This document shows, piece by piece, positions 1-64,000 of a stretch of DNA of 64,000 nt. This DNA comes from Basidiobolus meristosporus CBS 931.73. Its lineage: Eukaryota > Fungi > Basidiobolomycota. Numbering within the stretch: the first letter of the stretch is position 1; the number at the start of each line of letters is the position of its first letter. A program made the translations under genes and the position numbers. Below the pieces are notes generated by a model, which was not told the origin of the DNA, did not search any database, and was given only the letters and a program-made list of their open reading frames with translations. The DNA lies in NCBI GenBank assembly GCA_002104905.1, contig MCFE01000203.1:62001-126000 (forward strand), in the 5' to 3' direction.

Positions 1-1670
1 AGCTCTTCATACTCCACAGCAAAATGGAGTAGCAGAACGTGCAGATAGAACAACAGTAGAGATGGGAAGATCTATGCTACATGATAAGGGAATGGACTAC
101 AGGTTTTGGGCTGAATTGGTTGCCACTGCTGTATACATCAAGAACAGATGCCCAACAACAGCACCTACATGATTCTACGCCCTCTGAAGCATATACAGGC
201 AAAAAACCAGATCTCCAGCACCTCAGGATCTTTGGCAGTGATGTTTTTTATCACATCCCTGACAAAAAATGCTCATAGTTGGAACTAAAGAGTAGGAAAG
301 AGATCTTTCTTGGGTATTGTGAAGATACTAAAGGGTATAGAGTGTATGATGGCAAAACTCAGAAGCTGATCAAGAGCAGGGGCGTTGTATTTGAGGAGAA
401 TCCAGATCAGAAAGCCATGGAAATCATTGGCCAGCTGCCTGATGATGCAATCAACACAAATGAAGAAGATACATACCAAGTCCAACCAGAGATGGAAGAT
501 ACTTCTTTCAGTTCCAGATCAGAACAGATTATCCCAGTTAGGAGATCTACCAGAATAAGAAATGCCCCTGGATCCTGGTGGCAGACATCCAATGATAATG
601 AAGAAGCTTATCTGGCCTTATGTGCCAAACCTCAGAATCTGGAACAGGCAATGCAAGGTCAAGATGCTACTAAGTGGCCACAAGCCATGCAGGAGGAGTA
701 CCAATCACTGATCAAGGCAAAAATGTGGGAACTGGCAGACTTACCAAATGGGAAAAAGCCAATAGAATGTAGATGGGTCTACAAGATCAAGATAACCTCA
801 AATGGTGCTGTTGATAAGTACAAGGCTAGATTGGTAGCTAAAGGCTATTCCCAGATCCAGGGACTAGACTTTAAGGAAACATTTGCTCTGGTTGCCAAGC
901 TTAACTCTATTAGGACAGTTCTAGCCCTGGCAGCTATACACTGTCTAGATCTACTCCAAATGGACATCAAAACAGCCTTTCTAAATGGGGATTTGCAAGA
1001 AACTATATATATGGAGCAACCAGAAGGTTTTACCAATCCAAAAGGCCCCCACAAGATGTGCAAACTTAGAAAATTGTTGTATGGGCTTAAGCAGGCACCC
1101 AGAGCATGGTATAACAAGATTGACACATATCTAGAGGAAATTGGGTTCTCTTGTAGCACTGCAGATCAAAGTATATATGTGAAACAGCTCAAAAAGGGTG
1201 TGATCATCCTAGTTCTTTATGTGGACAACCTAATTATAGCTGCAAGTAATCAAGAGGCACTTAAACAGACGATATCAGATCTCTTCAGCAAGTTTGAGAT
1301 GAAAGATCTTGGAAAATTGAGCTATTTTCTTGGAATTGAGGTCAAATTTGACATACCTACGCAGAAAATTGTGCTAAATCAGTCTAAGTACATCAGGGAC
1401 ACTCTTAGATGCTTCAAAATAGAAACTTGCAAACCTGCAGTAACCCCTATGGACAATAACCTGAAATTAAGCAAATCTCAGCCAGTTATAGATGAAAACG
1501 GCTCAAGTATGGACCAAACCTTTTCCTATCAATCAATGGTTGGTAGCCTAATGTACTTAATGGTGTCTACACGTCCAGATATTGCAGTAGCAGTTGGAAT
1601 AGTTAGTCAATTCATGCAGAATTATGGATCAGATCAAATTGCAGCAGTTAAGCGGATTTTCAGATATCTA
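1..1670 (+). mobile_element. Ty1/Copia retrotransposon pol fragment (integrase C-terminus and reverse transcriptase), truncated before RNase H
   Basis: Integrase-type PQQNGVAER at the window start and FLGYCEDTKGYRVYD. RT motifs: CRWVYKIK, YKARLVAKGYSQIQGLDF, MDIKTAFLNG, LYGLKQAPRAW, LYVDNL (variant YVDD), MKDLGKLSYFLGIEV. In-frame stop at 276-278. Confidence 0.93.
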
Positions 1671-3447
1671 GGGTGCAAGTGTGACCTTGTACTTGGTAGA
1701 ACCTGGCTATTTTGTTGTAATCCATCAGTCAACTGGAGAACCCATGCAGCTCAGATCCTGAAGGACAGCTAGATCTATGAGCTATTACATGCCAGACTGG
1801 ATTTTAACTTGGTCAATTCCAGTGTGTGCAAGACAAGTGAGCTTAGCAAGACACAGTTCTGTAGAGCACTTAGAAAAGGCATCCAGATGTTCTTCATGGC
1901 AGTATTACAGGAGGATTTCTCTACTCCAGTACCCCTGCAAGGTTAAGACTTGTTTGAAGAAATATTAAGATGTATTTCCAGATGAGCTTGTAAGCCTACC
2001 ACCAGTCAGAGATGTGGATCATACCATTGACACAGGAGATAGCCCCCTAGTGAGTAAGACACCTTACAGAATGAGTCCATTGGAGTTGGAAGCAATGAAG
2101 AGACAAATAGATCAGTTACTGGAGCAAGTATAGACCAGACCCAGCAAGTCACCTTGGGGAGCACCAGTACTCTTTGTGAAAAAAATGGATGGAACACTCA
2201 GAATGTGCGTCAACTACAGAGCCCTCAACTCAGTTACTGCAAAGAATAAGTACCCCCTACCTTGGATTGATGAGCTTTTGGACCAACTCAATGGAGCCAC
2301 TAAATTCAGCAAGATTGACCTCATGACAGGATACAATCAGATTGGATGAAGCCAGAAGACATCCCTAAGACAGCATTCAGGACCAGATATGGACACCACA
2401 AGTACGTAGTCATGAGTTTTTGCCTCACCAATGCCCCTGCAACATTCATGACCCTGATGCAGACTGTCTTACAGGAGTACTTAGACAAGTTTGTCATAAT
2501 ATACCTAGATGATATATTGATATGCAGCAAGACAGAAGAGGATCACTTGGTGCACATTGACAAGGTCTTGAAGAAACAAAGAGAGAACAAGCTTCATGGC
2601 AAGCTACCCATGTGTGAATTTTTCAAGGAACACAATGAACATCTGGGACACATAATGACTAGCACAGGAGTTACCTTAGACCCTAAGAAGCCTGAAGTTA
2701 TCAAGAATCTGAAGCAGCCCCATAGCGTATCAGAGCTCAGATCATTCCTTGGAATGGTTTCCTGCTATTGAAGATTTGTCAAGTCCTTTGATCATGCCTC
2801 CCTCAAGTATATGTTTACTCAGAAGCAATTTGCTTAGAGATTGTCTACTGGCCTGGAAAAAACAATATGGTAGCTGATGCTTTATCAACATTAGAAAAAG
2901 TTGCACAACTAAACTTCGTGTATGAATTATATTGGCCTAGCCTAATGCCAAAGTACCTGGAGGACCTGGCCATTCCTATTAAGGTGGATGAAGAGATCAA
3001 GAAGATAATCCAGGATGAAGCCAGCAAGTTTGTAGTACAGGATGAAACACTCTACCAAATTGTTAATGGAAGCCCTTTTGCCTATTGCCCTTATGTTGCT
3101 TGCCGGGATTTAACACATAAGCTTCACAATGGATATGAACATCTTGAAATTGAAGGAGCCTATAGCCTTGAGAAAGCCAGAGCATGGTGGCCCTGAATGA
3201 AGAATGACATTGAGAAGCTAGTTAAGACATGCCCAAATTGCCAAATCAACCAAAGTCAACCACAGAAAATTGCTGAGCTCTTTCCCTTGGAGCCTGTAAG
3301 ACCATTTGAAAGATGGGGAATTGACTGTATTGGAAGACTGCCAACCACCAGGAAATGCAACACTTGGATCCTAGTAGCAACTGACCATGCCACTAAATGG
3401 CCAGTGGTCAAAGCTGTACCTATAGCCAGTGAACAAGAAGTTCCAAG
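1671..3447 (+). mobile_element. Degenerate Ty3/Gypsy pol fragment (protease tail, RT, partly deleted RNase H, integrase N-terminus)
   Basis: Motifs: DLVLGRTWL..NPSVNW (protease end), [45 protein letters not shown] (RT), zinc-finger CPNCQ, PFERWGIDCIG (integrase). Multiple stops and frameshifts. Confidence 0.92.
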
Positions 3448-3585
3448 TACACATATCAGCTAACATGATTGACTTTATTCAAAGTTGTAGGCATTGAGTA
3501 ATTTAGGTGATGCAAAACCAGCACAGTACAACTTGCAGCACTGGCAATTGCTAATTCTAGCTGTGGGCACTTTAGGCTACCCAAC

Positions 3586-4017
3586 TCAGCAGCAGTCATC
3601 ATAGCAATCATCCCAGCATGGGTCACAGCAATCATCATAGCAAGGATCATAGCAGGGATCACAGCAAGGGTCACAGCAAGGATCACAGCATGGGTCACAG
3701 CAAGGATCACAGCATGGGTCACAGCAGGGATCACAGCAGGGATCACAGCAGTCATCATAGCAAGGATCATAGCAAGGATCACAGCAGGGATCCCAGCAAT
3801 CATCATAACAAGGATCATAGCAGGGATCCCAGCAATCATCATAACAAGGATCATAACAGGGGTCACAGCAATCATCATAGTCATAGGATGAGTAGCCTCT
3901 CTTCTGAACTTTACTGGTACCTGCAGCAGCCTGACCATGGGGAAGGGAGAGTGTGGTTCCAAGGAAAAGGACACCAAGAACAGTGGCCAGTGAGAGATTG
4001 CTGAAAGAGAACTTCAT
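3586..4017 (-). CDS. Secreted Cys/Asp-rich tetrapeptide-repeat protein, copy A (143 aa)
   Basis: ATG at 4017 (the ORF-track start at 4074 is a TTG). Signal peptide MKFSFSNLSLATVLGVLFLGTTLS, pro-region ending VQKR (Kex2-type site), then GYSSYDYDD, 23 x C[CYW]D[PD], and CC-stop. Confidence 0.75.
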   Translation of the reverse strand: MKFSFSNLSLATVLGVLFLGTTLSLPHGQAAAGTSKVQKRGYSSYDYDDCCDPCYDPCYDDCWDPCYDPCYDDCWDPCCDPCYDPCYDDCCDPCCDPCCDPCCDPCCDPCCDPCCDPCCDPCYDPCYDDCCDPCWDDCYDDCC

Positions 4018-4192
4018 TTTAGCTAAAAGAAAGAGATGAGTTTTTATGGGAAGACCACTAATAAGTTGAGGCAAGATTGGATGATGCTATACCAGTGCTG
4101 ACCATTTGGACTTAAATACATTTTCTCCTTGCCAGTCATCCCCACTAATAGTGCCTCCAATATATTTCCATGACACTGAGATCACTATAGTC

Positions 4193-4264
4193 CCATCAGT
4201 AAATCAGGCCCAGCTGCCATCAGTAAATCAGGCCCAGCTGCCATCAGTAAATCAGGCCCAGCTG
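4193..4264 (+). repeat. 24-bp tandem repeat x3 (CCATCAGTAAATCAGGCCCAGCTG)
   Basis: Three exact units read directly from the sequence. Copy B retains only a partial first unit before the LTR. Confidence 0.9.
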
Positions 4265-4780
4265 CCATGCCATCACTTTGATTGTCTTGGTAGCCCACCT
4301 TAGCATTATCATATTTGCCATGAGATCTATCAGTAGTGATATCTGGCAGTTGGGTTTAGAGCTGGGCCTCAGTGCTTCAGGTGCAGGGTTCAATTCCCAG
4401 CAGCTCCATAATCCTGGCAGAAATGAAGGTCAATCAGTAGTGTAAAAGTAGGCTGGTTTGCAAGAATTTTTTAAACCACAGCCTGATTTTTGTTGCCCCT
4501 ACCCAAGTAAAAGTTGGTATATGCTGACTAACCCTAAACAGCAGCTTACTTTTTTGTACTCCACTTGTTTATGCCCTGTTCATGGGAGAGTGCTTGATGA
4601 ATAAGAGCCATATGCTGATCCCTGAAATCATAATCCATCATATACACATATCAGCTAACATGATTGACTTTATTCAAAATTGTAGGCATTGAGTAATTTA
4701 GGTGATGCAAAACCAGCACAGTACAACTTGCAGCACTGGCAATTGCTAATTCTAGCTGTGGGCACTTTAGGCTACCCAAC

Positions 4781-5212
4781 TCAGCAGCAGTCATCATAGC
4801 AATCATCCCAGCATGGGTCACAGCAATCATCATAGCAAGGATCATAGCAGGGATCACAGCAAGGGTCACAGCAAGGATCACAGCATGGGTCACAGCAAGG
4901 ATCACAGCATGGGTCACAGCAGGGATCACAGCAGGGATCACAGCAGTCATCATAGCAAGGATCATAGCAAGGATCACAGCAGGGATCCCAGCAATCATCA
5001 TAACAAGGATCATAGCAGGGATCCCAGCAATCATCATAACAAGGATCATAACAGGGGTCACAGCAATCATCATAGTCATAGGATGAGTAGCCTCTCTTCT
5101 GAACTTTACTGGTACCTGCAGCAGCCTGACCATGGGGAAGGGAGAGTGTGGTTCCAAGGAAAAGGACACCAAGAACAGTGGCCAGTGAGAGATTGCTGAA
5201 AGAGAACTTCAT
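4781..5212 (-). CDS. Secreted Cys/Asp-rich tetrapeptide-repeat protein, copy B (identical protein)
   Basis: Offset 1195 bp from copy A; the ORF-track translations are identical. Confidence 0.75.
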   Translation of the reverse strand: MKFSFSNLSLATVLGVLFLGTTLSLPHGQAAAGTSKVQKRGYSSYDYDDCCDPCYDPCYDDCWDPCYDPCYDDCWDPCCDPCYDPCYDDCCDPCCDPCCDPCCDPCCDPCCDPCCDPCCDPCYDPCYDDCCDPCWDDCYDDCC

Positions 5213-5406
5213 TTTAGCTAAAAGAAAGAGATGAGTTTTTATGGGAAGACCACTAATAAGTTGAGGCAAGATTGGATGATGCTATACCAGTGCTGACCAT
5301 TTGGACTTAAATACATTTTCTCCTTGCCAGTCATCCCCACTAATAGTGCCTCCAATATATTTCCATGACACTGAGATCACTATAGTCCCATCAGTAAATC
5401 AGGCCC

Positions 5407-5751
5407 TGTTGTAAAAATTCGTATTTTCCACCTAAATATTCACCTAACTTAGTCACTTAGATCATCATCTTCAAATCCTAGAGAATACTGACCAAATTCC
5501 TTGTCGGGATTTACTTAGAATATTTTCACAAATACCAGGTACCCAGAACATGAAAATTCTCAAGTTGTCCAAACAGCCCAAACTTTGCACACATGTTCTT
5601 GGGACCTTCCTTAACCTATTCTACGTGTTGTAATGCCAAGACCATGTAAAAGTATAAATACTACTTTTACATTCAATAAATCATGAAGTGAAAACCACAT
5701 AATCTACTTGTTCTCCCAATCACTTCCAATATCTCCAAGACTCTTACAACA
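5407..5751 (+). mobile_element. Solo or truncated Copia-family LTR (345 bp)
   Basis: Terminal inverted repeat TGTTGTAA...TTACAACA, with internal TATAAATA and AATAAA. Closely similar to the PPT-adjacent LTR at 61748-62096. No PPT immediately upstream. Flanks GGCCC/GGCCA may be an imperfect target-site duplication. Confidence 0.9.
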
Positions 5752-5809
5752 GGCCAACCCTAACCCTAAATTGGTATGATATTGAAGAGTATCTGTTACC
5801 CTAAGTACT

Positions 5810-6260
5810 TCTCATGGGCTCCATCAGCATTCATATGCATATGTGACAATACAAATGCAAGGACTGGATGAAATGGATATGTGGTTATTCAAGTGGCCTT
5901 CTGAAGCCATTTCTACTAAGAGTACATTGGAAGCATTGGGAGTTATATGTGGATATTAAAGCAGTATTTATCTGGAAGTGGATCACCAATGCCAACTTGG
6001 TACATTTATAGCTTTTGTGCAAAGGGTTTGTGACAGGACTTGAGCAGCTATACTAAAAACATCAAGCTGAACATGTGGTCCTCTGCTGCTACTGTATCCA
6101 TTTGCTACTCCATCTTGCTTAGTGTGTTGGGAATATTGGGCCTTGCTTCTCCTTTTGGGAGTTTCCTATGGAGCAGATGTGTGGGGAGATAGGAAGACAA
6201 GTCAAGTTGTAGGTACTACCATATCCAATCTTATCAAAAATATTACCTTCATGTCTGTCA
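5810..6260 (+). pseudogene. Degenerate CACTA/EnSpm-type transposase remnant
   Basis: Manual translation gives QYKCKDWMKWICGYSSGLLKPFL..HWKHWELYV and LHLA*CVGNIGPCFSFWEFPMEQMCGEIGRQVKL*VLPYPIL. This matches the fungal CACTA transposase C-terminal pattern (H..I...GP.W..W.FPMER.CG.L......PY.NL). Contains stop codons. Confidence 0.68.
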
Positions 6261-8996
6261 TAGATGTGATGAGTTGGTGCATGGGAGACAGCCAGGAAGA
6301 GTTGGAAAATACTGAGGACAGATGTGCTCATGGAAACACCTATGCCTATGGCGTTAAGAAGCTATGCAGCCCCAATGTGTGGGTAATTGGTTAACTAATG
6401 CAAAGTTGGGTTGGGTGCAACAAGCAACCAATTTGGATTTGGAAAGCTCTATCACGGTATGCTGGATTTTTCTTGGTCACAAGCCAATTTCTACACCATT
6501 CAATACAGAATTCACACAAACAAGAGCCAAAGCGCACCCATAAGGGGGACTAGAATCCAGCAGGGCAAAGGAATATATTGGCTAAGTACCAAAAAGTTCT
6601 TTGCAGATATTCAGGAGGTATACGTGGCAAAAGTGGTGGCAATAAAACATATGTTGGCAAGACATATATGTTACCAGCAATACAAGGTATATGGCAACTC
6701 TGCAAGTATCACACTAAAAAGCCATAAAGATGAGGTGATAGAAGTGTGTCAATTGCAGCAGGTATGCACATTTGTAGAGGCTAGTAAGCAGGAGGCCATA
6801 GTGTGTTTTGATTTGAACTATATGTGGAATACCCAAGGTAGTAGTGGGTAAGCAAATAAAGAGGGTGAATCTATTGTGGAATATATGAATTGCACAAGGG
6901 GAGGTAGAAAAAGGAAATACCATTTAGTAAATTGATATGATTGCATTATACAGAACTAGCTGTAGGCTACCATACTGTTGAGATAATGTCATTTGAGGCT
7001 TGCAATGAGGCCATCAAATCACCATCAGGTTTTTTGCAATATAGGGCAATTGGATGCACTGGCCTGTTAGATCCACTCAAATAGTTGTAGAGCACTCTAA
7101 GACTGCAACAATGTCATGCCACCCTTGGCAAAATACTGTACAAACACTGTTATATTTTTAACTTTATTTGGCTGTAAAATTAGCCAAATGCTGTTATGAT
7201 ACCATCATCAGATTGTGTAGATAGTGATTAATTCCAAGCTGCTGATATTATTACAGTTTCCTGATGGGATCTTGACGGCTGATCCAGATTGGATCCACCC
7301 ATGGGACCAAATTAGTTTTCATAGGACAATAACAAAGTATGACTAGTACTCTTACATTCAGTGAATCATTAAGTGAAAGCCACATGATGTACTTACTGTC
7401 CTAATTACATGCATTGTGTCCAAAACTCTTATAATAGTAAATAGTAGCCCTTTATTAGCAATAACTTTGGATGCATGACATAATAGTTAATAGCTATTTT
7501 AAGGCTTTCTTGAATGCAGCTAGCAGCAACATGTAGAATTGGTGTATATTTGTGACCATGCTCTTCTAAATAGAAAGTTGTTGTGTTGCACATAGTACAG
7601 TAGTATCTTATAAGCAACCATACTGATAACAGGCTAAATATACAAATATGTTTGGAGCAAACCAATAGATTTTAAGCATGTATTGTTGCAATAATTTGAT
7701 TTTAATTTTCAACTTCAATTTACATAAAGGGCAATAACTAAATATTACTAAAGACTCAGCTAGGAAAGTTGAAATCATGCTATTGGATTTGCTATGTTCT
7801 TTAGTCAGCTTGGACACCTCTCTGGAGTTAGTTACACATAAATCCATACATAATTTGGTAGTATTAAACCATGTTTGCTCAATGCTAATGGTATGGCTAA
7901 CTCTGATTAGCAACCCAATATAATGTAATTCAAGTATTTAAAACTAGTGCTTGGCTTCATTCTATTTTCAATACTTTTATTTCTGAACTGGCCATATTTT
8001 CAACGCAGGAATGATTTTGCAGAACCAAATTATTTTGATGCATATAATCGCGAACTCTAGGTTGGCACTGAACTACTCTTAATTATAGGAAACATTTAGC
8101 GATCAGATGCAAAAAGTCGCGCTAAAACAAACAGCAGAGTTACCTTTTATCCACTAAATCCAGTGCTTATGGGATCCAAAATATCTAAGAGTGCGCACTA
8201 ATCTAAGGATTGCATTAATTGGTTTTCTTGAATTTCTATCGGATTATCAGAAAGTTATAGGGGGATAATCACGGAAGATTATTTATGGAAGTCTACTTGT
8301 AGCTATTGTGATTGGACGGAAATAACAAGAGGCGAATGATGATAATGGTGGTGGTACCTTGGCTGAGAAATTCGCATTTTTCTTGTATGTCACTCTTCTT
8401 ACCAGTAAACGCAGCAATTTTCCTGTTGTCACTGCTCCAGTAGCTCGATATGCATGGAGCACGAATGAGGGGAATGGGCCCTATTCAATAAGGCGTTACT
8501 GTGAACGTTGGCTATACGAAACCAGAATAATCCCTCAGGATCCAAAGGTAGAGACTATAGGCCAACTTATTTTGAATACTACCCTTCCTTTATTCGAACA
8601 TTCAAGTAACTTAGTCAAACTTTGGGTGCACACATTCTGGTTCATTGGGCAATACTGTATGGGGTTGAGTTGGCTAGGATACTTTTGTCTGTGATCGATT
8701 ATGATCTTCACCAAAGGTTGATTTCGACTAGCTGGCTGGTAATTACCCAGGGCCACGCCTATATACGAGTTGTTGGCTAATTTCTCGACATGATCACGAC
8801 TTTCACAAATAGGTTACATTGAGACTGCCTTTTGATGATACTAACCTCCAAATCAAGCTAGATCCTGAATACGGAGGGACTTGATGAGATACCATCCACA
8901 ACGAAAAATTAGATGGCATGATATGCAGGCTCTGCTATATCAAAGGTTCAGTATAAAAGTCGTCAACTGGCGCTCACCTCGATATCCGCGCTCGAC

Positions 8997-10630
8997 ATGG
9001 TGAAAGCACACAGTTTACTGGCCTTTTTCGCTACTGCAGCCATCCTTGGCCTCTCCGATGCCAAAGGAAGCAAGCCTAACTTCCTCGTTTTCCTGATGGA
9101 TGACCAGGATTTGAAGATGGACTCTCTAACGCTACATGCCACGCGTACACAAATACATTACCACTCAGGGAACTTCATTCAATCATCACTACATCTCCAC
9201 CGCCATCTGTTGTCCTTCGAGAGTCTCATTCTGGACCGGGCAATTCCCGCATAACCACAACGTAACCGACGAGTCACCACCGCACGGAGGCTATCCGAAG
9301 TTTTTGTCGAGACAGTTGGACAGTAACTACCTTCCGTTGTGGTTGGACCAGGCTGGCTACTCCAACTACTATCTTGGAAAATTCATCAACGGGGTTGACG
9401 CCAGAAACCCTGGGCCTCCGAAAGGCTGGACCCACTTCGAGCCGCTTGTGGCACCATGGATTTATCAATATTTAAACCCGACATTCTCCCTCAACGGTGC
9501 TCCTTTTGAGGCGCACGATGGCGAGTATCAGACCGATGTTATCCTCAACAAAACCTTGAACATCCTAGATACCCTAGCTTCGTCTGACAAACCATTCCTG
9601 TTCACAGTCTCTCCTGTGGCCCCGCATGATACTGTGACGGTGAACACCAACTCAGGTGCCGCCGAGTTCTATCCTCCGGTGCCCGCCAAGCGCCATGAGG
9701 CGTTGTTCAAAGATCTGAAGGTCCCCCGGAAACCCAACTTCAATCCCAAGCATCAGGACAAACCCTCTTGGTTGAAAACCCTGCCTTACCTGAACCAAAC
9801 CCGGCTCGATGACCTTGACGAACACTATCGACTACGCATTAGATCCCTTCAGGCCGTCGATGAGTTGGTGGAGAAGGTGATCAAGAAACTTGAGAAGCAA
9901 GGGCAACTTGATAACACCTACATCATCTACACCACTGACAATGGATACCATCTTGGACATCATCGCTTAGGCGCTGGTAAAGGAACTCCGTATGAGGAGG
10001 ATGTGAACATTCCCTTCATTATTCGCGGACCAGGGGTTGCCAAAGGAGAGATTAGTAAGGCATTCACCACACATACCCACGTTGCGGCGACTATTTTGGA
10101 CCTTGCCGGACTACCTGTTCCTGCACATCTGGATGCCTCGCCCATGCCAGTGCTGAGGAGACCACACACGAAGTACGATGTCACCGAAGCGTTCAACGTG
10201 GAGTTCTGGTCCAATACCTTTTTCGAGGACACTTGGGAACGCTTCTCCAACAACTCTTACAAAGCGGTTAGAGTCATCGGAGACGGCTACAACTACTATT
10301 ACTCCACCTGGTGTACTGGCGAACATGAATTAGTATGATCTGCAAGAGGACCCCTACCAACTTCACAACATCTATCCTCGCGTAGTGCACAAGGATGCTA
10401 GACTACTTGACCGTCTCAACGCTCTTTTGAATGTACTTAGAGACTGCCAAGGAGACACCTGTCGCCATCCTTGGGGAGTACTCCATCCTGATGGCTCAGT
10501 TAGAAATCTCAAGCAGGCACTCAGAAGTCGGCATGATTCGTACTACGCCGGATTGCCGGTATGGAAATTCATCACCTGCAAGGTGTTCAATGATCGTACC
10601 AACGAAGTATTGGTCAAGAAAGGCCATTAG
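8997..10630 (+). pseudogene. Secreted arylsulfatase / N-acetylglucosamine-6-sulfatase-like gene split by two +1 frameshifts (pseudogene or assembly error)
   Basis: Signal peptide, KPNFLVFLMDDQD, formylglycine motif CCPSRVSFWTG, YYLGKFING, YTTDNGYHLG, GKGTPYEEDVNIPFIIRGPG, ELYDL..DPYQLHN. Extra bases at about 9130-9132 and 10332-10333. No introns. TATAAAA at about 8953. Confidence 0.85.
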
Positions 10631-12129
10631 AAGTCGAACTCGCCGGAAACTAAATGCATGTCCCAATAAATTATCAAACCATTAGCTGCAATGGACCACT
10701 TGAAGATTGATATTGAAACCGAATGATCACGGCCTCCAGCGCAAGCTACAAAGCATGTTCACTACAACTGGGCATTCCTCTACAAACGAAGTCTTATCGG
10801 ACAGCCATCCACCTAGGAACTGCCCTTTTTTGACAAGAAAACCACCGCTTACATAATGACCTGATTTAGGATATCGCGAACACTAATTGTTGATGGGTTC
10901 CATGGAGCATTATCATAATTCTCCGCACTGGAGATATCTTGGTGTATTTGATGGATTTAATTGATAAATAAATAAACGAATATTGTCTAACCATATTACT
11001 AAGCTATCAACGCCAGTCTGTATAGCAATGTCCGACCTCCCCCGGAGATCACTAATAGAAATGCATTAAAAATCGGGCTAAAAGAATCCCCTGAATTATC
11101 AAGGGCATTTGGACAACATCCAGACTTTTAAACGTTTCCACAGTTATGAAGAATTGCCTAATATGTTACCAAGACCAATCGACATCTGACAACTGAATTC
11201 GTTGGGAGTATGCAGTCCTGATTAGTTGCACACACGCATACCGTAGTCTTGGTTCGGGAAGAGTACATCCACTGGGAAATGTGCTAATGCCCCCAACACT
11301 AAGCCATGAATGCGCCATGAGCATTCCTCGACACCGTGTCTGGCCTCTCCTTCCGACATTTTTATGACAATCACCATGTGGCAGAGACTCGTATATGATT
11401 CCCAATAATAGAAGAGGGAAATGGAGTTTCCTTTTTTGCCAAATCCAGCCAAAGGCGTGCACTGGGCTGGTCGACCAAGACAAGGATTTATGCAATGTCG
11501 TGTTGGGAAGGTTGTTTGGTTAACTAGGCCCAACTTGACCAGACCTGCACACAATTCATCCGGTCAAATGAATTATGTAACATCACATGACATATGACTA
11601 CATGAAGCATTAGTGTGATAATGCACCCTACATGCTTGGCTTGTGACTAACCTCAGAATATATAATAATGACAAGAGTGCTACGAAATCTCGAGCACCGA
11701 AGACCCAACATCTCATTGGTGGGGGAAGAATGATTCAATGGAATCAGTCACTCGAGAAGTATGGCTAAACCTTTCCACTGATTTCTTACGCAATCGAATC
11801 ACCAGGTGCGTCATCGATCCACACCCACATATAGATTACCTGGCCATTCAAATATCTTACCAAATCTTTCGAAGTCACTCGTCCACGATCGAACCAATTT
11901 TCTTTGGATTTGGGTTCGACCTTGTGACTGGTTGTGTCGATTCACCGACTCATTTACCCATCCCTTCCCTCGCCCAGTTGTATATGCTCAACGAAATTTC
12001 ATGCTCCCCGTCACGTGGCTGGCGGTGGACTTTTTTTTCGAATGGATCCTGCTCTTTTACGGATTTCCTCGACGCCGTCACTTGCTATCGTACCATATAT
12101 TTCCACAACCCGCACGCACACAAACCCAA

Positions 12130-15100
12130 ATGAACCTGCAAAGTGACACCCGCTCGGCCAATATCGCCGCCGCCCACGAAATGGACTGCCCGCCATTTGC
12201 GGTGGCGCGCCGTCGAAGAGCGCAATCCGTATCTCATTTAACCTACGCGTTGACGTCGGCCTTGAAATTGCCTCCCATCAACGAAGCAGATGGTGGTTAC
12301 CTCTACCACCCACCCAACCAGAAAAGCCACTCCGTGGCGAAAGGACCTAGTTGGGAGCCCACGCTGGAACACGCCATCAAAGCTATCGTGTCTATCAGGG
12401 CAAACCATGTTCGGAGCTTCGATACTGAGACTTCAGGTAAACGAGGGGTACCAGTGTAAGTGAACCCACATGCATTAGCTAACTGGCCGTCCGTAACTAG
12501 GCTCATACACTGCCACTGGATTCGTGGTGGACGCCGAGCGCGGCATCATCCTTTCAAATAGACACGTCGTGAGCCCCGCCCCCATCATAGCCCAGGCGGT
12601 GTTCACAAACTACGAGGAGGTGAATCTTCAACCGATCTACCGAGACCCAGTGCATGATTTTGGGTTTTTCAAGTTCGATCCTTCGGCGATCAAATTCATG
12701 AACCTGGTGGAGATTCCACTCACCCCAGAACGAGCCAAAGTCGGCCTGGATATCAGGGTGGTTGGAAACGATGCAGGAGAGAAGCTGTCCATTCTGGCCG
12801 GAACGCTAGCCCGCCTCGATCGTAGAGCGCCTGATTACGGCATTGGAGAGTATAATGACTTCAACACCTTTTACCTGCAAGCTGCATCCGGGACAAGCGG
12901 CGGCTCGTCTGGTAGTCCGGTGCTGGATATTGAGGGGCATGCTATCGCGTTGAATGCCGGTGGCGCCTCCAAGGCATCCTCCAGCTATTATCTGCCTTTG
13001 AACCGAATTGTGGCGGCGCTGAAGTATATACAGCAGGGGAAACCTGTGCCACGAGGCACATTCCAAACCGAGTTCGAGCATCTCCCATACGACGACATTC
13101 GCAGGCTCGGGCTCAATGCCGAACTGGAGAAGGAGATTCGACAAATCTTCCCAGACGAGACCGGGTTGTTGGTAGTTCGCCAAGTTCTTCCCAAAGGCCC
13201 GGGGGATAAGATCCTGATTCCGGGAGACATTGTGCTTCGGTTGAACCACAAGTATATCACCAATTTCGTGGATCTGTTCGCAGTGGTGGATGAATCGGTG
13301 GGCGCAGATGTCGAGCTTACAATTAGCAGGGGGTCTAAGATTCTGGAGGTTACACTCCACGTGCAAGATCTGCATTCGATCACTCCCAACAAATTCGTGG
13401 AGATCGGCGGAGGTATTGTGAATGAGCTCTCATACCAATTGGCCAAGAGCTTCAGTCAGCCAGTCGGCGGAGTGTATGTGGCCACCAGTGGACATATGCT
13501 GGCCAGCGCAAGCGCATGGCGAAAGAGCATTATTCTCAGTGTGAATCACATTCCTACGCCGAATCTGGAGGCCTTTGTTGACGCGGTGCAAACCCTTCCA
13601 GACGGGGCGCGTGTTCCCATCAGATACTACTCTCTCTCCAAGGTGTACAAGGAGCGGTTAATGATCATGAATGTCGACCGCCATTGGCACAATTTCCGAG
13701 TAGCTAAGCGGGATGAACTAACCGGACTATGGCATTACGACAACATGCCGCCACCACCAGCCATCCACTCCTATTCTCCAGCCACCGCATCTTTTCCGAA
13801 TCTGGAAGGCAACATGAAGCTAGCAGGGGAATTGCTACCCTCCTTTGTGGCGATCGACTTCCATATTCCTTACTTGGTGGATGGTATGAAAGATACCCAA
13901 TTTTACGGCATAGGCCTCGTCGTGGATACAAACCGGGGGCTGATCGTTTGCGACCGTGATACCGTACCGATCTCTATTGGGGATATCTTTCTCACCTTTG
14001 CCAACTCCATCATCATCCCTGGCCGACTCTTGTACCTTCACCCATTCTTCAACTTTGCCGTGCTCGAGTATGACCCGGAATTGCTTGGAACTACACCCGT
14101 CAAGGCGGCGGATATCCTTTACGACCACCCTCTATCGCAAGGAGATGAAGTCCATATGGTAGCGATCAGTGCTGATCACAATCCTTTGGTTAGACGCACC
14201 TACGTGACCAGTATCGGCAATGTTGCCACTCGAGAATGCTCGCCTCCAAGGTGGAGGGCCATGAATGTCGAAGGGATCAAGCTGGATGACCCTGTTTCAT
14301 GCCAAGGTGGAGTATTGTGCAATGCAGAAGGCCAGGTCCTTGCGCTCTGGATAAATTATTCGAGTCAAGATGACAAGCAAAAGGATATCTCGTTTATGAC
14401 CGGATTCTCCGTGGACCATCTAAGGCCCGTTGTTGAGCCACTCAGCAATGGGGAATCACCCAAGTTAAGGACGGTGGATGTTGAGTTTTGGACCTTGAGA
14501 ATCGCGGCAGCCAGAACCCTTGGCCTGACCGATGAATGGGTCCAACGGCTTGAATCCTCTGGAGCAAACCAGCATACTTTACTATATGTTCTAAGCTTAC
14601 TATCATCCAACTCTCCGGTCTCGAAAGTACTGAACGTTGGTGACGTAGTTCTTGAAATGAACGGCAAGATCGTTAACAAGATGGGAGACCTAGCACAGTT
14701 GAACAAGGAGGAGGAGGTAGAGATGGTGGGTATTTCGAAGCAATTGTTATGAACTTGTAGCCTTGATGTTAACCTTCCCTTATAGAAAATCCTACGAGAC
14801 GGACACGAGCTCACAGTAAGGGTTCCGACCGTTCCCCTTGATGGCCAGGGAACAACCAGGATTATCGGCTGGGCAGGTGCACTAGTTCAAGAGCCCTACC
14901 GAGCAGTTCTAGAGCAGGTGAAGAGCATCCCTCAAGGCGTATACGTTTCATGCACACTCTATGGCTCCCCATCAAATACATACAACCTGAAACCGGGGGT
15001 CTGGATCTCTGAGATCAACGATATCCCGGTTCGTGACCTCCACTCATTCTGCGATGCGGTGAAATTGCTACAAAATCGACCCCGAAAGAGCGCAGATGAT

Positions 15101-15247
15101 GAGTATATCCGATTGAAGACAATCAGCCGAGCTGGCGAGACTGTCCGAGTCCTGAGCCTGAAAACCGATGAGCATTACTGGCCAACCTGGCAATTAGTTC
15201 AGGATCAGAGTACAACCGCCGGGTGGAGATGTATATTCGAAATATGA
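12130..15247 (+). CDS. NMA111: Nma111/Ynm3 HtrA-like nuclear serine protease (3 exons: 12130-12436, 12501-14725, 14786-15247)
   Basis: ATGFVVDAERGIILSNRHVV, YRDPVHDFGF, catalytic GGSSGSPV, PDZ-like repeats and a second protease-like domain. GT-AG introns at 12437-12500 and 14726-14785 restore the frame. Confidence 0.93.
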
Positions 15248-15354
15248 TTTGGCCTTATCATTGGGATTATATAGGTGACCATCTTTATCTCGAACTTCAT
15301 TTATTGCCTTATGTATCATATCCGTTCACGAATACTTGGTGAAACAATGCTAGA

Positions 15355-18300
15355 TAGACCAAGGAATTGAAATAAACCATCACGATTCTCAATTGCATAC
15401 GTAGCACGCGTATCCATTGTTGTGCCACGCAAAGTGTTCATCCTAAATGAGATGATGTTACTGATGTGCCTGCAGAGTATCATCAGTCGACGAAAACTCT
15501 AATGACCGGATTCCCAGTGATAGACTGGGGATGGGAATGGCAGCCCGGTAGCTGGTTACACCAGCTCCGATTTGGTCATTTCAAGAAGCAATCACAAGAG
15601 TGATGATGAATATTTGAGTGTGCGAACGGAGTACGAAACCGCATCTGTGGGCAAGAACTGATTCATCATATCAAGAAAATCCCCTTCGCCCAGAGAAATA
15701 TCACTCATGTGAAAATATTCGAGTATTGCGCATGTACAGAGTCTGTAGAACCTCGCTAGTATAAATACATACATCTGAGGATCAGCAGCAGCATTCCCCG
15801 CCTATCTCCTATCACATTCATCGTATCATGAAGTCCTCGACCGCCTTCCTTGCTCTGGCCTCCTCTATCCTGGCTGTGAACGCTTGCGATTCCGAGTGGC
15901 TCCAACGTAAGATCACCCTCCAGGGGCTTCTAAGACACACCAACAACTTCCAGAAGTTCGCCAATGCTCACAACCACACCCGCGTGTTCGGCAGTGAAGG
16001 CCATCAGAAGACCGTCGACTACATCCATGGGATTGTCAAGAACGCGGGATACGATGTAACCATCCAGGAGTTCACTGCTCCTTATTCCGAAACATTGGCA
16101 CAGAAGCTTTCCGTGAACGGCAAGGAGTACGATATCCAGGCAATGACCCTGACTGCCTCCACACCTGAAGGCGGATTGACCGCTCCACTTGTTCTTGTCC
16201 CCGATGTCGCCGGTGAGAAGGGCTCGGCTGGATGTGAAGATGGAGACTTCGCTGGTCTTGATCTCAAAGGGAAGATTGCCTTGGTCGAAAGAGGCTCCTG
16301 CGCATTCAACAACAAATCCTTGAATGCCGGTAAGCTTGGCGCCGTTGCTACCATTGTGTACAACAACGCAGCTGGTGACCTGAAGGGAACCCTCGGTGCT
16401 GAGGATACTTCCAAGATCCCCACCGGTGGCATCAGTCAGGAATCCGGAAAGGCGTTGATCGAGCTGCTGAAGAAGGGTGAAGTCAAGGCAGCCTTGAATT
16501 TGGTGGAACTCAATGAGGTTCGTTCCACCTACAACGTGATTGCTGAGACTAAGGGTGGAGATGCATCCAAGGTCGTCATGCTTGGCGCTCACTCCGACTC
16601 TGTCCAAGCTGGCCCTGGAATCAACGACAACGGGTCAGGAAGCGCAGCCCTTCTCGAACTAGCCTACCAGTTCCGCAACGTCAAGCCTAAGAACAAGGTT
16701 CGTTTCGCATGGTGGTCAGCCGAGGAGTTCGGACTCCTTGGATCGGAGTACTACGTCAGCAAATTGCAAAAGACCGACATTGCCAACATCGCGGTGATGC
16801 TCAACTTCGACATGATTGCCTCGCCAAACTACGTGATCCGTATTTACAACGGCGATGAGAGCGGCCAACCTGTGCCAGCTGGCTCTGAAGTTGTCACCAA
16901 ATTGTTCGAGGATCACTTCAAGGCTAAGAAAATCACCTATCTCAGTGAGCCAGCTCCCTTTGACCGTACCGATATTGGACCTTTCTCCGCTGTAGGCATT
17001 CCATCTGGAGGCTTGGAAACTGGCGCCGAGAAGCTGAAGACTGAGGAAGAAGCCAAACTGTTTGGTGGTAAGGCTGGCGAGCCATATGACAAGTGCTATC
17101 ACCTTGCTTGTGATACCACTGCCAACCTTGCCCACAAAGCATTCTTGATCAATGGCCGCGGTATCGCTCACGCAGTGGCAACCTACTCCCAAGATGTCTC
17201 CACCGTAGCAGCCGCTCGTGGTGGCCCAGCCAAGAAGACCAAAAGAGGAGTGGCCCCAATCAGCCATGGATCAGGAGGCTGCACCTTACCAAAAGCATAA
17301 CTAGCATCGCTAAAGTAAATACCTTCAACTGAGACAGCTCATCCTACCATCCACTATTGTGGAAAATTTTGTAATAAAATCCAGCATAAATACCCTGATT
17401 CTCAGTAACAGCAGGGAGGTCGTACCGAACTGTGGGGTGTATCATCAATATATGTGGCATCGAATTACCCTAATTTCACTCCCGTCCAGTTGCTTGGCCT
17501 ATGGTCACCTATTGCTGGAGATCAAGGACCATATTGTTACTCTGAATACCAGCCAGGTTAACAGAATTGGCTTGTACTCGGCATGCAGACCTGTGACCCA
17601 TTTTGCTTACCTAATTGGTATTGAGCATAGCCCCGTACGAAGCTCGGATCTGAAGACGAACCAAATCGAGAGAGTTTGGAACCTTCCCGTATGAGACTGG
17701 TCGATTGATGGTGGTAGTTATGGATGCCAATGTTTGGCTCAAAAAAGCTACGGAATCAGAGACGAGAGAGGTTACATCTGAGACTCAGGTTCTACATTCG
17801 ATTGATAGCGAAGGCACGCCAGCAGGTAAACGATCCAAGATGCCCTGTTCCACAATCAAGCCAAGAAAGAATATTATGTCAGAGAGTCAAAGGCATGTTT
17901 TCATTAATGATCTCCCCAAATTGGCGAAACCGTGCGAGTGTTGGGCACGCTAGCTCGGTAATTGACAGTACGTACATCAGATAGGACGGTCAGTCGGTAA
18001 CATAATTCAACCGCCTTATTCAGTTTACATATTTTCTGATGTGCCATATCCATTCCCATTTGCTTAGCGAAAAAACGCTGAACAGACCAGGGAATTGAAG
18101 TAAACCATCACGATTCTGTATTGCCTACCAAACCCACTTGTCCATTGTTGTGCCACGCAAGGTGTTCATCCTAAATGAGATGATGTTACTGATGTGCCTG
18201 CAGAGTATCATCAGTCGACGAAAACTCTAATGACCGGATTCCCAGTGATAGACTGGGGATGGGAATGGCAGCCCGGTAGCTGGTTACACCAGCTCCGATT

Positions 18301-18547
18301 TGGTCATTTCAAGAAGCAATCACAAGAGTGATGATGAATATTTGAGTGTGCGAACGGAGTACGAAACCGCATCTGTGGGCAAGAACTGATTCATCATATC
18401 AAGAAAATCCTCTTCGTCCAGAGAAACCACATTCATGCGAACATTCCCAGCATCCAGCTTGTATCGAGCTTATAGAACCTCGCTAGTATAAATACATACA
18501 TCTGAGGATCAGCAGCAGCATTCCCCTCCTATCACATTCATCATATC
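15355..18547 (+). repeat. Duplicated upstream regions of the M28 copies (about 15355-15827 and 18084-18547)
   Basis: Shared blocks such as GTTCATCCTAAATGAGATGATGTTACTGATGTGCCTGCAG and TAGTATAAATACATACATCTGAGG. Confidence 0.85.
15828..17300 (+). CDS. Secreted M28 aminopeptidase with PA domain (aminopeptidase Y/LAP-like), copy 1, 490 aa
   Basis: Signal peptide, PA domain (GKIALVERGSCAF..K), and intact metal-ligand motifs GAHSDSV, GINDNGSG, WSAEEFGLLGS, NFDMIA, CYHLACD. TATAAATA at about 15760. Confidence 0.93.
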   Translation: MKSSTAFLALASSILAVNACDSEWLQRKITLQGLLRHTNNFQKFANAHNHTRVFGSEGHQKTVDYIHGIVKNAGYDVTIQEFTAPYSETLAQKLSVNGKEYDIQAMTLTASTPEGGLTAPLVLVPDVAGEKGSAGCEDGDFAGLDLKGKIALVERGSCAFNNKSLNAGKLGAVATIVYNNAAGDLKGTLGAEDTSKIPTGGISQESGKALIELLKKGEVKAALNLVELNEVRSTYNVIAETKGGDASKVVMLGAHSDSVQAGPGINDNGSGSAALLELAYQFRNVKPKNKVRFAWWSAEEFGLLGSEYYVSKLQKTDIANIAVMLNFDMIASPNYVIRIYNGDESGQPVPAGSEVVTKLFEDHFKAKKITYLSEPAPFDRTDIGPFSAVGIPSGGLETGAEKLKTEEEAKLFGGKAGEPYDKCYHLACDTTANLAHKAFLINGRGIAHAVATYSQDVSTVAAARGGPAKKTKRGVAPISHGSGGCTLPKA

Positions 18548-20020
18548 ATGAAGTCCTCGACCGCCTTCTTTGCTCTGGCCTCCTCTATCCTGGCTGTGAA
18601 CGCTTGCGATTCCGAGTGGCTCCAACGTAAGATCACCCTCCAGGGGCTTCTGAGACACACCAACAACTTCCAGAAGTTCGCCAATGCCCACAACCACACC
18701 CGCGTGTTCGGCAGTGAAGGCCATCAGAAGACCGTCGACTACATCCATGGGATTGTCAAGAACGCGGGATACGATGTAACCATCCAGGAGTTCACTGCTC
18801 CTTATTCCGAAACATTGGCACAGAAGCTTTCCGTGAACGGAAAGGAGTACGATATCCAGGCAATGACCCTGACTGCCTCCACACCTGAAGGCGGATTGAC
18901 CGCTCCACTTGTTCTTGTCCCCGATGTCGCCGGTGAGAAGGGCTCGGCTGGATGTGAAGATGGAGACTTCGCTGGACTTGATCTCAAAGGGAAGATTGCC
19001 TTGGTCGAAAGAGGCTCCTGCGCATTCAACAACAAATCCTTGAATGCCGGTAAGCTTGGCGCTGTTGCTACCATTGTGTACAACAACGCAGCTGGTGACC
19101 TGAAGGGAACCCTCGGTGCTGAGGATACTTCCAAGATCCCCACCGGTGGCATCAGTCAGGAATCCGGAAAGGCGTTGATCGAGCTGCTGAAGAAGGGTGA
19201 AGTCAAGGTAGCTTTGAATTTGGTGGAGTTCAGAGAGAATCGTTCCACCTACAACGTGATTGCCGAGACTAAGGGTGGAGATGCATCCAAGGTCGTCATG
19301 CTTGGCGCTCACTCCGACTCTGTCCAAGCTGGCCCTGGAATCAACGACAACGGGTCAGGAAGCGCAGCCCTTCTCGAACTAGCCTACCAGTTCCGCAACG
19401 TCAAGCCTAAGAACAAGGTTCGTTTCGCATGGTGGTCAGCCGAGGAGTTCGGACTCCTTGGATCGGAGTACTACGTCAGCAAATTGCAAAAGACCGGCAT
19501 TGCCAACATCGCGGTGATGCTCAACTTCGATATGGTTGCTTCTCCAAACTACGTAATCCGTGTATATAACGGTGATGAAAGTGGACAGCCTGTGCCAGCT
19601 GGTTCCGAAGTCGTCACCAAATTGTTCGAGGATCACTTCAAGGCCAAGAAGATTTCATATGTGAGCGGTGTATTTCCCTTCAGTCGCTCAGATGTTGGAC
19701 CTTTCGCAGCAGCTGGCATCCCATCGGGAGGTTTGGATACTGGCGCCGAGAAGCTGAAGACTGAGGAAGAAGCCAAACTGTTTGGTGGTAAGGCTGGCGA
19801 GCCATATGACAAGTGCTATCACCTTGCTTGTGATACCACTGCCAACCTTGCCCACAAAGCATTCTTGATCAATGGCCGCGGTATCGCTCACGCAGTGGCA
19901 ACCTACTCCCAAGATGTCTCCACCGTAGCAGCCGCTCGTGGTGGCCCAGCCAAGAAGACCAAGAGAGATGTAGCACCAGTTCATAATGGATCGGGTGGAT
20001 GCTCCCTCCCCAAAGTGTAA
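18548..20020 (+). CDS. Secreted M28 aminopeptidase with PA domain, copy 2, 490 aa
   Basis: Near-identical paralog of 15828-17300 with the same intact motifs. Confidence 0.93.
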   Translation: MKSSTAFFALASSILAVNACDSEWLQRKITLQGLLRHTNNFQKFANAHNHTRVFGSEGHQKTVDYIHGIVKNAGYDVTIQEFTAPYSETLAQKLSVNGKEYDIQAMTLTASTPEGGLTAPLVLVPDVAGEKGSAGCEDGDFAGLDLKGKIALVERGSCAFNNKSLNAGKLGAVATIVYNNAAGDLKGTLGAEDTSKIPTGGISQESGKALIELLKKGEVKVALNLVEFRENRSTYNVIAETKGGDASKVVMLGAHSDSVQAGPGINDNGSGSAALLELAYQFRNVKPKNKVRFAWWSAEEFGLLGSEYYVSKLQKTGIANIAVMLNFDMVASPNYVIRVYNGDESGQPVPAGSEVVTKLFEDHFKAKKISYVSGVFPFSRSDVGPFAAAGIPSGGLDTGAEKLKTEEEAKLFGGKAGEPYDKCYHLACDTTANLAHKAFLINGRGIAHAVATYSQDVSTVAAARGGPAKKTKRDVAPVHNGSGGCSLPKV

Positions 20021-20879
20021 TGATGAAACTAAATATTGAATATTTTGATTAAATCTCTAATTATTGGCATAACGAAACGCCGGATATCACTGTTCAAGAC
20101 TGTAGAAAGATTGAACAAATTGAACGGTTAACTTATTAGTGTTTCCTCGGTGGTATGGCTGCTTTGAATCCACAGATTAGCAGAAAGCAGGTTCGCAGCA
20201 GATTCTAATGCTAGAATACTGAAGTAATGTTTCGTCTATAATATTCAAATGTTGGCTAATATCGCATATCACTCTACTTGTGATCACAGATCTTGCTGAT
20301 CTGAGACATGTCGGATTTTGAATATCTGATTCCCACTTGGCATCGATCATATATTTGCATTGATCTCCGCTACTCTGGCTATATATATTGTTCCTTGCAT
20401 GGAACCTAGCTTGTTTGTTGCGTGAGCACCACTACAGTCAATTCCGGATCTAAGAATCCAGCAGTAGCCATTGGCCATCCCTTGACTCAAGTGTTAACGA
20501 AGCTTAAGCCGCAAAAGGAAGGTACTGACTATCTGCAGATAGAATCTTGGCCTCGATCGAGTTGTTGGCTGTAGAGGCGAGAGATGATGCTATGACCTTT
20601 GCGGGATCTATGGAGCATGTCAGATGAGCTTACGTATCATGGTTAGACTGGCATCGGCAGTTTCAGCAATGGCGATCGAGATCCTAGACTGAAAACAGCA
20701 TTGTATAGCAACATTGTTTTGTACAATCCAATAAGAGCTCCCTTCCCAATCTGGTTACAAACCTTCTCATGTCTACGGGCGGGATCAGTCATCGCTCACT
20801 GCTCACTCCGCTATTAAAAACCCAGGCGATATACTTGTAATTTCCGAAATTGAAAGAATAGGGAATTGGTGCATTCAAT

Positions 20880-21080
20880 CCCAAATCGACCAACGCCGAA
20901 AACTTTGGTGCCAAAGCTACCTCCAGTTGAAGACCTGAAGGGAACTTCGGCGATGAGGATACTTCCAAGATTCCCGCCGCCGGGGGGTTCGGGAAAGTCA
21001 CTGATTGAGCTGCTCAAGAAGGACCAAGTAATGGAGCACCGTATAACACTTCGTAGCTGCGGTCGATTTTGAGAAAGGAA
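20880..21080 (+). pseudogene. Short decayed M28 peptidase fragment (PA domain end)
   Basis: GACCTGAAGGGAAC...GAGGATACTTCCAAGAT...GATTGAGCTGCTCAAGAAGG aligns with the DLKGTLGAEDTSKIP..LIELLKKG region of the intact copies, with indels. Confidence 0.7.
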
Positions 21081-21809
21081 TCGAACGATTAATTTGTTGG
21101 TGATTCTTCTGTGACATGGAATTTGTTTCAATTCTATATAATCGGTGGATTAAAAGCGGCCATAAGGCAAATTTGTAGCATATTCGGAAGTGCTAAGCAC
21201 ATTAATATCCAAGCACCAGTGACATCGCTCAAGTAATGTTTAGCTCGTGCCAAATGATGGTATTCAAAAGTTGATTAATACCACATATTCCTCTTCTTGT
21301 TCAAAGGGTGATCGTCCCTCGCATAGAATCCAGTGTGTCTTCGGTATGATCTCTACTGCGGTCAATATGATCAAATGATAACTCAGTGATAGGCATTGAT
21401 AAATCAAGCCGCTTGGTGTAGTGGCGAGAGTTGGTGATGTGATAGGCACTTTACTTACGGGGGTCGATGGAGTGTATCAAGTGGGCTGTAAGTCACTTGT
21501 TTGGACTGGTATTAGTAGTTTCAACAATGGCAATCGAGATCCATGGCTGAAAGCAACATCACACAGACAATCTGCTCGATACAATCTATTTAATGAATAT
21601 TCCCTTGCCAATCCGAATATAACCTTTCTTATGCCAAAGGGATCAATCGGCACTCACCCCACCACGGTCCAACTTTGAGATACACTAGTTGTTGTAATCT
21701 CTGTTGAGCTATATGCTCAACGCCTTTAAAGGATCATGTTGGTATAAATACCGACTTCTGAAGATCATCAGAGTATTCCTAACTTATCTCTGATCATATC
21801 CACATCAGG

Positions 21810-22810
21810 AATTCCTCGACCGCCTTCCTTGCTCTGGCCTCCTCTATCCTGGCTGTGAACGCTTGCGATTCCGAGTGGCTCCAACGTAAGATCACCCTCC
21901 AGGGGCTTCTAAGACACACCAACAACTTCCGGAAGTTCGCCAATGCCCACAACCACACCCGCGTGTTCGGCAGTGAAGGTCATCAGAAGACCGTCGACTA
22001 CATCCATGGGATTGTCAAGAGCGTTGGGTATGACGTGACAATACAAGAATTCAAAAGACTCTATATTCGGTTTCTGGGAAGGAATATGCTATTGAAACTA
22101 TGTGGCTAACCGCACCTACTCCGGATGGAGGATTAACTGCTCCACTTGTCTTGATCCCTGATATCGCTGATGATAAGGGCTCTGCTGGATGTGAGGATGG
22201 AGATTTTGCAGGCCTTGATCTCCAAGGGAAAATTGCATTGGTAGAACCGGGAGCTAGTGCATTCAATCTCAAATCCACCACCATCCGAAAAGTTTGGTGC
22301 TAAAGCAGTCATAGTATACAACAACATTCCAGAAACTTGAAAGGGAGACATGAAACCCGAGGTCACCTTCAACATCCCTGCCGGTGGCATCAGCCAGGAA
22401 TCCTGAAATGTATTGGTTGAGCTACTCAAGAAGGGTGAAGTCAAGGCAACCTCGAATTTGGCGGAGTTTCAGAGAGAATCGTTCCACTCACAACGTCATT
22501 GCTGAGACTAAGGGTGGAGATACATCCAAGGTCGTCATGCTTGGCGCTCACTCCGAACTCTGTCCAAGCTGGCCCCGAAATCAATGATAACGGGCCAGGA
22601 AGCGCAGCCCTTCTCGAACTGGCCTACCAGTTCTGTAACGTCAAGCCTAAGAACAAGGTTCGTTTCGCATGGTGGTCAGCCGAGGATTTTGGACTCCTAA
22701 GATCGGATCATTACGTCAGCAAATTGCAACATCGCGGTGATGCTCAACTTCGCCAAGCTACGTGATCCGTATTCACAACGGTGATGATGGCGGCCGACCG
22801 ATACCAGCCG
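21810..22810 (+). pseudogene. M28 aminopeptidase pseudogene (lost ATG, many frameshifts, 3' truncated)
   Basis: TATA block at about 21743. Fragments NACDSEWLQRKITLQG, LVLIPDIADDKGSAGC and KPKNKVRFAWWSAEDFGLL occur in different frames; catalytic EE is changed to ED. Confidence 0.88.
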
Positions 22811-23323
22811 GCTAGGATACTGAAGTGATGATTAGTTAGCGCAATACGATAGTATTCAACAGTTGGCTGATATCACATATTCCTCTTCTTGCCCAAACAG
22901 TAGTCATTGATCTGAAACATGTCGGATTCTGAATATCGGATTCCCCTCAGCTTCAATCATGTATTTACATTGATCCCGCTACTCTTGCCACAGTGTAAGA
23001 TCTACCAGAACACTGTCGCTTATTCCTGGCATAGAATCTAGTATATATTCGGTGTGATCTCCTCTACAGTCGAAAGCAGATTGAAAGATAATCCAGTGTT
23101 AGGAATTGGCCATTCTTCTGATGCCCCACGGTAGCAGCGGCACCAATCAACATCTGATAGTGAACAGGAATACGAAAGAAAGTTGTGACCAATACCTAAA
23201 ACATCAAAGTTCTCAGCACTATCCTTATCATTTATTTGGGTATTATCACGTCTTATGAAGTATCCTGGGCCACACATGGCGGTCATAATAATGTATAGAA
23301 TCATCATAACAAAGCCGTGTCAT

Positions 23324-24269
23324 CTATTTGACCACGGGTGGTGGGTCGCGGTTCCATTTGTCATTAACGTGATTGGAGAACAATACCGAAATAAAGATGA
23401 GGCATAGGTGCGGCAACAGAAGTGCGAAGGACACAATATAAGCTATCTTCAGGGTCAGATAATTGAAGCGATAATATTTACCAAGACACCCTGGCAACAA
23501 GCTTCTCATGTAACACTTGTTAGACACGGCAGGGTGATCGAGTGGCCCTTGGAACCCACAGCAATGCAGCTAGATGGACGTCAGTTAGAACATCGAATAG
23601 GATGGGTGAAATGCATTAAAGCCGCCTACATTGTTTTGGATGGTCAACTTTTCGTTGTAGCTGAAGGAACGCCACTGACTTCCCAACTTGGCTCGTAGGT
23701 TCCAAAGCTGGCGTTTGTACGCCAGGTATCCAACCGAAGCTGTCAACGCGAAGAGCGGCCACAGTGCCAGGGCACACATGGTCAGAACCTTCCGGTTGTT
23801 CATGATGATCCCGTAGTAGGCCGCGAGACAATTACAGATCGTTAGAAGGCTGGTTATAGTGGTGATCACAAGTAGGTTCTTGTTTCCGGTTATGATGACT
23901 TCCGCTCGATGATACGCCTTGAACCATGTTAGCAAGGAACCTACAAGGGCGCCGATGGCGATGGAAAAGATCTTGGTCATCCAGAAATCACGTCAATCCC
24001 CGAAATTTGCAACATCCAACGCAGCAGCACCTTACCATTGAATAGCCCACAATTAGCATCCATTTACCCCTAGACCAAGTTGATAGACCCTGGTTGGGCG
24101 TGGAAAGGTATCTATCATTGGCACGGTTCACGGACTGCCCTCTTGATGCGTCAAGTCCATGAACATTCCCATTCAAACTCCTCCTGCTTATATCCAAGGC
24201 ACTGGAGGAAGCGGTGATCAGGTTCTCCGACATTGATTCGGTCGTGTAGACACTGCTTCGATGCGCCAT
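23324..24269 (-). CDS. Tetraspanin-like membrane protein, Tsp2-like (3 exons: 24269-24036, 23971-23630, 23569-23324; about 273 aa)
   Basis: Four hydrophobic segments, IQNN/LHCCGF CCG motif, C-Y..S.LPGC and LFSNHV, as in fungal Tsp2. GT-AG introns of 64 and 60 nt join the ORF-track fragments in frame. Confidence 0.8.
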
Positions 24270-25237
24270 TAGTCAACTATTTCCTGGATCAGCGGAAAAG
24301 AAAGAGTCTAAATGACGAAATGGTAAGTCGAGGGATAGATGGGAATTGGGTGTGGACGCAGTTGTTGGAGGCTGTCGCTTTTATTCACGACCCGCCGATG
24401 CTGGAAATGTGAACATGCACCCACCTGCCGATCGGAACGAGTCTGAACAGACAATAGAGATTCGGTGGGGGAAGGATCCAATTGATAGGCGGCAAAGAAT
24501 GATCACCCAACTTTGCTCACGCTGCGTCTGACAGGGTGGTGAGCCGACGTCGAAAGACTGGCACCAAGGATCAGTATTTATAAGTTTGATATATATATCC
24601 TCCGCCTATAACCTAGGTTTGACGATGTTTGACTTCGTCTTAGCGAGTTACATGTCGGCAAATAATTTCCAATACAAGAGGTACATTGTTGGCCTCACGG
24701 TCGAGAGAGCATGTCCAGCATCAATACAATCGATGGAGATCCTTGCTAACTATCCACCAAAATCCCTGTCACAGAGATGGCCCTAGGAAATTAACATTGA
24801 TGACAGAACATGCGCATAATTCGGCCAATAGGCTTACTTCCGAAGAGATCCTTCCTAAAACATACTAGCGCGATCTCGTTTAAGTAGCTGGCTCTCACAT
24901 GATGGTATGTCGAGTTGAAAACCAAGGTGGTTGTCAAAGATGTCTACCCGGTACTGTTAATTGGCTCAAAGTCACATGATCTAACACCCCCATCCCGCTC
25001 CTCCCATATCACATGATCCCAGGAGGTTTAGCACTATGTGGTGAGACCAGATCAAGAGGGATCAGAGGGATAAAAAAAAAAGGAAAAAAAGGTGAGATTC
25101 CAGAAAGAGGCAATTGCGTATTGCGTTTTGATGAGAGCGTAAGCCAAGTTTTTTATGGGCGATCGGGGTGTATAAACTGATTCTATTTGACAAAACGACC
25201 TCTTTGTCGCACCTGCTTTCCCCTTTATTCTATTGCC

Positions 25238-27202
25238 ATGGCCGCTAAGAAGTTTGATAGATCTTCTTTGGAACAGCTCCTTAGTAAGAGATTCTTTTAC
25301 ACCCCCGCCTTCAGCATCTACGGCGGTGTCGCTGGTCTTTACGACTATGGACCAACCGGTTGTGCCCTTCAGGCCAACATCTTGAACACCTGGCGTAACC
25401 ACTTCGTCCTTGAGGAGGATATGCTTGAACTCGACTGTACTATCATGACCCCTGCCGAGGTCCTTAAGACCTCCGGCCACGTTGAAAAATTCGCCGATTG
25501 GATGTGCAAAGATCCCAAGACCGGTGAAATCTTCAGAGCTGATCACTTGGTCGAAGGTGTCCTTGAGGGTAGATTGGAGGGTGACAAGCTCGCTAGAAGC
25601 GAACCTATTGCCGCCGAAGCTGCTTGCCCTGAAGGTGCCAAGAAGAAAAAGGAAAAGAAGAAGAAGGGTGCCGTTGTTGCTGTCAAGTTGGAGGATAGCG
25701 TCAAGGCTGAATACGAACACATCTTGGCCCAGATTGATAACTACAGTGGCCCCGAGCTAGGTGAGCTCATGAAGAAGTACGACATCAAGTCCCCAGAAAC
25801 TGGCAACGATTTGACCGAGCCCGTTGAATTCAACCTTATGTTCGAAAGCAGCATTGGCCCCACCGGTCAACTCAAGGGTTACTTGCGTCCCGAAACTGCC
25901 CAAGGCCAATTCTTGAACTTCAAGCGTCTCCTTGAGTTCAACAACGACCGCATGCCATTCGCCTCTGCTCAAATTGGTAAATCCTTCAGAAACGAGATCT
26001 CCCCTAGATCTGGTCTCCTTCGTGTGCGTGAGTTCACCATGGCTGAGATTGAGCACTATGTTGATCCCCTTAGCAAGAAGCACGCTCGTTTCGCCGAGGT
26101 GAAGGATCAAGTTGTTCGCCTTCTTCCTGCCTCCGTCCAGCTTGAAGGCCGCACCGAGCTTTCAGAAATCACCATTGGCGAGGCTGTCGAAAAGAAGATC
26201 GTCGACAACGAAACCTTGGGTTACTTCCTCGTTAGAATCTACCTCTTCCTCACCAAGATCGGTATCAACCCCGAAAGACTTCGTTTCAGACAACACATGT
26301 CCAACGAGATGGCTCACTACGCATGCGACTGTTGGGATGCCGAAATTGAGACCAGCTACGGCTGGATCGAATGTGTTGGCTGTGCCGATCGTTCTGCCTA
26401 CGATTTGACTGTTCACTCGGTCAAGACCAAGGAGAAGCTTGTTGTTCGTGAGGCCCTCCCCGAACCCCGCGTGATCGAAAAGCTCCAAGTCGAGATCAAC
26501 AAGAAGGTCTTCGGCTCCAAGCTCAAGAGAGGAGCCAAGCCCGTTGAGGAGTACTTGACCGCCTTGGATGAAGCCGCTGCTCAAAAGCTCAAGGATGATA
26601 TGGCCGCCAACGGTGGTAAGATCAACGTGACCGGTACTGACGGCAACGAGTACGAAGTTACCTCGGAGATGGTTTCCGTCGAGAAGGTTACCATCAAGGA
26701 ACACGTTCGCGAGTACACCCCCAACGTCATCGAGCCCTCATTCGGTATTGGACGTATCATGTACTCCTTGATGGAGCACGCCTACTGGACTCGTGAGGGT
26801 GATGAGCAGAGATCTGTTCTCTCTTTCCCCATTGGTGTTGCTCCATTCAAGTGCTTGGTTCTCCCCATCAGTAACCAAGCAGAGTTCCAAAAGCCTCTTC
26901 AAAACTTGACTAGCAACTTGCGTCGTTTGGGCATCTCCTCCAAGATCGATGACTCCTCTGCTTCCATTGGCCGTCGTTATGCCCGTAACGATGAGTTGGG
27001 TACTCCATATGCCATCACCGTTGATTTCCAAACCGTTGCCGATGGTACCGTTACCTTGAGAGAGCGTGACACCACCAAGCAAATCCGTGAGAAGGTCGAG
27101 GTCATTTTGGAACTTGTCAACCAACTTGTTGCGGAGAAGATCACCTGGGAGCAAGTCTTGGAGAAGCATCAAGTTTTCGTTCAACAAGAAGTTGCCAACT
27201 AA
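25238..27202 (+). CDS. GRS1: Glycyl-tRNA synthetase (eukaryotic homodimeric type), intronless
   Basis: AFSIYGGVAGLYDYGPTG, LRPETAQGQF, FRNEISPRSGLLRVREF, GWIECVGCADRSAYDL, EPSFGIGR, and an anticodon-binding domain (IGRRYARNDELG). First ATG at 25238; in-frame TTG at 25187. Confidence 0.97.
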   Translation: MAAKKFDRSSLEQLLSKRFFYTPAFSIYGGVAGLYDYGPTGCALQANILNTWRNHFVLEEDMLELDCTIMTPAEVLKTSGHVEKFADWMCKDPKTGEIFRADHLVEGVLEGRLEGDKLARSEPIAAEAACPEGAKKKKEKKKKGAVVAVKLEDSVKAEYEHILAQIDNYSGPELGELMKKYDIKSPETGNDLTEPVEFNLMFESSIGPTGQLKGYLRPETAQGQFLNFKRLLEFNNDRMPFASAQIGKSFRNEISPRSGLLRVREFTMAEIEHYVDPLSKKHARFAEVKDQVVRLLPASVQLEGRTELSEITIGEAVEKKIVDNETLGYFLVRIYLFLTKIGINPERLRFRQHMSNEMAHYACDCWDAEIETSYGWIECVGCADRSAYDLTVHSVKTKEKLVVREALPEPRVIEKLQVEINKKVFGSKLKRGAKPVEEYLTALDEAAAQKLKDDMAANGGKINVTGTDGNEYEVTSEMVSVEKVTIKEHVREYTPNVIEPSFGIGRIMYSLMEHAYWTREGDEQRSVLSFPIGVAPFKCLVLPISNQAEFQKPLQNLTSNLRRLGISSKIDDSSASIGRRYARNDELGTPYAITVDFQTVADGTVTLRERDTTKQIREKVEVILELVNQLVAEKITWEQVLEKHQVFVQQEVAN

Positions 27203-27635
27203 TCCCTTCCAATTTCAAACAACCCTTTCCGTGTCTAATTTATTGACTTTGGTTGATGATTGCGTGCACATGTTCTTGTTTTTACCTTCCCGCTCATTAA
27301 CATTAATGTAATTATTGGCTTGCTTCCCGAATCTCTCCCTTTTTGCCTTTACCTTCCACTTCATTTCATTTGTTGTAATGAGAAATAAATGAGAACTTGA
27401 ACGTGTAGCTGCACATGGACTCGACAACCTGCTAGCATATGGTGTAGCCCACGCAACAACCAACTCGAAGACTATGTTTTCTTCCCACGCTCTGCATTGT
27501 TCGTGAGTCACCATCAACAGGTAGATGATTTGTAAGCTTATGTGACGTTTCATGAATCATTGAAGCATGAGTCCGACTATTTAAAGCCCTGTGGAGGTGG
27601 GTGGGTGTGCTGGACACAGTCATATCGCTTAGAAG

Positions 27636-28727
27636 ATGATAATCAAAAACCTTAAGAGTCTACCCATTTACACTGTGGATGCATTTGTTACTGAGGAAGG
27701 CCCGTTTTCTGGAAACCCTGCGGGCGTTTGCTTAATCCCTTACGGGACCAACCTTGAGGAGGAGAGGTTGCAGGTAGGTTCGATTTAGCTCACCTGATGA
27801 AAGCCCCTCCTGTTCACTCCTCTTTTAAGAAAATCGCTTTGGAGATGAACCTTTCGGAAACGGCATTCGTGCAGCCGCTTAAGGAGTCGGAAGGGTTTGA
27901 TACCGGGAAGGAATTCAACCTGCGCTGGTTCACACCCACAGTAGAGATCGCACTTTGTGGACATGTAGGAATCACTCTCAACAAGAGTTTTGGCTTGGGG
28001 CTCTCTAACCGAAGTGTTGTTGTTTTCACTTGGTAGGGAACTATCGCAACCGGGCATATCATTTTGAATGTTCTGAACAATCCTAGCAAAGAAATACAAT
28101 TCCGTACTATGAGCGGCTTACTCACTGCCAAGCGAACCGAGAATGAAGGTGAAATTGCCATCTCCCTTCCAGCAGGGGAATCTGTCGAAGTGTCCGATAG
28201 AGAGGAATTGGTCCAGATGGCAGAGGCTTCGGGGATTCATGTGAACAACGAGAAGGTCCCCATCGAAAGTGTTCATTATTCAAGCAAGTCGAAGAAACTA
28301 TTCGTTCATGTAAAAGGAGGTCGCGCAGTTCTCGAGTCCATCAAGTTGAACATCAATGATGTAGTAGCCTACACTAACAAAATCGGCCTATCACATCAAT
28401 CGTTTGTGATAACATCTGAAGATGAAGAATGTGACTTTGTATTGAGAGTTTTCTGTCCGTGGGTTGGAATCAATGAGGATCCGGTAAGGTGATCCTGAGC
28501 CCAAGAATACCTCTGCAGATCACTAAGAATTGGTTTCCTAGGTTACTGGCTCTGCCCAATGCATATTAACCCCCTATTGGAGTAAGGTGCTAGGAAAAAC
28601 CGAACTGATGGCTCGCCAGTGCTCCGCTCGTGGAGGAATTTTGAGGACTCAGCTGGATAGTGAGAACAAACAAGTAGTCATCAGTGGAAATTCAGTGGTA
28701 TTTTTGGAGGGAAAGTTCTATTACTGA
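27636..28727 (+). CDS. PhzC/PhzF-like epimerase-fold protein (4 exons: 27636-27773, 27830-27964, 28037-28483, 28542-28727)
   Basis: VDAF..PFSGNPAGV, EMNLSETAF, LRWFTPTVEIALCGH/GT, RVFCPWVGINEDP/VTGSA. All introns are GT-AG and in frame. Confidence 0.9.
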
Positions 28728-29487
28728 TCTCGAGCAATAAACAATGCATTGTCCGCCCATCTTGAGCAACACCCATAATTTTCCATTATTTTGAGGAACA
28801 TCGATAATTCCAGAACATTTCGAGCAACATCTATATTTTCAGATCATCGCCATCAGACAAAATCCATTCTCCGACGTGGAAATCATGCTCCTCCCATAGA
28901 TTTGTTTCGACCATAAGTATTGACGATGCGCATCCAAGTCTAATCGCCGTTTCATATAATGGTAAGCATTCATTCAGATTTCTTGTGGCTAGGAAAGGTT
29001 GATGTTGATGAAAATTGACTTCTGACACCTCTTGTTTGAATGCCTGCTTCCCTTCACGGGAGGAATGTGGCATAATGCACTTACTTTTTTTTCTGAGTCA
29101 ATCGATTGCCATGATTCTTCATTGCACTTTGCATGTTTCCTTTGCTAACCTAACTCTCTTTAGAATCTTGCCGGAGGATCATTTTATGAATAAACTATAA
29201 TTAAACATATTTTCTCGAAATCAACAATTATTTAAACCATGTTCAATTCGCAATTAAAAATGTGTCACAGTATTAACGTCGATTAAGTGAGCGATTTGGT
29301 GTTGCTTGGTCGTTCCCGTGGTGGCCAATGATGAGCCAAAAAATCAGTGCCGAAAATAACGATCACCAGATTTTGGGGATGGCACCCTACTTTTTGAAAT
29401 TGTTAAAATATGGAGCATTCTAGTATGGAACACTCTTTTACGCAAGTTTCGTGAATCTAACCGATCGCGGCAGATTTTTAGCACATC

Positions 29488-30105
29488 ATGAAGTAAGTGA
29501 ATCCATACTTCCATCAAGGCCATCCATTCCACGCACTTGATGTACACACTGACCGACAGTTAACCGTGCTTTTCCACTTGTCTCCCCAGAATTGAACTCT
29601 GCTCCTTCTCTGGCTACAAGATCTATCCTGGTCATGGTAGACTCTTTGTTCGTTCCGACAGCAAAGTACTTGGAGATTATGCTATTGTTGTCTGTTGCCG
29701 TGAATGAGGTTTACTTATTTCGCTGCTCATTAGGTCTTCCGTTTCGTGGATTCCAAGACCGAGTCTCTCTTCCAACAACGTATGAACCCTCGTAAGATCA
29801 GCTGGACCGTTGTCTTCCGTCGTATGCACAAGAAGGGTATTACCGAGGAAGTTGCCAAGAAGAGAACCCGTCGTACCGTTAAGCACCAACGTGCCGTTGT
29901 TGGCGCTTCCTGGGAAGCTATTCGTGCCAAGCGTAACCAAAAGCCCGAGGTTCGTGCTGCTGCCCGTCAGGCTGCCATTCGCGATGCCAAGGATAAGAAG
30001 AAGGCCGAGCAAACCAAGAAGAAGGAGATTCGCGCTTCTCAACCCAAGATCTCTAAGCAACAAGCTAAGGGAGCCCGCCCTGTTGTTGCCGCCAAGAGCC
30101 GTTAA
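29488..30105 (+). CDS. RPL24: 60S ribosomal protein L24 / eL24 (exons 29488-29492, 29590-29665, 29734-30105)
   Basis: [29 protein letters not shown]...[18 protein letters not shown], followed by the Lys/Arg/Ala-rich tail. Confidence 0.97.
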
Positions 30106-30670
30106 GTTCACATTATAATCAATGTATTGAAGTATATCTGAATATTTTAATAAATCCCGGTCTTTTGGTTAGATTGTGTATATGTGTCATCGATATAATG
30201 TAGATTCTTGAGGCAACACATTGTAGTGCATGGTTACTGCTTCTAGCATACTGAATGCCATCTCGGATAATTTTCACACCCCACAATCACATTTCCTGTC
30301 TTATTCACCAATACTAGAGGGTGTGGGAAGAGGAGCAATGCTAGATAGATTCTCAACCTTCGGAAGTACTTACATTATCCGGTGACATGATAAAGTAATC
30401 TAAACTAAATCCGAAGGCCAAGTAGTTATAACTTGGATATAATCAATAGCCCCTCATTGCTAAGCAACAGCCCTCAAACATTGGTGACGAATGGGATAGT
30501 TGTGGATGAATACCCATATATGGGTTATTTACCCAGAGTGGATACATCGGTTAATTTGGATTCAGGTCCTGTAATTTCATGAGTTGTAAAATAAATAGCA
30601 CCCAGTTGCTACTCCCGAATCATCAACCACTCATTTGCAAGTGTGCAAGCAAGCATCAACATTCCTTTCA

Positions 30671-31390
30671 ATGTCCGCTCAGTCAACTACCAAGATATCC
30701 ATCATCCTCTACACCGTCTATGGCCACATCTATGAGCTGGCCAAGGCTATCAAGAAAGGTCTGGAAACGAATAACGGAGTGGTAGCCACCATCTACCAAG
30801 TGCCAGAGACACTCTCTGATGACATCCTCGCCAAGATCCATGCCCCGCCTAAGCCCGATATCCCAGTGATCACTCCTGACATGCTCACCGAGGCTGATGG
30901 CTTCTTCTTTGGCATCCCCACCAGATTTGGGGCCATGCCAGCTCAGTTCCAGCAGTTCTGGGATGCCACGGGCGCACTCTGGGCCCAAGGAGCACTCCGC
31001 AACAAGTTCGCAGCCACCTTCTTCTCCACTGGCTCACAACATGGAGGACAGGAGACAACAGCAATGACATTCATGACCACTGTTGTCCACCATGGAATGA
31101 TCTACATCCCCAATGGATTCGCATCACCACACTTGACTGACAACTCTGAGATAGTTGGCGGAGGACCATGGGGAGCAGGAACCATCACGAATGGAGATGG
31201 ATCACGAATGCCATCTCAGAAAGAGCTGGAAGTGGCCGAGCTACAGGGACAAAACTACGGAGAGATTGTGGTGCGTCATACTCAACCTCAGTTGGTGGAG
31301 AGAGTCGTCGAGAAGATCGTGGAGAAGCAGGTGCCATCTAAGGCAAATGCGGTGACCAAAAAGTCATTCTTCAAAAAACTCTTTGCCTAA
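30671..31390 (+). CDS. Flavodoxin-like NAD(P)H:quinone oxidoreductase (WrbA/Pst2/Ycp4 family), copy 1, 239 aa
   Basis: YTVYGHIYELA (FMN P-loop), QVPETL, GIPTRFG, GALRNKFAATFFSTGSQHGGQETT, HHGMIYIP, GGGPWGAGT, DGSRMPS..ELE.A..QG. Confidence 0.93.
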   Translation: MSAQSTTKISIILYTVYGHIYELAKAIKKGLETNNGVVATIYQVPETLSDDILAKIHAPPKPDIPVITPDMLTEADGFFFGIPTRFGAMPAQFQQFWDATGALWAQGALRNKFAATFFSTGSQHGGQETTAMTFMTTVVHHGMIYIPNGFASPHLTDNSEIVGGGPWGAGTITNGDGSRMPSQKELEVAELQGQNYGEIVVRHTQPQLVERVVEKIVEKQVPSKANAVTKKSFFKKLFA

Positions 31391-32290
31391 TACGTGAACC
31401 CTACTACGCATTTATGTAACCTTTCACCCGATTGCCATCCAGCTTGATTTCCGTCATATTACCTCAGTGATGAATTGGACGTGTACACTGATAACCTTAC
31501 CTATGTTTACTATTGAGCTTCCGATTCTCCTATACTAATTCGGGAGGTTGCTGCTGAGCTGCGCGTACCAAGAAATGTAGTATATAATAAACCTAGTAAC
31601 CATCGCACTGCTATTGAATTGCCGTGTTAACTATGTTCCATGGATTTGGGGCCAAATGGCGTAAACTCAAACCAACAACAATTACCAACTGTGAATATGT
31701 AGCATAACTGACAGAAACATTGATCCCCACCTTTAACCTACCTCTTTCGGCAACTTACCTATCCCTGACGGAATGACTTTACTTTTCATAACAGTATGGT
31801 GGCCATGGTAGTGAACTGGGGCTCAAAACTGCATTTTGCACCCATCCTCCTGCGTGGATTGCAAGCAGTCGCCTTCCATATCGTTGCCACCACATTGGAT
31901 ACATACTCTTGACCCACCGTGTATACATAGTTGTTCAGATTCTGAGGAATTCTTAGGGCCTCAACAGACTAGTTTGGATTTGGAACACTTGATCTAGAAT
32001 AACTGTGGCGTCTGAACAAACCATCACCAAAATCATTGAAACAAGTGTGCCATACAGAGAAGATATGATTAATATGGCCGGAGGGGTGCTTACTAACCCC
32101 TGATGGTAAGTAATCTATTTGAAAGTACAAACGGAGATATTACCATATATGGCTCATTTACCCAAGATCGATGGATTCCACCATTAGAAATTGATGCGTG
32201 AGATGGCAAAATAAATAGCACCCAGTTGCTACTCCCGAATCATCAACCACTCATTTGCAAGTGTGCAAGCAAGCATCAACATTCCTTTCA

Positions 32291-33011
32291 ATGTCCGCTC
32301 AGTCAACTACCAAGATATCCATCATCCTCTACACCGTCTATGGCCACATCTATGAGCTGGCCAAGGCTATCAAGAAAGGTCTGGAAACGAATAACGGGGT
32401 GGTAGCCACCATCTACCAAGTGCCAGAGACACTCTCTGATGACATCCTCGCCAAGATCCATGCCCCGCCTAAGCCCGATATCCCAGTGATCACTCCTGAC
32501 ATGCTCACTGAGGCTGATGGCTTCTTCTTTGGCATCCCCACCAGATTTGGGGCCATGCCAGCTCAGTTCCAGCAGTTCTGGGATGTCCACAGGCGCACTC
32601 TGGGCCCAAGGAGCACTCCGCAACAAGTTCGCAGCCACCTTCTTCTCCACTGGCTCACAACATGGAGGACAGGAGACAACAGCAATGACATTCATGACCA
32701 CTGTTGTCCACCATGGAATGATCTACATCCCCAATGGATTCGCATCACCACACTTGACTGACAACTCTGAGATAGTTGGCGGAGGACCATGGGGAGCAGG
32801 AACCATCACGAATGGAGATGGATCACGAATGCCATCTCAGAAAGAGCTGGAAGTGGCCGAGCTACAAGGACAAAACTATGGGGAGATTGTGGTGCGTCAC
32901 ACTCAACCTCAGATAGTGGAGAGAATTGTGGAAAAGATCATTGAGAAGGAAGTACCAGATAGAGCCAAGGTGAGCAGAAAAAACTCGTTCTTCAAGAAAA
33001 TCTTTGCCTGA
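32291..33011 (+). pseudogene. Flavodoxin-like quinone reductase copy 2, with a +1 frameshift (extra T at 32586)
   Basis: GGGATGTCCACAGG here vs GGGATGCCACAGG in other copies. The two ORF-track halves overlap at this point. Confidence 0.85.
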
Positions 33012-33200
33012 AACTGTACTTATGGTCATGAAGAGCTAACTTAAACCTTGTATTGTACTGACAGTAATATTTTCTAACCCCACTATTTTTTGTTCCAACT
33101 GTATAATTTTATGCCATGCAATAAACATAGAAAATTAAACGGAACTCTGTGCTAAAGTTCTCTTATGGCTCACAAATTCCTCAAGTATTATGAGCTACCA

Positions 33201-33220
33201 ATATATATATATATATATAT
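33201..33220. repeat. (AT)10 microsatellite
   Basis: Read directly from the sequence. Confidence 0.95.
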
Positions 33221-33862
33221 CAGCTGCCTGGCTGCCTGAATGAAGTGTTACGAAGGGAAAGCTTCAAAGCTAGGTCCTCTTGCGTCGTATTTAAACATAT
33301 GAATTCATAAATCTATAGTAAGCGTGCTCCACTACAAGAAACGTCGGGGAACCTGTCCTTAAGCGGCTAATGATGGAGTTTTGTGCGACTATCTACACCT
33401 GTATTTCTCAAATTTAATGTAGCGGTTAGCGGAGGCATCCACCTTGATGATCGCTGTTGTCAAACATGTGGGTGGTTTATTATAGCCGTGAAAACATCTA
33501 GGGAAGCACCGTAATTGTCATTAATTTATTGCTAAGCAACAATCCACAATCTGTAGTGATAAATTGGAATAGTAGTGGAAAAATTCAGAGGCCAAGTATT
33601 TGTAACTTCAACAAAATCAATAGCCCCTCATTACGGAGCAACGGCACACAAATATTAGTGACGAACTGAGATGGTTGTGGATGAATAGCCATATATGGGT
33701 TATTTACCCATCACGGATACATCGGTTAATTTGGATTCAGGTCCTGAGGAAGGTTGACCATTTCGTAATAAATACCACTTGCAGGCTCTACGCTGTGTCA
33801 TACAATCACTCAAATTGATAGTTCAGCACCTACATTCGACTATTCCATATCTTTACTACGCA

Positions 33863-34582
33863 ATGACAGTACAATCCAAGACTAAGGTTTTCATCATCCT
33901 CTACACCGTCTATGGCCACATCTATGAGCTGGCCAAGGCTATCAAGAAAGGTCTGGAAACGAATAACGGAGTGGTAGCCACCATCTACCAAGTGCCAGAG
34001 ACACTCTCTGATGACATCCTCGCCAAGATCCATGCCCCGCCTAAGCCCGATATCCCAGTGATCACTCCTGACATGCTCACCGAGGCTGATGGCTTTTTCT
34101 TTGGCATCCCCACCAGATTCGGGGCCATGCCAGCTCAGTTCCAGCAGTTCTGGGATGCCACAGGCGCACTCTGGGCCCAAGGAGCACTCCGCAACAAGTT
34201 CGCAGCCACCTTCTTCTCCACTGGCTCACAACATGGAGGACAGGAGACAACAGCAATGACATTCATGACCACCATCGTCCACCATGGAATGATCTACATC
34301 CCCAATGGATTCGCATCACCACACTTGACTGACAACTCTGAGATAGTTGGCGGAGGACCATGGGGAGCAGGAACCATCACGAATGGAGATGGATCACGAA
34401 TGCCATCTCAGAAAGAGCTGGAAGTGGCCGAGCTACAAGGACAAAACTACGGAGAGATTGTGGTGCGTCATACTCAACCTCAGTTGGTGGAGAGAGTCAT
34501 CGAGAAGATCGTGGAGAAGCAGGTACCATCTAAGACCAATACAGCGGTCAAGAAGTCATTCTTCAAAAAACTTTTTGCCTGA
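33863..34582 (+). CDS. Flavodoxin-like quinone reductase copy 3 (distinct N-terminus MTVQSKTKVF)
   Basis: Same core motifs; intact ORF. Confidence 0.92.
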   Translation: MTVQSKTKVFIILYTVYGHIYELAKAIKKGLETNNGVVATIYQVPETLSDDILAKIHAPPKPDIPVITPDMLTEADGFFFGIPTRFGAMPAQFQQFWDATGALWAQGALRNKFAATFFSTGSQHGGQETTAMTFMTTIVHHGMIYIPNGFASPHLTDNSEIVGGGPWGAGTITNGDGSRMPSQKELEVAELQGQNYGEIVVRHTQPQLVERVIEKIVEKQVPSKTNTAVKKSFFKKLFA

Positions 34583-35354
34583 CATATGAATCAGACAATA
34601 CAATTGTGTAACCTTTCAATCAACGGCTCCTGGCCAAAATCAAGTCTTAATTACATCAGTATTCAACCGGTCTTGAATACTGATAACCTTACCAGTCTTT
34701 ATTATCTAATATTGAATCTTCGGACTCAGAATCAGGATGTTGAGACTAAATTAAAAGCAACAAGCAGTATAGAATATAATAAATATAATGGCGATTATAA
34801 TAACCACGTTAAAAGAGTTATATTAAGGTTGTTGGGCCAGACGAGGTAGGCTCGGAATAGCAACGACTATAACTTAACCGTAACTCCAAACTTTATTGTA
34901 AGTTAGCTCTTTGCATGCATGTCATTCGGTGTGAGTTGCTCATAGTCGCTTGTAGATTTTAGACTGGCTGTTGACTAGCTCTATCTGGAAAGCTACTAGA
35001 GATTCGGAGTATTCCCTCAAAGAACTCATCAATCTAGGTTGGGCGCTTGATTAATGATAGACAGAGATACTGTCTTCAAATAACTAAAACTGATATGTAC
35101 ACATAGATTTGAATTTAGATGCGGTTAATATGTTTGCAAGGATGCTTACTAACCTCTGATGGTAAGTAATCTATTTGAAAGTACAAACGGAGATATTACC
35201 ATATATGGCTTATTTACCCAAGATCGATGGATTCCACCATTAGAAATTGATGCGTGAGATGGCAAAATAAATAGCACCCAGTTGCTACTCTCGAATCATC
35301 AACCACTCATTTGCAAGTGTGCAAACAAGTAAGCAAGCATCAACACTCCTTTCA

Positions 35355-36074
35355 ATGTCCGCTCAGCCAACTACCAAGATATCCATCATCCTCTACACCG
35401 TCTATGGCCACATCTATGAGCTGGCCAAGGCTATCAAGAAAGGTCTGGAAACGAATAACGGAGTGGTAGCCACCATCTACCAAGTGCCAGAGACACTCTC
35501 TGATGACATCCTCGCCAAGATCCATGCCCCGCCTAAGCCCGATATCCCGGTGATCACTCCTGACATGCTCACTGAGGCTGATGGCTTTTTCTTTGGCATC
35601 CCCACCAGATTTGGGGCCATGTCAGCTCAGTTCCAGCAGTTCTGGGATGCCACAGGCGCACTCTGGGCCCAAGGAGCACTCCGCAACAAGTTCGCAGCCA
35701 CCTTCTTCTCCACTGGCTCACAACATGGAGGACAGGAGACAACAGCAATGACATTCATGACCACTGTTGTCCACCATGGAATGATCTACATCCCCAATGG
35801 ATTCGCATCACCACACTTGACTGACAACTCTGAGATAGTTGGCGGAGGACCATGGGGAGTAGGAACCATCACGAATGGAGATGGATCACGAATGCCATCT
35901 CAGAAAGAGCTGGAAGTGGCCGAGCTACAGGGACAAAACTACGGAGAGATTGTGGTGCGTCATACTCAACCTCAGTTGGTGGAGAGAGTCATCGAGAAGA
36001 TCGTGGAGAAGCAGGTGCCATCTAAGGCAAATGCGGTGACCAAAAAGTCATTCTTCAAAAAACTCTTTGCCTAA
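35355..36074 (+). CDS. Flavodoxin-like quinone reductase copy 4 (substitutions GAMSAQ and GPWGVG)
   Basis: Same core. The 3' end and downstream spacer duplicate those of copy 1. Confidence 0.92.
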   Translation: MSAQPTTKISIILYTVYGHIYELAKAIKKGLETNNGVVATIYQVPETLSDDILAKIHAPPKPDIPVITPDMLTEADGFFFGIPTRFGAMSAQFQQFWDATGALWAQGALRNKFAATFFSTGSQHGGQETTAMTFMTTVVHHGMIYIPNGFASPHLTDNSEIVGGGPWGVGTITNGDGSRMPSQKELEVAELQGQNYGEIVVRHTQPQLVERVIEKIVEKQVPSKANAVTKKSFFKKLFA

Positions 36075-36981
36075 TACGTGAACCCTACGACGCATTTATG
36101 TAACCTTTCACCCGATTGCCATCCAGCTTGATTTCCGTCATATTACCTCAGTGATGAATTGGACGTGTACACTGATAACCTTACCTATGTTTACTATTGA
36201 GCTTCCGATTCTCCTATACTAATTCGGGAGGTTGCTGCTGAGCTGCGCGTACCAAGAAATGTAGTATATAATAAACCTAGTAACCATCGCACTGCTATTG
36301 AATTGCCGTGTTAACTGTGTTCCATGGATTTGGGGCCAAATGGCGTAAACTCAAACCAACAACAATTACCAACTGTGAATACGCAGCACAACTGACACAA
36401 ATATTGATCCCCACCTTTAATCTACCTCTTTCGGCAACTTACCTATCCCTGACGGAATGACTTTACTTTCATAACAGTATGGTGGCCATGGTAGTGAACT
36501 GGGGCTCAAAACTGCATTTTGCACCCATCCTCCTGCGTGGATTGCAAGCAGTCGCTTTCCATATCGTTGCCACCACATTGGATACATACTCTTGACCCAC
36601 CGTGTATACATAGTTGTTCAGATTCTGAGGAATTCTTAGGGCCTCAACAGACTAGTTTGGATTTGGAACACTTGATCTAGAATAACTGTGGCGTCTGAAC
36701 AAACCATCACCAAAATCATTGAAACAAGTGTGCCATAGAGAGAAGATATGATTAATATGGCCGGAGGGGTGCTTACTAACCCCTGATGGTAAGTAATCTA
36801 TTTGAAAGTACAAACGGAGATATTACCATATATGGCTTATTTACCCAAAATCGATGGATTCCACCATTAGAAATTGGTCCGTGAGATGGCAAAATAAATA
36901 GCACCCAGTTGCTACTCCCGAATCATCAACCACTCATTTGCAAGTGTGCAAACAAGTAAGCAAGCATCAACACTCCTTTCA

Positions 36982-37701
36982 ATGTCCGCTCAGTCAACTA
37001 CCAAGATATCCATCATCCTCTACACCGTCTATGGCCACATCTACGAGCTGGCCAAGGCTATCAAGAAAGGTCTGGAAACGAATAACGGGGTGGTAGCCAC
37101 CATCTACCAAGTGCCAGAGACACTCTCTGATGACATCCTCGCCAAGATCCATGCCCCGCCTAAGCCCGATATCCCAGTGATCACTCCTGACATGCTCACT
37201 GAGGCTGATGGCTTTTTCTTTGGCATCCCCACCAGATTTGGGGCCATGCCAGCTCAGTTCCAGCAGTTCTGGGATGCCACAGGCGCACTCTGGGCCAAAG
37301 GAGCACTCCGCAACAAGTTCGCAGCCACCTTCTTCTCCACTGGCTCACAACATGGAGGACAGGAGACAACAGCAATGACATTCATGACCACTGTTGTCCA
37401 CCATGGAATGATCTACATCCCCAATGGATTCGCATCACCACACTTGACTGACAACTCTGAGATAGTTGGCGGAGGACCATGGGGAGCAGGAACCATCACG
37501 AATGGAGATGGATCACGAATGCCATCTCAGAAAGAGCTGGAAGTGGCCGAGCTACAAGGACAAAACTATGGGGAAATTGTGGTGCGTCTTACGCAGCCCC
37601 AAGTAGTGGAGAGGGTAGTGGAGAAGATCGTGGAAAAGCAAATCAAGGAAAAGGTAAAGTTCGTTGAGAAGAAATCATTCCTGAAGAAAATATTCTCCTA
37701 G
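36982..37701 (+). CDS. Flavodoxin-like quinone reductase copy 5
   Basis: Same core; divergent tail QIKEKVKFVEKKSFLKKIFS. Confidence 0.92.
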   Translation: MSAQSTTKISIILYTVYGHIYELAKAIKKGLETNNGVVATIYQVPETLSDDILAKIHAPPKPDIPVITPDMLTEADGFFFGIPTRFGAMPAQFQQFWDATGALWAKGALRNKFAATFFSTGSQHGGQETTAMTFMTTVVHHGMIYIPNGFASPHLTDNSEIVGGGPWGAGTITNGDGSRMPSQKELEVAELQGQNYGEIVVRLTQPQVVERVVEKIVEKQIKEKVKFVEKKSFLKKIFS

Positions 37702-38445
37702 CCTTGTCGAATATACATTTGTGTAAAGCCGTTGCATTCATATTGGCGATATTGGGAAACTGAATTTGTATGCCATTATGCTCGAACTTGTAAGAATAGT
37801 AATAATTAATAAAACTTATATGATACTTTGCCCGCGTAAGTCAATTCGAATGCGGGTTCTTTATATCGGAACTTAACGGAGCCTTGAATCGGCCAAGGAA
37901 CTTTTTAATGGAAACTTGGATGATCACAGGTGTTAAAAGTAAGCATAAAGCTTGAATCCTATTTCCATTCTTAGATCACGACTCAACTACATACCTTCGG
38001 CTAAAGAGTAGATCGCTTGGGAGTTTAACAGTATATAGATATATACGGTAGTTCTGCCGGTAACCCCAGATTAGAATGCATTGCAACACGAGCATCCCAT
38101 GAAGCGTGAAAGATAAGATTCAATGGCGGAGCTTTGTCAAACATCTTGCATCAAGGTTATCCGGAAAAATAACCTAGCTTAGGATGATTATGCATAAAAT
38201 CATTACGAAGTATGCTACTAACTTCTCGGTTGATGCACACATTCGACTGCGTGCGACAAGGGGAAGTGTTATATCGGGCCAATTTAACCAGATCTATAGC
38301 TATGCTTTGGAAATCCGGAGATACAACTTGTCGTTATATGTACTTTATCCATCGCCATTGCTAAATAGGTATGCACCCTCAGAAAAGAAAATATCGATTT
38401 TATATGTATCATGAGCACACAATCAAAATCAAATGTATGATCACA

Positions 38446-38830
38446 GGCCCAAGGAGCACTCCGTGACAAGTTCGCAGCCACCTTCTTCTCCACTGGCTCA
38501 CAACACGGAGGACAGGAGACAACAGCGATGACATTCATGACCACCGTTGTCCACCATGGAATGATCTACATCCCCAATGGATTCGCATCACCACACTTGA
38601 CTGACAACTCTGAGATAGTTGGCGGAGGACCATGGGGAGCAGGAACCATCACGAATGGAGATGGATCGCGAATGCCATCTCAGAAAGAGCTAGACGCGGC
38701 CGAGCTACAAGGTCAATACTATGGGGAGGTTGCGGTGCGTCACATTCAACCTGAGATTGTGAAGTGAGTGGTCGAGAAATAAAATAGAAGTACCAGCCGA
38801 AAATCAGTCCAGAAGAAACTCTTTGCATAA
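38446..38830 (+). pseudogene. Flavodoxin-like copy 6, 3' half only, with decayed tail
   Basis: Homology begins abruptly at GGCCCAAGGAGCACTCCG; premature stop at 38765-38767. Confidence 0.85.
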
Positions 38831-39340
38831 GGCGCTACTCCTGATCTTCACCGGTCGATAAAAGACCATTTATCAAGGAAGATGGCATTAAAGAAAGCGC
38901 CTAATATGGCCGAATTGTCGGGCGGAAAGTCATTTCTTAAGGTAACTCGAAACCATGTGCGCTGATAACCTTGTTGACACCTTGGCGGTGACCAATTTGA
39001 ATAGATCACATACACAAGCATCTACTGATGAACTCGACCGGTCCTATTTCAAATTTTCTTCCATTATTTGGGATGGATCCCGCAATCAACGCGCTTGGGC
39101 GCCTCACATGCTTTACATGAAAACTACATACATCCAGTATCGAATTTCATGTTGGGATATTTAAGGAACACATGTGATTATGAGCGGTGAAAATACCATA
39201 ACTATCCGTACTTGTATCAGTTCATGTAGAACTTCACCCCTGGTCGGATGTAATCAATGAGGAACTCCCCCGTATTTGGTCAGTTTATCTATCTAGATTA
39301 GATGAATTCAAGTAACCATATTGGTAGATATGTTAGCCCT

Positions 39341-39548
39341 ACAACAGCAATGGCATTCATGACCACCATCGTCCACCATGGAATGATCTACATCCCCAAT
39401 GGATTCGCATCACCACACTTGACTGACAACTCTGAGATAGTTGACGGAGGACCATGGGGAGCAGGAACCATCGCGATCAGAAAGAGATACAAGGTCAAGA
39501 CTACGGGTAAATTGTAGTCCGTCATATTCAACCCCAGATGGTGGAGGA
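39341..39548 (+). pseudogene. Flavodoxin-like copy 7, internal fragment
   Basis: TTAMAFMTTIVHHGMIYIPNGFASPHLTDNSEIVDGGPWGAGT followed by a deletion and decay. Confidence 0.8.
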
Positions 39549-40121
39549 AGCAAATATGGGAAGAGTGGACCTTCTGAAGTCATCCCTCTAAAATCAACAC
39601 ACACCATCATTGTCAACTAAGGATTATCCTTGAACACCAGTAAAGCCTTCATACTTACTAATCCATGTTGGACCTCGGAAAAAATCTAAAAATGGACACA
39701 TCTGATTATTTTTGTGATGAGCAACCCCATCATTCATATGATATCGGAAAGCCACTTCGCACAATTCTTTTCAGTATGGATACTTGCGTTAGGCAGAGAA
39801 TTCTCTTTCTAGGTGTGATACTCTTTCTATATCGATCTAGTAGACGGTCTATGAGTCAACACTGAATATCAAGCGTGAATGCCAATTTGTAATGATATCC
39901 AAATGCGGGATATTTATCCAGCGAAATCTCGCCGAAGAGTATTTGCAATCCTTTTCGGTTGATTAGTAACGAATCTAGGATGATCCTTAACACTTGGAAA
40001 TGAAATAAATACCGCTTCATAGCACCTACCTCCTACATCGAATTTTGATTGCTGCATCTTTTGCTTTATACCTTTCCCTTTGCAAATACATTAACGTCCT
40101 CCTAGTGTGACTTATTGCGTA

Positions 40122-40841
40122 ATGGCCGTCGAACCAAAGACCAAGATTTACATCATCCTTTACACCGTCTATGGCCATATCTACGAAGTGGCCAAGGCTG
40201 TCAAGAAAGGAATTGAGAAAAATGAACGAGTAGAAGTCACCATCTACCAAGTGCCAGAGACACTCTCTGATGACATCCTCGCCAAGATCCATGCCCCACC
40301 TAAGCCCGATATTCCAGTGATCACTCCTGACATGCTCACCGAGGCTGATGGCTTCTTCTTTGGCATCCCCACCAGATTTGGGGCCATGCCAGCTCAGTTC
40401 CAGCAGTTCTGGGATGCCACGGGCGCACTCTGGGCCAAAGGAGCACTCCGCAACAAGTTCGCAGCCACCTTCTTCTCCACCGCCTCACAACATGGAGGAC
40501 AGGAGACAACAGCAATGACATTCATGACCACCGTTGTCCACCATGGAATGATCTACATCCCCAATGGATTCGCATCACCACACTTGACTGACAACTCTGA
40601 GATAGTTGGTGGAGGACCATGGGGAGCTGGTACTATTGCCAACGGTGATGGATCCAGAATGCCATCTCAGAAAGAGCTGGAAGTGGCCGAGCTACAAGGA
40701 CAAAACTACGGAGAGATTGTGGTGCGTCATACTCAACCTCAGATTGTGGAGAAAACCGTGGAGAAGGTGGTAGTGAAAGAGGTGCCGGCTCAGGCTGAAG
40801 TAACAAAGAAGAAATCGTTCTTGAAGAAAATCTTCAACTAA
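40122..40841 (+). CDS. Flavodoxin-like quinone reductase copy 8 (most divergent N-terminus, MAVEPKTKIY)
   Basis: Intact ORF with the same core (STASQHGG variant); tail KKKSFLKKIFN. Confidence 0.92.
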   Translation: MAVEPKTKIYIILYTVYGHIYEVAKAVKKGIEKNERVEVTIYQVPETLSDDILAKIHAPPKPDIPVITPDMLTEADGFFFGIPTRFGAMPAQFQQFWDATGALWAKGALRNKFAATFFSTASQHGGQETTAMTFMTTVVHHGMIYIPNGFASPHLTDNSEIVGGGPWGAGTIANGDGSRMPSQKELEVAELQGQNYGEIVVRHTQPQIVEKTVEKVVVKEVPAQAEVTKKKSFLKKIFN

Positions 40842-41177
40842 TCCCAAGGATTATGAATATGTTTATATGTATGCCCAGAATTTAATAATTAATTTCATCA
40901 ACTTGTGTCTTTCGGATTAAATAAATTTCAGCATTTGTCATATCACCTGAACCTGTGCTTCGATGGATCAACAATGAAAATCAGCACAACACATCAATCC
41001 ACAAAAGAAATCAATATGTGTTTAGCCGACTGATTATACCAGAAGTAATATATAATGTACACATCCAACAATCTGTAAGTGGAGGAGATCGCCGAATTGT
41101 TTAGAGTTGGTCAATCGAGTCATAACAAAACGACCCAACCAAATAAGCTAGGATGCCAGCTCGTCTTCTTTGTATAC

Positions 41178-41683
41178 ATGATTTTTCCACCACTGCAACC
41201 CTCACTGTTCCCCAAGGCCACCATTCCCCGGTCACTCAGGAAATCAGAACTCTCGGAGCTTGAGGAACTTGAGTTAGCCCAAGAGGAATATGAAAAGCAG
41301 GTAATTGCCCTCGGTCCGTTTCCCGGTTGGAGGACTACTAACTCTTGGCCTGTGTAGTTGGACGAGGTAAGGTGTGCTGGCCACTGGTATAATCCAATTG
41401 GATTCCAACAAGTCTCTGAGGAGGAGGAGGAAGAGGAGGAGGAAGAAGAAGAGGAAGGGGAATTTGAGAATGAAGAGGTAAACACCATAGACAGTGACTT
41501 GGATCTGACCAGAAGACTGACCTTTATTAGGAGTATGACGAGGGGGAGTATCCCCACCCAGACGAATACGACTCGGAACAAAGCTATGCGGAAGCGCAGG
41601 TAGCCGACTTCGAGGAAATGTCGGATATTGAAGAAATGGAGATGGAAGATGATGAAGAAATGGACATGGAGGATCTTGAGTAG
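41178..41683 (+). CDS. Small ANAPC15/Apc15-like protein (exons 41178-41300, 41358-41477, 41531-41683; 131 aa)
   Basis: Spliced product: MIFPPLQPSLFPK...ELELAQEEYEKQLDEVRCAGHWYNPIGFQQVSEEEEE...acidic tail. It follows the ANAPC15 layout (PSLFP, helical segment, PIG, D/E tail). Both GT-AG introns are phase 0. Confidence 0.68.
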
Positions 41684-41890
41684 ATCGTGTACGTATTCGA
41701 AGCGCGATTCCGTAGCGCGATTCCATAGCCACCACCCATATGTAGATTCCATCAATAAACCTTTGTGATATACGCTGATCGATTGGCGCCATCGATGTTT
41801 ATACATGCTCATGCCATACATTCTGGCGATCAAGGGGCAGAATATATACAGTAGAGTAAAGAAATCAATGCTTTTAATTTTAAACCTAGA

Positions 41891-42994
41891 CTATTTGTAC
41901 ACATCGGTATTTCTGAAGCTCGAGTTGTCTCTAAGAGCATCGTTGTGGGTTTTGTATTCCATGATGGTATCGCCAGGGAGGTTGAGCACTCGCTTCAAAG
42001 TGTCCCTAGACATCTAGTAAGCAACAGGGTACTGAGCAGAACGTGAAGGGTCTATACCGTACTTGATTTTCAGGTTGATCCTGCCTTCGTCGGCGGAGCG
42101 ATTCCACACGGAGAGAATATCTTCGGAATGACGAATGGACAGCACTGCGCCACAGATTTCGGAGCCCACATCGAACTGGTCACCGATGACTGCCAGCACC
42201 TAGGGCGGTGTTAGTAACCTGGCTGCACGGCGCTCGCAAACCACCTTCACTTACCAAGCTCTCCCAATACCGCGATGCGAGGCCTTTTTTCAAACGGACA
42301 ATCCATTTACCGCCATTGATGTTTACATCGTCCTTGGAGGATAAGAGAGATGAATTTCCATACCCCGTGATGTGTGGTGGATATAAATTGAAGTACCTCC
42401 CAAACCGGGCGAACCCCCTGTTTAAATAGGTGATAATCACTAATGGTTGGCAGCTCGTGTGGTCTACGCAAATGGGAGTACACAGCCCAGAAATCTTCGA
42501 TCTTTGCTTCGGGTTTAGTACACGGTGGAGAAGGGAGTTAAAAGTAGGGGGGGGCCTACCGAAGAAAAAGCCGCTATCTTCTTCATAGCGCTCTCGTAGT
42601 TAAGGATTTTCTGACCTGGCTGTCTGTGCATGAACCAAAACACCCAAGTGAAATGTAAGGGATGTATTCCGGAGGTATGTTGACCGGCACTGCTGGAAGG
42701 TGTAGCGGAGCCCGAAACTGGGGGCAAAGAGCTGACGGTGCTAGGCGCAGGGGCTGTGGTGGGATTGCCTCCATTCGGGCCCACGACGTTTGCTGTGTTG
42801 AGGCTGGAATTGGAGCGTTGTAGTTGAATGAGTTTGGAACCGGATGTTGAAAGGATCGATGAGTTTGAAGCTGTGCTGCCCGAGCGGGAAGGTCTACAGG
42901 TGAAGAAGGAAAGAGGGTTGGTGTAAGCCACAGATGAGCGAGATCGCTAGCATACGTACTGCTTTCTTAAGGTATTAACAGTAGTTGACTCCAT
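41891..42994 (-). CDS. Class II eIF4E (eIF4E2/4EHP-like), 6 exons
   Basis: HPLHFTWVFWF, IEDFWAVYSHL, DYHLFKQGVRPVWED, NGGKWIVRLKKGLASRYWESLVLAVIGDQF, SEDILSVWN. Exons 42994-42960, 42893-42560, 42501-42397, 42332-42255, 42199-42063 and 42005-41891 splice in frame. Confidence 0.9.
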
Positions 42995-43649
42995 GCCACT
43001 CTGATAAGATTAGCTTTCTTTGGTGGTGATATTTATAGAAAGTGAAGGCTTTGGGAAATAGGTTTAATAAGAATGAAGGAATAACTCTAATATTGTACAG
43101 ATCAGTCGTTAGGCAACAAAACGCGAAAACGTGTTCGAGAGTAGTGTGTGGGTAATAGAACGGATATTGCCCGTAACGTTAGCTAACGTAAGTATAAATA
43201 AAGATAGGAATAATCAATGAAACGACCTCTTGGAGCTAATATCAACCGATCCAGCTCTACTAGCGAAATTGTATTCAATACGTCACTAATTTGTTTTTTT
43301 CTGGTTTTTTTTCCGTGAATAAACGGTGGCTTAAGGTTAACGTGATGGTGTCCATGTTGGTTAAGTCACATGCGCTGGTGTTGGGCTTGCTGGGAGTAAT
43401 GCCATTATTATGAGTTTCTTAATAAACATCAATTACCTGCTCAGCAAATAGCGTCCAATTGTTGCATATGGATCATTACACCAATGAATGCGACCCCCTT
43501 TTGATGCACTGTTGAAGATTGAATGCACCGAGAGGCCTCCTAGTGATATTGATCAGTGGATTGGTTTAGTGACGCTTTGAGAGGCCTTGATTGTTCCTTA
43601 CCTCGTATCCCTGAACCTTGGCTTTGAATTACTGTAAAATTTACAAAAT

Positions 43650-46251
43650 ATGGACCGCCGTAAGGAAGAATTGGAGAAGAAGCGTTTGAAGCTAGCTGAA
43701 TTGAGGCGTGCTAGAGAGGAAAGACAGCAGGCCTTACTTGTGTCTCAAAACAGGGACCGGGAGGTAATACTAGCTGATAGGTTTTCTTTATCTAGATTTC
43801 ATCTGTTAAGCTTACCCATCTTCGGAAATAGGGTGTCAAAGACCGCAGAGATATTGATGATCTGGTCGCCTCCCTTGTTGGGGATAGAGCATCTCAGCAT
43901 TCACCCACTGGCTTATCCTCACCGGAGCCCACTGATGTAACTCCAGAAGCTGGTGGTAGTGCATCTCCCACAGCGACCGTTGCGACTTCCCCAACACAAG
44001 CGTTTACTCCCAAGTAACAGTTTTCTTTTCGTAATGGCCCGTGTATAGAAGCTTAATTTTGTCTCTCCTTTAGTGTCAACCAACCTAGGTTTATCCCTGA
44101 ATTCACTTCTGTTGAAACTGTCATTTGGGATTTGCCTCCCAAGGTATATCAGGACATCTATTTTCGAACTATGCACCGGCCCACATCACTGAACATACTT
44201 GTAGGAGCGGGTCATTTACAACAAAGAGGTTCAAACTACCGAGTGTTCATTTGACAAACCTGAGGTTTCCGAAGAGGAGATTAGAGAAAGACTCCAGGCG
44301 GAGCGCGAGAAAGAGGAAAAAGCCAAGATGGCTGCCCTCGAAGAAGAGCGCGCAAAACAGCAGAAGGAAGCAGAAATCGCTTCCATTGTTCGTGGTAGGC
44401 AACTAGTACACACACATCCATAGAGCTATTCGGACCGTCTTTGCTGAGCTTGAATTGCAAAACAGAACTATCTGACGATGAGAAGAAGGCAATTGTTTCT
44501 TCGAACGAATTCATGGACTTTGTTGACCAATCCTCGAAAATCATCGAAAGAGCGCTCAACGAGAAATACGACTTCATGGTCGATTACACCCTAGGTCATG
44601 ACGCTGATGGGTAAGACGGAGTTATGCCAGATGCGAGAACGAGCCTTGCTAACGGTCACCTACATAGTGATGATTCTTCCGGAAACCGTGTCAAGTTCCT
44701 TTGCTCCTTTTATGACGACAAGTGGTCCAAGAGTCGCTCCATCACTGATGTAGCTTGGTCACCCAAGGTAAGTTGTCTCAGCACCGATCTGCGCCATGTC
44801 AATTTACTGAATACGAGTGTTACGCAGTATCCTGAGCTGTTGGCCACCTCGTATAACAAGAACATGACTTCTGTGAATGAGCCGGATGGTGTAGTGCTAG
44901 TGTGGAACCTACACTTGATGGACCGACCTGAATTCGTTTTCCATACTCAGGTAAAGGATTCGCTGAAGAAGACCAAGTGTTCCTTTATTAACCGTCAGTA
45001 TCCCATGGATCTAGTCTGATGTAATGAAGACTATGTTCTCGCCATTCCACCCGAATCTGATCATTGGTGGTACATACTCTGGACAGATCGTGCTCTGGGA
45101 TACCCGAGCTAAATCGCTTCCAGTGTTGAAGACCCCCTTATCAGCAGTGGGTCATACCCACCCTGTATACTCCATGACCATGGTGGGAACCCAAAACGCC
45201 CACAACTTGATCAGCGCTAGTACCGATGGTACCGTCTGCTCCTGGCAGCTAGACATGCTCGCGCAGCCACAGGTGCGTCATTTCGTAATGATGTATGCCG
45301 AGGCCCCCTCCCCAACATTCATATTTTCCTTTTGATGCTGTCTAGGAAACACTCGAGCTGTTGCATCCTTCGCACAACAAAACAGATGAAATCTCTGTCA
45401 CCACCGTAGGATTCCCAGACAACGAAACCACCGCCTTTTGGGTTGGAACCGAAGAGGGAAATGTGTACCAGGCCAATCGATATGATCGTGCTGGAAGGTA
45501 CGCCACTTCGGCAACTTGATAGCCAAGCAGGCTTAAGTTAACATTCCCGTTCCCATTCTCTAGTAAGGCTGGTATTAATCAGTTCGACACCTACAAAGGC
45601 CACAATGGCGTGATTACCGGGCTTCATTTCCACCCCTTGGTCGGTCCTATCGACTTCTCTGATTTATTCTTGACTTGTTCTGTGGATTGGACAGTGAAGC
45701 TATGGAAAGCCAAGGTATGTTACCTTCACCCTTGGACGTGCATAACGAGTCGATACTGATCGGGACATCTCCCATCAAGTCTGTCACAAAAGCGCCTACA
45801 GCACCACGCCAGATCTCACCGCTGTATTCGTTTGAGGAAGCAAGTGATTATGTGTACGATGTCAAATGGTCGCCATCGCACCCATCTGTTTTCGCCGCGG
45901 TGGACGCCAGTGGCCACTTTGATCTTTGGAATCTCAACTCAGACACCGAGGTAAATTGCAGCTATGGTTCCATTCAGCTGCACTCCATTGATTCCGACTA
46001 ATCCCCTATCCCTCAAGGTGCCTACTGTGAGAACAGTGGTTGGATCTGGAAGAGGACTCAACAAGATCGAATGGGACAAAGAGGGCCGCAAAGCTGCCAT
46101 TGGCTCATCAGATGGACATCTCTATGTGTATGATATCGGAGATATGGCGGTACCACGTCCAGATGAGTGGAACATCTTCCAGAAAACTGTGTCGGAGATG
46201 ACGGCCACCTCTCCCCAAACCGACGGCAGCAAGTCAGTGGTTGGGCGTTAA
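43650..46251 (+). CDS. Cytoplasmic dynein intermediate chain (WD40; Pac11/NudI-like), multi-exon
   Basis: N-terminal coil [25 protein letters not shown], light-chain site [62 protein letters not shown]. Internal exon boundaries not all resolved. Confidence 0.92.
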
Positions 46252-46571
46252 ATGATCCGGTCGATCAGTATACCCATACCTTGCCTCTAGCCCGGGGATT
46301 TTCACTTCTTTACGTGTATTAAATATTGAGGAGACCAAGACTTCTCTCGTAATTAACCTTAAGTAAAACCATGTAGTAACACGAAACCAACCCCAACATA
46401 CACAGTCCACTCTATGTTCCGGTACTCAATAAACCCCCTCGCAATACCCAAACACCATGAAGGAAGAGCTGTTTGCGTCCTTTAATAATATTTGAAGAAG
46501 TTATACACAGGGGAAAGTAAGAAAAATCTAGGACTAGACCGGCGAGAATCCGTCGAAGATATCGGCCGAAA

Positions 46572-47370
46572 CTAGGCTTTGGTTTGTTTGAACGCAGCTA
46601 GGCTGAGCTCCTTCTCGATGTTGTCGAAGATGTTCACGGTAGACTGAAGCGAGTCGATCAGGATCTCCAATCGGGTACCATCGAAATTCTCCTCCTGTAA
46701 ACGAAGGTGAGTCCGGGTGTCCATCAAAGAGGGGAGCACGAGTTAGGGAGAGGAGGAAGGGGGAAGCTGGTTACCTGTCGGAGCTGATTGAGCTCTTCAC
46801 CGAACCCTTCGGTGAGTTTACCGAGATAGAAGTTCTTGAAGTGGTCTTCAGCCGCGGTCTCCACCTGACCTTGAGCCTCCTCCATGTCCATCGTATCCTG
46901 GAAGAAAACCCAGTTAATCTTACGAAACCTTTCCCAGGGTAAGGTTTGCAGAAGCACGTACCAAGGAGGACTCGATGATGTTGAGACGGTTGAAGCTTTT
47001 GGAGGTCTCTACGTTCACCCGACTGATGGTTTTCCAGAGACCAAATTCCACGAACTGCTTCGACAAAGGAAGCTCCGAATTGACTTGGATATCCTTTGAA
47101 GAGAAGGTGCGATTAACGTGGGTGGGCTTGAAACCGATGTCGACCTGCAAATACCTTCAACACGATGTCGGAGAGTAGATCTGGCTCTTCCCTAGAAGCC
47201 TTGTAGAGATTGACAGATTGTTTGATCGACGAGAGAACATCGAGCTGGAGCTTGGGGAGCTCCTCCAGCAAGGTATCTCTAGGAGTGTCCTGGTCAAGCG
47301 ATATGTCCCCCTCGAAGATGCTCGACAGCAGCGTCTCCAATTCGGTAAGCACCTCTTTCAATTCCTCCAT
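46572..47370 (-). CDS. Protein with C-terminal Rsa3 (ribosome assembly 3)-like domain, 4 exons
   Basis: Spliced C-terminus FKNFYLGKLTEGFGEELNQLRQ/EENFDGTRLEILIDSLQSTVNIF fits the RSA3 pattern F..FYL...T..FG.DL..LR...DF....L..L...L. The upstream exons link through GT-AG introns. Confidence 0.62.
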
Positions 47371-47708
47371 GTCTAGCGCACACCCAAAAGCAGTGCAGAG
47401 TCCTAATCGGAATCTTTTTCTTGGCCGGAGACCATGCGAATCCCAAATCAACATTTTCTTTTTTTCCCCTTTTTTTATTGATCTCATCGAGGCGAAGTGG
47501 ATTGGTTTCTGGATTCGGGAAATGGTCGGGATTTTCGGCGGTCCCTGGGTTGGGTAGTGTAGTGTACGGTGCTGCACGGTACGGTACGGTAGTGTAGGGT
47601 AGAGTCAAGGGAGATAGGTAGGGTATCAGGTCGCGGTGGTGGGTGCGGATCCTCCAAAGCACCACACCTCCGAGCCCGATGTCTCTGGAGTCCGCGAGAA
47701 CGGTATAT

Positions 47709-48616
47709 TTAAAAAAAGGCCCGGTTGGCGTCAGCTTCGACGTCCTCGCATGAGATTTCTTTCTTCTTCTGCCTTTCTAGTCAAATAAGCCTGTGTTCAA
47801 ATTAGCCCAGGTCTGCAACAGCGATTCCATCGTTCCATTGCACATACCGCAGCTCCTTTAAGATGTCTTTTATGCTCCTCTATACTTCTCTGCGCCCGCT
47901 CTGGGGTTATACCACTAGCGACCCTATGAAACAGCAGAGTTGGCTCTTTGGTCTTCAGTCTACCTTGGGAGGAGCCGAAATCGGACTTCCGTGAGTCAGA
48001 GGTGGAGGCGGAGCCGTGTGCAGCCTTCAGACCTAAAGGACATCCACCAGGGTGAGCAAAACAAAGGTCTGGAAATACTGAAAAAGACACGTACTTGAAA
48101 GTTTGGTCTGGACTTTGCCCAAGTTGGTCAAGGGTTCGGTGGAGCGAACCTTTTTGGTGACGCTTTCCACCTCGGGCACCCCTTGCGCTTTGCCGTAGAG
48201 CGGCAAGGGATTTCCGGTGAGGATGGCCTCTGAAATCGGCACCTCACTCGAGATCTTGGTTAGGTTCTTCCGCTTTCGAATATATGGTCGGAGCTCTGGA
48301 AGTGGTTCGGTGGTGGTCGGTAGTGCAAGTTCAGCAAGCTGAGGCTCGTAGTCAAAATCTAAACCTCCGTTAGATTCTGGTGCATACAAGTCAGTTGGTT
48401 GCGTGTACCTGGTTCAGTGGAGGCCTCTAATGGGTCACCGCTATTTTCTGAGGTTGAGGTTTGTGGCGGCAGCTGTTGGTGTTCTTCAATTTGAGGGGAA
48501 GTCTTGGCAGGTGGCTCATGATGTTCCGCCGGCAAGCTCCCTTCTTTTACATACCAAGTCTGGGTGTAAGGATCCCAGTAATATGGATAGTAAGGGTTGT
48601 CATAGTCCATGTCCAA
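47709..48616 (-). CDS. Hypothetical multi-exon protein (Pro/Glu-rich N-terminus, basic C-terminus)
   Basis: ORF fragments MDYDNPYYPYYWDP..., ESNGGLDFDYEP... and LKAAHGSAST... can be joined through GT-AG pairs, one only 32 nt long. No family recognised. Confidence 0.35.
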
Positions 48617-48811
48617 GAAACAATATTCATCAATTCATACACAAGAGCCTAATAAGCCCAAAAACGAGACCCATCGCCCCGAATTTGAATAATAACATGG
48701 AATGCGCCGAAATTAGCGATCTGGAAGAGGGACTTGATTTGGATTCATAATGAATGGGTTTATTTCATGAGATAATGCGAATATTAATGATGAATGCGTA
48801 GAGGGATTGAA

Positions 48812-49057
48812 CTACAATCTGTCTCTAGCCCAGGATTTGGCGAATTCCCTGTTAACGGCGAAGAGTTTGAGGTTGGTATCTTGTTCAATGGATCTCCAAG
48901 GATAAGGGTTGCCCTTTCTATCCCAGACAACTTGGGAACCGCGAGCGAGGCGGGAAACGTACCAAGCGGCACCACCAACAGCAACGCCAAGAATACCGAC
49001 AATGGGGAGAACCTCCACGCTATACCAATTTTTCATGAATCCAGCTCTGGCAGCCAT
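48812..49057 (-). CDS. NDUFA4/COXFA4-like (B12D) small mitochondrial membrane subunit, 81 aa
   Basis: EVLPIVGILGVAVGGAAWYVSRLAR...V.WDRKGNPYPW...K is the typical fungal NDUFA4-like pattern. Confidence 0.82.
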   Translation of the reverse strand: MAARAGFMKNWYSVEVLPIVGILGVAVGGAAWYVSRLARGSQVVWDRKGNPYPWRSIEQDTNLKLFAVNREFAKSWARDRL

Positions 49058-50119
49058 TGTTGTTGTTAGTTGTGAAATGGAAAGGTGAGGCTCAGAGATG
49101 TGACTGACTAGGGTATTTATACTTGGTGGGTGTTTGGTGCTCTAACCGCTAGATGTCGACGGATCTAATCGTAACCGTTTTCACCGAATCAACACCCATT
49201 AGCGGCGGCGAAGCGGGAAGGTGGTCGCACAGAAATCACGTCAATTATGTCCCTTCTCCATATCTGTGGTCCGAAGAAACCGGAAATATCTGTGGCTCTA
49301 TCAATAGATGAAAAAACCCCATTCGCATGGATACTGGATGGCCAACTGCGGTATAGCTCCCAATGGCTACGCTCAGGAGAATACTGCGTCTGATGGTGAT
49401 ACAATCGGCTCACTACCGTCAATGAGAATTAGAGTTTAATAATTCCCTGCACTATTGTGTGTCATGAATGCACGAATCTTGGGGAAATCGGATTTGTGTC
49501 ATCCACTCCTAACCGCTAATATAAGGCGTGTAGCAACGCCTGTGGATGAATAGAACGGAATTGAGTGTTGGGTGTTGAGTACTAAGTGGAGGAAAGCATA
49601 TGTTTGTCGGTCAATTAAAAGTATGGTTGTCATTATGGAGGGTGGGCAATGAGTGTTCCATGGATTGTTCCCTACTCCCACACTACTGGCTCATGGATGT
49701 GGGGAGTCTTTGCTGATTGCAGTTGGGAATTCCGCTGAACAATTCGCCGCGGGTTTCTCAGGCCAATGTCCTATCAAGATGGTATCAGTCTAATTATTCT
49801 TCAGAGCCAATCATGTTGCTTGGATAGCACAAGGTCACCAGAGCCTGTACTTTCCCAATTGAACCTACTTCCTGCCCCATGGCCGATAGCAACAGTGCCG
49901 GGATATCCAAATAGGCAATGGTACGTCATGGTTTGCTTGGTACATATTAAATGGTATATTATTGATCATGAGTTGAAAAATGAGTTTACATGTTTAGGCA
50001 CAACATTAATGGCGTTACTAGGACGTAATAATCTCTAGGCGGGTTGCGGATGAATCGGAGGAATGGTTAACAAACGAAACCACATGTATATGTCAGAAAG
50101 TAAATGGATTTGCTTTGAT

Positions 50120-51661
50120 TTACTCCATAGAGAAATCGCAGTCTTCTAGGCGCACAAGCTTGGTCTTCTTGACAATCTTGTACCCAAGGAAGAGAATGAG
50201 GAACAAGAAGACAGCTAGGTAATTAGAGATAATGGAGGACCAATCGATGGGATGCGAGGCAAACCCAACATATCCTTGGCCGATAATCACTACAGTACAC
50301 AGGAACAAGGCGAGCAATGGTCCGAAGGGATAGAACATCGCGGAATAGGGAAGCTCCTTCATGTCATGTCCTTGGATAAGGAACGCTTTGCGGAAACGAT
50401 AGTGACTCAAAGCAATACCGAACCAAGCAAGGAAACCACACACACCAGAGATATTCAGCAGCCATTCGTAGACGACGCCTCCCTTCAAGAAGTTTGAAGC
50501 GAAGGCAACACAAGCAACCAAGGTGGTAGCCGCCAGGCAGTAGATAGGAATACCTCTTGAGTTGACCTTGCGGAGGAACTTGGGAGCCTTTCCTTCGTTG
50601 GCGAGGACCCAAAGGGTACGGGTAGAAGCGTACATTCCAGAGTTACCGGCGGAGAGGACGGTGATGAGAATAATGGCGTTCATGATATCCGGGGCTGGCC
50701 CCAAGCCAGCCTTCTGGAACACGAGGGTGAAGGGGGAAATGGAAACACTGTTGGATGTACCATCGCCGGCATCGAGAAGACGGGGATCGTTCCAGGGAAT
50801 CAAAAGACCAATAATGAAAATGGCACAAATATAAAACAAAAGAATACGCCAGAAAACCTGCTTGATAGCTTTGGGAACATGCTTCTCAGGGTTGGAACTC
50901 TCACCGGCAGCAACACCAACCATCTCAGTTCCCTGGAACGAGAAACCAGCGACCAAGAACACCTTGAATACACCGAGTGCTCCGTTGACGAAGGGCGCTT
51001 CAGGGATGGTCCAGTTCTCAAAGCCATAGGTATGGTGGCCAAGACCACCAGCGGCGACGACAATACCAATAATAATGAAAATAACTACAGTAATAATCTT
51101 GATCAAGGCAAACCAGTATTCGGCTTCACCATAACCTTTAACAGATATACAATTTAAGCCCACGATGATGATCAGCAGAATGATACTCCAAACAATCTTG
51201 GGAACATTTGGCAGCCAGTATTCCACGATGATACCACCAGCGACCAGTTCGACAGCGACAGTGATGGCCCAGTTGAACCAGTAGTTCCAGCCGAGAGCAA
51301 AGCCGAATGCCGAATCGACGAAGCGGCTTCCGTAGGTATTGAACGAACCGGAAACAGGCATGTACGTTGCCATCTCACCCAAACTGGTCATCAGCAAGAA
51401 CACCATGATACCGATGGCAAAGTAAGAAACCAAGGAACCACCAGGTCCGGCGTTTGCGATAGATGATCCGCAAGCAAGGAATAAACCAGTACCAATCGTA
51501 CCACCAATGGAAATCATCGACAAGTGGCGAGATTTAAGAGTACGCTGAAGCTTCTGGGTCTCCTCCCCAGACTTCTCCATATTCGACTTCTCAGTGTCGT
51601 GGAGCTTCTCCTCTCCGTGTAATGTATCGGAGTCCATAGGATTTAATTCAACACTCCTCAT
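50120..51661 (-). CDS. APC-superfamily amino acid permease, strongly LysP-like, intronless, 513 aa
   Basis: RHLSMISIGGTIGTGLF, FGFALGWNYW, GEAEYWF, GFSFQGTE, QVFWRILLFY, VLSAGNSGMYASTR; about 12 transmembrane segments. Confidence 0.93.
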   Translation of the reverse strand: MRSVELNPMDSDTLHGEEKLHDTEKSNMEKSGEETQKLQRTLKSRHLSMISIGGTIGTGLFLACGSSIANAGPGGSLVSYFAIGIMVFLLMTSLGEMATYMPVSGSFNTYGSRFVDSAFGFALGWNYWFNWAITVAVELVAGGIIVEYWLPNVPKIVWSIILLIIIVGLNCISVKGYGEAEYWFALIKIITVVIFIIIGIVVAAGGLGHHTYGFENWTIPEAPFVNGALGVFKVFLVAGFSFQGTEMVGVAAGESSNPEKHVPKAIKQVFWRILLFYICAIFIIGLLIPWNDPRLLDAGDGTSNSVSISPFTLVFQKAGLGPAPDIMNAIILITVLSAGNSGMYASTRTLWVLANEGKAPKFLRKVNSRGIPIYCLAATTLVACVAFASNFLKGGVVYEWLLNISGVCGFLAWFGIALSHYRFRKAFLIQGHDMKELPYSAMFYPFGPLLALFLCTVVIIGQGYVGFASHPIDWSSIISNYLAVFLFLILFLGYKIVKKTKLVRLEDCDFSME

Positions 51662-53317
51662 ATCGTCTTTGGTTCAAGCGAGAAATCCTCGGTGTAAGAA
51701 GGAATTGTGAAAGTTAATAAAATAAGGGAATCTTTTGCGAGCAGGCGATGGTCAGAACAAGTCTGGCGAGTAGGTGTTACTTGACGAAGTGGAGTTTTCG
51801 CACGAGTAGGTAAAGCTTGAACGCGATATTCAAGAGTGTGAGAATTTTCCAACCTTGATTGCGAGCAATATATACCCGGAAGAATTGATTCTCGAAAAAT
51901 ACTGAAGAAACAGGTTGTCCAACCACAGGATCCCACCCCATAAAAGGGAATATCTACCCAATCAGAATATTTCTACACTTGTCTAGAAATTGCCTTTTGT
52001 GGGGAGGGATTTTATTATATTCAGTTAGGAAAGCATCCACTCACCGATTATTGGACCATCTAAAGGCCATGAGTCATATTTACACTACTTCACTTTAGGT
52101 TTGTCATCTTGGTAAACTTCTATATCCACAGGTAGGCGTGGGTTGGTTGGTCGGTTGGGCACTGCATCCCATAGATTGGTAGATATTCCATTCCTGAGTG
52201 GTCAGCTGCCTTGGGGGGCGATCCGCGATACCCATCAGATTTCCAGCAGGGTGTGGTAACTGGAGAGCGCTCTACTTGATTCAACCTCAAGTCACTCGAA
52301 TAAGCAATTTACCCTGCTGCATTCAACCCTCCAATTAAGCAATAATCGATGGTGGCTATTTCGAAGTTGCGGCACTACAAAGATCCAAAATTGGCTTGTG
52401 TTCCTGATCATTTCACGATTATTCTGATTACATACCCCTCCCACATACTGATCAACAGTTACCCGTGTGATGGTCTGTGAAACGTAATGACCACAAGTTT
52501 GCAGCTTTTTCACCACATGCCATGTTGAAGATGCCAAGTTCTCCTATTTTGGTTGCTAACATGCTTTCTGGCCAGGGTGGTCCAGTGACTGATGATCGCG
52601 GCATTTGCTCCAATTAGCCCACGAAATATCTACCAACTCGGGATGTCGTGAGAAACTGAAAGAACTTATTTTACACAAGTAAAGCATATAGCAAAGCTAA
52701 ATGTTTTAAACTTTTCAGCATTGCCGTTTTGAGCTTCAGCCGTATATAGCGGGAGCTCAATCCCCTCTCATCCTGCTGTTTCCCGTCTGTATATCCTGAC
52801 TTTGAGTGGGAAATCATTCTTTCCTTTGTCACTGCCAATGATTGACTGTAGATCAATGCGTCACGTCTACAGAAGAGCCAGTGTTGAATGTTGCATGTTA
52901 GCTCAAAGGGATATTCAAGCTAGGTATGATCTAGTTTCATAGCTTGATTTGGATTTGGAGTGTTCCGAGCGTCATACAGAGTAAGACAAATATATATGTA
53001 TTGGAGGGATGTTTAGTTTATGAAAGGTTGAATTGCTGAATCATCATAGATACGGAAAATAACGCGTACCGCAAGAGTAATCCCCTGATAGAAAGCCGTT
53101 GTTACGTTTACATGTCTAAATGCAATCTGAGACAACTGATTATCCCACACCCTCCACTTCACACCTATTGGTCTTGTATAGACTGAGGATGGAGGTGACA
53201 TATTAACCAAGCAAGCGTTGGGATTGAGACTGCTAGTAAGATTTCAGCCAACATATCCGTGGGATGTATTCTGTTTATTCACTTGCATATACATGAAGAT
53301 CTTAGAATCTTAGCAGG

Positions 53318-55624
53318 CTACGCTTGGGATGGCTGTTGGATTTTCAAGGAGAAGATGGCCGCTGCCAGCGCAGAAATTCCTCCGATTCGGAGAATCCAGC
53401 CAATCGCACTGGCGCTATGATTGGGCTCCATGCCAGGTGTGTCACCGATGGGTTGCGAGGAATGCGACTCAAACAGGTAGAATATTATGCTGCTAATGAA
53501 GGTGATCACGAATTGCGGAAAGACAATGTACATGTTGTGAATGCCAAGGATCAGACCGGCAGAATCACCCGTGTTTGTCTCGGGCTGACGATCATCCTCA
53601 ACGTCCGCGTCACGAGCATCCCCCGTCTCTCGAAGTTGATGGTATTCCGTATCGGTGTCGGTAGATCCGCTGGGGTTCACCAGACCTCGTTGAGACCTCG
53701 CCAAATACTCCCCTATCAATGAGAATGGTGCCCACAGTGTGACGGCCCAAGAAAACCCACAGATGGCGATAATCACGGTCGCTTCTTCGACCGCACTAAC
53801 GGCCAGGGTGAAGATCATCGACATGGAGAAGATTACATGGGAAAAGGTGTAGCACTTGAGGAGGTCCAGGCCCAGGGGGTTCCAGTTGTTCGATTTAGGT
53901 GGATATACGCTGCTGTCGTAGGACTCGATGATGAGAGGTAGTACGATAGACGTAGTCAGTGAGACCACGGCAAATAGAAATAGCGCAAAAGACCCAGCTC
54001 TGGTGGATGCCCCGACAATGTCTTTGGTCTTTTGAAATGGATCAGACACAAAGAGCTCAGATACCCAGGTGGTGGAGTAGAATAGGAAGGGGAACCATCC
54101 GATCCAAGCGTAGAATTGGGTGTTGCATATTTGCTGGATTGGCTCTGGAAGTGTACGAAGGGACTTGATGATCTGAAACAGGGTTTGGAAAGGGGAGTTG
54201 CTGTGGCGCACAAAAGGTTAGCGTCGGCTTCATACCATGTAGCCATACGAATCTCACCTCACAGCCTCTCCGAGATCTGAGCGGTCGATCTTTCTTTCTT
54301 TGACACAAAGGCTGGTGACGCCGATGGTGAAAAACAGGGTCAGTGATGCAACCATACAGAGAACCTTCAGTTGAGTGTTTCCAAGGAACGGGAACAAAGA
54401 CACCAAGTCGATAGATCCCCTAGACACATCCGGGGGTTAGTAAGAAATGCGGGCTCGAGCGATGCGTACAAGAACGTACATGAAGTATCCGAACACATTG
54501 CCGAACCCAATCATACGGCCTGCCCAGGCATTTCCGGATTCTTGTTTGGATGGAGGGAGTACATCGACAATCAAAGCCCGGCAGCTGGCTTGAACTGAAA
54601 GGATAGCATGGGGTTTAGCTTCGCTCCAAACAAAATGCATGCGTACAGCGGCGCCATACCAGAATTAATCGCAAAATCCAGCAGGTAAAACGCTAATACC
54701 GCTAGAGTGACAACCAATCGCCCCTGGGTAGTTGGGATGGTGGTTTTAGACATACGCGCCTTTACGTTGATGGTCACAACATACCTCGCTAACGCCGAAA
54801 AAGAAATTGATGATTTCTCGCGACCAACCGATGATGATAAAGGAGAAAAACACCGCGATGCTTCCCCCAATCATGAAAGGTCGTCGTCGGCCAATGGAGG
54901 AGGTGCACCTGTCGCTATAAACTCCAACTATGGGCTGCATAATGAGTCCTAAAAGGCTTCTTAGAATCACTTGACAGAAGGCCACTTGAAAGGAAGCAGT
55001 GATATACCAGATAATGGTCCGGCCAGCCAAACAAGCGACATCACTGATTTTGAAATTCCAAGAGATAGTAGGTAGGGTGTGCCTGATAAGATAATCCATT
55101 GATAAAAGTGCTCAAGTTCATCAAGATGCTTTTGCCTACCAACCATAAGACATTTCCACTGTCCCTGGAGGGTTGCAAGGGAGACGAGAAAATAGAGAGC
55201 GTTAGCATGTTGCATCAATTCTAAGCGTGTGTAAGAGCGGCAAGAAGTCCGGTTCATCGCCAGAGAAAGTACGATATCAGGGGCAGACTTACAGGTAAAT
55301 TGATATCTATGTGAACGAAGTCAGCCTTGTTTGCAAACTAAACTACTTCGCAAAAGTCACCTACCCCGCAAAACATAAGGTCAGCAAAAATATTCGCCAG
55401 CTTTCTTGAAAGGAATTGGAAGTTATGAATTGGAGAACCAGGCGATCTGGCCGAAGCAGAGATCTCGGCGCTGAGTTATTTGATGACCGTTGGCCTCCTA
55501 AGTTCGAAGAGCGATGTCGTAAACTGAGTAAAATTGGCGTGTCATCATCGGAGTATCGCGGCGGTAGCTCTTCAGAGGATCTGGGGGCCGCCTGAGTAGA
55601 GTACATTGTCTTGAGAAACGTCAT
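53318..55624 (-). CDS. MFS sucrose/alpha-glucoside transporter (SLC45 / Sut1-like), multi-exon
   Basis: TLCFAG/LQFTWSVEMSYGTPYLLSLG..SLVWLAGPLSG/LIMQPIVGVYSD...GRRRPF, ASCRALIVDVLP..Q..GNAWAGRM, CNTQFYAWIGWFPFLFY, GLILGIHNMYIVFPQF. Confidence 0.9.
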
Positions 55625-55900
55625 GCATGGTATGAATTAGAAGAACTAATTGTGAGCAAGTTGGTTTCTATATCATAACAGGCGTGTACTTGGTGGAGTC
55701 TGGCTGATTATCAAATGGATTTGGAAGGTTCCATGGTGACTGTTCGAATGAAAATAACAAATAGTCCAATTGGATGTTTAAAAATAGCGTATATTAATTA
55801 AATAGTAGGAAAATTAAGCAAAGCCAGAGCGGAATTAAAATACATCGAAATATCGGTTACAAAACCAGTTCACACTGCTAATTTGTACATATGAGTGGGA

Positions 55901-57709
55901 TTATTCAATCACCTCCAACTTGGGTCGCTTTCTTCTAGCGTCATATGAATAATCCGTGTTGGGGCGGACATTCTGGTTGGTGGTGAACATGATTGAGGGC
56001 AAAATGTTTCCGTTGCTCATGGAGTTCACGGTGGGTACTGCAAAGCCTGCCATCATAGAGATGTTGTAGCTGCTCTGTTGCTGGTTGCTCATTACAGGAG
56101 TCTGGTTGTACGATGGGGCAGAGGTATTGCTCTCGTTGTTCTCGTTGGTATAGATGTTGGTCATCACAGGAGGGAGGGTGGAGGCATTCAAAGATGGGTT
56201 GCGTGGGATCTCACGCATATCTCTCATGGCGTGGAGATGGGTGCAATATTTCTCCAGCATGCTGAACAGGCCAGCTTTGGAGAAGGGCTTGGCCAGGATA
56301 TCATTCATCCCATTGGCCAGATACGTCATGCAATCGTTTTCGGTGGTATTTGAGGTCATGGATATGATCGGTGTAACAGAGTCAAATTGGCGGATACGCG
56401 AGGTAGCTGAAATCCCATCCAAATTGGGCATCACGATATCCTGCCATCAGAAGATCCATTAGCTGGATGTCAATGAAGAAGCATGCGCCGACAGAACTAT
56501 ACCATGAACACGATGTCGTATTTCTCCAAATTCATCTTGTTAACCGCGGCCACTCCGTCGGTAGCGATGTCGAAAGAACAGCCAAAGATCTGAAGAAGCT
56601 TTCCGCTCAGTCGTTGACATATAGCGTCGTCTTCAACTAGCAGCACCTTGGGAGGGACTGACCAGCTAGAAAGATAGCCACCTCTTTGACCATCGCCGTC
56701 ATTATTGCTGGCTCTGTTCAGGCCCATGGAGTCGCCGCTCTGGAAATGGTGGTCTGAGGTAATGTTGAGAAATTGCGATTTGGCTGGAGATGAGAAACGA
56801 GACAACCAACCTATGGGGGTAGAAGCGAATTGCTGCAGAATCTGGGCTCTTTTGTTTATCTCCTCGGCTTGGCTTAGATTTGCCTTGGATATTTCGTTGT
56901 AGGAGTTAAGAAGTTTCAGGGCCTCGGTCGACCCGGCAGAGTAGGGCGCGGCGTTTTCGTTAGATTCTGATTCAGATGGTAAGTCACTGTACCTCCGGCA
57001 CCGTTGAAATCCTCTACTTACTTGACTCCTGGTTGACAAGATATTGGATAAGATTATGCATCAACTGATCTTGAGCCATCATGCTTTTCCGGAACATCAA
57101 TATCTCTTCGATCACCATCTGGTAGTTTTTGCTGAGCGACTGGAGGTATGCCGCCATGTCGGACTGTGCTTTGGTGACGTTGTTCACCTGGAAGTGCAGG
57201 TCCTCAGCCACTGCTTTCATTTCATCCGGAAGGGAGCCCACGCCAGCCAGAGTCTTGTTCTTGTTCGGTATCTTACGCTGGTGGAGAGGGTTAGCTAGAA
57301 GAAGAGAGGCGAACCTCAGATAAGACATGTTACCTTGATTAACTCCAGCTGATCACGCTTATTGTACTGGAACTTGGGGTGCTGAAATTCCCAAGCCTAT
57401 GTTGTACTTAGTAAATGGCAACAAACACGGCCACTGCTGAGCGCGTCTTACCTGGTCTCCATAGGGCTTGTTACTATCCTCGGTGTTTTTGATTTTGTGG
57501 AAATCGTATTTATTTAGTTGTCGAACAAAACTGGCGAAGTTATTATGCTTGAAATGCTTCGGCAGGATGTTTCTTGCGAACTCATTAGGCTCTTTAACTA
57601 CAAATGTGTCCCCGTTCATTCCCCAAGACACTATGTGGCTGTGGACTGTATCCTCTAACATTCGATACAGCTTTTTTACAAAATCTGGAACACCCGGTGG
57701 AGTAGACAT
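55901..57709 (-). CDS. SKN7: Skn7/Prr1-type transcription factor (HSF DNA-binding domain, coiled coil, receiver), multi-exon
   Basis: FVKKLYRMLED...KHNNFASFVRQLNKYDFHKI (HSF). Receiver: VLLVEDDAICQRL..YDIVFM/DIVMPNLDG..IISMT...DILAKPF. Confidence 0.9.
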
Positions 57710-59064
57710 TACAAGGGAAACAATGCAGTGTTGGATCGATGAAAAGATTGACGTAAATTCCGCACCGCTTCGTTTTATAGGCCTCGGAAATGGCTACAGG
57801 GGTGGTGTACAGTATTCCAATACATTAGACTCATCGTTGAATTTATCTATAAGAGCTTCCACTTCCACACTGGGAAATTGTCGATCACATCAGCCGCTCA
57901 CATCAGGAATCCAGAACAGTTGTGACCTTTGAATCTGGAATCATGGGCCACCTGCCTAAGCAGTCAAGATGGAACGCGTTATGTATGGTTGCTGAGTGGC
58001 ATTCAAGATGTTCAAATGAGGAACAAATATGGCTATTCTTCTAAGCCTGCTGCGCTTGCGCGTGTGACAGCGCGTTTTCGATTCATGAATACTTATTAAA
58101 AATCAGTCTCCTATTTGGAAACACTTGGAAGGGTGGGTGCTGTAAACATCTTCGCTCACATTGCTCTCAGCATGCTCTTTTTCTTGGCTGCCCTTCTTTT
58201 GAGGTTGGATTCCAGAACCATGTACGGGAGATGTAACTAAGCCCAGAGCAAAGCTATCTACCAAGCAGCAATACAAGGCCTAGGCCTGTCCAGAACATTC
58301 TAGGCGTTATGAGGATTCATGCTGCCTAGATCACTCAGTATCGTGGTCATCTGATTCGCCGGGGCTGCCACAATAGTATTGGAAGTTATCGTGCTAACTG
58401 ATATTTTAAAGTTGTTCCATGATGGAGGAGCCTATTGCTAGGCATAGTTTGTTCCATTGCCACTCGTTCGTTTCATAAACACTCACAGTCAATTATGATG
58501 TCACATAATCTGTATCTGCTTATCGGATCCGACCTTGCACTGCATGAGCGTGTTCATCAATATAGCAATTAGGATCCTTGATGGCAAGTGGTAGTGAAAC
58601 CAAGCTGCCTCACATTGTCTACGATTCGGCTGGCAGTTTCCTTTGATTTGCCAGATCCAGCTGATATATCCATTGCAAACAATACAGCCTCAACGATCCA
58701 GCTGATATCTATTGGTCTAGATAGGTACTGGGTCCGCTCCGGTCTGGTTCACTGGGCTAGGAATCCCATTTCCCGGTATCCTTTTGAGCCAAGTCTAGTC
58801 GCAGATGAAGGCTATGTCCGTTCCTTGAAGTCAAGTCCCGATCCACCAAGGAGGTCAATGCTTCCATAATATTATGTCCTTTTAATCGAAATTTCTAGGT
58901 AACCCAGAGGCCCATATTTAGGGATGGCATTTGAAACCATGCGTGTTACTGTGAGGGGCTAGCGAGGGAGTGGCACGAGTTGAGTTACCCAAACTCTATT
59001 CGTAGTACACATGCCGCTCTGCTATGTACAGGCTCGTTAAACTAGTGTACAAAGTGAACGTAGA

Positions 59065-60702
59065 TTATCTAAGACAGGCAGTCACGCATTCCAGAATGAC
59101 CATGCGATTTACGGGTTTTGATAAGTAGGCATTCATCCCTACCTCAAAACATCGCTCAATGTCCGTTTTGATGGTGTTTGCCGATACTGCGATGATAGGT
59201 GTTTGACGGTCAAACTTCCTTATTTCTGTGGTAGCTTCGTAACCGTCCATCACTGGCATTTGGCAATCCATGAAAATCACCGAGAACTTGATTCGCTTGC
59301 AAACTTCAACAGCCTGCGATCCATCCACCACGGATGTTATGCTGATGAAATGATCAGTAATCTGCCGGCGCAATACTGTCTGATTGATCGCATTATCATC
59401 CACAATGAGTGCGGTAAGTCCTTTGAAAGCAGGGGGCCTCTCGAGAGCCTGTTGCACATCAAACCTCATCTTGATCCAAAATAAGGTCCCTATTCCAACT
59501 TCGCTGGTAACTCCAATGGTTCCTTGCATCTTCTCGACCAGAAATTTCGTTAATGAGAGGCCCAGACCGTGCTTCCAGGTATGGGATTCGCCAACCTGGC
59601 CGACTGATTCGAACAAATTGTCCACCCTTTCCGGGGCAATTCCGCTGCCTGTATCTGATATCTGGATGAACAATAGCAGCTCACAATTGTCATTTGACCA
59701 ATTCTCTACGGTTACGGATATGGCGCCCTGTTCAGTATATTCTATTGCATTGTCGACTATGTTCCTGATGATCTCCTCAAAGCGTACCGCGTCCCCAACA
59801 ACCACCTGCGTCATAGAGGGTGGCACAGTGAAGTTAAGCTCCAGGCTCTTTCGAGAAGCTGAAAGTCGAGTCTTTCTGTGAACGGACTCGAAGATCTTGA
59901 TTGGTTGGAACCGAATGAATTCCAACGCAAGCTCCTCCGTCTCGATTTTGGCGATGTCCAGCATGTCGTTTGTTAAGCGCGATATCCGCTCACTACTTTC
60001 CTGCATAATCTCCAAAAGTTGTCGCTGCTCCTCTGTCAGAGGTGAGGATTGCAGAAGTTCAATACACCCCGTAATCCCATGAATAGGTGTTCGAATCTCA
60101 TGACTCATGTGAGCAAGAAATTGTGACTTCATGATTGCCGCTTGTCTATCCGCCTCCAAATCCGCAACGAATGATTTTGCCTCACCCAGTGGGGAGGATC
60201 CTATCCTTAATTCCATACAACGGACGACATGTTGCGCAAGAGCCTCTAGCCCTCTCTTCTGTTTTGTGTCAAGCCTGTTCGGTTTGGTGTCAATCGCACA
60301 TAGTGACCCTAGAGCATGGCCCCGTGCTGATATGAGAGGCGCGCCTGCATAAAATCCGATTTCTTCGGATGATTCGCTTGTGCTCTCGATAAAGCGCAGG
60401 TCTTGTGTGGTATCATTTACAATTAACGTCATTTTCGTTGCCACGACATATGAACAAAACTCCACACCTTTCGCTCCTGGTTTGATGTTAGTGTTGTATC
60501 GTGATTTGACATAGCAGTGTTCGTCGGTGAGAAAACAAATCATTGCCGCAGGAGTGCCACACACTTGAGCGGCAAGGATTGCGATATCATCAAAAATAGG
60601 ATCAGAATCGGCTTGAAGTACATTGTACCTTGCCAACTCGTACATCCCATTGTCTTCTTCGTATATTCGGTTGTCTTGGGGCTTATAGATAGCTATCCTC
60701 AT
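59065..60702 (-). CDS. Hybrid histidine kinase GAF-HisKA-HATPase-REC, intronless, soluble (about 545 aa from the ATG at 60702)
   Basis: GAF (FDDIA.LAAQVCGTP...FC...GFYAGAPL...GHALGSLCAID), H-box FLAHMSHEIRTP, N-box NIVDNAI, G1 DTGSGI, and receiver LIVDDN...IFMDCQMPVMDGYEAT...YLSKP. The ORF-track start at 60810 is a TTG. Confidence 0.9.
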   Translation of the reverse strand: MRIAIYKPQDNRIYEEDNGMYELARYNVLQADSDPIFDDIAILAAQVCGTPAAMICFLTDEHCYVKSRYNTNIKPGAKGVEFCSYVVATKMTLIVNDTTQDLRFIESTSESSEEIGFYAGAPLISARGHALGSLCAIDTKPNRLDTKQKRGLEALAQHVVRCMELRIGSSPLGEAKSFVADLEADRQAAIMKSQFLAHMSHEIRTPIHGITGCIELLQSSPLTEEQRQLLEIMQESSERISRLTNDMLDIAKIETEELALEFIRFQPIKIFESVHRKTRLSASRKSLELNFTVPPSMTQVVVGDAVRFEEIIRNIVDNAIEYTEQGAISVTVENWSNDNCELLLFIQISDTGSGIAPERVDNLFESVGQVGESHTWKHGLGLSLTKFLVEKMQGTIGVTSEVGIGTLFWIKMRFDVQQALERPPAFKGLTALIVDDNAINQTVLRRQITDHFISITSVVDGSQAVEVCKRIKFSVIFMDCQMPVMDGYEATTEIRKFDRQTPIIAVSANTIKTDIERCFEVGMNAYLSKPVNRMVILECVTACLR

Positions 60703-61569
60703 TCCTATACTGACCGGGGTGATATAATTGATGGTAGTTGCAAGCAATGGAAACAGCAGCAGGCACTTATTAAATAGGAGAAAATCGAGATCGATGTTAC
60801 TGTTGCTCAAACATATAATTATCTTCCGGAACGTTACCAGTAGGGGAGGTCGATGATAGCGATGTTAAGCACACTGGTCTCAACTTGGTGGATTTAGTTG
60901 TGCCGATGTGTATTGAATCCTCGATTATAATACTCGTCTTAAGAAATAGCTGCCGATTGCTGTTTTAGATTCTCATTCTATTGGTGCATTGCCGAATCAT
61001 TTCAACTCGCGTATGTCGCATTCTTCCATATAGCGATGGCTTGGTGTTATGAATTAGTGTATCCAGTATTGTTTTGCTTGACGAACATCTGATCCATATT
61101 AGGTAATCAGCAGAGTTGTAGCTTTACCATAGTAAATGTACAGAGCGCTTGCAATCATGGATCAAGGAGTTCTCAGTATCCTGATGGTCCTGAATGATAT
61201 CGCTGATAAGTAGCGCATGGGGATTGGTGATTTGTCGTGTAGGACATCATGCCTTTGGTGGATTGATCGTCCATTTCAGATCACATCGGGTACAGCTGAT
61301 TTTGTCAAGTAGATCATCAATATTGGCTAATTGATTCAAGTGAGCACAGCCGTCTAGCACAGCCGTCTAGCACAACCCTCCAATTTCGCCATCACTGCGC
61401 ATTACTGAATATGTCAGCATATTGCCTTAGGACTTGAAAGCGTTTTGGAAGTTGGAACTCTTGGGGCTCTCATAATGATTTCAATAGATTGTATATGTTG
61501 CAAATTTCGAAATTAATCCTAAATATTCCATGAACTTGTTCACTTGAATCGAAGCCTACAAATATTGGA

Positions 61570-61715
61570 TTATTTTGCCCAAATTCTTTGTTAAGGTTTC
61601 TTTGGAATATTTTACCAAAACACCAGGTACTCAGACATGAGGAATCTCAATGTGGTCCAAAGTCCTCAAACTTTGCACACATGCTCTTGGGAGCTTCCAA
61701 AATATATTCTGCATG
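61570..61715 (+). mobile_element. Older, diverged LTR fragment of the same family, opposite in orientation to the adjacent LTR
   Basis: CCAAATTC...GAATATTTT..CACCAGGTAC.CAG.ACATGA..AAACTTTGCACACATG.TCTTGGGA aligns with the middle of the LTR at 5407-5751, with many changes. Confidence 0.72.
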
Positions 61716-61747
61716 CTTGATTTAGGGTTAGGGGGGAGACAGCTACC

Positions 61748-62096
61748 TGTTGTAAGAGTCTTGGAGATATCGGAAGTGATTGGGAGAACAAGTAGATTAT
61801 GTGGTTTTCACTTAATGATTTATTGAATGTAAAAGTAGTATTTATACTTTTACCTGGTGTTGGAATTACAAACATGTAGAATAGGTTAAGGAAGGTCCTA
61901 AGAACATGTGTGCAAAGTTTGGGGCTGTTTGGACAACTTATCAAATTTTCATGTTCTGGGTACCTGGTATTTTGGTGAAAATATTCTAAGTAAGTCCTGA
62001 CAAGGAATTTGGTCAGTATTCTCTAGGATTTGAAGGTAATGATCTAAGTGACTAAGTTAGGTGAATATTTAGGTGGAAATACAAATTTTTACAACA
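61748..62096 (-). mobile_element. 3' LTR (349 bp) of the Copia element
   Basis: TGTTGTAA...TTACAACA termini, directly preceded on the minus strand by the polypurine tract GAGTGGGAG (62105-62097). Confidence 0.95.
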
Positions 62097-64000
62097 CTCC
62101 CACTCAGCTAAATGTTCATACTGACTAGTCCTAATTTTGACCTAGGATATTCAAACTTGTCTCTAGCTAATGGTTTGGTAAATATGTCTGCAATCATTTC
62201 ATCTGTAGGACAGTAAACTAAGCTAACTGAGTTACTCTCTATAGCTTCACATATGAAATGATGTCTAATATCTATGTGCTTGGTTCTAGCATGAAAAGTT
62301 GGATTTCGACCTAATTGTATACATCCTTGATTATTTTGAAATAAAGTAATAGGCGTTTTTTGACTTAGGCCTAAATCTGTAAAAAGCTTTCTTAACCACA
62401 TTGCTTCTTTTGTAGCTTCACAGGCTGCCGTATACTCTGCCTCTGTGGTGGAAAGTGCTACAGTTGGTTGCTTTCTTGAATTCCATGAAATTGCTCCTTT
62501 ACAGTAAAGAAAGGTGTATCCAGTGATGGATCTTCTGTCTTCTAAATTTTGTTCCCAATCAGCATCAGAGTATCCCACAAGATCCTGTTCTGAATCCTTA
62601 TAAGTGTATCTTAAGCAGATAGCAGCAGTTCTTTTTAGGTATCTATAAATCCACTTAACTGCTGCAATATGATCAGATCCATAATTCTGATTATGTTGGC
62701 TGACAACTCCCACTGAATATGAGATATCTGGACATGTTCCAAGCATGATATACATCAGACTGCTGACCATAGATTGATAAGGAAAGTCAGGGCTTTCAGA
62801 TGGCACCAAGCTCTCTTGATTTGGTTGAGTTTTGACCAAGTTAAGGTTTGTTTCCATTGGGGTAGCTGCCAGTTTACAGTCTTCCATTTGGTACTTCTTT
62901 AGTATATCTTGAATATACTTGGATTGGCTTAGGGTGATAGTCTGGGTACTTCTGTCTATGGAGAACTTAATCCTAAGTAGTAATTAAGTTCTCCTAGATT
63001 GGACATCTTGAACTCCTTAAATAGGCTGGATTTGGTCTCTTCCAATGTTTCTAGGTTATTGGTGGCTATAATAAGATCATCCACATATAGAGCTAATAGA
63101 ACTGGATTTGCTCTATCTGGCTTATAGTAAATACTATAGTCAGCATTACTCCTTTTGAAACTCAAAGATTCTAAATAAGAATCTATCTTGCAATTCCAGG
63201 CTCTTGGTGATTGTTTGATACTATATAGTGACTTTTTAAGCTTGCAGACCAAATGTTGGTTATCTTGGTAAACAAGCCCATCAGGCTGGTCCATATACAC
63301 ATCCTCATCAAGTTCTCCCTTCAAAAATGCAGTTTTTACATCCATTTGATGAATAAAAACTTATATTTGGCTGAAATAGCCAATATTAATCTGATGGAAT
63401 TAAACTTGGCTACCAGTGCAAAGATCTCAGTATAGTCAAGTCCTTTTGTTTGAGAGTATCCTTTGGCTACAAGTCTTGCTTTGTATCTTTCAATTGTACC
63501 ATCAGCCTTGTATTTTATCTTGAAGACCCATCTGCATCCAATTGATTTTTGGCTGATTGGTAATTTGACTACGTCCCAAGTTTGATTTTCCATCAGGGCC
63601 TGATATTCCTCAGCTATTGCAGATCTCCAAAACTTTGTCTGAGGGCTATTTAGGGCCTCTTTTACAGTCTGGGGTTCATCAATATGGACTGAATAGGCAT
63701 AGGCTAAGCTTGTACCCTCATTGATATAGTAATTTGGGCTAGTTCTTGTCCAATTGGATCTCCAGGCATTTGATACTGGAATGATCACTTCTGGGATATT
63801 CCTGGGCACTGATTCTGGCTGAACCACAGTTGTAGAGTCCTCTGGAGTGAAAAAATTTTCATTGTTTTGCTCTGATTCAATCCTGACAATTGGTGGACTT
63901 GAGATCAAATTTTTGTCATCATCTGATGTCATTTCTTGTGAACATTTTGAATTTTCATCATACAACACATCCCTGGACTTGATCAGCTTCTTTGCTTTGG
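62097..64000 (-). mobile_element. Ty1/Copia internal region (RT and RNase H), frameshifted, running off the window end
   Basis: IGCRWVFKIK, YKARLVAKGYSQ, MDVKTAFLKG, LALYVDDL, GYSDADW, RRSITGY, SRKQPTVALSTTEAEY, HARTKHIDIRHHF, EMIADIFTKPL. Frameshifts near 63340 and 62950. Confidence 0.95.

Follow-up and report, generated by a model that had tools for sequence, protein, structure and literature searches.

A tandemly duplicated minus-strand reading frame in Basidiobolus meristosporus CBS 931.73 encodes a predicted secreted protein in which Cys and Asp account for two thirds of the mature residues, arranged in a strict four-residue period. We tentatively read it as a real single-exon orphan gene whose product would be a Kex2-processed polyanionic chain, contributing to an extracellular coat or glue held together by disulfide and tyrosine cross-links, and by analogy with known wall and matrix proteins we give this reading a probability of roughly 0.4. 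That a protein is made in the Cys/Asp frame, whatever its role, seems to us probable from the features of the sequence, and the pair would most likely represent a young orphan gene. If expressed, the product would rank among the most extreme Cys/Asp polymers so far described in nature. All positions below refer to the window, that is, the whole stretch of 64,000 nt of contig MCFE01000203.1 that was analyzed.

Structure and duplication of the locus

The ORF list and its translation contained two minus-strand ORFs of 432 nt with identical coding sequences, at 3586-4017 (copy 1) and 4781-5212 (copy 2), inside enclosing minus-strand ORFs at 3586-4074 and 4781-5269 whose first ATGs lie at 4017 and 5212, respectively. 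Each coding sequence comprises 143 codons from its first ATG followed by TGA, and the ATG (4017-4015 in copy 1) has an A at -3. BLAST self-matching placed the two copies in minus-strand blocks of 764 bp, 3448-4211 and 4643-5406, which are 99.87% identical and have a start-to-start period of 1195 bp. Each block includes 194 bp 5' of the ATG, the coding sequence and 138 bp of 3' flank, and the sole mismatch between them is at position 3484 in the 3' untranslated part. An earlier note on this DNA had described a duplicated gene and given its strand and coordinates; the coordinates were correct and the duplication was confirmed by this pair of blocks. Because a single non-coding base separates the two copies, they are uninformative on selection. 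Two motifs were found on the minus strand inside the duplicated block, a TATA-like box, TATTTAAG (4111-4118, and 5306-5313 in copy 2), about 95 nt upstream of the ATG, and an AATAAA (3474-3479, and 4669-4674 in copy 2), about 107 nt past the stop codon, and the homology terminates 26 nt beyond the latter. A retrocopy origin was dropped, as the block ends without a poly-A tract.

The 431-bp spacer of the 1195-bp unit (4212-4642, BLAST self-match) was found once, so that the locus consists of 1.64 units. It holds a tRNA-like remnant (4358-4407) and most of a perfect 24-bp tandem repeat of 3.2 copies (4193-4268). On the left, a plus-strand gypsy-type reverse transcriptase/integrase fragment (2346-3447; RVT_1, E 5e-14; Integrase_H2C2, E 9e-4) breaks off at 3447 and directly abuts unit 1. 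On the right, an LTR of 347 bp with TGTTG...CAACA ends (5407-5753) interrupts unit 2 within its 24-bp repeat, and an inverted copy of this LTR (94%) is present at 61746-62096. Judged by its sequence, the Cys/Asp gene pair is a transposon-truncated fragment of a tandem array with units of about 1.19 kb. A low-complexity region internal to a transposable element, which the earlier note had named as one of the findings that would overturn its proposal, is not what we observed: the unit is flanked by transposon fragments and lies outside any element.

Features of the predicted protein

The first 24 residues (minus strand, 3946-4017; copy 2, 5141-5212) resemble a signal peptide in their hydropathy profile, with Lys2 in the n-region, an uncharged hydrophobic core at aa 8-25 whose 9-residue Kyte-Doolittle means reach 2.6, and T-L-S at -3 to -1, which makes cleavage after aa 24 plausible. 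A crude signal-peptide rule selected 2 of the 134 ATG-initiated ORFs of at least 60 aa in the window, and these were the two Cys/Asp copies. The putative pro-segment (aa 25-40; minus strand, 3898-3945; copy 2, 5093-5140) was delimited by translation; a small-residue stretch and a spacer join the hydrophobic core to K39-R40, a Kex2-type site and the only KR in the protein, after which there is no basic residue. Kex2 and furin proteases have an established preference for Lys-Arg, and from this we infer cleavage at K39-R40.

The remaining mature chain, delimited by translation and TRF, would be 103 aa long (minus strand, 3589-3897; copy 2, 4784-5092) and is composed of 36 Cys, 32 Asp, 17 Pro, 12 Tyr, 3 Trp, 2 Ser and 1 Gly, with no Lys, Arg or His and hence no site for trypsin; the calculated mass is 11.8 kDa and the calculated net charge about -32.6 at pH 7. 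The secretory prepro layout that had been proposed was therefore borne out by the signal-like start and the spacer ending in Lys-Arg, and the length, Cys and Asp counts and lack of basic residues were the same on recounting. The repeat architecture is 23 C-[C/Y/W]-D-[P/D] units of 12 nt followed by a final Cys-Cys, that is, 23.5 units at 3589-3870 on the minus strand (TRF and translation): CCDP occurs 11 times, CYDD five times, CYDP four times, CWDP twice and CWDD once. Units 11-18 in the centre are eight pure CCDP, and a CYDP-CYDD pair, occurring four times, produces a 36-nt higher-order pattern. The earlier note had likewise described a higher-order pattern, with CYDP-CYDD triplets around eight pure CCDP; its derivation of the repeat from 12-bp DNA agrees with TRF, which reported a period of 12 and 22.8 copies. 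Its count of 23 units stood as well, but its statement that they fill the mature chain did not, since 94 of its 103 residues belong to the repeat proper. The first nine mature residues (G-Y-S-S-Y-D-Y-D-D) look like decayed units, and the stop codon falls exactly at the repeat end. The chain contains 17 Asp-Pro bonds in a strict 4-residue period. Inspection of the mature chain revealed neither an N-glycosylation site nor a GPI-type tail, and AlphaFold returned a pLDDT of 46.6 for the protein, with no confident fold. Two other assignments were considered and dropped: a GPI anchor would need a hydrophobic tail and a C-x-P-x-R motif of the sulfatase formylglycine type would need an Arg, and the mature chain has neither.

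Search for relatives

Pfam contained no family for the Cys/Asp protein at E<=0.01, and the sole match at E<=10 was MSSP (E 0.21), which we judged meaningless; neither a metallothionein model nor Keratin_B2 was matched even at E 10, and there was no hydrophobin match. Sequence matches in the PDB were restricted to the NANP/NVDP repeats of the Plasmodium circumsporozoite protein, a coincidence of period-4 Asx-Pro, and a word-index search with the three open ATG frames returned compositional matches only. A full phmmer search of 1.84 billion representatives gave 833 matches. The best 150 of these aligned with the repeat only, through low-complexity segments of long proteins that were either Cys-rich or had Asp-Pro in a period of 4, and none of the 150 had Cys and Asp both above 25% in any 80-aa window or had the prepro segment in common; weaker matches confined to the prepro segment could rank below these 150. 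The ESM Atlas yielded no usable match, and a scan of JGI metagenomes yielded 309 pattern matches, of which 0 were confirmed by tblastn. No such protein was described in the literature on CCDP repeats, on Basidiobolus cysteine-rich secreted proteins, or on Kex2 sites combined with Cys/Asp repeats. The earlier view that the protein belongs to no recognisable family was thus upheld by Pfam at E<=0.01 and by the compositional nature of the other matches.

Exact look-up in a collection of 15 billion proteins retrieved no ORF from any frame at this locus, and that collection does contain the permease gene and the two M28 peptidase genes from this 130.7-kb contig; the Cys/Asp gene at this locus has no retrievable public protein model. 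We regard the product as a probable orphan whose relatives were undetected by protein-database searches, which would not reveal copies that other fungal genomes carry without annotation. Gene callers miss ORFs of this kind, and secretome surveys of early-diverging fungi would therefore under-count them.

Among the search matches were several surface-type proteins that begin with short CC[K/D]P or CYDP modules. According to precomputed Pfam domains P0003 is an OmpA-like barrel protein; P0044 is a SpaA/SdrD-B domain protein, P0002 and P0007 are Gly/Tyr-rich proteins (P0007 from a nematode), and the P0005 family has a conserved C-terminal domain with a sub-threshold BclA_C match only. P0001, P0003, P0004, P0005 and P0044, uncharacterised metagenomic proteins, share with the Cys/Asp chain runs of the words Cys-Cys-Asp-Pro-Cys and Cys-Tyr-Asp-Pro-Cys; however, their modules are short, have Lys, Glu and Asn mixed in, are fused to folded domains and lack the prepro region. 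These modules are probably convergent. AlphaFold modelling of the metagenomic CC[K/D]P proteins, aimed at a possible BclA-like C-terminal domain, gave an unusable pLDDT of 30.4, and a PDB search with P0001 found no match.

Comparison with known systems

Ultra-high-sulfur keratin-associated proteins consist of Cys-Cys-X-Pro-X repeats and are encoded by arrayed genes. They resemble the Cys/Asp protein in having about one third Cys, short tandem units of Cys-Cys followed by x-Pro and tandem gene arrays, and in forming a disulfide cross-linking matrix with no folded domain, as is proposed here for the Cys/Asp chain. They differ in that they have no signal peptide, being cross-linked inside dying cells, are neutral to basic whereas the Cys/Asp chain has a charge of -32, are built of a pentapeptide instead of a tetrapeptide unit, and are found in animals only. 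We know of no metallothionein-like or keratin-matrix-like protein that is exported. The ACR domains of diatom frustulins and the PSCD domains of pleuralins belong to acidic, Cys-rich proteins located outside the cell in association with the wall, PSCD being rich in Pro and Asp as well, and frustulins bind Ca2+ and have been reported to chelate Cd (PMC4557024). These domains are 50-90 aa long within glycoproteins of 30-200 kDa and have a much lower Cys/Asp density than the chain described here; neither ACR nor PSCD was recognised among the best 150 of the 833 phmmer matches or among the Pfam matches.

Metallothioneins and phytochelatins are likewise small, with about 30% Cys and CC motifs, and phytochelatins alternate thiol and carboxylate as (gamma-Glu-Cys)n. 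Unlike the predicted secreted Cys/Asp protein, they reside in the cytosol, have no signal peptide and mostly contain no aromatic residues, and phytochelatins are made by an enzyme; the Cys/Asp protein has a signal-like N-terminus and 12 Tyr plus 3 Trp in 103 aa. Hydrophobins are mostly hydrophobic proteins of about 100 aa with eight Cys in the order C-CC-C-C-CC-C, and in place of this pattern we found 36 Cys with a period of 4 and 31% Asp. Kex2-processed repeat proteins and dikaritin (ustiloxin-type) precursors share the succession of a signal peptide, Lys-Arg and short tandem repeats, but they carry KR between the units, whereas the Cys/Asp protein has one KR only, and dikaritin-type precursors have tailoring genes alongside, whereas the Cys/Asp pair is flanked by transposon fragments. 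On these grounds the earlier rejection of metallothioneins, hydrophobins and KEP/dikaritin precursors holds for each of the three. The circumsporozoite NANP/NVDP repeat shares the period-4 Asx-Pro, from which a turn-string backbone is a reasonable guess for the Cys/Asp chain; it contains no Cys, and the match is periodic and compositional and no sign of homology.

Evidence for a gene in the Cys/Asp frame

The 12-nt repeat is open in four of the six frames. In the Cys/Asp frame, 12 distinct DNA units reduce to 5 peptides, and the synonymous share of pairwise codon differences is 49%; the other open frames reach 0%, 0% and 17%. All variation within the eight central units falls on third codon positions. 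Among the open frames, silent unit-to-unit variation is specific to the Cys/Asp frame. The variable positions, 7 of 12, include all four third positions (P about 0.07, hypergeometric), a positional test that is suggestive when taken alone. Upstream of the repeat, 49 non-repetitive codons are open from the first ATG downstream of the TATA-like box, with the signal-like segment and KR in frame, and we estimated the chance of this openness alone at about 0.1. The Cys/Asp frame is the only open frame that combines the first ATG, a signal-like start, the TATA-like box and AATAAA.

Several observations count against a gene. GC3 is 0.42, compared with 0.50-0.61 in seven neighbouring genes; Tyr is encoded by TAT in 92% of cases, compared with 35% in the neighbouring genes; no frame at the locus has a public protein model; and transposon debris surrounds the locus. 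The TAT excess agrees with a recent origin of the Tyr codons from TGT and is unlike a long-established, highly expressed gene. If the frame is a gene, it offers a clean example of a gene that arose from a minisatellite and was subsequently amplified.

Proposed role and alternative explanations

We propose that each copy is an intron-less gene and that its family, young and lineage-restricted, grew from a 12-nt minisatellite. The gene product would enter the ER by the cleavable signal peptide, be trimmed in the Golgi by a Kex2-type protease after Lys39-Arg40, and be exported as a 103-residue chain of C-[C/Y/W]-D-[P/D] turns with a charge of about -32. Outside the cell this chain would more likely act as a bulk material than as a folded domain. 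The two Cys within each of the twelve adjacent Cys-Cys pairs cannot easily bond to each other, and we expect the 36 Cys to favour disulfides that link different units and different chains. Oxidative cross-links could be added through the 12 Tyr, and through its 32 carboxylates the chain could attach the network to Ca2+ or to cationic partners, for example polymers of the wall or secreted proteins rich in Lys. Spores or hyphae would in this way acquire an insoluble component of their coat, wall or glue. The low-confidence AlphaFold model, the lack of a GPI tail and the lack of an N-glycosylation site were together counted as material-like character, and the tandem amplification fits with high-dosage structural genes. 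The surface-type proteins with CC[K/D]P or CYDP modules and the wall location of frustulins and pleuralins were counted on the same side. Transcription, secretion, Kex2 cleavage, cross-linking and location are here predictions from the sequence, and the structural role is suggested by analogy only. For strain CBS 931.73, public RNA-seq exists (PMC7466969). If true, the protein would represent a new type of building block for fungal extracellular matrices or, should it act on metals, a new extracellular metal-handling route.

The extreme composition could also have arisen with no protein made, the ORF being a by-product of a multi-frame-open 12-nt minisatellite that was recently duplicated in a transposon-rich region. 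The openness of the repeat in four frames, the absence of a public model and of relatives in our searches, the atypical codon usage and the flanking transposon fragments all agree with this, and we consider it fairly unlikely in view of the 49 open upstream codons with ATG, signal-like segment and KR in frame (about 0.1 by chance for the openness alone), the signal-like starts in 0 of the 132 other ORFs, the frame-specific silent variation, and the TATA-like box and AATAAA inside the unit. A product from another frame, either the hydrophobic minus-strand ORF (160 aa, ATG at 3938) or the His/Ser/Lys-rich plus-strand ORF (128 aa, 3618-4004), is highly improbable: both start with ATG and are of similar length, but their silent unit differences are 0% and 17%, neither has a signal-like start or begins at the ATG that follows first on the TATA-like box, and both are absent from the public protein collection for this locus.

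If the protein is made, it might instead stay reduced, or become reduced in an anoxic gut, and serve as a secreted sponge for metals or electrophiles, with thiolates binding Cu, Zn or Cd and Asp binding hard cations, in effect an equivalent of metallothionein or phytochelatin that is encoded by a gene and exported. Cys makes up 35% of the mature chain, its CC and C-x-x-x-C spacings are interleaved with carboxylates, the chain is small with no confident fold alone, and the acidic, Cys-rich frustulins bind Ca2+ and are reported Cd chelators (PMC4557024). We hold this to be unlikely, as the oxidising ER favours disulfides, the 15 aromatic residues would be unusual among metallothioneins, no metallothionein Pfam model was matched even at E 10, and no metal-homeostasis gene was identified among the neighbouring ORFs scanned. 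A narrower form of the same idea strikes us as distinctly unlikely, namely an exported, ribosomally made polythiol-polycarboxylate equivalent to phytochelatin, which would act whole or as Pro-Cys-Cys-Asp tetrapeptides released at the 17 Asp-Pro bonds in the vertebrate gut, and would capture metals outside the cell or quench electrophiles and oxidants. Asp-Pro bonds are acid-labile, and their hydrolysis is slow at physiological temperature. The latter property weighs against a more general precursor of small peptides, in which P-C-[C/Y/W]-D tetrapeptides or short oligomers would be freed by acid at Asp-Pro in the gut or by a protease. The strict 4-residue period of these bonds and a Kex2-type leader like that of fungal peptide precursors are compatible with such processing, but the dibasic sites found between units in KEP or dikaritin precursors are absent, and among the ORFs scanned near the locus there is no UstYa- or tyrosinase-type tailoring gene, which leaves this precursor quite improbable. 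The cross-linked coat or glue component is the reading that we favour.

Genomic surroundings

The genes nearest to the Cys/Asp pair encode a sulfatase, an Nma111-like protease and M28 peptidases. The larger ORFs scanned near the locus included no UstYa (DUF3328) or tyrosinase-type tailoring gene, and a search for a metal-homeostasis gene among the neighbouring ORFs was likewise negative. Rfam over the window returned nothing at the gathering score and, near the locus, sub-threshold noise only. The window has a fungal look, with no sign of human DNA. Both copia and gypsy elements are present in it, and its genes include the Nma111-like protease, M28/PA peptidases, an amino-acid permease and a GAF hybrid histidine kinase, together with FMN-reductase/flavodoxin-type (WrbA-like) genes arranged in an array. 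From its ORFs the sulfatase gene may be split, with a short signal-bearing first exon followed by a break.

Repeats and LTRs near the Cys/Asp gene

Upstream of copy 1 of the Cys/Asp gene, 175-250 bp from its ATG, lies a perfect tandem repeat (24 bp × 3.2, 4193-4268) that could be an upstream regulatory repeat. At copy 2 just part of one 24-bp unit was left because the repeat had been cut there by a 347-bp LTR (5407-5753, ends TGTTG...CAACA). The second LTR copy (61746-62096) was inverted relative to the first and matched it at 94%. A TTAGGGTTAGGG dimer (5758-5769 and 61722-61733) lies 5-13 nt ahead of each LTR copy, on that copy's own strand, and we read the sequence of these dimers as a telomere-repeat-like polypurine-tract region. 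In the spacer between the gene copies, a putative tRNA-like T-arm remnant (4358-4407, plus strand) had a sub-threshold match to Rfam mascRNA-menRNA (E 0.39), and ARAGORN called no tRNA.

Metagenomic proteins with similar repeats

The metagenomic proteins P0001, P0004, P0005 and P0162 constituted one conserved family of about 240 aa each. CC[K/D/N]P repeats make up their N-terminal region, and the C-terminal domain behind it is well conserved, its sole match being BclA_C (sub-threshold). AlphaFold with the four sequences of this family returned no usable model (pLDDT 30.4).

Genomic surroundings

Copia-type RVT_2 fragments were present at both window ends (279-1772 and 62108-63968). The initial 8 kb consisted of low-GC transposon debris (GC 0.37-0.44), whereas GC was 0.45-0.53 in the gene-rich part. 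Judging from ORF layout, the sulfatase gene (8997-10338) appears to have a short first exon with the signal peptide (from 8997), an intron and a main ORF; this split layout suggests that the genome has introns, in contrast to the intron-less Cys/Asp gene. Tandem arrangements were also found for two genes encoding M28 peptidases that carry a PA domain (15828-17300 and 18548-20020; 95% protein identity) and for ORFs of the FMN-reductase/flavodoxin type (WrbA/Pst2-like), each about 251 aa long and arrayed over 30635-40841.
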